A stretch of 32,000 bases of DNA from Pyrodictium occultum. Its GTDB lineage: Archaea; Thermoproteota; Thermoprotei_A; Sulfolobales; Pyrodictiaceae. The position numbers and the translations under genes were made by a program. The first letter of the stretch is position 1. Each line of letters begins with the position of its first letter. The DNA lies in NCBI RefSeq assembly GCF_001462395.1, contig NZ_LNTB01000002.1, positions 88,480 through 120,479 on the forward strand. Direction: 5' to 3'. The notes beneath the pieces were generated by a model. That model was not told the origin of the DNA. It saw only the letters and a list, made by a program, of their open reading frames with translations, and searched no databases. Below, in pieces: positions 1 to 32,000 of the stretch.

Positions 1-534
1 ATCTTACGCGCTCTCTCCACTTTTGGCGGCAGGTACTTCTACTGGCTATACATACTAATGATCCCGCTGGCAACTATGGTAGTAAAGAAAGTATCAAGAA
101 GCCCACTCAGTCTATTACCCTCCATAATCCTGATCTCCACGGCTGCGTTTTACGGCATACAGGATCCAACAATGGCTGCTAACACTTATGGAAACTATAT
201 TGGCTGGGCAGACAGAACCAGCTGGCATATAGCCCTAGAGCTACAGCCATACCTTGGCCACAGAGCATCCAAATGGATCGATCCAAGACTGTCAGCACCA
301 CTAAGCTCCACAGCTCCGCTACCAGCAGGTAATGGGAGAATCAACTATCAGCAAAAGGTAGCAATAATAGGTGTTGATAAGGTAGGATTGAAAGGCGCCT
401 CAAAGGACCCACGTAATGTAGACTGGTTTATAAGAAATTTCAACGTAGAACCACATAACATCATGAATAAGCTAGACGAATTTAGTGTAATTCTAAACAT
501 CGACAAATATATCGGGATATGGGGAAACCCTTGA
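1..534 (+). CDS. 3' part of a membrane-protein gene (5' end outside the window), function unknown
   Basis: The frame of ORF 58..534 stays open back to nt 1 (ILRALSTFGGRYFYWLYILMIPLATM...). Hydrophobic segments are followed by a soluble tail. Stop is TGA at 532-534. No recognisable catalytic motif. Confidence 0.4.
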   Translation: MLRALSTFGGRYFYWLYILMIPLATMVVKKVSRSPLSLLPSIILISTAAFYGIQDPTMAANTYGNYIGWADRTSWHIALELQPYLGHRASKWIDPRLSAPLSSTAPLPAGNGRINYQQKVAIIGVDKVGLKGASKDPRNVDWFIRNFNVEPHNIMNKLDEFSVILNIDKYIGIWGNP

Positions 535-1643
535 AGATTCTTTTCCAAACAATAGGTGTTTTAATACAATATAATTGGGCTTTACCATACTATTTGAGTA
601 GAGAGGACGTTAAAATTACTCTCATAACGAATATGTTTTCCTACTTTATGGGCGGGTATTATTACCACTTTAAAGCACTTAATAAGCTAACACCGCTTTT
701 CACGGGCTTCGGGTTACCTTATACCCAGCAATACGACAAAAATATTACCAGTAACATTCCAGTAGGTAGGCTTAGTAGAGGATCTGATGTAATCCATCTT
801 AATGATTCAAAAAATCCTCTTACGAAAAGACTGTTAAATGTAGATAAACCTAAGCTTTTCTTCCTTCATGGATCGCTAGATATAATAAATCTAGCTAATC
901 CGCCTAAAGAATTAGAGGAAATAAGATCTAAAGTTGATGCGTTCGTGGTTGCAAGCAATCATGCCGCCTATACTGTTAGGAGAGTGCTCGGGTTCACGCC
1001 GATAGTTATACATCACGGCATAGATACTATGATATTCAACCCCTTCAATATCACTAAGCAGAGAGCGAGAGAAAAACTGTCAATACCATTGAATAAAAGG
1101 GTTATATTATAGGTCGCCCGGATAAGCCCTGAGAAAAACCTCCAGATGGCCATCAAAGCCCTCCCACATGTGGTTAGTGAGGATAAAGATGTTCTACTGG
1201 TAGTTAAAGGGAGAACAGTAGATAGAAAGTATTTGGGTTTCATTCTCAAGCTGATTAAGAAGCTAAATGTGAGTAAATATGTAAGATTTGATTTCAAATG
1301 GAGCCCCAACGTGACTATGGTCTATTATTATTATCGGGCTGCAGATGTTTATGTACATACATCCTTGTCCGAAGCTTTTGGCTCCCTAACACTCTTAGAA
1401 GCTATGGCTTCAGGGACGCCAGTAGTAGCAAATAACGCTTCAAGCATCCCTGAAGCCGTTGGTAATGCTGGCCTACTAGTAAACTCAGAGGAAGAACTAG
1501 CTGAAAAGATTCTAGAAATACTGCATGATGATAGCCTAAGACGCAAACTATCTAGAGAAGGCTTTAGAAGAGTTATCGAAAATTTTTCGTTAAAAATAAC
1601 TGCTAAGAAATATCTACAACTATATAGAAAATTGATGGGTTAA
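519..1643 (+). pseudogene. GT4-family (GT-B) glycosyltransferase interrupted by an in-frame TAG at 1110-1112
   Basis: ORFs 519..1112 and 1146..1643 are in the same frame. The codons right after the TAG read VARISPEKN, so the join is ...NKRVIL*VARISPEKN..., which is the classic GT4 motif (I/V)L(Y/F)VGRxxxxKG with the aromatic replaced by a stop. The C-terminal half carries E..FG....LEAMASGTPVV. Confidence 0.8.
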
Positions 1644-1661
1644 AAAGGTGTAAGCAAGGAC

Positions 1662-2174
1662 GTGGTGCTAGTTAGCATAGTAATATTAAACTACAATTGT
1701 AGTTTAATATTACATTGTGAAGAGTACTTGAACAGATTGCTTGGAAGTTGCTCTATATTAACTACTAGAGGACATGCTTTTGCTGTTCTTATACGGAGGG
1801 AGACAGTTATAGATTGGAAACCACGACATGATCTTTCAGCACTTGAGACCTTCAGCCTTGCACAACATATATTATCTAAGGGATACCTATGGATAGAGCT
1901 TTTTAAACCCTGTTGTATTCATCTAAAGGAGCTAAAATATGGAGCAGGTATAAGCCGTTATTTTAGACAAGGTCTTTGGGAAGGTGCAGGGGCTAGACTT
2001 GTAGGAATCAAGAAAAGACATATGCTTGAGGAAGTTGTTGCTAGATTATTAGGAGGGGTCTTAACCGCTTTAATTACTCATGATGTAAAACATTTAGCTA
2101 ATAATACAGCTTTAAGACTAGGGCTACTTCTAGGTTATCTTGTACCTTATAAATTCAGAGTCTGGCGTAGATGA
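1662..2174 (+). pseudogene. GT2-family glycosyltransferase remnant (internal deletion; nucleotide-binding/DxD core missing)
   Basis: GTG start. The N-terminus VSIVILNYN is the GT2 signature. About 25 aa later it runs straight into C-terminal-type GT2 segments (GHAFAVLIRRE..., ALETFSLAQHILSKGY...). No DNxS/DxD region is present. At 170 aa it is far shorter than the usual ~250-330 aa. Confidence 0.5.
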
Positions 2175-2256
2175 AATGTTTTGTGTCACAGCGTTGTTCG
2201 GAAATAAAAATTCCAGTTTATTAAACTAAGACAGCGTATTTAGTGAAAAGTCCAAG

Positions 2257-3462
2257 TTGAAAATACTTATTATCTCAGAGCCCTTTTGGCCTAAGGGTAG
2301 CGGAGGTCCTCTAGCCACTTATCTTATAACTAGGATTCTAGCAAGGAATAGAGACTTTAATATAACTGTTGTTATTGGCACTGAGAAATCGGCTAAGATA
2401 AGAAACGTTGAATTCATTGTGGATCCTATGCTTAGAGCTTCAAATAAGGTAAAGTTGTTACTAAGACTTACTAATCCTGTGGTAAGGCATAAATATGAGA
2501 AGCTTATAAAAAAATTCGATATATTGTATATTCCATCATACTCCCCCTGTGGTTATCCTCTAATACCTATTGCTAAGAGGCTTGGGAAGAAGGTGGTTGT
2601 TCACCTCCACGACTACCAGCCCTTCTCCTACAACTCCGTCATACCGGCAGGCCGCCACGGTAGTGTTTTGAATGGTGTCAGCTACGAGGCCCGGTACGAG
2701 GTTTACGAGCATGGCAGCGTTGGGAGGGCTGTCCTGGGATCCCTGGCGACCCCTCTCATAGGTCTTTACAGGCTGTGGGTTAGACAGGCGGATGCAGTCG
2801 TATGCGTCTCAAGGAGGCAGGCGGAAATAGTGGCTGAGATAGCGCCAGAGCTTAGGGGCAGGATCAGGGTCGTATACAACCCCCTCCCAGACGTCCCCCC
2901 AACGGAGAAGAGGCTTGGAGACCCCGCCTTCCTATATCTAGGCGGTGACAGCTACATTAAGGGGTTCCATGTTCTCCTGGGCGCTTCCCGGAAAATCCTG
3001 GAGCATTATCCCAATGTAGAATTCCTGCTAGCCGGGAGATTCAGGGATTCAAGCAGGCTCCTCGTCGAGAAGCTGAACAGAAGGTTTAATGAAGCATATA
3101 GGGTGCTAGGCTACCTGAAGCATGAAGATATTGTAAGGCTTCACGGAGAGAGCTACGCCCTCCTCTTCCCATCAGTAGTCGAGGAGCCCTCGCCATACGC
3201 TGTCCTCGAATCCATGCTGGCCGGGACGATACCAATAGCTTCGAGGGTGGGCGGGGTCCCCGAGATAGTTGAGGGTACACCCGCCGAGAGAATGCTCTTC
3301 ACGCCAGGCGATGCAGGCGAGCTAGTGGACCGTATCGAACACGTTTTATCCTTCTCCAAGGAGCAGCTAGTCGATATGGGGTTTAAGCTGAGGGAGTCTG
3401 TCACGAGGAAGTTTAATAACGAAAGAATTAAGCGAGAGCTGATGAAAGTGTTTACTATATAA
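2257..3462 (+). CDS. GT4-family glycosyltransferase (GT-B)
   Basis: TTG start. N-terminus is MKILIISEPFWPKGSGGP. The EX7E motif reads EPSPYAVLESMLAGTIPIASRVGGVPEIV. Composition is mosaic: AT-rich up to ~2590, GC-richer at ~2590-3400, and AT-rich again at the 3' end. Confidence 0.85.
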   Translation: MKILIISEPFWPKGSGGPLATYLITRILARNRDFNITVVIGTEKSAKIRNVEFIVDPMLRASNKVKLLLRLTNPVVRHKYEKLIKKFDILYIPSYSPCGYPLIPIAKRLGKKVVVHLHDYQPFSYNSVIPAGRHGSVLNGVSYEARYEVYEHGSVGRAVLGSLATPLIGLYRLWVRQADAVVCVSRRQAEIVAEIAPELRGRIRVVYNPLPDVPPTEKRLGDPAFLYLGGDSYIKGFHVLLGASRKILEHYPNVEFLLAGRFRDSSRLLVEKLNRRFNEAYRVLGYLKHEDIVRLHGESYALLFPSVVEEPSPYAVLESMLAGTIPIASRVGGVPEIVEGTPAERMLFTPGDAGELVDRIEHVLSFSKEQLVDMGFKLRESVTRKFNNERIKRELMKVFTI

Positions 3463-3655
3463 ATGTGTGGGATAATGAGGCCGGCAGACCAGACTAATAC
3501 CTATAATACTGACGGCAACTATACCTACGTTTTTCACAGCCCAGGGATCGAGCCGTGGGTTCCAGGCCTTCTGAAGGCGAGGCACTCTCTAGGCAGATAA
3601 ACTTAGAGAAAGGTAAAACGCTAACAATGTACAATATTACGTTAATGAAAATACT

Positions 3656-3726
3656 CTTTAATATTTATAAGAAGAGGGCGGGAAGCAAGCTTTACTTGAT
3701 ATCGTTTAAGGTTAAAGGGTGATAGT
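3656..3726 (+). promoter_or_regulatory. Candidate TATA-like element and SD for the 3727 gene
   Basis: ctttaatatttataag lies at 3656-3671 (tttataa at 3664-3670). GGGTGA at 3717-3722 sits 4 nt before ATG 3727. Confidence 0.4.
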
Positions 3727-4677
3727 ATGAAAGTTGTGACGCTACCCGTTTTAAGCGTCGCAGTTTCTGGGGGCCGTGTATATGCTCTATTAAAGGAGTC
3801 AGATGGTAGGCTCTCCCTGGCTTCTTTCAACCGTGAACTGGAGGTTGAGGACAAGCTTGCAGCTCTAAAGGGTTCTAGAGGCTTTGTACTGGATGCATGG
3901 AGAGATTCCCTCCTGTTCTCAGTAGATAATAAGCTCTACGCCTTAAGGGGTGGTGAGGTTAAAAGTGTCCTTAGGGCTCACCTGCCGGTTAACATCTTCT
4001 GGCATGCAACTAGAGCGAATGGACACGTCTATGTCCAGGAGTATGGAGAGAGCCCTACGGGAATATTTGAGCTGGATAGGGATTACGAGAGCTCTCGGCT
4101 ATTGATCACTAATAGGGATCTCGATAAAGGCTCTAAGCACTTTCACAGCGTAGTGTATGATCCGTTTAGAGGCTGGCTAGTAGCCACGCTCGGGGATGGG
4201 AATTTATTGAGAGTTGCTGTCTCAGCTAATGGCGGGGAGAACTGGCGCCCTCTCTACAGGGGTCCCTGGCAGTTCGTCCCCATCGTTCCTTTGAAGGATA
4301 CAATCGTGTTCGGTATGGATAGCGGGATTGCGAGGGGTGGTGTAGGGATATATTATCCTAGCAAGAAGAGGTGGAGGTTCATATTTCTTAAATGGATTAA
4401 TGAGAGAGTTAAGCTTGCCCAGATGAGTGATTTGAAGCTGCTAAGCAATGGTTTATGGGTAGCTGCTCTAGGCACTCCTCAGGCGATAGTTGTCTCTAAA
4501 GATTTGAAAACATGGTATCCCCTATATGTTGAGGGGTTTGATGAGCATTTTAACCACTATATGCAGGTGAGTGTGGGAGAGGACTTCATAGCGTGTTCAA
4601 CAGGTAGAAGCCTTCTGGTGTTTAGGAAAGACGAGGTATATAATGCTTTGAATAAGAGCGAACCTGCAATGGCTTAA
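3727..4677 (+). CDS. Predicted beta-propeller protein with Asp-box (BNR-like) motifs, function unknown
   Basis: 316-aa ORF preceded by an SD. It has Asp-box-like S-x-(D/N)-x-G-x-x-W segments (SANGGENW, SKDLKTW) and repeated beta-strand-like blocks. No signal peptide is obvious. Confidence 0.5.
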   Translation: MKVVTLPVLSVAVSGGRVYALLKESDGRLSLASFNRELEVEDKLAALKGSRGFVLDAWRDSLLFSVDNKLYALRGGEVKSVLRAHLPVNIFWHATRANGHVYVQEYGESPTGIFELDRDYESSRLLITNRDLDKGSKHFHSVVYDPFRGWLVATLGDGNLLRVAVSANGGENWRPLYRGPWQFVPIVPLKDTIVFGMDSGIARGGVGIYYPSKKRWRFIFLKWINERVKLAQMSDLKLLSNGLWVAALGTPQAIVVSKDLKTWYPLYVEGFDEHFNHYMQVSVGEDFIACSTGRSLLVFRKDEVYNALNKSEPAMA

Positions 4678-4701
4678 AGGCATAGTAAGGTTTAAGATGA
4701 G

Positions 4702-4730
4702 AGTTCGTCATAGCCATTATATGACGAACT
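4702..4730 (+). terminator. Hairpin downstream of the 3727..4677 gene
   Basis: Perfect 11-bp inverted repeat agttcgtcata (4702-4712) / tatgacgaact (4720-4730) with the 7-nt loop gccatta, followed by T-rich ttgtgttg. It begins 25 nt after the TAA stop. Confidence 0.4.
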
Positions 4731-4904
4731 TTGTGTTGAGCCATGGAATATAAGAAAATGCTATTAATAGCTGCTACGGCTACAGTTATTGGACTTAAGG
4801 AGCTTGATTCTAGGAGTATTTTCTAAGCTGTCTGATCTTCTAACAAAGAATCGTCTCAAACGAGCTTAGAAAATTATACTTTAATGAAGCCCTAAGGAGG
4901 GGAA

Positions 4905-5057
4905 ATGCCGAACTCAGAAAAAGATTCTAGAAAAACATATAATCTATCTACAAGATTAGTGGATGCGTCGGAAGAAAAACACGGACCCATATTGATACGT
5001 TGTATTTGTTCTAAAAGGGCAAAAGATAGAGGAATCTTAGTGAGAGGGCTGATGTAG
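4905..5057 (+). CDS. Small ORF (50 aa) with a strong SD, unknown function
   Basis: AAGGAGGGG at 4894-4902 precedes ATG 4905. The product is MPNSEKDSRKTYNLSTRLVDASEEKHGPILIRCICSKRAKDRGILVRGLM, ending at TAG 5055-5057. It is below the ORF-track size cutoff and lies in an otherwise ~410-nt gap. Confidence 0.25.
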   Translation: MPNSEKDSRKTYNLSTRLVDASEEKHGPILIRCICSKRAKDRGILVRGLM

Positions 5058-5090
5058 GCATATACCTCGCTAAAAAGGGGAAAGCTAGCC

Positions 5091-5732
5091 TTGCCGAGGA
5101 GGCATATAATTGTGTTTGTTGGCCATGTTGGGGCTGGCAAAACTACACAGGCAAAATATTTAGAAGCATATTTAAAGAAAAGAGGTCAAAGATCAAAGTT
5201 TACTTATTTGAAAACATATTTTGTTTTTACAAATAACTTACTGCGAATATTTAGAAGAATGAATATTAGTAGAATAGGTCTCTATTTTATTCATCGGTTG
5301 CTGGTTGTACTGGACCTAGTAATTAATGTCTTTATTCTTCCTCTTTTAGCCTTATTTAGAGTTAGAATACCTTCTAAGTTTTACAAATACATTCTTATTG
5401 AGGAGTATTTGCCTGGAATTCTTGTGGATTATGTTCATGCGAAATTAATACTTAGATTAAATAAGAAATTCTTAATGAGGGCTATGCATGTTTTACTCAG
5501 ACTTCTCTACATCGACTCAACAACGATCATATTAGTGTGCAATGCTCAATCCCTGCCGTACCGCTGGAAGGCTAGAAATACTCCTCCAGAAGCACCCTCT
5601 TACCTCAAGGTGCAAGAGAAAGTATTTACCCTATGGAGTAAACACGTGGAAAACACTTTTTACGTATCTACTGAAGGAAGAAGTGTCAAGGAAACGAATC
5701 GAGAAATAAGAAAGCTGTTAAATATTCCTTAG
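5091..5732 (+). CDS. P-loop NTPase with a thymidylate-kinase-like N-terminus and an internal hydrophobic segment
   Basis: TTG start. Walker A is in IIVFVGHVGAGKTTQAKYLEAYLKKRG, which resembles the dTMP-kinase P-loop IxFEGxDGxGKTTQ. It is followed by the long hydrophobic stretch IGLYFIHRLLVVLDLVINVFILPLLALF. This is the most AT-rich gene in the window. Confidence 0.55.
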   Translation: MPRRHIIVFVGHVGAGKTTQAKYLEAYLKKRGQRSKFTYLKTYFVFTNNLLRIFRRMNISRIGLYFIHRLLVVLDLVINVFILPLLALFRVRIPSKFYKYILIEEYLPGILVDYVHAKLILRLNKKFLMRAMHVLLRLLYIDSTTIILVCNAQSLPYRWKARNTPPEAPSYLKVQEKVFTLWSKHVENTFYVSTEGRSVKETNREIRKLLNIP

Positions 5733-5757
5733 TTTAAAAATTGAGGTACTTAGGGAA

Positions 5758-6963
5758 ATGAAGCCTCTTATAATAGCACCAAATGATCTAAGGATACGTG
5801 AAGGCACGACTATAAGGATTACAGGGCTTATAAAGAGTATTGCCCCCAATATGGAGAAAATATATCTTGCCTCAGCGTTCATAAACAAAGAGTTATCCCA
5901 ACTACATAATTTAGAGTGGGTTAAGATTAGATTCCTAAGAGCATTAACATTACTATCCATAAATTATTCAAGCATTATGTCGAGGCATTTCTTTGATATT
6001 GGTTTAACACGTATCATGATAAATAAGGAAATACGTGACGCTGACGTAATTCATGCTCATTGGATTCTCACCTTACCCTTAGCGGTAGGTATTCATAAAT
6101 ATAATGGAGCCCCCATAATTGTAGACCTTCACGGGCTTTTCGAGCTCCAATCCCAAAGCCCATCCATTTCTCTTGCAGGCTGGCTCTTAGTTAACCTGTC
6201 TAGGATAATTGAGGTAATGCGCGTGAGAGATAAATACATAGAAGCCTTCACTGTTCCCTCGGAGCCCCTTAAGCAATATCTTATACGCAGGTATGGACTG
6301 CCAGGTGACAAGATATTTGTGGTTCCAGATGGTATAGACATTAATGATATCCCTAGTTATGATGAGGATCTCGCTAATCAAATGAGGAACATGCTTGGCA
6401 TAAAAGATGAGCATGTGGTTGCCTATGTGGGAACAGTATCGTATTTCCATGGGTTTCACGATTTACTGAAGGCTTTCAAAATAGCTAAGCACCGCATAGA
6501 AAACATAAAACTGCTACTCATAGTTCCAAACAGAGTACAAGCACTTAATATAGCGGGCAGAACCGGCATAAGTGATCAAGACCTCATAGTTCTCGAAAAT
6601 ATTCCCCGGAGAAAAATATACTATTACCTCTACCTATCCGACGTTCTCGTAATACCCCACAGAGCCGGTACTCAGTTCGAGTTCCTACCCTCCAACAAGC
6701 TTCTCGACTATATTGCTTCAGGCAAGCCTATAGTAGGCTATGATCTGCCAAGCATCAGACATCTTCTATACAAGTATGAGCCGAAAATACTAGTTAAACC
6801 TAATGATCCAGAAGCCCTAGCCTCTGGAATAATAAATGCTCTTCAAATAAACAGACGGGCACCATATAAGGTTATTAAAGCAGTCTTAAGTAAATATTCA
6901 TGGAATAACGTAGGAAAGCAATTACTAAGTGTTTACAGGAGGGTTAAGGGAGGTATTAGATAA
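5758..6963 (+). CDS. GT-B fold glycosyltransferase (GT4-like)
   Basis: 401 aa with a GAGGT SD upstream. The N-terminal domain has an HAHW..., DLHG pattern. The C-terminal domain reads VAYVGTVSYFHG... and PSNKLLDYIASGKPIVGYDLPS. It is less canonical than the other GT4 genes. Confidence 0.6.
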   Translation: MKPLIIAPNDLRIREGTTIRITGLIKSIAPNMEKIYLASAFINKELSQLHNLEWVKIRFLRALTLLSINYSSIMSRHFFDIGLTRIMINKEIRDADVIHAHWILTLPLAVGIHKYNGAPIIVDLHGLFELQSQSPSISLAGWLLVNLSRIIEVMRVRDKYIEAFTVPSEPLKQYLIRRYGLPGDKIFVVPDGIDINDIPSYDEDLANQMRNMLGIKDEHVVAYVGTVSYFHGFHDLLKAFKIAKHRIENIKLLLIVPNRVQALNIAGRTGISDQDLIVLENIPRRKIYYYLYLSDVLVIPHRAGTQFEFLPSNKLLDYIASGKPIVGYDLPSIRHLLYKYEPKILVKPNDPEALASGIINALQINRRAPYKVIKAVLSKYSWNNVGKQLLSVYRRVKGGIR

Positions 6964-8456
6964 ATGATCTCGGTGATCGTAGTTTACAATGATGTAAGGA
7001 TACTAAACGAGTGGTTATTAGAGAGTTTGAAGAATCAAAGTGCAGATTATGAGCTTATAGCACTAGATAACAGGAAAGGCGATTTTCCTTCAGCTGCTAA
7101 TGCCTACAACTATGGAGGCTTAAGGGCACGTGGCGACTATCTAATGTTTGTTCATCAAGACGTAAGATTATTGGGGAATACTTGGATTGAGGAGGCGGAG
7201 AGAATTCTACGGAACTTGCCTAAGCTAGGTGCTGCAGGTGTGGCTGGAAAAAGATGTGATATTCGTGGAGTTATAACTAATGCTATTCATGGTGTTCCAC
7301 CGCGACCGGCTGGTCAGATAAGAATATCAAAACCTGTGAAGGTTCAAACGCTAGATCCCCTGCTTATAATTGTGCCGAGAAAAGTTTTCCAGAGATTAAA
7401 GTATGATGAACATACATGCAACGGATGGCATCTTTATTCCATTCCGAGGATTACTGCCTCACCTTACAAAGGGAGGGGTTCAACTGTTATGTGCTACCAC
7501 TTCCCGTTTATCATCGGTCAACAGGTGTAAAGCCGAAGAAAAGAAAACTCATTGACTACGGCCCTTATCCTGATGAATACTATGCGATACTTAAAAAAGT
7601 GTTAAGGAAGCATAGGCTCCATTACCGTAAGATATGCACGACTTGTGGGGACTACTATACATTTATACCTCTTTTTATCCAATTGACTCTGCCGAGAGTA
7701 ATGAAGACTATCTTCTTGAGACTGTTTGGATCAAGCTTACGGTTATTGATTAGGAGCTGGCTGCTCAGGAATTTCGTTACAGCCTACTTTACGGCCAAGT
7801 ATAGGAGGCTGTTGAGGGAGGGTGTAAGCTTAGATGACCTAATAGACTTTGCCTTTGAATTTGTTGGCCTACCACTAGTAAAGTCTCACCAATTGTCGGA
7901 TATCGACCTTATCAACGCGTTAACCATAAGGCCTGCCCAAGTAAAGGAGGAAATCCGAGAATTCCTGAGCATACTGCAGAAAATAAGACCTAAAATCATT
8001 CTGGAGATAGGCACTGAGCGAGGGGGGACACTATTCCTGCTCAGCCAGGTAGCGGATGAAGATGCCACACTCATATCCATAGACTTACCATGGGATAACC
8101 GAGCATCCAAAGGCCATAGCTTCGGCTTCAGCTATCCACCATGGAGAGAGAAACTTTACAGGTCATTTGCTAGGGGCAATCAGAAAATATATCTCCTAAG
8201 AGGGGATTCACACTCGCAAGCGACCCTAATGGAGGTCAAAAGAATCCTCAGAGGGAGAAAACTGGACGTCTTATTCATAGATGGGGATCATACTTATGAG
8301 GGTGTTAAGAAGGATTTTGAAATGTATTCTCCACTAGTTAAAAAAGGAGGTATAATAGCTTTCCACGACATTGTCCCACACCTGCCTGAAACCGGTTGTG
8401 AGGTAAACAAATTCTGGAACGAGATTAAGAATAACTATAAATATCTCTTGAGATAG
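6964..8456 (+). pseudogene. GT2 glycosyltransferase fused to a class I SAM methyltransferase, broken by a 1-nt frameshift near 7432-7446
   Basis: Frame 1 reads MISVIVVYND...LIALDN...GDYLMFVHQDV (DxD-like)...DEHTCNGWHLY. The GT2 sequence then continues in the -1 frame as (F)HSEDYCLTLQREGFNCYVLPLPVYHRS. The switch lies in the T-rich tract ctttattcc. The downstream part has the MTase motifs ILEIGTERGGTLFLL and LFIDGDHTYEGVKKDFEMYSPLVKKGGIIAFHDI. ATG 6964 directly follows the TAA (6961-6963) of the preceding gene. Confidence 0.7.
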
Positions 8457-8495
8457 TTTGAGGATTGGAACCAGAAGTGGGCGGAGATAGGTGTC

Positions 8496-9182
8496 TTGTG
8501 TCATGTATCTGTACTAGAGTTCTTTATTGAATACGCGAGAGCAGAGGAGTTTAAGGGTAAAAAGGTATTAGAGGTTGGAAGTAGATATGTTAATGGAAGT
8601 GTGCGTCCGTTGATTGAGAAATATTTCCAACCTAAAGAATACATTGGAGTGGATATAGAGCCCGGTAAGTTTGTAGACCTGGTGTTGCCTGCTGAAAGGC
8701 TCCTAGAATACTTTGGCCCGGAATCTTTTGACGTGGTGATTAGTACGGAGTTGCTTGAGCACGTCGTTGATTGGAGGCTTGTAGTAAATAACATGAAGGG
8801 TGTGCTGAAACGTGGGGGATACATTTATATCACGACTAGATCTAGAAGTTTCCCTTATCATGCCTATCCTTACGATTTCTGGAGATATGAAATTGAGGAC
8901 ATGAAAAGGATCTTCGCTGATTTCAACATTATAAAATTAGAAAAGGATCATCAGGCTCCTGGGGTCTTTCTTAAGGCCAAGAAGCCAGAGAACTATGTAC
9001 CAGCTGACTTGTCGAACATAGCGCTTTACTCTATAATATTAGGGAGGAGAACAAGAGACATTCCAGATATTGGCGATGCTCCACTTATTAGGAGGCTTAT
9101 CCTTAGACTATTAAGTTCTAAGGCCAAGTGGCTACTGCCAGGAGGCTTATTACGTCTCATAGAAAAGAAAATCGTGGTTTAA
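8496..9182 (+). CDS. Class I SAM-dependent methyltransferase (Methyltransf_11-like)
   Basis: TTG start. Motif I is KVLEVGSRYVNGS, followed by YIGVDIEPG, FDVVISTELLEHVVDW and LKRGGYIYITTRS. It lies in the same frame as the upstream MTase, separated only by TAG 8454-8456. Confidence 0.8.
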   Translation: MCHVSVLEFFIEYARAEEFKGKKVLEVGSRYVNGSVRPLIEKYFQPKEYIGVDIEPGKFVDLVLPAERLLEYFGPESFDVVISTELLEHVVDWRLVVNNMKGVLKRGGYIYITTRSRSFPYHAYPYDFWRYEIEDMKRIFADFNIIKLEKDHQAPGVFLKAKKPENYVPADLSNIALYSIILGRRTRDIPDIGDAPLIRRLILRLLSSKAKWLLPGGLLRLIEKKIVV

Positions 9183-9344
9183 GTACTTAGTTCTTTATCA
9201 AAGAATCGTTGTTATATTAGGCTTATCCACAATATAAAATTTAATTTATTCAAGCTTCACAATTTATTTTATCTACCAGCAAGCTATCAAAACGCTAAAA
9301 TAGGAGAGTAGAATATTATCTAAGAACGTAAGTTAAAGATTAGT
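9183..9344 (+). promoter_or_regulatory. AT-rich intergenic region, probable promoter for the downstream plus-strand gene string
   Basis: 162 nt of very AT-rich non-coding DNA with several TATA-like runs (aatataaaatttaatttatt, gaatattatc), immediately upstream of the sulfotransferase start. Confidence 0.35.
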
Positions 9345-10009
9345 TTGGGTGCGAAGGAATTGAAGACAATAATTGTTCTGGGGATGGGTAGGTCTGGAAC
9401 CTCGATGGTAGCTGGGATTCTGCACATACTCGGGGTTAACATGGGCGAGAGGCTCCTCGGGGCCCACTGGTCCAACCCTCTAGGCCACTTCGAGGACCTT
9501 GACTTCGTCGAGTTGAACGAGGAGATCCTGAGGGCGGCCGGTGGGAGCTGGGACAACCCCCCGGCCCGGGAGGCGATCCTGGCGGTCGCCCCACGCTTCT
9601 ACGATAGGATAAGGCCGCTCGCGGAGGAGGAGAGGAGGAGGCACGAGGTGTGGGGCTGGAAGGATCCCAGGACCTCCCTCACCGTGGAGCTGTACCTCCC
9701 CCACCTCGAGAACCCCTACTTCATAGTGTGCCACCGCGACTGGGAGGCTATAGCGCGCTCCCTCAAGAGGAGGGATGGGATGAGCATAGAGAGGGGGTCT
9801 GGCTGGCCAGGGTGTGCTATGAGAGGGTTGAGGAGTTCTTCAGGGAGCACCCGGGCCTCAGAAGACTGGACGTTCGCTACGAGGACTTCATAGCCGGCCC
9901 GGAGGCTCACGTCAGGAGGATAGCCTCGTCCATAGGCCTGGAGCCCGGTGAGGAGAGGATCAGGAGGGCCACTGCCTTCGTGCTCTCCCCGGGGAGAGGG
10001 AGAGGCTAG
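9345..10009 (+). pseudogene. PAPS-dependent sulfotransferase family protein, frameshifted in a G5 tract (9793-9797)
   Basis: The 5'-PSB-like loop is IIVLGMGRSGTS and the 3'-PB-like region is WKDPRTSLTVE. ORF 9345..9893 reads ...RRDGMSIERG. The homologous continuation VWLARVCYERVEEFFREHPGLRRLDVRYEDFIAGPEAHVRRIASSIGL is in the frame of ORF 9650..10009. Adding one G to the G5 run restores a single ~221-aa ORF. An alternative start is TTG 9360 (MKTIIVLG). Confidence 0.75.
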
Positions 10010-10133
10010 TCAGGAGGATGAGGAGGGAGGAGATGGCCCGAAGGATCGTCAGGGGCTTGACGAACCCGAGGAAGGCGCTCAGGTACATTATGGGGAGGCT
10101 CCTGGGGAGAAGGTAGCCGGCTCACGGCCCCCG

Positions 10134-10139
10134 TTTATA
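10134..10139 (+). promoter_or_regulatory. Possible TATA box upstream of rmlA
   Basis: tttata in an otherwise GC-rich spacer, about 40 nt upstream of TTG 10177. Confidence 0.3.
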
Positions 10140-10176
10140 CCCTGCCCGCCGCCCTGCCTCCCCCGGGGGCTCAGCG

Positions 10177-11253
10177 TTGGGCGGCGGCGTTAGGGGCCTG
10201 GTTCTTGCGGGCGGCGAGGGCACGCGGCTTAGGCCGCTGACCCTCGCCATGCCTAAGCATTTGGTGCCCCTGCTGGGTAGGGCTATGATTGAGTACCCCA
10301 TCGGGCACCTGGTGGAGGCTGGGGTTAGGGATGTTGGTGTTGTGGTCGGCTACCTGGGCCACTTGATCACGGGCTACCTGGGTGATGGGTCTAGGTATGG
10401 GGCCAGGTTCACGTACATAAGGCAGGGGGAGAGGCTTGGGATAGCGCACGCTATACACCTGGCCGTCGAGGAGGGCTTCGTGGATGGGCCCTTCGTTGTC
10501 TACCTTGGTGACAACATACTCGCCGGGGGGGTACGGGGGTTCCTGGAGAGGTTCCTGGAGGAGGAGCCGGACGTGCTCATACTCCTCTCCAGGGTCAGGG
10601 ATCCCGGGAGGTTCGGCGTCGCGGTCGTCAGGGACGGCAGGGTCGTGCGGCTGGTGGAGAAGCCGAGGGAGCCCCCCTCAAACCTCGCCCTGATAGGGGT
10701 CTACTTCTTCAGGGACCCCGACCTGGTGGAGAGGGCCTTCACGGCCCTCAAGCCTTCGTGGAGGGGTGAGTACGAGGTCACGGACCTGATACAGTGGTTC
10801 ATAGACAACGGGTACAGGGTCGACTACGACGTAGTAAACGGCTGGTGGAAGGACGTCGGGACCCCCGAGGGGCTCCTCGAGGCGATATACCTCCTCCTGG
10901 ACGAGTCCAAGCCCAGGATTGACGGGGAGGTCGCGGGGGAGGTCGTGGGGAGGGTTATAGTGGAGGAGGGCGCCGTAGTCGAGGGGAGGGTCTACGGGCC
11001 GGCCTACATAGGCCGGGGGGCCCGCATAGGCGGGGAGGCTGCGGTCGAGCACTACGTGTCCATAGAGAGCGGGTCCAGGGTGCTCTCGGGCTCCATATCG
11101 AGGTCGCTCATAATGAGCGACAGCGTCATAGACGTCAAAAGGCTTAGGCTCGTTGACAGCGTTGTGGGCCAGGGCTCCATCGTGAGGGCCTCCAGGGAGA
11201 TACACGGGGAGATCAGGCTGGCGATATCGAATTACAGCCGGGTCGAGATATAG
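10177..11253 (+). CDS. rmlA: Glucose-1-phosphate thymidylyltransferase-type sugar nucleotidyltransferase (long archaeal form with a C-terminal left-handed beta-helix)
   Basis: It has the GGEGTRLRPLT motif, then PKHLVPL and LGIAHAI. The C-terminus has hexapeptide-repeat character (VIVEEGAVVEGRVYGPAYIGRGARIGGEAAV...). It is clustered with rmlD and rmlC. Confidence 0.8.
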   Translation: MGGGVRGLVLAGGEGTRLRPLTLAMPKHLVPLLGRAMIEYPIGHLVEAGVRDVGVVVGYLGHLITGYLGDGSRYGARFTYIRQGERLGIAHAIHLAVEEGFVDGPFVVYLGDNILAGGVRGFLERFLEEEPDVLILLSRVRDPGRFGVAVVRDGRVVRLVEKPREPPSNLALIGVYFFRDPDLVERAFTALKPSWRGEYEVTDLIQWFIDNGYRVDYDVVNGWWKDVGTPEGLLEAIYLLLDESKPRIDGEVAGEVVGRVIVEEGAVVEGRVYGPAYIGRGARIGGEAAVEHYVSIESGSRVLSGSISRSLIMSDSVIDVKRLRLVDSVVGQGSIVRASREIHGEIRLAISNYSRVEI

Positions 11254-11268
11254 CGCCGATACTGGAGT

Positions 11269-12306
11269 ATGCGCGGTGACGTCGGCTGGAGGGGTGGCTT
11301 GGTGAGGGTCCTAATCACGGGTTGCGCGGGCTACATAGGCACAACGCTCACCCCATACCTCCTCAGGAGGGGCTACGAGGTCAGATGCGTCGACAAGCTA
11401 ATCTTTGGGAGGGATGTCGTAGAGCACGTGCTAGGTGAGAGGGGGTTCGAGCTTGTAGAGGCCGACGTGAGGAGCGTAGACCCCCAGGTTCTCAGCGGGG
11501 TCGACTGCGTGGTGGACATGGCCGCCATACCTAACGACCCCGCGGGGGACCTCAACCCCGAGCTCACGCTCTCCATAAACTACAGGGGCAGGGCTAGGAT
11601 GGCATCCATGGCGAGGGAGAGGGGGGTCCCCTGCTATGTCCTATTCTCCAGCTGCAGCGTCTACGGGAGGCAGGAGGGGCCCGTCGACGAGGCCGCGGAG
11701 CCCAGGCCGCTGACAGTCTACGCCAGGGCCAACCTCCTAGCGGAGAGGGCCGTTCTCCCCCTCGCCAGCGAAGGGTTCACCCCCGTGGCCCTCAGGCTAG
11801 CTACAGTCTACGGGCCATCGAGGAGGATGAGGTTCGACCTCGTAGTCAACGCTATGACCCTCTCAGCCTACCGGGAGGGGAGGATATACGTCGAGGGCGA
11901 CGGGATGCAGGAGAGACCCCTAGTACACGTCCTAGACGTGGCTAGGGCCGTGGAGAGGGTGCTGGAGGCCGTGGAGAGGGACCCAGACCCCCTCAAGGGC
12001 CAGGTAATCAACATCGGCTCGGACGAGCAGAACTACAGGATAATCGAGATAGCTAGGATAGTGCGCGGGATAGTCGGGGGCGAGATAGTCTTCCGGGGCG
12101 AGGTTGACAGGAGGAGTTACAGGGTCAAGTTCGGGAGGGCTAGGAGGCTACTCGGCTTCCAGCCACTCTACACAGTGGAGGATGGAGTCAAGCAGGTATA
12201 CCACGAGCTCCTCACGGGGAAGCTGAAGCCCGAGCCCCGCTGGATAACGGTTCAGTGGTATAGGGAGCTACTCTCCAGGAACCCGGAGGTGCTGCTAAAG
12301 TGGTAG
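11269..12306 (+). CDS. Extended-SDR NAD-dependent epimerase/dehydratase with Y-x3-N in place of the catalytic Y-x3-K
   Basis: It has VLITGCAGYIGTTL (GxxGxxG) and SSCSVYG, but the active-site segment reads YARANLLAE (AAC Asn where Lys is expected). The likely true start is TTG/GTG at 11299/11302 (MRVLITG). It occupies the position where rmlB is often found, but lacks the RmlB hallmarks I know. Confidence 0.7.
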   Translation: MRGDVGWRGGLVRVLITGCAGYIGTTLTPYLLRRGYEVRCVDKLIFGRDVVEHVLGERGFELVEADVRSVDPQVLSGVDCVVDMAAIPNDPAGDLNPELTLSINYRGRARMASMARERGVPCYVLFSSCSVYGRQEGPVDEAAEPRPLTVYARANLLAERAVLPLASEGFTPVALRLATVYGPSRRMRFDLVVNAMTLSAYREGRIYVEGDGMQERPLVHVLDVARAVERVLEAVERDPDPLKGQVINIGSDEQNYRIIEIARIVRGIVGGEIVFRGEVDRRSYRVKFGRARRLLGFQPLYTVEDGVKQVYHELLTGKLKPEPRWITVQWYRELLSRNPEVLLKW

Positions 12307-13193
12307 CCCTGGTCACGGGGGTCAGCTCCTCCCCGGGCTACAAGGCCGCCCTCTCCCTCGCCCGCAGGGGGGTCGAGGTGGTCGGAGTCTATAACCAGCA
12401 TCCCGTCAGAGTTAAGGGTGTGGAGACCATTAGGAGGGACCTCACCCGGGACGCCCGCGGGCTCGTGAGGGAGTACAAGCCCGACGCCGTGGTGCACACC
12501 GCCGCTATGGGAAACGTCGACCTCTGCGAGGAGGATAGAAGCGCCTGCTACAGGGTGAACGTTGAGGCGACTAGGGAGCTCCTCAGGGAGGCCTACAGGC
12601 TCGGAGCCAGGATAGTCTACCTCTCGACGGACTACGTCTTCGACGGGGCGAGGGGGCTCTACAGGGAGGAAGACACGCCCTCCCCCGTCAACTTCTACGG
12701 GCTCACCAAGCTCCTAGGAGAGGAGGCGGCGCTAGCCCTCGGGGGCGTAGTGGCCAGGACCTCAGCGGTCTACGGCGTGGGCCCGGGGAGGCCCAACTTC
12801 GGCAAGGTTGTGGTCGAGAAGCTCATGCGAGGAGAGCGGGTGAGAGCCTTCACAGACCAGTGGCTCTCCCCCACGCTCAACACCCTCCTAGGCGAGGCCC
12901 TCGCAATGCTGGCGGTCGAAGCCGACTACGAGGGGATACTACACGTGGCCGGCCCCCGGATGAGCAGGTACGACTTCGCCGTCGCAGTAGCCAGAGCCTT
13001 CGGCCTAGACGAGGGGCTCATAGAGCCCGCCTCGATGGATAGCGTGGACTTCAAGGCTCCAAGGCCCAGGGATAGCAGCCTTGACTCCTCCAAGGCCTCA
13101 AGAATGCTGGGGCTAAGGCTCAACGACCTAGGCCACGCGCTCAGCCTATTCAAGAGAGAGCTTCGCGGCGAGACGGGCCAGCCCCCAACTTAA
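12300..13193 (+). CDS. rmlD: dTDP-4-dehydrorhamnose reductase
   Basis: STDYVFDG, YGLTKLLGE (YxxxK) and an N-terminal Rossmann fold (VALVTGVSSSPG). GTG start at 12300 overlaps the upstream TAG (12304-12306). Confidence 0.85.
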   Translation: MVALVTGVSSSPGYKAALSLARRGVEVVGVYNQHPVRVKGVETIRRDLTRDARGLVREYKPDAVVHTAAMGNVDLCEEDRSACYRVNVEATRELLREAYRLGARIVYLSTDYVFDGARGLYREEDTPSPVNFYGLTKLLGEEAALALGGVVARTSAVYGVGPGRPNFGKVVVEKLMRGERVRAFTDQWLSPTLNTLLGEALAMLAVEADYEGILHVAGPRMSRYDFAVAVARAFGLDEGLIEPASMDSVDFKAPRPRDSSLDSSKASRMLGLRLNDLGHALSLFKRELRGETGQPPT

Positions 13194-13220
13194 ATCCTCC
13201 GGGAACCCCGAGCCGTTCTG

Positions 13221-13802
13221 GTGGTGTATGCCTTGCCGTTCAAGTCCTTCAAGCGGCTCGGGATCCCCGACGTGGTACTGGTCGAGCCCGTGGTCTTCCC
13301 CGATGAGAGGGGCTTCTTCGCGGAGCTCTACAAGAGGACCCCATTCCTCTCCGAGGGGATCCCCTACGACTTCGTCCAGGTGAACCTGAGCAAGTCGAGG
13401 AGGGGCGTCGTCAGGGGGCTGCACTACCAGCTCAGGCCGATGGAGCAGGGTAAGCTGGTCACGGTCCTCCGGGGCAGGATCCTGGACGTTGCAGTGGATA
13501 TCAGGAGGGGGAGCCCGTGGTATGGGAGGTACGTGGCTGTCGAGCTGGCCGCCAACGAGCCCAGGCTGCTCTGGGTGCCCCCAGGCTTCGCCCACGGGTT
13601 CCAGGCGCTCGAGGACGACACCCTGGTACTATACCTGGTGACCAAGGAGTACAGCCCCGAGCACGAGCGCTGCATCAAGTGGGACGATCCGGACATAGGC
13701 GTGGACTGGCCCATAAAGGAGGGCGTCCTGCTCAGCGAGAAGGACCAGAGGTGCCCGCCGCTGCGCGGGGCGGAGACGAACTTCGAGTACCCCGGGGGCT
13801 AG
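13221..13802 (+). CDS. rmlC: dTDP-4-dehydrorhamnose 3,5-epimerase
   Basis: FPDERGFFAELY, RGLHYQ, GKLVTVLRGRILDVAVDIRRGSPWYG, WVPPGFAHGF and KWDDPDIGVDWP. Confidence 0.9.
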   Translation: MVYALPFKSFKRLGIPDVVLVEPVVFPDERGFFAELYKRTPFLSEGIPYDFVQVNLSKSRRGVVRGLHYQLRPMEQGKLVTVLRGRILDVAVDIRRGSPWYGRYVAVELAANEPRLLWVPPGFAHGFQALEDDTLVLYLVTKEYSPEHERCIKWDDPDIGVDWPIKEGVLLSEKDQRCPPLRGAETNFEYPGG

Positions 13803-13933
13803 TGCCCCCGGACAGCGGTCTTGCCGCGGCTGTTGCTGCCGGCGTTGCTGTGCGGCTTCCCTTGCTGCTACCGCTGCTGCCCTGCGGGGGCTGTCCGGCG
13901 GGGGTGGTGGCGTTCTCGTGGCCCCGGGGCGTC

Positions 13934-13954
13934 TTTAATGATATTTAATTAATG
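13934..13954 (+). promoter_or_regulatory. AT-rich island (TATA/BRE candidate) for the RHH-sat-NPP transcription unit
   Basis: tttaatgatatttaattaatg is a conspicuous 21-nt A+T block in ~67 % GC DNA, 35-55 nt upstream of the RHH start at 13989. Confidence 0.5.
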
Positions 13955-13988
13955 CCTCGTCCTCCCCGGGGCTGCGGGGTTTGGGGTC

Positions 13989-14234
13989 TTGGCCTCCGGC
14001 GGCTCTGGCGGCAGGAGGGGGAGGTACACTACTGTCTCTATACCGGTCTCCCTCTACGAGCGGATCCAGAGGCTTATCGAGGGGACGGGGTTCACCAGTG
14101 TGTCCCAGTTTGTGACGTATGTGCTGCGGGAGGTTGTGGCGGAGATGGAGGAGGAGAGGCTGAGGAGCGGGGAGGTTGGTGAGGAGGAGAAGAAGGCTAT
14201 TCTCGAGAGGCTTCGGAGGCTTGGCTACCTGTAG
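13989..14234 (+). CDS. Ribbon-helix-helix (CopG/Arc/MetJ-type) DNA-binding protein
   Basis: The beta-strand plus two helices read TTVSIPVSLYERIQRLIEGTGFTSVSQFVTYVLREVV. The tail is acidic and ends ...ILERLRRLGYL. TTG start; the exact start is uncertain because there is no in-frame ATG. Confidence 0.7.
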   Translation: MASGGSGGRRGRYTTVSIPVSLYERIQRLIEGTGFTSVSQFVTYVLREVVAEMEEERLRSGEVGEEEKKAILERLRRLGYL

Positions 14235-14242
14235 CCCTCCTA

Positions 14243-15421
14243 TTGGCGGGGTGGTGTGGTGTGGTCTCGCGTCCTCATGGGGGTAGGCTTGTGGACAGGG
14301 TTGCCCGGGGTGGGTCGAGGGAGAGGCTGCTGCGGGAGGCTCTGGAGATGCCCAGGCTGGAGGTTGGCGGGGGCTTGGCTGCGGATGCCGCTAATATCGC
14401 GCATGGGGTTTATAGCCCGTTGGATGGCTTCATGGTGCAGGAGGATTACCTCTCGGTGCTGCATGATATGAGGCTTAGCAGTGATGTGCCGTGGACTATC
14501 CCGATTGTGCTTGATGCTTCTCCGGGCGAGCTGGCGGGGGTTAGGGAGGGTGATGAGGTTGCCCTCTTCTACCGTGGTGAGCCGCTGGCGGTGCTCCGGG
14601 TTGAGGAGATCTATGGCTGGGACCGGAGGGAGCATGCCCTCAACGTGTTTAAGACCACTGACCCGGGGCACCCGGGCGTTGCCAGGCTTATGAGGAGGAA
14701 GGAGCTGTTCGTGGGCGGGCCTATCCTCCTCCTCCGGGACCCGCCGGAGCCTTTTGAGAGGGTGAGGCTCTGGCCCCGGGAGACGCGTGTGCTCTTCGAG
14801 GCCAAGGGCTGGAGGACTATAGCGGCTTTCCAGACGCGCAACGTGCCCCATCTAGGCCACGAGCATGTGCAGAAGGCCGCGCTCACCTTCGCCGACGGGC
14901 TGTTTGTGAGCCCTCTGGTGGGCTGGAAGAAGCCCGGCGACTACAGGGACGAGGTGATAGTTGAGGCCTACAGGGTGTTGCTGGAGAACTACTTCCCCAG
15001 GGAGAGTGTTGTATTCAGCGTGCTCAGGATGGAGATGAGGTACGCGGGGCCGCGGGAGGCGGTGCACCACGCGATAGTGAGGAAGAACTTCGGCGCAACC
15101 CACTTCATAGTGGGGAGGGACCACGCGGGGGTCGGGAGCTACTACGGCCCCTACGAGGCATGGGAGCTGTTCAGGGAGTTCCCGGACCTAGGGATAACCC
15201 CCCTCTTCGTCAGGGAGGCGTTCTACTGCAGAAAGTGCGGCCAGGTGGTCAACGAGAAGATATGCCCCCACGGCGAGGAGTACAGGGTGAGGATCAGCGG
15301 CACCAGGCTGCGGGAGATGCTCCGGAGGGGCGAGAGGCCGCCGGAGTACATGATGAGGCCGGAGGTGGCGGAGGTGGTCCTAAGGCACCCGGACCCCTTC
15401 GTGCCCGGGGACGAGAGGTGA
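14243..15421 (+). CDS. sat: Sulfate adenylyltransferase (ATP sulfurylase)
   Basis: PHGGRLVDR, FQTRNVPHLGHEH (the QTRNP-H-x-x-H motif) and HFIVGRDHAGVG..YYGPYEA. The likely true start is GTG 14261 (MVSRPHGG). Confidence 0.9.
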   Translation: MAGWCGVVSRPHGGRLVDRVARGGSRERLLREALEMPRLEVGGGLAADAANIAHGVYSPLDGFMVQEDYLSVLHDMRLSSDVPWTIPIVLDASPGELAGVREGDEVALFYRGEPLAVLRVEEIYGWDRREHALNVFKTTDPGHPGVARLMRRKELFVGGPILLLRDPPEPFERVRLWPRETRVLFEAKGWRTIAAFQTRNVPHLGHEHVQKAALTFADGLFVSPLVGWKKPGDYRDEVIVEAYRVLLENYFPRESVVFSVLRMEMRYAGPREAVHHAIVRKNFGATHFIVGRDHAGVGSYYGPYEAWELFREFPDLGITPLFVREAFYCRKCGQVVNEKICPHGEEYRVRISGTRLREMLRRGERPPEYMMRPEVAEVVLRHPDPFVPGDER

Positions 15422-16797
15422 GGGATGCGGGAGGGGTGCCGCGCCGCCTATTCCTCCTGGGGCTCGACTCGATGCCCCCGAGGGTCCTCTACGAGGGGAT
15501 GGACGGGGGCGGGTTCAGCTACCTCCGCCAGCTGCTGGGGGATGCGAGGCGCTACCGGCTGAGGAGCTGCCACCCGCCGATAACGGTGCCGGCCTGGATG
15601 GCCATGTTCACGGGGAGGACGCCGGGCGAGCTGGGGGTCTACGGGTTCAGGCACCGGAGGCCGGGCGAGTACGGCTACTACATAGTCGACGGCACGAGGA
15701 TACGACACCCGGCCCTATGGGACCTGGCGGGCCGCAGGGGGCTCCGGGCGGGCGTGTACGGCGTGCCCCCCACCTACCCGCCCCGCCCGGTCCACGGGTT
15801 CCTGGTCACCGACTTCACCACCCCGGGGCCGGAGAAGCCCTACACCTTCCCGCCCTGGCTCCGCCGCGAGCTGGAGCAGGCCGCCGGGGGGCCTCCAGTG
15901 TTCGACATAGTGTACCGGAGCGGCGAGAAGGACAGGGTGGCCAGGGACCTCTACGCGATGCTGGAGAGCCACCAGCGGCAGGTGGAGTACCTGGCGCTGA
16001 GGAAGCGCTGGGACCTATTCATATATGTGGAGATAGCCGTCGACAGGGCGCACCACGCCTTCTGGAGGTACTTCGACCCCGAGCACCCCCGGCACGAGGA
16101 GCACCCGGTGTACAGCAGGGTGATCCCCGAGCTCTACAGGAGGATAGACAGGTGGTTCGAGAGGCTCCACCGGAGGCTCCCGCGGGACACGGTGGTGGTT
16201 GTGGCGAGCGACCACGGCATCAAGGCTATGAGGGGCGCGTTCGCGGTCAACCAGTGGCTGGCCGAGCAGGGCTACCTCCGGCTGCGCGCCAGCCCCGGGG
16301 AGCTGAAGCCCGGCACGGAGCTCTCCGAGGACCTGGTGGACTGGGAGCACACGGTCGCCTGGGCCTGGGGAGGCTACTACAGCCGCGTGTTCATCAACCT
16401 ACGGGGCAGGGAGAAGAGGGGCGCGGTGGAGCCCAAGTACTACGAGGAGACGGTCGAGCAGCTCCGGAGGGACCTCGAGAGGATAAGGGGGCCGGGCGGC
16501 GAGCACTGGAGGAACACTGCCCTGCGCCCCGAGGAGGTCTACCCGGAGGTCAACGGGGACCCGCCGGACCTCATGCTCTACCTGGACGACCTCAACTGGA
16601 GGCCGGCGGGCACCCTGGGCTGGCCCAGCCCCTACCTGGAGGAGAACGACCGCGGCCCCGACGACGCCGTCCACGACTGGATCGGGGTGTTCGCTGTCTA
16701 CGACCCCGAGGGCACTGTGAGCCCCGGCGAGGCGGGGGTGATTGATATACACGGGGTGCGCGGCCTGCTGGAAGAGATAATATTCTCCAGGCGGTGA
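15418..16797 (+). CDS. Alkaline-phosphatase-superfamily enzyme, type I phosphodiesterase/nucleotide pyrophosphatase (NPP) family
   Basis: LFLLGLDS (metal-binding Asp), PPITVPAWMAMFTGRTPGELGVYGF (Thr nucleophile context) and VVVASDHG (DHG metal site). GTG 15418 overlaps the sat TGA (GTGA); an alternative start is GTG 15436. The ORF-track start at 15160 lies inside sat and is rejected. Confidence 0.75.
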   Translation: MRDAGGVPRRLFLLGLDSMPPRVLYEGMDGGGFSYLRQLLGDARRYRLRSCHPPITVPAWMAMFTGRTPGELGVYGFRHRRPGEYGYYIVDGTRIRHPALWDLAGRRGLRAGVYGVPPTYPPRPVHGFLVTDFTTPGPEKPYTFPPWLRRELEQAAGGPPVFDIVYRSGEKDRVARDLYAMLESHQRQVEYLALRKRWDLFIYVEIAVDRAHHAFWRYFDPEHPRHEEHPVYSRVIPELYRRIDRWFERLHRRLPRDTVVVVASDHGIKAMRGAFAVNQWLAEQGYLRLRASPGELKPGTELSEDLVDWEHTVAWAWGGYYSRVFINLRGREKRGAVEPKYYEETVEQLRRDLERIRGPGGEHWRNTALRPEEVYPEVNGDPPDLMLYLDDLNWRPAGTLGWPSPYLEENDRGPDDAVHDWIGVFAVYDPEGTVSPGEAGVIDIHGVRGLLEEIIFSRR

Positions 16798-16819
16798 GGC
16801 CCCCGGAGGGGTGGAGAGC

Positions 16820-17028
16820 ATGGGGGACAAGGTCTCCATAGAGATAAGCAGGGAGCTGTACGAGAAGGCCCGGAGGTTCATAGAGGAGCAGGGGGCTTCA
16901 GCAGCGTGGAGGAGCTGGTGGAGTTCCTGCTCCGCGAGGCCCTCGAGACCGGCGGGGAGGAGGAGGGGATGAGCAGGGAGGACGAGGAGCGGGTCAGGGA
17001 GAGGCTCCGCTCCCTGGGCTACCTCTAG
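16820..17028 (+). pseudogene. Second ribbon-helix-helix paralogue, frameshifted in a G5 tract (16891-16895); absent from the ORF track
   Basis: GGAGG/GGTGGAG SD precedes ATG 16820. The N-terminal frame gives MGDKVSIEISRELYEKARRFIEEQG. After the G5 run the -1 frame gives GFSSVEELVEFLLREALETGGEEEGMSREDEERVRERLRSLGYL, ending at TAG 17026-17028. This is colinear with the 13989 RHH protein (GFTSVSQFVTYVLREVV...ERLRRLGYL). One extra G restores a ~70-aa ORF. Confidence 0.7.
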
Positions 17029-17647
17029 CCCCCTCTCCCAGGGCCTCCAGTATCCTCGCGGCCAGCCTCTCCGCGTTCTCCTCCACAGTATTCCTCACCG
17101 TGTCGAGCACCAGGTCGGGGTTCTCGGGGGGCTCGTAGGGGTCGCTCACGCCGGTGAAGTGGCTTATCTCCCCGCGGAGGGCGCGGCGGTAGAGCCCCTT
17201 AGGGTCCCTCCTGATGCACTCCTCGAGGGGAGCGTGGACGTAGACCTCGAGGAAGGGGGCCTCCTCCTCGACTATCCTGCGGACCTCCCTCCTCACGTCG
17301 CGGTAGGGGGAGACGAAGCTGCAGACCACTATCACCCCATTCCGGGCCAGGAGCCGGGCTATCCAGGCGACGCGGAGGAGGTGGCGCCGCCTCTCCTCCC
17401 GCGTGTAGCCCGCGTCCGGGTTGATGGTCTTCCTCACCCAGTCCCCGTCCAGGACCTCGACACGGTAGCCCAGGGAGCGTAGCCTCTTAGCGGTAGCCAG
17501 GGCTATCGTGGTCTTGCCGCTCGCGGGGAGCCCGGTGAGCCACGCGACAACCCCGCGCTCCAGGCAGCGCATCCCCAGCCACCCTCCCAGCCCCGCGGGC
17601 CCCACGAGCTGGATAAGCCTCGCGCCCACAGCAAGGAGCCAGGCCAC
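16994..17647 (-). CDS. cysC: Adenylylsulfate (APS) kinase
   Basis: LTGLPASGKTT (P-loop), LDGDWVR, CSFVSPY, RDPKGLYRRA and FTGVSDPYEPP. The likely true start is ATG 17572 (MRCLERGVVAWLTG). Its 3' end overlaps the convergent RHH paralogue by ~35 nt. Confidence 0.9.
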   Translation of the reverse strand: MAWLLAVGARLIQLVGPAGLGGWLGMRCLERGVVAWLTGLPASGKTTIALATAKRLRSLGYRVEVLDGDWVRKTINPDAGYTREERRRHLLRVAWIARLLARNGVIVVCSFVSPYRDVRREVRRIVEEEAPFLEVYVHAPLEECIRRDPKGLYRRALRGEISHFTGVSDPYEPPENPDLVLDTVRNTVEENAERLAARILEALGEGARGSPGSGASP

Positions 17648-17803
17648 AATAAGCCGGAGAGGTGATGGGGGGCAGCAGGGAGAGCTGGCATCCAGCCTCC
17701 GGCTCCGCCCCTCGGCGCAGGCCTTGGCGCCGCTCGCCCACCGGGCGCTCGGGTGGGGGCTTCTCCGCTCTTGCTGGCCGAGATGGGCTCCAAGCCATTA
17801 TAG

Positions 17804-18820
17804 ATGGCGTGGGTGATGTATAGCCCTGCATCCCCGGGGGGCTGTGGGTGTGGCCTGGGCTTGGCCGTGCTAGTCACGGGCGGCGCTGGGTTCGTCGGGA
17901 GGCATGTAGTGGGGCTGCTGCTCGAGAGGGGCTACGAGGCTGTTGTGGTGGACAACCTCTACTCCCCGGGCTCGGCTGGGGCCGCCATGCGCCTCCGCTG
18001 GCTGGGTGCGCGGGTTGTCTGGGGTGACGTCTCCCGCTGGGAGACCCTGCTCCACGCCGTGGGGGAGGCTGGGCTGGGGCGGGGCGACGTCGAGGCCGTG
18101 GTCCACCTGGCCGCGGTGGTGGGCGTCGAGGAGGCATGGGGGAGGCCGCGGCTGGCGCTGGAGGTGAACGTAGAGGGTACGCTGAACGTGCTGGAGCTGG
18201 CCCGGCTCCTCGACGCGGAGAGGATTGTCTACGCCAGCAGCGCGGCGGTCTACGGGGAGCCCAGGTACCTCCCCATCGACGAGAACCATCCCCTGGAGCC
18301 GGTCAGCCTCTACGGCTGGTCGAAGCTCGCCGGGGAGACCCTGCTCTGGCAGTACCAGCGGGCCTACGGGCTCAGGCCGGCCGCGCTCCGCCTGTTCAAC
18401 GTCTACGGGCCCGGGATGAGGCCGGGCCCCTACGCGGGCGTGGTGTACAGGTTCATAGAGGCGCTTCTCCGCGGGGAGCCGCCGGTGGTCTACGGCGACG
18501 GCGAGCAGACCCGGGACCTCGTCTACGTGGGGGACGTGGCTGAGGCCATGCTCCGGGCGGTAGAGGCGGGCTACACGGGCCCAGCCAACATAGGCACCGG
18601 GAGGGAGACCAGCATAAACCAGCTCTACAGGATGCTCTGCAGCCTCCTGGGCGGGGGCTGCCCGGAGCCGCTCCACAAGCCCCCGAGGCCGGGGGATGTT
18701 AGGAGGAGCGTAGCCTCAATCAGGCTGGCGGAGGAGAAGCTCGGCTGGAAGCCCAGGACAGGCCTGGAGCAAGGCCTAAGGGAGACGATCAAGTACTATA
18801 GGGGGCGCGTAGAGCCGTAG
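17804..18820 (+). CDS. NAD-dependent sugar epimerase (GalE-like extended SDR)
   Basis: VLVTGGAGFVGRH, YASSAAVYGEP, YGWSKLAGE (YxxxK), FNVYGPG and GDGEQTRDLVYVGDVA. The likely start is further in, TTG 17858 or GTG 17864. Confidence 0.8.
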   Translation: MAWVMYSPASPGGCGCGLGLAVLVTGGAGFVGRHVVGLLLERGYEAVVVDNLYSPGSAGAAMRLRWLGARVVWGDVSRWETLLHAVGEAGLGRGDVEAVVHLAAVVGVEEAWGRPRLALEVNVEGTLNVLELARLLDAERIVYASSAAVYGEPRYLPIDENHPLEPVSLYGWSKLAGETLLWQYQRAYGLRPAALRLFNVYGPGMRPGPYAGVVYRFIEALLRGEPPVVYGDGEQTRDLVYVGDVAEAMLRAVEAGYTGPANIGTGRETSINQLYRMLCSLLGGGCPEPLHKPPRPGDVRRSVASIRLAEEKLGWKPRTGLEQGLRETIKYYRGRVEP

Positions 18821-18965
18821 ACAGGGCAGACGCCGGGTCGAACGAGAGTAGCCCAGCGCCGCCGGCCACCTCGAAGGACACGTGAACGTGGAGCACCCTG
18901 GCCGCCACGGTGCCTGCACCCCTGCCCGCGGGGGCCAGCCCTCACGGCTCCCCGCAGGGCCCCTC

Positions 18966-20454
18966 CTATGGCTTCAGGAGCTGTAGCCTCCGTAGCCTCC
19001 TGAATAGGCTTGTGTAGTTGGCCTTTCCGGCCGCGTTGAGCCCTGTGGCGAAGGCGTCTGCCAGAGGCCTGCCATCCGTGTCGTGGGGTAGTGGGAGCCC
19101 GAGGTACGCTAGTATGGTGGGTGTGATGTCGTAGATGGAGGCTCTCCTCTCCTCGCCGGCGGGCGGGGCGGATACCTCATCCCCCGCCAGGGCTACTAGC
19201 GCGTGCTGCTCGTGGACGCCCATATACCCCTTGTGGAGCGGCTCTGCATGTATGTTCGCGTCGAAGAACACGTCGGGCCCCGGTATGAGGAGTAGGCTGG
19301 GCGCCCTCTCCACGTAGGGCCCCCAGAAGACCTCGTCCCGCGAGGCTATGCCCCGTATCTGGCTGATGCCCTGCAGTGCCTGGCGCACGGCGCCGCAGTA
19401 GCCCCTCCTCACGTACACCCCCAGGTTGCCCGTCTCGAGCATGAAGGCCCTGCTTGTGGAGTAGTTCACCTCCACCTGTAGAGGGATCAGTGGCCTTATC
19501 CTCTTCAGGAGGCTTCTCGGTATAAGCCTCCTCGCCAGCCGGAGGAGGGGGCGTATTCTGGAGCCCCGGGCGCTGCTGGGGGAGCTGCCGCTGCCCGGCT
19601 CCGTGGCGCTGTGCTCTGCCCCCCCGGGCCACGTGGTACCGGTAGTCTATCAGGCCCCTGTCTGCGAGGATGCTGTTTACACCCACGAGCACGCGTGCGA
19701 CGCGGAAGCCGTGATCGCTCGCGAGTATAAGCAGGCTGCACTCGCCGCTAGCTTTACGGACAAACCTGTCTATCATCGATGCGATCCTGTAGACTCTATG
19801 CATTTGCCTGCCCTCGACTATGTCCGGGATCCTGTGCATGAGCCAGTCGAGCTCGCTGAACACTATGACGAAGAGGCTGTAGTCCTCCTTCTCGAGCAGG
19901 TCATAGTAGATGTTTAGCCTCTTCTCGAGAAACTCCTCAACCATCTTCACATAGGAGTCTGTGTCGGCGGCCCTGCTCCACTGGTGGGGAGGCTCGACCA
20001 GGTACTCGGAGTACCTGGCCTCATAGCCTCTAGGGTGGATGAACTGCCGGGGGGAGGACCAGTCGCTGACGAGTACAAGGTTCCGGGCCGCGAGGAGCTG
20101 GGATACGGGGTAGGTTAGGGGCACGTTTATGACGACGCTCCTAAGCCCCTTCATGGCGGCTATCTCGAACACGCGCGGGTACATGACGTCGCGGGACGAT
20201 GCCACGCGGATACTGAAGCCCTCTTCGCCCTGCTCGACCACGTAGAAGCCGAATATGCCGTGCTTCCCGGGGTTCACCCCGGTGAATATGCTCGTCCAGG
20301 CGGGGGGCGTGTAGGGAGGGATCGAGGGAGCGGGGGAGGCGAAGCCCTTGCCGGCTATGCTGGATAGCGCGTTGAGCGGGATACTCTCCAGCATGGTCTT
20401 AAGGTTGCCTGGCCCGACGCCGTCGAGGCCTATTAGGCATACACGTTTAGCCAA
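18966..20454 (-). pseudogene. Second NPP-family (alkaline-phosphatase superfamily) paralogue, frameshifted in a G7 tract (plus-strand C7 at 19619-19625)
   Basis: TTG start preceded by an AGGTGGTG SD. Motifs are CLIGLDG, IPPYTPPAWTSIFTGVNPGKHGIFGF and LILASDHG. The sensible sequence ends at ...DYRYHVARGG and resumes in the frame of ORF 18966..19475 as AEHSATEPGS...VEVNYSTSRAFMLETGNLGVYV...IYDITPTILAYLGLPLPHDTDGRPL. A G6 tract (one G fewer) would give one ~495-aa ORF. Confidence 0.75.
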
Positions 20455-20606
20455 CTACACCACCTTACTGCTGGTACCGCAGCCCTCTCCGGCATTGGCT
20501 TCCAGAGGGGCGGCGGGATCGCCCAGTCCTTAAATCTGCTTCATCAAGCCCCGCCGCCGGGGGATAGCGGCTGAGGGCTCCATAGCCCCGGGGGGATGCG
20601 GCTGGG

Positions 20607-21605
20607 ATGAAGCGGCTGGTGTTCGTCGCCTGGGCGCGGCTTAGCCGGAGGACGCGCGACCTCGCCCGGGCCCTTGGGGCCGGGCTGCTGTTCCTCCGGG
20701 ATAGGCCCCCCTACATCCGCGCCTGGAGGGAGACCGCCAGGGCGCTGGAGGAGGCCAGGCCGGACGCCGTGGTCGTGCAGCTGCCGCAGGGGCCGCTGCT
20801 CCTCCGCGTGGCCACGCTGGCCGGGCGCCTCGGCTTCCGGGTCGTGGCCGACGTGCACACCGGGTTCCTCGTCTACAGCTCGCCGGCGGGGCTCCTGCTC
20901 AACCGGCCCTTCCGCGGGCTCCTCCGCCGCGCCGACCTGGTGCTGGCCCACAACGAGCCCGAGGCGAGGCTGCTGGGGAGGGCCGGGCTGCCGGGGGAGA
21001 GGGTGCTGGTGGTCTACGACCCCCTGCCCCGGCCCCCGGCTAGGCTGGAGAGGCCAGCCCTAGACCTCGGCGACGGGGGGTACATCCTCGTCCCGGCCTC
21101 CTGGGCGCCCGACGAGCCCCTGGAGCTCGTGGCCAGGGGCTTCCTCGCATCAGGGGCCCCCGGGGGCTACAGGCTCGTGGTGACCGGGGATCCGGGGAGG
21201 AGGCCGGGGCTCCACCGGAGGCTGAGGAGGCTGGCCCGGGAGAGCCGGGGCTCCATAGTGCTCACCGGCTTCCTCCCCGAGCCCCAGTACGCCTGGCTCC
21301 TCAGCCACGCCGCCGCCGTGGTGGCGGCTACGACGAGGGAGTACACGATGCTCTCGGCGGCCTGGGAGGCGGTGGCCTACCGGAAGCCCCTCCTAGCATC
21401 CGCGACGGGGACGCTGAGGGAGGTGCTGGGGCCGGGCTACCCCTGCCTCTTCCCCCCGACCGTGGAGGGGGTGGCGGAGGCCATCGACAGGTGCCTCTCC
21501 GGGGGCCCCGGGGTCGCGGAGGCAGTCGAGGAGACCCTGGAGAGGCTGAGAAGGATGTCGACGGGGAGCCTGGAGAGGCTGGCCAGGATCCTCGAGAGGC
21601 TCTAG
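20607..21605 (+). CDS. GT-B fold glycosyltransferase (divergent, GT4/GT1-like)
   Basis: 332 aa with a two-domain Rossmann-like layout. The C-terminal half reads YILVPASWAPDEP...LVVTGDPG...IVLTGFLPEPQY...AAVVAATTREYTMLSAAWEAVAYRKPLL. The assignment rests on general pattern only. Confidence 0.5.
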   Translation: MKRLVFVAWARLSRRTRDLARALGAGLLFLRDRPPYIRAWRETARALEEARPDAVVVQLPQGPLLLRVATLAGRLGFRVVADVHTGFLVYSSPAGLLLNRPFRGLLRRADLVLAHNEPEARLLGRAGLPGERVLVVYDPLPRPPARLERPALDLGDGGYILVPASWAPDEPLELVARGFLASGAPGGYRLVVTGDPGRRPGLHRRLRRLARESRGSIVLTGFLPEPQYAWLLSHAAAVVAATTREYTMLSAAWEAVAYRKPLLASATGTLREVLGPGYPCLFPPTVEGVAEAIDRCLSGGPGVAEAVEETLERLRRMSTGSLERLARILERL

Positions 21606-22861
21606 GCGTGGCGCTGCCGGCCGCCCTCCTCTAGCAGCCTTGCGGCTAGCTCCAGGTAGCTCCTCGCCACCGTTCTACGGTTGAGCCTGCTGCGCCAGAA
21701 GGAGGCTATCTCGCCTGGGTCGTACTCCCCGGCCTCCCAGCGCTGGACATCTGTCAGCAGGGCGGCGAGGAGGGCCTTCTCGCTGAAGTCGGGGGCTAGG
21801 GTCCCGGAGAAGCCTCCCCCGGTTAGGTACATGAGGCTCTCGATGGGGGTCCCCACTATGCTGCAGCCCATCGACACCGCCTCCGCGGCGGCTATGCCGA
21901 AGCTCTCCCAGTTGGAGGGCATGAAGAGTATCCTGGCCTCGCCCAGGTGCCTGACCAGCTCGCCGTGTGGGACCCGGCCGAGAACACTGATGGAGGGGGC
22001 GGGGTCCCCTCTGCAGGCCTCCGCCATGTACCTCCTGACCGTCTCCTCCCCGGGCCCTATCACCGCGGCCTCGTAGTCCGGCATGGCCCTGGCGAAGCTG
22101 CAGAGCACCCGGGCCAGGGTGCCGGTGTTCTTCGCCACGTCATGCCATCTGCCGACAGCCACTATCTTCCTCTTCTTCCTCGCCGGTATAGGGGCCCTCG
22201 CTATATCATCTGCCACGGGGTTGGGTATGAAGTGGATCTTCCCGGTTAGGTCCGGCCTGCCCCAGTACACTAGGATGTACGCCAGGTTGGCCTTGGCCTG
22301 CGGGGACTCGAGGACCAGGGCGTCGGCGGCCTCCAGGTGCGGTATTATTCTTCTGGGGAGCGTCCTCAGCCTAGCTATGGTCTTCTCGGCCAGTGCTCTC
22401 AGCGGGCCGGGCATGTGCCTCAGCAGCTTGCCGACCTTCCTGGTGCGGTAAACGCTCCTGGGGAACGCGGGGTAGCATAGCCTGCCGTCTATATCCCCCT
22501 TCACTATGACCTTCTTCCCGGCCTTCTTCAGCGCGGCTATTATGGGCAGGTAGGGTCTTCCAAGCCACGTGTAGATGATGACTACGTCGTAGGGTGTGCT
22601 GCGCCAGTACTCTGGCCGGGACGCCTCCCCCGCCTGCACGAACCTGAGCGGGATCTGCTGGTAGCCCCTGAGGCTAGGCTTCTCCACCGTTATCAGCTCT
22701 GCCTCCACGCCCAGGTCGTTCAGCCCCAGCACTATCTGCCCAGGGTCCTTGACCTCCCAGGCGGGCTCGTACCGGTCGAAGTACACACCTATCCTCACGC
22801 CGCTACTATTCAACTCCCTCCACTCTCCCGGCCGCCCCTGGGCACCCGGTGCAGGCCCCAT
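21602..22861 (-). CDS. GT4-family glycosyltransferase
   Basis: The EX7E region is MPSNWESFGIAAAEAVSMGCSIVGTP, with ILFMPS upstream. The likely start is GTG 22798 (MRIGVYFDRYEP). Its stop overlaps the stop of the convergent 20607 gene by 4 nt. Confidence 0.8.
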   Translation of the reverse strand: MGPAPGAQGRPGEWRELNSSGVRIGVYFDRYEPAWEVKDPGQIVLGLNDLGVEAELITVEKPSLRGYQQIPLRFVQAGEASRPEYWRSTPYDVVIIYTWLGRPYLPIIAALKKAGKKVIVKGDIDGRLCYPAFPRSVYRTRKVGKLLRHMPGPLRALAEKTIARLRTLPRRIIPHLEAADALVLESPQAKANLAYILVYWGRPDLTGKIHFIPNPVADDIARAPIPARKKRKIVAVGRWHDVAKNTGTLARVLCSFARAMPDYEAAVIGPGEETVRRYMAEACRGDPAPSISVLGRVPHGELVRHLGEARILFMPSNWESFGIAAAEAVSMGCSIVGTPIESLMYLTGGGFSGTLAPDFSEKALLAALLTDVQRWEAGEYDPGEIASFWRSRLNRRTVARSYLELAARLLEEGGRQRHA

Positions 22862-22870
22862 AGGGGCCGG

Positions 22871-23845
22871 CTAGAGGCCGCGGTACAGCCTTGCTATTAT
22901 CTCGGCCGCCTTCTCCGCCCCGTTGGGGTGCCTGGGGGGCTCCCGGCTCCGGGCCTCCTCCATCGCCCTGGCCAGGGCCTGGGGGGTGGGGTCCGGCAGG
23001 TAGACTGCCCCTATCTTCTCGGCGTAGGGTGGGCCGTCCCGCTGGCTCGCCGATAGCCTGAGGTGGGGCGCCGCTACGAGCACCACCGGCCTCCGGTAGG
23101 CCAGGGCCGCGGTCGCGGAGGTCATTCCGGGGAAGTGGGTCACCACTATGCTCGCGCCCGCTATCCACCTGTCCAGGTCCGGGTCGTAGCGGAAGACCCT
23201 CCAGCCGGGGTGCCTCCTGCGGTAGGGCTCCGGGTCGACCCGGCCGGTCTGCATAACCACCCTGGGCGGGGCCAGCCTGTCCACCGCGTCGAAGAGCCTG
23301 GGGTGCCCCATGGTGCCCGCTGTGACGAGTATGTACCCCTCGTCGCGCGGCGGGTAGCGTGGGGGCTCGTAGACTGGGCCGACGACGAGGGCGCCGGGGT
23401 GGATTCGGAGCTGCTCCGGCCAGTGGACCAGCGTGGCGTCGGCGAGGGGGCGGAGGAGCCTTGGGGTCCGGCCGGGCGTGGTCAGCCTCACGATGCTCTC
23501 GAGGTTCACGAGCCTCAGGCCCTTCAGCTTCGCCGCCAGCGCCGGGGCTATGCTGAGGTTGCCCCCGCAGCTGACTAGGACCCGGTGCCTCCTCTCGACC
23601 AGCCCCAGGGCCTCGGCGAGGGCGCGGGGCCAGCGGTGGATGGTCGCCGCGAGGGGCTCGCCGGGGCGCCGGGGCATGGTTATCTCGACGACCCTGCCGA
23701 GCCTGGAGAGCCTCCTCCGGGCCAGCTCGTCGCCCCTCGCGGCTATGAAGACGGGCTGGAGCCCCATCCCCCGGAGGTAGTGGGCTATCGCGGCCGCGTA
23801 GCCGCTGTGGCCGCCCGGCGCGGCGGTGAGCAGCACCTCCCCCAA
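22871..23845 (-). CDS. Alg14-like/Alg13-like fused glycosyltransferase (MurG/GT28-type; Agl24-like candidate)
   Basis: The N-terminal half has LLTAAPGGHSGYA (GGH at residues 11-13) and VNLESIVRLTTPGR (Glu116), the Alg14-type GSGGH / ES..R pattern. The C-terminal half has ILVTAGTMGHPRLFD...VVMQTGRVD...ASIVVTHFPGMTSATAALAYRRPVVLV, the Alg13/Glyco_tran_28_C pattern. Confidence 0.6.
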   Translation of the reverse strand: MGEVLLTAAPGGHSGYAAAIAHYLRGMGLQPVFIAARGDELARRRLSRLGRVVEITMPRRPGEPLAATIHRWPRALAEALGLVERRHRVLVSCGGNLSIAPALAAKLKGLRLVNLESIVRLTTPGRTPRLLRPLADATLVHWPEQLRIHPGALVVGPVYEPPRYPPRDEGYILVTAGTMGHPRLFDAVDRLAPPRVVMQTGRVDPEPYRRRHPGWRVFRYDPDLDRWIAGASIVVTHFPGMTSATAALAYRRPVVLVAAPHLRLSASQRDGPPYAEKIGAVYLPDPTPQALARAMEEARSREPPRHPNGAEKAAEIIARLYRGL

Positions 23846-23873
23846 CGCCCCCTCCCGGGCCCCCTGGGCGTGG

Positions 23874-25124
23874 CTAGAGGTCCTCGATCTGCACCACCGG
23901 CTTGCCCCTGGTGGGGCGGCCCCGGTAGCCCCAGCGAGCCACCAGCTCGGCCCAGTCGAGGGCCTCCTCCTCGCCCGCGAAGTCGCTCAGCCAGGGTATC
24001 TGGGGGTCGTACCTCCTCACCTCCAGCCCGGGGTCGAGCTGCGCCAGCTCCTCGGCCACCCGGAGCACCGGGCTGTTGGCCGGGTAGGGGGAGCCGGGCT
24101 TGAACCCGAGCCCGTAGAAGAGGATCCTCCTCGCCCCGTGGCTGCGTATCCTCTTGAGGAGGAGGGCCGCGTAGTAGAGGGGCTGGGTCTCGTTTACGTG
24201 GCGGGCTATCCTCAGCAGCAGGGAGCCGGTGTACTCCTCGAGCATGCGCGCGTCCTTGGGGAGGCAGGCGCCGCCGGCCCCGGGCCCCGGGTAGAAGGGC
24301 ATGTAGCCGAACGGCTTGGTAGAGGCGGCCTCTATAACCCTCCTGACGTCTATCCCCAGCCTGTCCAGGCTCCTCTTAAGCTCGTTGACGAAGGATATGT
24401 TTAGGAGCCGGAAAGAGTTCTCGAGGAGCTTGGACGCCTCGGCGACGCGAATATCGTCGACGGGGTGGACGGGGACGCCGAGGCAGCCGCGGTAGAGGCG
24501 GAGCGCCGCCTCCAGGCTCCGGGGCCCGACGGCCCCCACCACCCGGGGGATGTTCTCCGGGGTCCAGCGGGCCGAGCCGGGGCTCAGCCTCTCCGGGGCA
24601 TGGGCGACCAGCAGCTCCTCGTCCAGCCGGAGCCCGGTGAGGCGGGAGAGGGGCTCGGCCAGCAGCTCCACCGTGCCGCCCGGGTAGATGGTAACCTCTG
24701 AGGATACGAGGGCCCCGGGCTTGACCACGCCCGCCAGGCCCTCGGCGGCGCGGCGGAGGGGGGTGTAGTCCACCCTGCCCCCGCGGAGCGGGGTCTGGAC
24801 CGCTACTATGAACGCCTCTGCGCCCCGGGCGGCCTCGTAGCTAGTCGACGCCCTAATCCTCCCCCGGACCCGGGGCCAGTTCTCGACAACGTAGGGCTCC
24901 CTCACGTGGAGCCTCGAGGCGTCACCCGACTCTATCCTCTCAACCACCCCGGGGTCGATGTCGACCACCACAACCTCCTCCACGCCCCGGAGGGCGGCGT
25001 GGACCGCGGCGTGGAGCCCCACGAAGCCCCCGCCGATCACGGCCAGCCTTCTAGGGCAGGCGCCGGCCAAGACCCTACCAGGCCCCGTGCCCGTGGCCCC
25101 GGGGGCTGAGGGATTATTATCCAT
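23874..25124 (-). CDS. Nucleotide-sugar 6-dehydrogenase (UDP-GlcNAc/UDP-ManNAc/UDP-Glc dehydrogenase family)
   Basis: LAVIGGGFVGL (Rossmann fold), catalytic-Cys motif GGACLPKD, and the C-terminal UDP-binding-domain pattern ILFYGLGFKPG. Confidence 0.85.
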   Translation of the reverse strand: MDNNPSAPGATGTGPGRVLAGACPRRLAVIGGGFVGLHAAVHAALRGVEEVVVVDIDPGVVERIESGDASRLHVREPYVVENWPRVRGRIRASTSYEAARGAEAFIVAVQTPLRGGRVDYTPLRRAAEGLAGVVKPGALVSSEVTIYPGGTVELLAEPLSRLTGLRLDEELLVAHAPERLSPGSARWTPENIPRVVGAVGPRSLEAALRLYRGCLGVPVHPVDDIRVAEASKLLENSFRLLNISFVNELKRSLDRLGIDVRRVIEAASTKPFGYMPFYPGPGAGGACLPKDARMLEEYTGSLLLRIARHVNETQPLYYAALLLKRIRSHGARRILFYGLGFKPGSPYPANSPVLRVAEELAQLDPGLEVRRYDPQIPWLSDFAGEEEALDWAELVARWGYRGRPTRGKPVVQIEDL

Positions 25125-25158
25125 CCAGCCCCTGGCCCGCCGGAGCAGGGCCCGCTGG

Positions 25159-26226
25159 ATGGCCGTCAGGGTCGCCGTGGTCGGGGCAGGCTACATGGGG
25201 TCCGCCCACGCCCGGGTGCTCTCGAGGATCGCGCGGGAGCACCCGGGGCTTGTGGAGCTAGCCTACATAGTCGACGTCGACCGCGGCCGGGCGGGGCTGG
25301 CCGCGGCCCGGTACGGGGGCAGGCCCCTGGAGCGGGTGGGGGAGCTGCCCAGGGACTCCGTGGACCTGGCCATAGTGGCTGTGCCGACGCGCCACCACTA
25401 CAGAGTGGCCGTGGAGCTGCTGGAGCGGGGCGTGAGGGGGCTGCTCGTCGAGAAGCCGCTCGCCGCGAGCCTGGAGGAGGCGGCCAGGCTCGTGGAGGCT
25501 GTGGAGGAGGCCGGCGCCTGGGCCGCGGTGGGGCATGTGGAGCGGTTCAATCCCGCCGTCTGGGCCCTCCACCGGCTCGCCGCCCGGGGGCTGATCGGGG
25601 AGCCGCTCACCCTGGTGGCCAGGAGGGTCGGCCCCTTCGCCCCGAGGGCGGGGGACACGGACGTGGTCTACGACCTCGGGGTGCACGAGGCCGATAACGC
25701 TCTCGCCCTCGCCCTGGAGGCCCCGGTGGTGGTGCGGGCCTACACTCTTGGCAGGATAGTCTCGGGGCTGAACGACTACGCCCTCCTAGTCCTAGGCTTC
25801 ACCTGGGGCTATGCCAGCCTCGAGGTGAACAGGATAACCCCGTTCAAGCAGCGGCTCCTCTACCTCACCGGCAGCAGGGGCACGGCCACGCTGGACTACA
25901 TGGCCCAGGAGCTCCGGCTCTACACGGAGCTGGGCGAGACCCGGGTGCGGGTGGAGAAGGAGGAGCCGCTATACCTCGAGGACCTCCACGCCCTAGCCGC
26001 CCTCCAGCAGGGGAGGAGCCCCCTCGTGGACATCCACCAGGGGCTGGCGGCGATGCTGGTCTGCGCCGCCGGCCTAGAGGCGGCCGTGAGGGGCAGGGAC
26101 CTGGCCCTGGAGGAGACGAGCGCCTACCGGGACCACGGCCAGCTGCTCGCCAGGGCGCTGGAGGGCTACCGCCGGTACCGCGAGGCCGTGGAGGCTTGCA
26201 GCGGGCCCCGCGGCTGCGCGGGCTAG
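25159..26226 (+). CDS. Gfo/Idh/MocA-family NAD(P) oxidoreductase (WbpB-like sugar 3-dehydrogenase candidate)
   Basis: ATG 25159 gives MAVRVAVVGAGYMGSAHARVL. The EKP motif is in LLVEKPLAASLEEA, followed by GHVERFNPAV. The ORF-track start at 24958 overlaps the divergent dehydrogenase gene and is rejected. Confidence 0.75.
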   Translation: MAVRVAVVGAGYMGSAHARVLSRIAREHPGLVELAYIVDVDRGRAGLAAARYGGRPLERVGELPRDSVDLAIVAVPTRHHYRVAVELLERGVRGLLVEKPLAASLEEAARLVEAVEEAGAWAAVGHVERFNPAVWALHRLAARGLIGEPLTLVARRVGPFAPRAGDTDVVYDLGVHEADNALALALEAPVVVRAYTLGRIVSGLNDYALLVLGFTWGYASLEVNRITPFKQRLLYLTGSRGTATLDYMAQELRLYTELGETRVRVEKEEPLYLEDLHALAALQQGRSPLVDIHQGLAAMLVCAAGLEAAVRGRDLALEETSAYRDHGQLLARALEGYRRYREAVEACSGPRGCAG

Positions 26227-26276
26227 AAGCCCCCCGGGGGCCCGGGGAGGGGAGGCAAGGGCGGTGGCGGCACGGG

Positions 26277-27755
26277 ATGGGGGTGCTCCTCTCCACTGCG
26301 CTCCGCGTCCTCCTCTACGGGGCCGCGCTGCTCCTCAACACGGCCGCCTCCCTGGTGCTTGTCCGCCGGCTGCCCCCCGCGGGCTACGCCGCCTACCAGA
26401 CGCTCACCAAGAGGCTTAACCGCTACATCCTCCTCCCCCAGGCGCTCATCACCATGTGGGTCTACAGGTACGTGGCCGAGGGGGTGGAGGGCGCGGCCGC
26501 CGCCGGGCTGCTGGCGGCGCTCGCCACCAGCGCCCTGGGCTTCGCGGCGGGGGCGGCTGCGGCCTGGATGCTGGTGGGCGGCGGCCCCGTCGCCTTGCTC
26601 GCGGGCGCGGCTCTGGCGGCGCTGGCCCTCTGGCCCATGGCCGCCACGGTTGTGGACGCGGTTAGGCCGGTGCGCTCGGCCGCCGCCGTGTTGCTCGTCA
26701 GGCTCCTCTACAGCCTGGGCGTGGTGGCCCTCGTCTACCTGCTGGGGGCCGGGCTCCCCGGGGCCCTCCTGGCCGTCGCCGTGGCCTACGCCTCCGGCTC
26801 CCTGGCCGCCCTCCGCTGGGCCCGGGGGAGGGGGCTGGCGTGGCCGGGGCCCGCCAGGGCCCTAGGGCTGCTCCGGGAGTGGCTCCGGGCGTCCTACTCG
26901 ACCGCGCCGGGGGCCCTGGCCCAGCTCCTCTACGGGCTGGACGTGGTGCTGGGCTACCGCCTCTGGGGCCCGGGGGTCGTGGCGGGCTTCTTCGCGGCCA
27001 CCAGCCTCTTCCTCGTGGCTGGTGAGGCCTTCCTCTGGGGGTTCCGGTACCTCCACTCCTACGTGCTCACCACGGGGGACGCGGGCTCGGCGCTTAACGC
27101 TGTGAGGCTCGCGGTCTGGGCGGCGGCGCCTCTCCTGGTCTACGCGGCCCTCCACCCCCTGCACTACGTCTACCTGCTGAACCCCGGCTACAGCTGGGCC
27201 GCCGGGGCCGTCCCCCTGGCCGCTGCCGCCGGGCTACTCCTCGTGGCCGGCGACGGGCTCTCCCAGCTAGCCCTCGGCCTGATAAGGGGCTCCGCGGGGG
27301 AGGCGGCGGCCGACGTGGCCAGGCTCAACACGCGGTACCTCCTGGCCCCCGCCGTCTACCTTGCCGCGGAGGCGCTGGGCCTGGCCCTGGCCGGGGGGCG
27401 GGCCGCCGCCGTGGCGGCCTGGGCGGCTGCGCTCCTCGCCATGGCGTCCGCCAGGCTCCTGGTGCCGGCCGTGGAGGCGTACCGGAGGCTCCCGCCGGGG
27501 GAGAGGGGGAGGCTGCTGGCCGGGCTGGCCCGCATGCTCGTCCTCTACCCGGCGCTCGCGGCGCTGGCCTCCCTCCCCGCGGCGCCCCCCGGGCCGCCGG
27601 CCCCCAGGTTCTGGAGCGAGCTACGCCTCCTAGCAGCGCCCCTGGCCGAGGCCTACACACTCTACACCGCGCTGAGCATCGCCGTGGACGGGCTGGTGCG
27701 CGCCACCCTCCGCCGCGCCCTAGCCAGGCTCCCAGGGGCGCCCCGCAGGGGCTAG
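26277..27755 (+). CDS. Polytopic membrane protein, Wzx-like oligosaccharide flippase (MOP superfamily) candidate
   Basis: ATG 26277 gives MGVLLSTALRVLLYGAALLLNTAASLVLVRRLPPAGYAAYQ, the flippase-type N-terminal pattern. About 490 aa of Ala/Leu/Gly-rich hydrophobic helices follow. The family assignment is by pattern and context. Confidence 0.5.
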   Translation: MGVLLSTALRVLLYGAALLLNTAASLVLVRRLPPAGYAAYQTLTKRLNRYILLPQALITMWVYRYVAEGVEGAAAAGLLAALATSALGFAAGAAAAWMLVGGGPVALLAGAALAALALWPMAATVVDAVRPVRSAAAVLLVRLLYSLGVVALVYLLGAGLPGALLAVAVAYASGSLAALRWARGRGLAWPGPARALGLLREWLRASYSTAPGALAQLLYGLDVVLGYRLWGPGVVAGFFAATSLFLVAGEAFLWGFRYLHSYVLTTGDAGSALNAVRLAVWAAAPLLVYAALHPLHYVYLLNPGYSWAAGAVPLAAAAGLLLVAGDGLSQLALGLIRGSAGEAAADVARLNTRYLLAPAVYLAAEALGLALAGGRAAAVAAWAAALLAMASARLLVPAVEAYRRLPPGERGRLLAGLARMLVLYPALAALASLPAAPPGPPAPRFWSELRLLAAPLAEAYTLYTALSIAVDGLVRATLRRALARLPGAPRRG

Positions 27756-27880
27756 CCCCCTCTCAACACCCCGTGGCGCCCCTTCAGGGCTACGGCTGCA
27801 GCCCGGAGCCCCCGGGATGCCCCGGGGGGCTGCCGCTGCCTACCCGGCAGCCTGGAGGGCCGGCCTGGACTCCGCTGGCC

Positions 27881-28657
27881 TCACCGCCCCGGCCGCCTCC
27901 GGCCGGCCCTCCAGGCCGTCGAGTGCTCGAGTATGAAGTAGGCCGCGTCGACCAGGTCCCTGGCCACGTAGTCCGCCTCCTGCTCCACGTGGGGGTCGTG
28001 GGGGTTGACCGCTACCGCTAGGCAGGCTTCGCGCATCCCCCGCAGGTCCCAGCGGCTGTCGCCCACGAATGCCACCTCCCTCATAGTGTAGCCCAGGCGC
28101 CTTGCGAGGCTCAGCACCGCGCGGTCCTTCCTGTCGGCCTCCAGCCTCGGCTCCCCGCCGGGGACCAGGCGGCCCCAGGGGTCGAAGGCCAGGGCCGGGG
28201 AGACCCAGTGCCGTATCCCCAGCTCCCTGGCCACCCTCGCCACAGCCACGTCTACCCCGCCGCTGACCAGGGCCGCCTCTATCCCGGCCTCGCGGAGTAT
28301 GCGGACTGCCTCCCGCGCGTCCTCGCCGACCGGGATGCTCTCGAACAGCTGCTCGAGATCCCAGCGGGTTATGCCGGGCCTCGCCTCTATCCAGGCCAGC
28401 GTGTCGAGGAACATCCACTCCCAGTAGCCTATCCTGCCCTCCATGAACAGCCTGTAGTTCAGCCTGCTGGCCTCCCTGGTGCCGAGCCTCTCATGGATAT
28501 AGCCCCAGCTGCTTCTGATGGGCAGCAGCACCCCGTCGACGTCGAAGACGGCTAGCCTTATCCTGCAGCGATGCTGCTCCCCCACGCCGGGCCACCCCGG
28601 TGCCTCTCCTCGGCCTCCACCGCCTCCTGGGCCGGTAGCGGTTTTTCCCCATACCAC
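27881..28657 (-). CDS. HAD-superfamily hydrolase (HAD-IB / phosphoserine-phosphatase-like)
   Basis: Motif I is LAVFDVDGVLL (DxDG), motif II is ALVSGG, and motif IV is AFVGDSRWD (GDxxxD). The likely start is GTG 28585. Confidence 0.75.
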   Translation of the reverse strand: MVWGKTATGPGGGGGRGEAPGWPGVGEQHRCRIRLAVFDVDGVLLPIRSSWGYIHERLGTREASRLNYRLFMEGRIGYWEWMFLDTLAWIEARPGITRWDLEQLFESIPVGEDAREAVRILREAGIEAALVSGGVDVAVARVARELGIRHWVSPALAFDPWGRLVPGGEPRLEADRKDRAVLSLARRLGYTMREVAFVGDSRWDLRGMREACLAVAVNPHDPHVEQEADYVARDLVDAAYFILEHSTAWRAGRRRPGR

Positions 28658-28662
28658 TGGCT

Positions 28663-29085
28663 TTGGAGGGAACGTGGAGGCGCCGGAGCGTGCCCAGGCC
28701 GGGGGACTACATCATCTACGGGGTGGAGACTAGCACCGGGGTCAGGATGAGGATCCGGGTGGAGATAACCGGGGTGGACGAGGAGGGCTTCCTGGTGCGC
28801 GTCCGGCCGGAGGAGGTGCGGGGGCTGCGGGACCCGCTGGCCCAGCTGGTAGCCCGGGGGCTCCGGGGGGAGCAGAGGATCCCCCGCGGCAACAGGGTCG
28901 ACCTGGCCTCCTTCTTCACCCGGGGCGTGGGCCCTGGGATACTCTACACGGAGCCCGGGAGCCTCCCCGGCGGGGCAGCGGAGGAGAGCCTCAGGTTCAT
29001 GGGGGCTGTGCTCCGGGTGAGGGCCTCCTGGGACCAGGAGGCCGGCTGGCTCCGGAGCCTCGAGGCCGAGGTCCGGGGGCGCTGA
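28663..29085 (+). CDS. Hypothetical protein
   Basis: 140-aa ORF with host-like GC3-rich codon usage and no recognisable motif. The start is uncertain (TTG 28663 or GTG 28690). Confidence 0.35.
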   Translation: MEGTWRRRSVPRPGDYIIYGVETSTGVRMRIRVEITGVDEEGFLVRVRPEEVRGLRDPLAQLVARGLRGEQRIPRGNRVDLASFFTRGVGPGILYTEPGSLPGGAAEESLRFMGAVLRVRASWDQEAGWLRSLEAEVRGR

Positions 29086-29499
29086 AGCGGCCGCAGAGGC
29101 TCAGCGTCCGGCTGCTAGAGTCGAGCTTCCTGAAGCCCTAGCCCCGGGTATTGGCCCCGGCGGCCCGGTAGCTAGCACTGGGCCCCTATGGCAGCCCGTG
29201 TCTACAGCTCCACGGCCCTCGCCCCGGTCGGGCTCCCGGGGCCCCGCCGGCGGGGCAGCGGTGGCCCCCCGGGGCAGCCCCCGCTACGCCCGGCACCCGG
29301 TGGAGGCCCGGGCGGGGCTGGAGGATACGCTGGTCAAGCCCTGCAGGAGGATCCTGGAGCCCAAGGCCCCGGCCCAGGCTGGTGGGCTGCCCCCGGCTCA
29401 GCCGGGGCCGCGGCGCCCCCTGCAGGCGGAGCAGCAGGGGTAGCGGGCGGGGCAGCGCTGATACCCGGGAGCCTGGGCCACGGGCCCCGGTGGAGGGGG

Positions 29500-29751
29500 A
29501 TGGCTCGGCTCATCATACACCGGGCCAGGGGGCCCGTGCCCGTCAAGGACCGGCGCGGCGTGACCGTAGCTGCTATATGCATGTGTGGGCTCAGCAAGAA
29601 GTACCCCTTCTGTGACGGCAGCCACCTGAAGACAAGGGACGAGGAGGAGGGCAAGCTGTACATATACGACGAGGAGGGCAACCGGGTCGGCGAGGTGGGC
29701 GAGGAGGAGCTGAAGAAGCTGCTCGGAGCCGAGAGGCTGCGCAGCGTCTAG
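29500..29751 (+). CDS. CDGSH-type iron-sulfur domain protein (mitoNEET-like [2Fe-2S])
   Basis: GGAGG SD at 29492-29496 precedes ATG 29500. The signature is C-x-C-x2-S-x3-P-x-C-D-G-S-H, here CMCGLSKKYPFCDGSH. 83 aa. The longer ORF-track version (29188) adds only low-complexity Gly/Pro/Ala sequence. Confidence 0.8.
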   Translation: MARLIIHRARGPVPVKDRRGVTVAAICMCGLSKKYPFCDGSHLKTRDEEEGKLYIYDEEGNRVGEVGEEELKKLLGAERLRSV

Positions 29752-29760
29752 CAAAGGCTC

Positions 29761-31212
29761 TCAGGGCTTACCGGGTTCCCGGGTTTCCCGCCCCAGGCCC
29801 CAGGGGCGCCGCGTCCTGGGCCTGGCCTCCCCCTGGCGCGCCTCCTCTACCACTGCCTCGGCCCAGCCGCCCCAGAGGAGCCAGGCGGCGGAGGCTGCGC
29901 CCGCGGCGTAGTTGCTGGCAGCCATGCCGGCCCATAGCCCGCGCTCGCCTAGGCCCAGGTGGTAGGCTAGGAGCCAGGAGAGGGGTATGCGCAGCAGCCA
30001 AAGCCTCGCTATCCCGACCATGGATATGAAGAGGGTGTGGCCGCTCGACCTAGCCACCGCGTTGGCCAGCGCGAAGAGGTTGAAGCCTAGTATGCTGGGG
30101 GCGAACACGGCGAGCATGTCGCTGGCCACGCCCGCGACCCGGGGGTCGCTGGTGAAGACGCCTATGAAGGGCCCGCGTAGCGCCAGGAGGCCTGCTATGT
30201 AGGCCGCTGAGGCGGCCAGGCTCATAGCCGCCCCCGCCGCCACGGCGCGGCGGCTGCGCTCCCTCATGCCGGCGCCGAGGCTCTGGGCCACCACTATGCC
30301 CGTAGCCCTGGCCAGGGGCATAGCTATCATGCAGTTTATGTCCAGTATGACTTGGCCTATAGAGTAGGCTGCTATAACCGGCGTGGAGAGCCCGGATATA
30401 ACCCTGACCATGAACACGAAGCCCAGGCTCGTGGCAAGCCTCTGGGCCACGGAGGGGCCCGAGACCCTGGCTATGAGGGGGAGCAGCCTCCTCTCGGGCA
30501 CCAGGTCGCGGAGCCCCAGGCGGTAGCCGTGCCGCCCCGTGGCGAAGCTGTGGAGGGCGTAGCCAGCCGAGAGGGCGGCAGCGGCCGCGGTGGCCAGGGC
30601 CGCGCCCAGCACGCCGAGGCCGGCCCAGAATATGAGGACGGGGTCTAGCACCGCGTTGAACAGGGTGGAGGCCACGCTTACCTTCGTCGGGGTCCTCGTG
30701 TTCCCCGCCGCGCTCAGCGCGAAGGAGAAGACTAGGTAGATGTAGGTCAGGGGCACGGTGAGCATGAGGACCGCCAGGTACTTGGCAGCTAGGGGCTTCA
30801 CGTCCGGGGGCACGTGCATCGCGTCCAGGTAGAGGCCGAGGCCCAGGATGAGCAGTATGGAGGCCGGGATCCCTATCGCCAGGAGGATGCCGAGCACGCT
30901 GCCCACGGCCCGGGAGGCCCTGTCGAAGCGCCGGGCGCCGATGTACTGGCCTGCGAGCGCTGAGACCGAGCTGGCGAGGCCGAAGCCTATGCTCCCCAGT
31001 ATGCCCCGGTAGGGCCAGGAGACCGAGGGCGCTGCGAGGGCCGCGCTCCCTAGCCTGGAGAGCCAGAGGGTGTCCACGAGCTGGTAGAGCGCGTTAACGC
31101 TGCCCGAGACCATGAGGGGGGCGGCGAGCCATAGGAGGAGGCGTGGGATGCTCCGCTGGTAGAGGATGCGCTCCCGGAGCCTGGAGAGCCCGTCGCCATT
31201 CTTCTCCGCCAC
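29761..31212 (-). CDS. MATE-family transporter (MOP superfamily)
   Basis: 483 aa with ~12 hydrophobic helices. The N-terminus LLWLAAPLMVSGSVNALYQLVDTLWLSRLG...ALAGQYIGARRFDRA is typical of NorM/DinF-type MATE proteins. Confidence 0.8.
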   Translation of the reverse strand: MAEKNGDGLSRLRERILYQRSIPRLLLWLAAPLMVSGSVNALYQLVDTLWLSRLGSAALAAPSVSWPYRGILGSIGFGLASSVSALAGQYIGARRFDRASRAVGSVLGILLAIGIPASILLILGLGLYLDAMHVPPDVKPLAAKYLAVLMLTVPLTYIYLVFSFALSAAGNTRTPTKVSVASTLFNAVLDPVLIFWAGLGVLGAALATAAAAALSAGYALHSFATGRHGYRLGLRDLVPERRLLPLIARVSGPSVAQRLATSLGFVFMVRVISGLSTPVIAAYSIGQVILDINCMIAMPLARATGIVVAQSLGAGMRERSRRAVAAGAAMSLAASAAYIAGLLALRGPFIGVFTSDPRVAGVASDMLAVFAPSILGFNLFALANAVARSSGHTLFISMVGIARLWLLRIPLSWLLAYHLGLGERGLWAGMAASNYAAGAASAAWLLWGGWAEAVVEEARQGEARPRTRRPWGLGRETREPGKP

Positions 31213-31271
31213 GCCGCCTCTACCCTATGCCCGTCTCCTAGCGAGGCCCCCCATCCCCGGGGGCCGAGGTG

Positions 31272-31862
31272 CTAGCCAGGCGCGGTAGCGTTCGCAGCGG
31301 TGGAGGTGGTGTTGGAGGATGTGCTGGACTCTGTGGAGGCGTGGGAGGATATGATGCTCCTCACGAACTGGTCCACGAAGGTAGCGTTCTTGGGGAGGAG
31401 GAATATCCCCGCGGAGCCCGCGTAGAGGAGCGTCGCGTTCCGCAGCGTAGCGTTCTGCTCCACCCTGGGCAGCAGCTGGGAGGCTAGCTGGTAGACCAGG
31501 CTGCTTATCCCCTCAACACTGCTGGTGAAGAGTACTAGCACCGGCTCCCCCTTGTCGTAGAGCACCACCGACATCAGCCCGCTGCTACTATTGGCGGCCA
31601 CGGGCTCTACACGGTAGTCCTTGACTCCGAGCCTCGCCGCCACCTGCCTGGCGAGCAGCGCTGCCTGCTGCTCCATGCCCGCGGGGGCGTAGACTGTGAC
31701 GCTGTACCTGTGCCTGCGGCTGCCCACGAGGCCGAGGAGGGCGGGCGAGAACATTGCTATAAGTTCCAGGGTGAGCACTACGATGAAGACCCCGGCCAGC
31801 AGCGCTGCCACGAGCTTGCCTCTGCCCCGGCGGCGTCGACGAGCCACTCCTCCTCCACCCAA
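31272..31862 (-). CDS. N-terminally membrane-anchored extracellular protein with six N-glycosylation sequons and a Ser/Thr-rich tail
   Basis: A basic N-terminus (RRRRRGRGK) is followed by one TM helix (LVAALLAGVFIVVLTLELIAMF). The sequons are NSS, NAT, NAT, NAT, NTT and NAT. The C-terminus is SSHASTESSTSSNTTSTAANATAPG. Confidence 0.55.
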   Translation of the reverse strand: MGGGGVARRRRRGRGKLVAALLAGVFIVVLTLELIAMFSPALLGLVGSRRHRYSVTVYAPAGMEQQAALLARQVAARLGVKDYRVEPVAANSSSGLMSVVLYDKGEPVLVLFTSSVEGISSLVYQLASQLLPRVEQNATLRNATLLYAGSAGIFLLPKNATFVDQFVRSIISSHASTESSTSSNTTSTAANATAPG

Positions 31863-32000
31863 TGACCCAGGGGCGTTGGGGGCTGGGCTGCTTGCTATAA
31901 ACCCTCCGAGGCCCGGGGGCGGCGAGCCCCTGGCAGGGTTATAGGATCCCCTCCCGCCTCCCGCATCCCACGAGGCCCGGGGCGCCGGCCGGGTAGCCCC

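Follow-up and report, generated by a model that had tools for sequence, protein, structure and literature searches.

Among its genes for glycan assembly, Pyrodictium occultum carries genes for the synthesis of PAPS, which raises the question of what this PAPS is used for. The window analysed here, a stretch of 32,000 nucleotides, comes from the draft genome of P. occultum PL19, and an earlier note had read it as a candidate dedicated glycan-sulfation system. All the genes listed in that note are present at or near the positions it gave, and its interpretation holds in part: PAPS synthesis, a sulfotransferase inside a glycan locus and the lack of a reductase are borne out, while the novelty of the system, its dedication to glycan sulfation and the equivalence of its two NPP-family enzymes are not. 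The profile-HMM searches that it had called for match the products to the sulfotransferase, sat, cysC, NPP and RHH families. We would give an even chance to the reading in which the region is made of two neighbouring parts, a conserved PAPS-synthesis module and a lineage-specific surface-glycan locus, with NPP1 as a helper of Sat.

The PAPS-synthesis module

We interpret the core genes as a conserved archaeal PAPS module, with RHH1–sat–NPP1–RHH2 on one strand and cysC convergent. RHH1 is preceded by an AT-rich promoter with a candidate operator, TTTAATGATATTTAATTAATGCC (13930..13957, plus strand). The AT-rich island pointed out earlier is real, its core, TTTAATGATATTTAATTAATG (at about 13935-13955), being conserved upstream of the P. 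delaneyi orthologue, whereas the CCCCGGGG palindromes that flank the promoter are common in the window and thus not site-specific. RHH1 (13989..14234, plus strand; RHH_1, 8e-5), a CopG-like ribbon-helix-helix protein, is likely a regulator of the operon, which the CopG-like RHH proteins would probably control at this conserved promoter. It is followed on the same strand by sat (14243..15421), encoding an ATP sulfurylase with PUA_2 and ATP-sulfurylase domains (ATP-sulfurylase, 3e-93; 525 bits against NF003166, cut-off 387), and by NPP1 (15418..16797; Phosphodiest, 3.9e-44), whose true start, the GTG at 15418, overlaps the TGA stop of sat (GTGA). RHH2 (16820..17028, plus strand), a paralogue of RHH1, is frameshifted at a G5 run near 16885 and is overlapped by the 3' end of cysC (16994..17647, minus strand), which encodes an APS kinase (APS_kinase, 1.7e-57; 205 bits against TIGR00455, cut-off 138.7) and likely starts at the ATG at 17572. 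By established enzymology, Sat produces APS, which CysC converts to PAPS. Neither a second sat or cysC nor a TauE or DHH gene is found in the window. A scan of its approximately 38 ORFs gives no match to PAPS/APS-reductase or sulfite-reductase families, confirming that such reductases are missing from the 32 kb.

The gene-neighbourhood comparison suggested earlier was run on 40 species-level loci whose flanks extend over 3 kb or more, partners being counted within 5 kb of NPP1. Sat and RHH are each present in 33/40 loci, CysC in 28/40 and a DHH gene, homologous to the characterised PAP phosphatase MtPAPP (PDB 8A8K, E 9e-20), in 17/40. Unsupervised clustering of neighbours at 85 loci gives the same ranking (Sat 50, RHH 49, CysC 43, DHH 26, TauE 11). 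The expected co-occurrence is thus found for sat, RHH and cysC, but not for the sulfotransferase, whose subfamily appears in none of the 85 loci of NPP1 relatives (0/85). Many archaeal lineages have kept RHH–sat–NPP–cysC as a unit by itself; this conservation without a sulfotransferase, and the assignment of the orthologous pair of the sister species P. delaneyi to sulfate reduction (PMC5556600), do not support a PAPS supply dedicated, or wired, to the sulfation of glycans. Nor is this set of genes new, contrary to what had been thought: a cluster of copG, ATP sulfurylase, DHH pApase, type I phosphodiesterase/NPP and APS kinase, with TauE neighbouring, has been described as conserved in Euryarchaeota and Crenarchaeota, with members named in P. 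yayanosii (PYCH_17520-17560), A. pernix, Ignicoccus, Ferroglobus and Aciduliprofundum (Jin et al., 2021, IJMS 22:7159; PMC8268124).

The sulfotransferase and the proposed surface-glycan locus

The PAPS-type sulfotransferase gene (9345..10116, plus strand), 4 kb upstream of the PAPS module, is broken up in this assembly by the loss of one G near 9795 and of another near 9990, so that it crosses three reading frames before its true end at 10116. Both unrepaired fragments match Sulfotransfer_3 of Pfam (9345-9893, E 1.8e-4; 9650-10009, E 3e-6), and the deposition (CF15_08305) carries a truncated protein of 177 aa. When one G is added at each of the two G runs, the repaired product of 257 aa matches this profile with 51.8 bits (curated cut-off 27; E 1.7e-13) over positions 2-213 of 216, which bears out the initial call. 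Relatives of about 250 aa align with it over its full length, both mended junctions included. The 5'-PSB motif GxxRSGTS is conserved, as are R131 and S139 of the 3'-PB, and the PAPS-binding motifs of the repaired protein are, judging from its sequence, intact; the nearest solved structures match marginally. Relatives in two loci (L089 and L090) are surrounded by genes for polysaccharide synthesis (GT2, GT4, flippase, C5-epimerase), and they support, together with its own locus, the proposed tie to glycan assembly. The sulfotransferase is nevertheless lineage-specific and not part of the conserved PAPS module.

Downstream of the sulfotransferase, each gene of the plus-strand string reported earlier is matched by a family profile. 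It comprises an rmlA-like sugar-1-phosphate nucleotidyltransferase (10177..11253; NTP_transferase, 7.8e-47), an extended SDR at the expected rmlB position (11269..12306; Epimerase, 3.4e-40), rmlD, encoding dTDP-4-dehydrorhamnose reductase (12300..13193; RmlD_sub_bind, 1.6e-56), and rmlC, encoding dTDP-4-dehydrorhamnose 3,5-epimerase (13221..13802; dTDP_sugar_isom, 5.1e-68). The SDR is atypical, with YARAN instead of the YxxxK motif and 56.6 bits against TIGR01181 (cut-off 365). On the other side of the module, family profiles identify a GalE-like NAD-dependent sugar epimerase or dehydratase (17804..18820, plus strand), with matches in 12 loci in total and orthologues (39-52% identity) near the module in seven other loci. 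It is followed by NPP2 (18966..20454, minus strand), whose frame is shifted once, in a G8 run near 19620, and which has an orthologue in P. delaneyi, a 506-aa NPP. The two NPPs are not the like partners they had been taken for, NPP1 being the conserved companion of sat and NPP2 a distant paralogue, of 22-27% identity to it, that accompanies an epimerase and a GT4 gene. Near the PAPS module of other loci, an rml operon is seen again twice (L041 and L017), and genes for an epimerase, an AglH-like protein, a flippase and Alg13/14-like proteins in 5-10 loci each.

The glycan-assembly flanks are also recovered by profile searches around the core genes. The sulfotransferase gene adjoins a low-GC island (1..9344, plus strand; mean 41.6%), in which GT4 and GT2 glycosyltransferases and two methyltransferases span 519-9182. 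On the right lie three glycosyltransferase genes assigned by family match (20607..23845; GT4 on the plus strand, GT4 and Alg14-like/GT4-like on the minus strand). Beyond them come genes for a sugar-nucleotide dehydrogenase and for an oxidoreductase (23874-26226), for a protein predicted to span the membrane at least 10 times (26196-27755) and for a MatE protein (29761-31212).

Probable use of PAPS and proposed role of NPP1

NPP1 is an NPP/PhnA-like member of the alkaline-phosphatase superfamily, in which D17, T56, D209, H213, D265, H266 and H419 are invariant among 20 diverse sequences. Its mean column identity reaches 69% across distant lineages, metal ligands and Thr nucleophile being all invariant, and this high conservation argues for a universal small-molecule substrate. 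The AF2 model (mean pLDDT 89.6) has ENPP1, Xac NPP and PhnA as best Foldseek matches in the PDB, and the protein, with no predicted transmembrane segment, is probably cytoplasmic. Translationally coupled to sat, NPP1 most likely aids the thermodynamically unfavourable Sat step, and it could do so by hydrolysing a phosphoanhydride by-product, with pyrophosphate as the leading candidate, through its two-metal Thr56 active site. Of the pairs that NPP1 forms with its neighbours, that with Sat is better conserved than those with CysC or DHH, and this tightest link fits, together with the GTGA overlap, a role at the Sat step. Pyrophosphatase was rate-limiting for ATPS/APSK in vitro (PMC10322725), and degradation of PPi by the NPP of the cluster has been a matter of speculation (Jin et al., 2021; PMC8268124). 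The replacement of the Asn of the NPP 'TFPNH' motif in NPP1 counts against PPi removal. So does the fact that NPP-type enzymes normally produce PPi and do not hydrolyse it, and the housekeeping pyrophosphatase normal in cells leaves the need for a dedicated one in doubt.

The sulfotransferase, rhamnose genes, epimerase, NPP2, glycosyltransferases, polytopic membrane protein and low-GC island would form the lineage-specific surface-glycan locus. From its context, the sulfotransferase most likely takes PAPS from the module and adds O-sulfate to a glycan that contains rhamnose, or to a precursor of this glycan linked to lipid or nucleotide. PAPS is thus probably used in P. occultum for glycan O-sulfation, not necessarily for that alone, and sulfated surface glycans are plausible.

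This use would be lost if the sulfotransferase, RHH2 and NPP2 were true pseudogenes of a glycan-sulfation branch decaying in PL19, only sat, NPP1 and cysC being functional, which we hold to be very improbable. Four frameshifts do lie within about 11 kb (two in the sulfotransferase, one each in RHH2 and NPP2), the deposited sulfotransferase is truncated and the protein collection searched holds no intact copy of it at 90% identity or more. However, all four lesions are of one type, a single G missing from a G run, and the broken frames align end to end with relatives, with no further stops or degradation. Moreover, in L088, an independent assembly that is nearly identical, the RHH2 site reads G6 and the 68-aa ORF is intact, and the 3,360 CDS of the 1.6-Mb draft genome indicate artefactual gene splitting genome-wide (PMC4767911). 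The frameshifts are most likely assembly errors and the genes therefore probably intact; for the sulfotransferase and NPP2, we infer this artefact by analogy. It is possible, if rather unlikely, that sat–NPP1–cysC mainly serves sulfate assimilation or reduction, PAPS going to a PAPS-reductase-family enzyme and then to a sulfite reductase encoded elsewhere; the glycan locus and the sulfotransferase would then be incidental neighbours in P. occultum. PAPS_reduct family annotations, however, often correspond to other enzymes. No reductase recurs within 6 kb on either side of the module in the 85 loci and none lies within 10 kb on either side in P. delaneyi or H. butylicus, although conservation of the module does not depend on a sulfotransferase. 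Sulfate reduction is the pathway given to the orthologous P. delaneyi sat (Pdsh_03730) and cysC (Pdsh_03715); this organism grows on sulfate and has, at other sites of its genome, PAPS-reductase-family genes and a sulfite-reductase complex (Demey et al., 2017; PMC5556600), so that PAPS may feed reduction as well. Jin et al. name theirs an assimilatory sulfate reduction cluster, yet note that neither PAPS reductase nor sulfite reductase can be identified in P. yayanosii (PMC8268124), and P. occultum, an obligate sulfur reducer living in sulfide (PMC4767911), would have little need to assimilate sulfate.

NPP1 might alternatively be itself the missing APS-/PAPS-consuming enzyme, either a Thr-nucleophile sulfuryl or adenylyl transferase or a hydrolase controlling APS, PAPS or PAP levels, with NPP2-type paralogues and neighbouring sulfatase-family proteins as acceptor-specific variants; we consider this improbable. 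Among the enzymes of the alkaline-phosphatase superfamily are sulfatases and group transferases, but we know of no member of the NPP clade that is a sulfotransferase. In many archaea with the module, neither a sulfotransferase nor a reductase is recognisable, yet many have a PAP phosphatase, which implies that PAPS is consumed and PAP released. The invariant R78-H79-R80 near the nucleophile would suit such an enzyme, as would the extra NPP2-like and Sulfatase-family genes clustered beside the module in L005, L006, L045, L048, L049, L052, L053 and L066. It is also consistent with it that the paper on M. thermolithotrophicus, which has ATPS, APSK, PAPP and PAPS reductase, mentions no phosphodiesterase (PMC10322725). 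Nevertheless, Sat–NPP1 is a tighter pair than NPP1–CysC (33/40 vs 28/40), cysC is absent from the flank examined in Pyrolobus and H. butylicus, although both have sat and NPP1, and the very high conservation of NPP1 suits a universal small substrate and not varied acceptors.

Comparison with known systems

NPP1 shares with the NPP/PhnA clade (ENPP1, Xanthomonas NPP, phosphonoacetate hydrolase) its fold (Foldseek E ~1e-15, TM 0.5-0.65), the ligands of the two-metal site and the Thr nucleophile, T56 aligning with that of PhnA. It differs by an identity of 12-16%, profile E-values to PDB sequences no better than 8.5e-4, Ala-Trp in place of the Asn of 'TFPNH', a large extra region and its predicted cytoplasmic location. 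The whole locus is reminiscent of the bacterial PAPS-dependent glycan and glycolipid sulfation loci, Sinorhizobium NodPQ and NodH or Mycobacterium CysNC and Stf0, where a dedicated or linked PAPS supply likewise adjoins a carbohydrate sulfotransferase in a glycoconjugate biosynthesis locus. The host is here a hyperthermophilic archaeon, NPP and RHH partners are present, and the sulfotransferase is of a different subfamily, in which no close relative is characterised.

The assimilatory path of Methanothermococcus thermolithotrophicus consists of ATPS, APSK, a DHH-type PAP phosphatase, PAPS reductase and Fsr (Jespersen et al., 2023; PMC10322725). There also, ATPS and APSK make PAPS and rapid PPi removal is needed for ATPS, whereas the P. 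occultum window has no PAPS or sulfite reductase, none recurs near the module, and an NPP-family enzyme is present instead. The closest likeness is to the cluster of Jin et al. (2021), in which CopG/RHH, sat, an NPP-family gene and cysC are also tightly grouped and which a sulfotransferase adjoins in some archaea (PMC8268124); an Aeropyrum-type locus (L071) and many sat–DHH–NPP loci are found among NPP1 relatives. Unlike this cluster, the P. occultum module has no DHH PAP phosphatase, as sat and NPP1 overlap directly, and the window has no TauE, while P. occultum has a second RHH paralogue and a convergent cysC, its module being set among rhamnose, glycosyltransferase and sulfotransferase genes.

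Gene integrity and the repaired sulfotransferase

The genes listed in the earlier note are real, all the calls being upheld by profile searches. In the PAPS-synthesis module, sat (14243-15421, plus strand) and cysC (16994-17647, minus strand) both score above their NCBIfam cut-offs. NPP1 (15418-16797, plus strand) starts at a GTG codon at 15418 that overlaps the sat stop by 4 nt (GTGA, 15418-15421), RHH2 (16820-17028, plus strand), a paralogue of RHH1, begins 23 nt past the NPP1 stop, and RHH2 and cysC share about 35 nt at their 3' termini (16994-17028). Neither a TauE/DUF81 transporter gene, nor a DHH gene, nor a second copy of sat or of cysC is found within the window.

The AT-rich promoter island noticed earlier before RHH1 is also present, and its core, TTTAATGATATTTAATTAATGCC (13935-13957), is also conserved in P. 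delaneyi, ahead of the operon orthologous to this one (L002, about 8478-8503); this core is a candidate TATA box and RHH operator. The inverted repeat CCCCGGGG around the promoter was also considered as the RHH operator but was dropped, since only the AT-rich core is conserved, the repeat being missing from the P. delaneyi promoter, and since this palindrome is unspecific, with 18 copies in the window (4.15 expected from shuffles, 18 being reached in 0 of 100). Its sites include 9987, 13790, 13922, 13964 and 17832, and one copy is the second frameshift site of the sulfotransferase gene.

Four frameshifts are found in the region, each of which is mended by one added G in a G run: two in the sulfotransferase gene (plus strand; a G5 run near 9795 and CCCCGGGG near 9990), one in RHH2 (plus strand; a G5 run near 16885) and one in NPP2 (minus strand; a G8 run near 19620). 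RHH2 is intact: in Logan SRR5453782 (L088), an independent assembly of almost the same sequence, it has a G6 run and an uninterrupted 68-aa ORF. Once repaired, the sulfotransferase and NPP2 show neither gaps nor additional stops when aligned with their relatives over the junctions. From these alignments and the intact RHH2 of L088, all three genes were treated as probably intact, the frameshifts in the sulfotransferase gene and NPP2 being probably assembly artefacts. Two further pairs of ORFs may be genes split by the same cause, namely a GT4 gene (519-1112 and 1146-1643) and a GT2/methyltransferase gene (6964-7530 and 7416-8456).

A genome of 1.6 Mb is expected to encode about half of 3,360 genes. 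For the P. occultum PL19 draft, for which SPAdes and a Geneious 'superassembly' were applied to Illumina MiSeq reads, 3,360 CDS were reported for 1.6 Mb (PMC4767911), which indicates widespread artefactual gene splitting. This assembly thus probably carries many single-G-deletion artefacts, and, as a practical warning, its 'pseudogenes' are unreliable at face value, genes being split by such systematic deletions.

The repaired sulfotransferase (9345-10116, plus strand, 257 aa) reaches 51.8 bits on Pfam Sulfotransfer_3, over profile positions 2-213 of 216 and with a curated cut-off of 27 bits; the unrepaired fragments are borderline, at 22.3 bits (under the cut-off) and 28.1 bits (barely over). 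A 5'-phosphosulfate-binding loop of the GxxRSGTS type, GMGRSGTS, lies at residues 13-20, and the 3'-phosphate-binding R131 and S139 are invariant in an alignment with relatives. By profile and motifs, the gene belongs to the PAPS-dependent sulfotransferase family, with the corresponding predicted activity. Comparison with the solved sulfotransferases TPST2, SULT1B1, CurM ST and StaL gives marginal profile matches only (E 0.003 or weaker), too weak to point to a substrate, and a literature search on archaeal sulfotransferases with N-glycan and PAPS returned nothing relevant.

The N-terminal fragment is 99% identical to P. occultum CF15_08305, deposited as a truncated 177-aa 'hypothetical protein'. 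The closest intact relatives, at 41-55% identity, are from bacteria and Asgard archaea. As the protein search found no orthologue more than 55% identical in any other organism, P. delaneyi included, a lineage-specific acquisition is suggested. The composition of the DNA also changes here, GC content being 35-48% from 1 to about 9400 and 63-77% thereafter, and the edge of the low-GC island falls inside the sulfotransferase ORF (GC of 0.48 in the first 60 nt or so, against 0.63), which suggests horizontal acquisition or recombination at this edge.

The island (1-9400, mean GC 41.6%) contains GT4 and GT2 glycosyltransferase genes and two methyltransferase genes, one of them rhamnosyl O-methyltransferase-like. 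Two other ORFs of the island are less easily assigned: 3727-4677 (316 aa) has no Pfam match, and 5091-5732 (213 aa), with a P-loop and two hydrophobic segments, has only weak AAA_22/SRP54 matches. Beyond the island, rmlA, rmlD and rmlC have clear family matches. The SDR at the rmlB position (11269-12306) reaches 56.6 bits on TIGR01181 (RmlB) against a cut-off of 365 and carries YARAN in place of the catalytic YxxxK motif; in L041, a comparison locus with the same gene order, the SDR has a much stronger dehydratase match (GDP_Man_Dehyd, 6.4e-74, against 5.4e-21 in the window). No canonical dTDP-glucose 4,6-dehydratase is evident within the window. Further downstream, a 519-aa ORF of 76% GC (26196-27755) with at least 10 predicted transmembrane segments and no Pfam match may serve the locus as its glycan flippase or polymerase.

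The module across archaea and the use of its PAPS

A collection with one genome per species supplied 80 further loci with NPP1 relatives, or 85 loci together with the earlier non-duplicates. Their gene neighbourhoods were compared with tblastn and through unsupervised clustering of every ORF lying up to 6 kb away. Forty loci extend 3 kb or more to each side of NPP1. Counting neighbours up to 5 kb away, 33 of these carry sat, 33 a small RHH gene, 28 cysC and 17 the DHH gene. Clustering of the ORFs of all 85 loci gives the same ranking (sat, RHH, cysC, DHH), followed by TauE (11/85), any other family being found in at most 10 loci. NPP1 loci occur in Pyrodictiaceae, Acidilobaceae, Desulfurococcales, Thermofilaceae and Korarchaeia, among others, as well as in Methanomethylicia, Culexmicrobium, Geothermarchaeota and Jordarchaeia, and L062, L064, L068, L069 and L087 among them carry a compact, overlapping sat–NPP1–cysC operon. 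An ABC-transporter ATPase gene lies near the module in seven loci (L035, 4922-5857, and six others) and may belong to an anion (sulfate) importer.

The sulfotransferase behaves differently, as its subfamily is found in 0 of the 85 NPP1 loci, whether by a subfamily HMM on six-frame ORFs or by tblastn; a conserved system made of sulfotransferase and module was thus rejected. Glycan genes weakly recur near the module. Of the 85 loci, 10 have an epimerase gene, and genes of AglH-like, flippase-like and Alg13/14-like type are found in 5 each; L041 has an rmlA–rmlB-like–rmlD–rmlC operon 1.3 kb from NPP1, and L017 has rmlC/rmlD close to NPP1. The co-occurrence proposed in the earlier note therefore holds for sat, RHH and cysC with NPP1, fails for the sulfotransferase and is weak for the glycan genes. 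The position of the sulfotransferase beside the module is a matter of local placement rather than of a conserved system.

Whether PAPS is tied to glycan sulfation, rather than to assimilation, as had been proposed from the sequence, has to be considered in this light. In favor of this proposal, the sulfotransferase lies in a glycan locus, and the two relatives of it that were examined are both embedded in polysaccharide loci, which also encode GT2, GT4, a Polysacc_synt flippase, Glycos_transf_4 and a C5-epimerase. The reported absence of reductases from the 32 kb is also borne out, profile searches finding neither a PAPS/APS reductase nor a sulfite reductase among the window ORFs; in P. delaneyi and H. 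butylicus, the 10 kb flanking the module on each side contain no reductase gene, and no reductase family is a recurrent neighbour of the module in the 85 loci. Against it, the module lacks that sulfotransferase in the 85 loci compared, and in P. delaneyi strain Hulk, which grows on sulfate and has PAPS-reductase-family genes and a sulfite-reductase complex elsewhere in its genome, a role in sulfate reduction was assigned to the sat and cysC orthologues (PMC5556600).

Glycan O-sulfation in P. occultum is thus a reasonable inference, and the earlier observation is confirmed while its interpretation is supported in part. If the adjacent sulfotransferase uses this PAPS, Pyrodictium would be a hyperthermophilic crenarchaeon sulfating a rhamnose-containing surface glycan, with a concrete enzyme to test. 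To our knowledge, archaeal glycan sulfation is known biochemically mainly from haloarchaea.

NPP1 and its paralogues

The real question raised by the locus is the function of the conserved NPP1. Many archaea bearing the module have no recognisable use for PAPS, and this function would explain the presence of a PAPS pathway in anaerobic archaea living in sulfide. NPP1 is 80% identical to P. delaneyi Pyrde_1958, and its mean column identity is 69% over 20 sequences from distant lineages. The two-metal ligands D17, D209, H213, D265, H266 and H419, the nucleophile T56 and the cluster R78-H79-R80 are all invariant in these sequences. phmmer gave no match among PDB sequences, and a profile search reached only PhnA (phosphonoacetate hydrolase) and Xac NPP (Xanthomonas NPP), weakly, T56 being aligned with the PhnA nucleophile; a fold search was therefore required to place the protein. 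With an AF2 model of mean pLDDT 89.6, the nearest folds found by Foldseek are ENPP1, Xac NPP and PhnA (probability 1.00), and the modelled protein is an NPP-like fold of the alkaline-phosphatase superfamily. Where canonical NPPs have Asn-His in their T-F-P-N-H motif, NPP1 has the invariant Ala59-Trp60, in P-P-I-T-V-P-A-W, and the canonical phosphate-binding Asn is not present in the 20-sequence alignment.

As no transmembrane segment is predicted, NPP1 is probably cytoplasmic; its strong conservation from phylum to phylum speaks for a small, universal substrate and against a glycan particular to one lineage. Its tightest link is to sat, with overlapping genes and pairing in 33/40 loci; NPP1 is translationally coupled to sat and, in Thermoproteota, Korarchaeia, Methanomethylicia and Jordarchaeia, adjoins sat and cysC in most species-level loci and the PAP phosphatase gene in many. 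In Pyrolobus and H. butylicus, the fetched flank has sat beside NPP1 but no cysC, which, together with the link to sat, fits a role at the Sat step. As pyrophosphatase was rate-limiting in an in-vitro ATPS/APSK assay (Jespersen et al., PMC10322725), our tentative main reading, which we put somewhat short of even, is that NPP1 is a helper of Sat that would draw the reaction towards APS through hydrolysis of PPi or of a related phosphoanhydride. Alternatively, instead of acting as a pyrophosphatase, NPP1 could itself be the missing APS- or PAPS-consuming enzyme, a Thr-nucleophile sulfuryl-transfer enzyme representing a new class of sulfotransferase, of which the NPP2-type and sulfatase-family neighbours would be acceptor-specific variants. 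The basis of this alternative is that many module-bearing archaea have a PAP phosphatase and no recognisable sulfotransferase or reductase, but we consider it unlikely, and the Sat helper is the preferred reading.

NPP2 (18966-20454, minus strand), with the motifs IPPYTPPAW, SDHG and HEQHA, is 22-27% identical to NPP1. The parts flanking its frameshift match the 506-aa P. delaneyi orthologue at 54% and 47% identity, and both species have the genes in the order epimerase–NPP2–GT4 near the module. In at least eight other loci, NPP1 is adjoined by NPP2-like paralogues, at times with Sulfatase-family genes. These paralogues are less conserved, which fits substrates that vary, possibly glycans. In distant archaeal MAGs, sat–DHH–NPP1 is followed by one to three NPP2-like paralogues and Sulfatase-family (PF00884) genes (L005, 9396-15014; L006, 15769-17082; L066, 891-5184), a notable accumulation of alkaline-phosphatase-superfamily enzymes next to the genes for PAPS synthesis.

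Comparison with the published cluster

The combination with NPP and RHH partners had been thought to be undescribed, which is wrong, as the module is exactly, by its gene content, the cluster published by Jin et al. (2021), who described copG, ATP sulfurylase, DHH pApase, type I phosphodiesterase/NPP and APS kinase, with TauE nearby, in Euryarchaeota and Crenarchaeota, reported a sulfotransferase gene adjoining it in some archaea, and speculated that the NPP degrades PPi (PMC8268124). Literature searches found no further paper on the NPP of this cluster and nothing relevant on COG3379. The DHH protein of the related loci was also considered as a family II pyrophosphatase, a reading rejected because the protein is homologous (E 9e-20) to PDB 8A8K, a characterised PAP phosphatase from M. 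thermolithotrophicus.

The window adds to this cluster a version without the PAP phosphatase, placed next to a sulfotransferase/rhamnose/glycosyltransferase locus. Like the cluster of Jin et al., the P. occultum module brings together CopG/RHH, ATP sulfurylase, an NPP-family gene and APS kinase. The published cluster has the DHH PAP phosphatase between sat and the NPP gene, whereas P. occultum has no DHH homologue in the window and its sat and NPP1 overlap; as only 17 of the 40 related loci carry it, the DHH gene is a variable component of the cluster. The adjacent TauE/DUF81 gene of the published cluster is likewise absent from the P. occultum window, whereas P. delaneyi and H. butylicus have it.

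Follow-up and report, generated by a model that had tools for sequence, protein, structure and literature searches.

Our analysis of a 32,000-nucleotide window from Pyrodictium occultum indicates that genuine small slippage mutations have probably turned three of its genes, a sulfotransferase gene (ST), a second NPP gene (NPP2) and a second RHH gene (RHH2), into pseudogenes, in a process best described as plain but recurrent pseudogenisation. In each of the three, homology continues in another reading frame and intact full-length homologs are found elsewhere, a pattern that, judged by sequence comparison, points to frameshift pseudogenes. The lesions would be changes of ±1 at short G/C runs, together with one two-nucleotide AG unit or the equivalent one-nucleotide loss, and they lie in what appears to be a surface-glycan cluster that varies between strains; the archaeon resembles Pyrodictium and is probably P. 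occultum PL19. The original prediction, which had placed frame breaks at 9793-9797, 16891-16895 and 19619-19625 and attributed them to homopolymer miscalls, to a reversible switch of glycan sulfation or to coincidence, was borne out as regards all three breaks.

Conspecific alleles were taken from the Logan assemblies of four public runs (DRR667394, DRR667393, SRR5453782 and ERR15087784), which belong to the same species and are 99.5-99.9% identical to the window; a literature search on the four run accessions gave no match. Each window site differs from one to three conspecific samples, which are mutually identical there at the assembly level, and the window's own alleles are absent from every other sample; exact look-ups with its proteins gave no match. 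The in-frame lengths found in those assemblies are G6 for RHH2, C6 for NPP2 and C5 for the second site in ST. Over 4.3 kb, the conspecific L083 differs from the window by two substitutions and two indels in NPP2. A scan of JGI metagenomes with the ATP sulfurylase gene sat reached at best 80% identity and yielded no close relative, while a scan of GTDB genomes reached at most 87% identity and served only for outgroup comparison and to document that the RHH-sat cassette is conserved.

The sulfate-activation core consists of intact genes, namely those encoding RHH1 (13952-14182), ATP sulfurylase (sat, 14243-15421), NPP1 (15436-16797) and APS kinase (cysC, 16994-17647, minus strand), as supported by Pfam; in NCBIfam, neither ST nor NPP1 nor the RHH proteins were assigned to a family. 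In comparison with the relatives, the core (13952..17647) carries no indels and only nine substitutions, four nonsynonymous and five synonymous. The ties of the broken genes to this module are of different kinds, ST being a predicted consumer of PAPS, RHH2 a member of the conserved sat/cysC cassette and NPP2 a neighbour by position only. Hence, the claim that all disruptions hit the sulfation module applies to ST and the RHH2 cassette, but to NPP2 only by location, and sat, cysC, NPP1 and RHH1 have escaped.

RHH2 (16820..17029, plus strand), a gene of the sat/cysC cassette for a small CopG/RHH-like protein, is frameshifted in the window by the G5 tract at 16891..16895 (plus strand), which splits MGDKVSIEISRELYEKARRFIEEQG from GFSSVEELVEFLL. 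That this tract needs G6 was confirmed by three conspecific samples, in which G6 is constant, and by more than 40 orthologs that read ...EEQGGF... in a single frame. About 80 homologs are intact (67-89 aa), several of them named CopG family regulator at source. Pfam and NCBIfam returned no match for RHH2 itself; its homologs belong to the CopG family by NCBI naming, and PF01402 was detected on two distant ones. The AF2 model of the protein (pLDDT 82) predicts an extended N-terminus followed by helices at 11-24, 30-46 and 52-65, and its top Foldseek matches were the RHH proteins NikR, ParD and CdbA, every one of them with E >1, while a PDB sequence search was uninformative. The G-tract is not kept in the orthologs, whose Gly-Gly codons are mostly GGA GGC or GGC GGG. 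Being unique to the window in a gene that is intact in about 80 genomes and three conspecifics, the RHH2 break, on the sequence evidence, would fit a sequencing error too.

The ST pseudogene (9360..10116, plus strand) spreads over three reading frames, and its reconstruction gives a Sulfotransfer_3 protein of 252 aa (Pfam E=1.4e-13) that scores 52 bits against PF13469 (gathering cutoff 27) and covers profile positions 2-213 of 216. The sequence of its 5'-PSB loop is GMGRSGTS in the window, as opposed to GMHRSGTS in the family and the relative. Both frame changes are backed by alignment with homologs P0002-P0070, among which P0002, from a different organism, is the closest family member (55% identity). 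At the first lesion (9788..9797, plus strand), an (AG)3 repeat overlaps G5 and the frame is off by -1/+2; the switch occurs inside AGGGGGTCTGG, around 9793-9797, where the IE-x-G-[IVM] pattern of the family homologs supports the reconstruction. DRR667394 carries (AG)2 at this site, with G5 as in the window, and is in frame there, one codon shorter than the family. Since the conspecific in-frame allele combines G5 with (AG)2, the statement that the tract needs G6 has an alternative that is just as simple: the frame break stands, but the in-frame allele keeps G5 and differs by an AG unit. Nor is this break the only one in ST, as had been supposed, given that a second frameshift was newly identified at C4G4 (9987..9994, plus strand; CCCCGGGG), which is 1 nt short and has C5 in DRR667394. 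The third-frame C-terminus, ERERLVRRMRREE...RYIMGRLLGRR, matches P0002.

Two other ST sites are in frame in the window. The C6 tract at 9557..9562 (plus strand) is C11 in DRR667394, with +6 nt in all, and the site at 9455..9462 (plus strand; CTCCTCGGGG vs CTCC-GGGGG) has its own frameshift in both DRR667394 and DRR667393, a -1 at window position 9457. Differences between strains in ST are 5 nonsynonymous to 2 synonymous, as compared with 22:31 in intact genes.

NPP2 (18966..20454, minus strand) is the pseudogene of an AlkP-superfamily type I phosphodiesterase (PF01663) with full-length homologs at 45-52% identity; in NCBIfam only PhnA appeared, far below threshold. Its window lesion at 19619..19625 (minus strand) is a plus-strand C7, or coding-strand G7, where DRR667394 and SRR5453782 have C6. 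With C6, both samples read in frame through to the natural C-terminus (P0243), in agreement with the first of the two lengths, G6 or G9, that had been proposed for this tract, and the tract region is variable among homologs. At 20049..20058 (minus strand) it is the window that is intact (GGGGGGAGGA vs GGGGGGGA), all four other samples having a 2-nt deletion that maps to window position 20055 and makes a G7 run of the same length in the four of them. A further site (19227..19230, minus strand), which is C4 in the window and in SRR5453782, is C3 in DRR667394, where this -1 at window position 19230 constitutes a second NPP2 frameshift. An intact allele was observed in none of three samples for ST and in none of five for NPP2; full-length versions of either gene from this species were also absent from the 90%-identity clusters of a 15-billion-protein collection, the members being all fragments. 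Between strains NPP2 shows three indel events versus one substitution, a high ratio that would also be compatible with hypermutability or with selection that favours switching.

The distribution of indels along the window bears on how these lesions arose. The comparison with DRR667394 gave 11 frameshifting differences, of which seven lie in ST, NPP2 or RHH2, three are intergenic and the eleventh falls two codons ahead of a stop, so that mid-gene frameshifting differences between strains are confined to these three genes (7/7) and affect none of 17 others. As to the indel at 29079, in a gene of 140/150 aa, the fetched loci contained no homologs with which to polarise its alleles. In the GC-rich part, G/C runs of at least 5 nt account for about 4% of the sequence and those of at least 4 nt for about 10%. 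Conspecific DNA pins all four window indels to such runs, and coincidence, which had been contemplated in the original prediction, was therefore rejected in favour of a slippage signature, acquired either in the cell or in the sequencer. Run content is no higher in ST and NPP2 than in intact genes. The window contains 31 G/C runs of at least 6 nt, 27 of them invariant between strains, and the four that vary are located in ST, in NPP2 (two) and in intergenic DNA. Simulation over G/C runs gave a probability of 0.005-0.008 for seven indels falling within three genes or fewer, and of 0.003-0.007 for at least three of the four window-specific indels falling in two genes independently broken in relatives. 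Compensating frameshift pairs were also considered and discarded: the two lesions of the window ST sum to -2, and those of NPP2 in DRR667394 add up to -3, though with 825 nt between them.

If slippage had taken place in the sequencer, the four 1-nt discrepancies of the window would be homopolymer miscalls and the genes would be intact in the organism. The discrepancies are indeed all inside G/C runs and exclusive to the window, the relatives having in-frame lengths, and RHH2 is otherwise intact everywhere; besides, the paper on the probable source genome counts 3,360 genes in 1.6 Mb, a surprisingly large number (PMC4767911). We nevertheless consider this origin improbable, since errors would have had to spare about 350 runs in 17 other genes and to fall mostly in the very pair, ST and NPP2, that has been disrupted independently in relatives (P about 0.003-0.007), and their direction is mixed, with three -1 and one +1. 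Moreover, the assemblies of the relatives carry different frameshifts in ST and NPP2, which recur over independent runs, indicating that samples sequenced independently do contain real frameshift-disrupted copies of these genes. Illumina MiSeq seldom miscounts runs of G5-G7. High-depth sequencing on that platform, with 22.5 M pairs assembled by SPAdes, is the probable source of the assembly (PMC4767911). Finally, two lesions in the low-GC half of the cluster cannot be homopolymer miscalls. One is an in-frame TAG (1110..1112, plus strand), not at a homopolymer, which splits a GT4 glycosyltransferase gene; reading through it raises the Glycos_transf_1 match from 87 to 115 bits, and the match spans the stop. 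The other is a 5-bp tandem duplication, ATTCC ATTCC (7436..7445, plus strand), that frameshifts a GT2-methyltransferase fusion gene; removal of one copy restores a single ORF of 495 aa with a longer Glyco_tranf_2_5 match (50.7 to 60.1 bits). From the distribution tests, the probable Illumina origin and these non-homopolymer lesions, we infer that the window lesions are probably present in the cells of the organism.

The same tracts might instead act as contingency loci, through which slipped-strand mispairing would reversibly switch glycan sulfation. This kind of phase variation would be in line with the nature of the affected genes, which modify glycans, with the repeated hits on ST and NPP2 despite very low substitution divergence, with the C11 tract of ST in DRR667394, long enough for hypermutability, and with the lack of MutS and MutL homologs in hyperthermophilic archaea and the prominence of short-run frameshifts in the mutation spectrum of Sulfolobus acidocaldarius (PMC4471258). 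Tract lengths at every window site also differ from those of conspecific samples, as switching would predict, so that a single fixed length, which would have spoken against it, was not what the comparison with close relatives returned; it is the remaining evidence that weighs against switching. For ST and NPP2, an ON allele was seen neither in the samples nor in the protein collection, and the double lesions of ST in the window and of NPP2 in DRR667394 would require two reversions each. Several changes go beyond simple slips, namely the -2 loss of an AG, a complex replacement of TC by G and, in the low-GC half, the TAG and the 5-bp duplication. The G7 run made by the 2-nt deletion in NPP2 is constant in four samples and the G6 of RHH2 in three, most runs that are as long or longer do not vary (27/31), and the sites lie 36-83% along the genes, away from the 5' end.

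Bacterial poly-G/C contingency loci have long tracts, typically of 7-8 nt or more. Those of Campylobacter, Neisseria, Haemophilus and Helicobacter (PMC8355987, PMC5084427, PMC3025981) likewise involve G/C-homopolymer frameshifts in glycan-modification genes and tract lengths that vary between close relatives; however, their populations are mixtures of ON and OFF states, with one tract per gene that is maintained across strains, whereas the Pyrodictium tracts span 4-7 nt, some alleles are hit twice and the tract of RHH2 is not kept among its orthologs. In the ON state they would be as short as 5-6 nt (G6 in RHH2, C6 in NPP2, C5 in ST, and G6 or (AG)2 at the first ST site), and the variability of simple sequence repeats (SSRs) through indels climbs steeply with repeat length (PMC3315296). 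Reversible switching consequently appears an unlikely explanation. We would give slightly more credit, while still regarding it as doubtful, to the idea that the repeated knock-outs of ST and NPP2 at near-zero substitution divergence reflect selection on surface sulfation, for instance to escape viruses or attachment, with short G/C runs serving a mismatch-repair-poor hyperthermophile as a low-rate, population-level contingency mechanism. In that case archaea would have a counterpart of the phase variation of glycans in bacteria, and tracts like the C11 of one strain's ST might be truly hypermutable. We know of no established case of SSR-driven glycan phase variation in archaea, which is why tract heterogeneity at the read level would raise the importance of these loci.

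That recoding, by programmed frameshifting on the ribosome or by slippage during transcription at the runs, keeps the split genes expressed seems very improbable. Its only backing is a precedent, the split alpha-fucosidase gene of Saccharolobus solfataricus, which is expressed through programmed -1 frameshifting, but direct reading found no canonical slippery heptamer at any of the sites, the direction of the shift varies from site to site and ST would require two events. Furthermore, the alleles of conspecifics read in frame here, and hence the frameshift is not a conserved feature.

Pseudogenisation by slippage could be explained by a common mutational input and a gene-specific filter. Replication slippage at short runs, which figures prominently among the spontaneous mutations of hyperthermophilic Crenarchaeota, would be the input; according to the account in PMC4471258, Grogan, Carver and Drake (2001) described ±1 frameshifts at short mononucleotide runs in S. 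acidocaldarius. As far as that account goes, the two cases share a hyperthermophilic crenarchaeal background in which single-nucleotide indels at short runs are prominent, which is the input assumed here, and they differ in that the S. acidocaldarius mutations were selected in the laboratory in one reporter gene, whereas those of Pyrodictium would be natural, fixed strain differences filtered by selection. Purifying selection may purge such indels from needed genes but let them persist where a gene can be spared or its loss brings an advantage. ST and NPP2 would thereby have been lost repeatedly and independently across lineages of the species, with the PAPS-synthesis core still under selection. 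The losses of ST, NPP2 and RHH2 are presumably irreversible in practice, and either relaxed selection or selection for glycan change might have caused them.

Strain-variable glycan and O-antigen clusters of bacteria undergo recurrent loss of function. The resemblance extends to independent inactivating lesions in the same accessory glycan genes of conspecific lineages and to their location next to mosaic rml genes and to low-GC islands exchanged by horizontal transfer; unlike those clusters, the present one belongs to an archaeon growing at about 105 °C, and the step affected is predicted glycan sulfation. With island replacement, mosaic rml genes and the repeated loss of genes related to sulfation, the cluster provides a small data point on the erosion and diversification of surface-glycan clusters in hyperthermophilic archaea. 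For annotation, these data advise caution, as the split ORFs would be pieces of three pseudogenes (one ST, one NPP and one RHH), rather than separate small genes. A PDB sequence search with the P-loop ORF at 5091-5732 was uninformative. The right-hand junction of the low-GC island lies at 9375..9390 (plus strand), inside ST at about codon 10, where the step in GC content and the onset of similarity to DRR667394 coincide.

The sulfation genes of the window lie in its GC-rich part (63–76% GC across bases 9341–32000), next to a stretch of about 42% GC (bases 1–9340) that carries glycosyltransferases and methyltransferases. Pfam annotation of the GC-rich part placed on the forward strand a Sulfotransfer_3 sulfotransferase (ST, 9360–10116), rmlA (10177–11253), an rmlB-like gene (11269–12306), rmlD (12300–13193), rmlC (13221–13802), the small protein RHH1 (13952–14182), the ATP sulfurylase sat (14243–15421), the AlkP-family phosphodiesterase NPP1 (15436–16797), RHH2 (16820–17029) and an epimerase/dehydratase (17804–18820). 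The APS kinase cysC (16994–17647) and NPP2 (18966–20454), like NPP1 a PF01663 AlkP-superfamily protein, occupy the reverse strand, and further glycosyltransferases, a UDP-sugar dehydrogenase, a GFO-family oxidoreductase, a HAD hydrolase, a CDGSH protein and a MatE transporter follow.

Three-frame translation and direct reading of the sequence bore out the original prediction that ST, RHH2 and NPP2 are each broken at a poly-G tract, an observation essentially right but incomplete. The RHH2 frame breaks at G5 (16891–16895), while more than 40 orthologs carry FIEEQGGF in a single frame. NPP2 breaks at a forward-strand C7 (19619–19625), and full-length homologs cover both halves with 45–52% identity. 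ST loses its frame near G5 (9793–9797), where the family alignment IE-x-G-[IVM]-x-LA backs the reconstruction, and again at a previously overlooked site, CCCCGGGG (9987–9994); read in the third frame, the C-terminus ERERLVRRMRREEMARRIVRGLTNPRKALRYIMGRLLGRR matches EKERLIKKMKRKK...PWKALRFIRKRFLS in the closest family homolog, and the reconstructed protein has the same 252 residues as that homolog. Coincidence, also offered as an explanation, was rejected: G/C runs of at least 5 take only ∼4% of the bases of the GC-rich part and those of at least 4 only ∼10%, so the association of indels with runs is not due to chance.

RHH2 itself matched no profile, its homologs are labelled CopG family regulators by the sources, two of them carrying PF01402, and its AF2 model (pLDDT 82) displays an extended N-terminus plus helices, with RHH proteins as top, non-significant, structural matches. 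Since most of the Desulfurococcales loci examined have RHH-like paralogs on both sides of sat, RHH2 forms part of a conserved sulfate-activation cassette. The two small proteins are ∼38% identical to each other, and an AlkP-family phosphodiesterase and APS kinase often lie alongside.

The nearest sat relatives among GTDB genomes are Pyrodictiaceae MAGs with at most 87% identity. A search with NPP2 led to a 292-aa Logan protein reading in frame across the C7 site and to same-species assemblies: a 54-kb contig of DRR667394, syntenic with the window (99.53% identity over 13234–30073, 96% over 9375–11254), and shorter contigs of DRR667393, SRR5453782 (99.88% over 4.3 kb) and ERR15087784. Comparing tract lengths with these relatives, as had been proposed, did reveal differences. 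At 16891 three samples have G6 and an intact 68-aa RHH2, at 19619 two have C6, and at 9987 DRR667394 has C5 instead of the window's C4. At 9788 the window carries (AG)3 and DRR667394 (AG)2 before the same G5, the latter in frame and one codon shorter than the family. Conversely, sites intact in the window are broken elsewhere: all four samples share a 2-nt deletion at 20055 in NPP2, DRR667394 alone has C3 for C4 at 19230, and both DRR runs have lost 1 nt at 9457 in ST. The N-terminal part of NPP2 from the window joined to the remainder from SRR5453782 gives a complete protein, hence the NPP2 ancestor was intact and the gene was lost independently in at least two lineages. The protein collection contains no full-length ST or NPP2 of the species, and all members of the 90%-identity clusters were fragments.

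Could the discrepancies of the window be absent from the organism, as homopolymer miscalls in the assembly? The RHH2 break arouses the most suspicion, being window-only in a gene otherwise universally intact. However, frameshifts in these genes are demonstrably real in other runs, the window-specific changes are of mixed direction (three −1, one +1), and the probable origin is high-depth Illumina data, as we infer the source to be the P. occultum PL19 draft (two contigs, MiSeq/SPAdes, 1.6 Mb, largest contig 1.5 Mb, 63.4% GC; PMC4767911). Moreover, other lesions are not homopolymeric. An in-frame TAG (1110–1112) splits a GT4 gene in the low-GC half, and read-through extends the Glycos_transf_1 match across the stop, raising its score to 115 bits from 87. 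In the same half, a tandem duplication of 5 bp, ATTCC ATTCC (7436–7445), frameshifts a GT2_5–rhamnosyl-O-methyltransferase fusion gene, and deleting one copy restores a single 495-aa ORF whose GT2 match is longer and scores higher. Homopolymer miscalling can explain neither lesion, and the cluster is therefore probably genuinely eroding in the window strain.

The distribution of indels also disfavours miscalls. In the aligned part, the window and DRR667394 differ by 11 frameshifting and 3 in-frame indels. Of the former, seven are mid-gene in ST, RHH2 or NPP2, intergenic DNA accounts for three (17663, 18927 and 29484, the last preceding the CDGSH start codon by 16 nt) and one (29079) changes the final two codons of a 140-aa ORF; none falls in the other 17 aligned genes. 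Runs of at least 5 show no excess in ST (4.0 per kb) or NPP2 (6.0) relative to elsewhere (4–16), and 27 of 31 G/C runs of at least 6 are equally long in both strains; the four exceptions comprise one in ST, two in NPP2 and one between genes. Under random placement on runs, the probability of seven indels striking three or fewer genes is 0.005–0.008, and that of at least three of the four window-specific indels falling in the two genes independently broken in relatives is 0.003–0.007. This is the signature of real, selection-filtered mutations rather than random miscalls, and an assembly artefact appears unlikely. Although numbers are small, ST shows a nonsynonymous:synonymous ratio of 5:2 versus 22:31 in intact genes, and ∼3 times their substitution density.

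Reversible switching of glycan sulfation at short G/C tracts was the other proposal. Differing tract lengths, three NPP2 indel events against one substitution, and a C11 tract in the DRR667394 ST would fit it, as would the prominence of short-run frameshifts in the mutation spectrum of Sulfolobus acidocaldarius, which lacks MutS/MutL (PMC4471258); such a spectrum, however, also accounts for a divergence rich in indels, with no need of a programmed switch. Against switching, no sample contains an intact allele of ST or NPP2, the window ST and the DRR667394 NPP2 carry two lesions each, and some lesions are not tract slips. In-frame tracts would measure just 5–6 nt, and repeat indel variability climbs steeply with length (PMC3315296). 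Four samples agree in the length of the G7 run to which the shared 2-nt deletion gave rise, and three in the G6 of RHH2, a tract that derives from Gly-Gly codons and is interrupted in most orthologs. We thus consider a switch improbable, and ordinary recurrent pseudogenisation, caused by slippage within a hypervariable glycan cluster, the probable explanation. Slippage mutations would arise at short runs and be filtered by selection, so that the accessory genes ST, NPP2 and RHH2 would become pseudogenes. Since sat, cysC, NPP1 and RHH1 are intact between strains (no indels, nine substitutions, four nonsynonymous and five synonymous), the loss falls on genes of PAPS consumption and accessory function and spares PAPS synthesis.

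The C11 tract corresponds to C6 at 9557–9562 of the window (∼20463–20473 of the DRR667394 locus L081), adds 6 nt in total, in frame, encoding Pro-Arg, and is the sole tract of the locus long enough for hypermutability to be plausible. Another run, at 29074–29085, is G5 in the window and G6 in DRR667394, a difference that alters the C-terminus of an uncharacterised ORF (140 aa ending ...EVRGR versus 150 aa ending ...EVRGALKRPQRLSVRLLESSFLKP).

The low-GC island (1–9390; 42% versus 65–70% GC) terminates inside ST, at about codon 10, which makes the 5′ end of the window ST chimeric and low in GC (MKTIIVLGMG...). DRR667394 has a native, GC-rich ST 5′ end (…VAVLGMH…) and a different upstream low-GC island (locus L089, 1–10000; 36–47% GC) with sulfatase, methyltransferase, polysaccharide deacetylase and GT1/GT2 genes. 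Each appears to be a glycan island peculiar to its strain and exchanged horizontally. The phosphosulfate-binding loop (codon 10, 9387–9389) reads GMGRSGTS in the window and GMHRSGTS in every homolog and the conspecific allele, a change that, arriving with the chimeric end, might itself impair the enzyme. Across 11040–13234, the rmlB-like gene and rmlD share only ∼40–70% nucleotide identity with DRR667394, between flanks of 96–99.5%, with breakpoints at the rmlA 3′ and rmlC 5′ ends, which looks like xenologous replacement by recombination. Two short ORFs of 85 and 76 aa in the DRR667394 island (L089, 7080–7564), the latter with an RmlD_sub_bind match, look like rmlD remnants and, if so, represent further decay of the region in another strain. 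Finally, the PL19 report lists 3,360 protein-coding genes for 1.6 Mb, about twice the expectation, which, unless a typo, could reflect widespread ORF splitting in that annotation.
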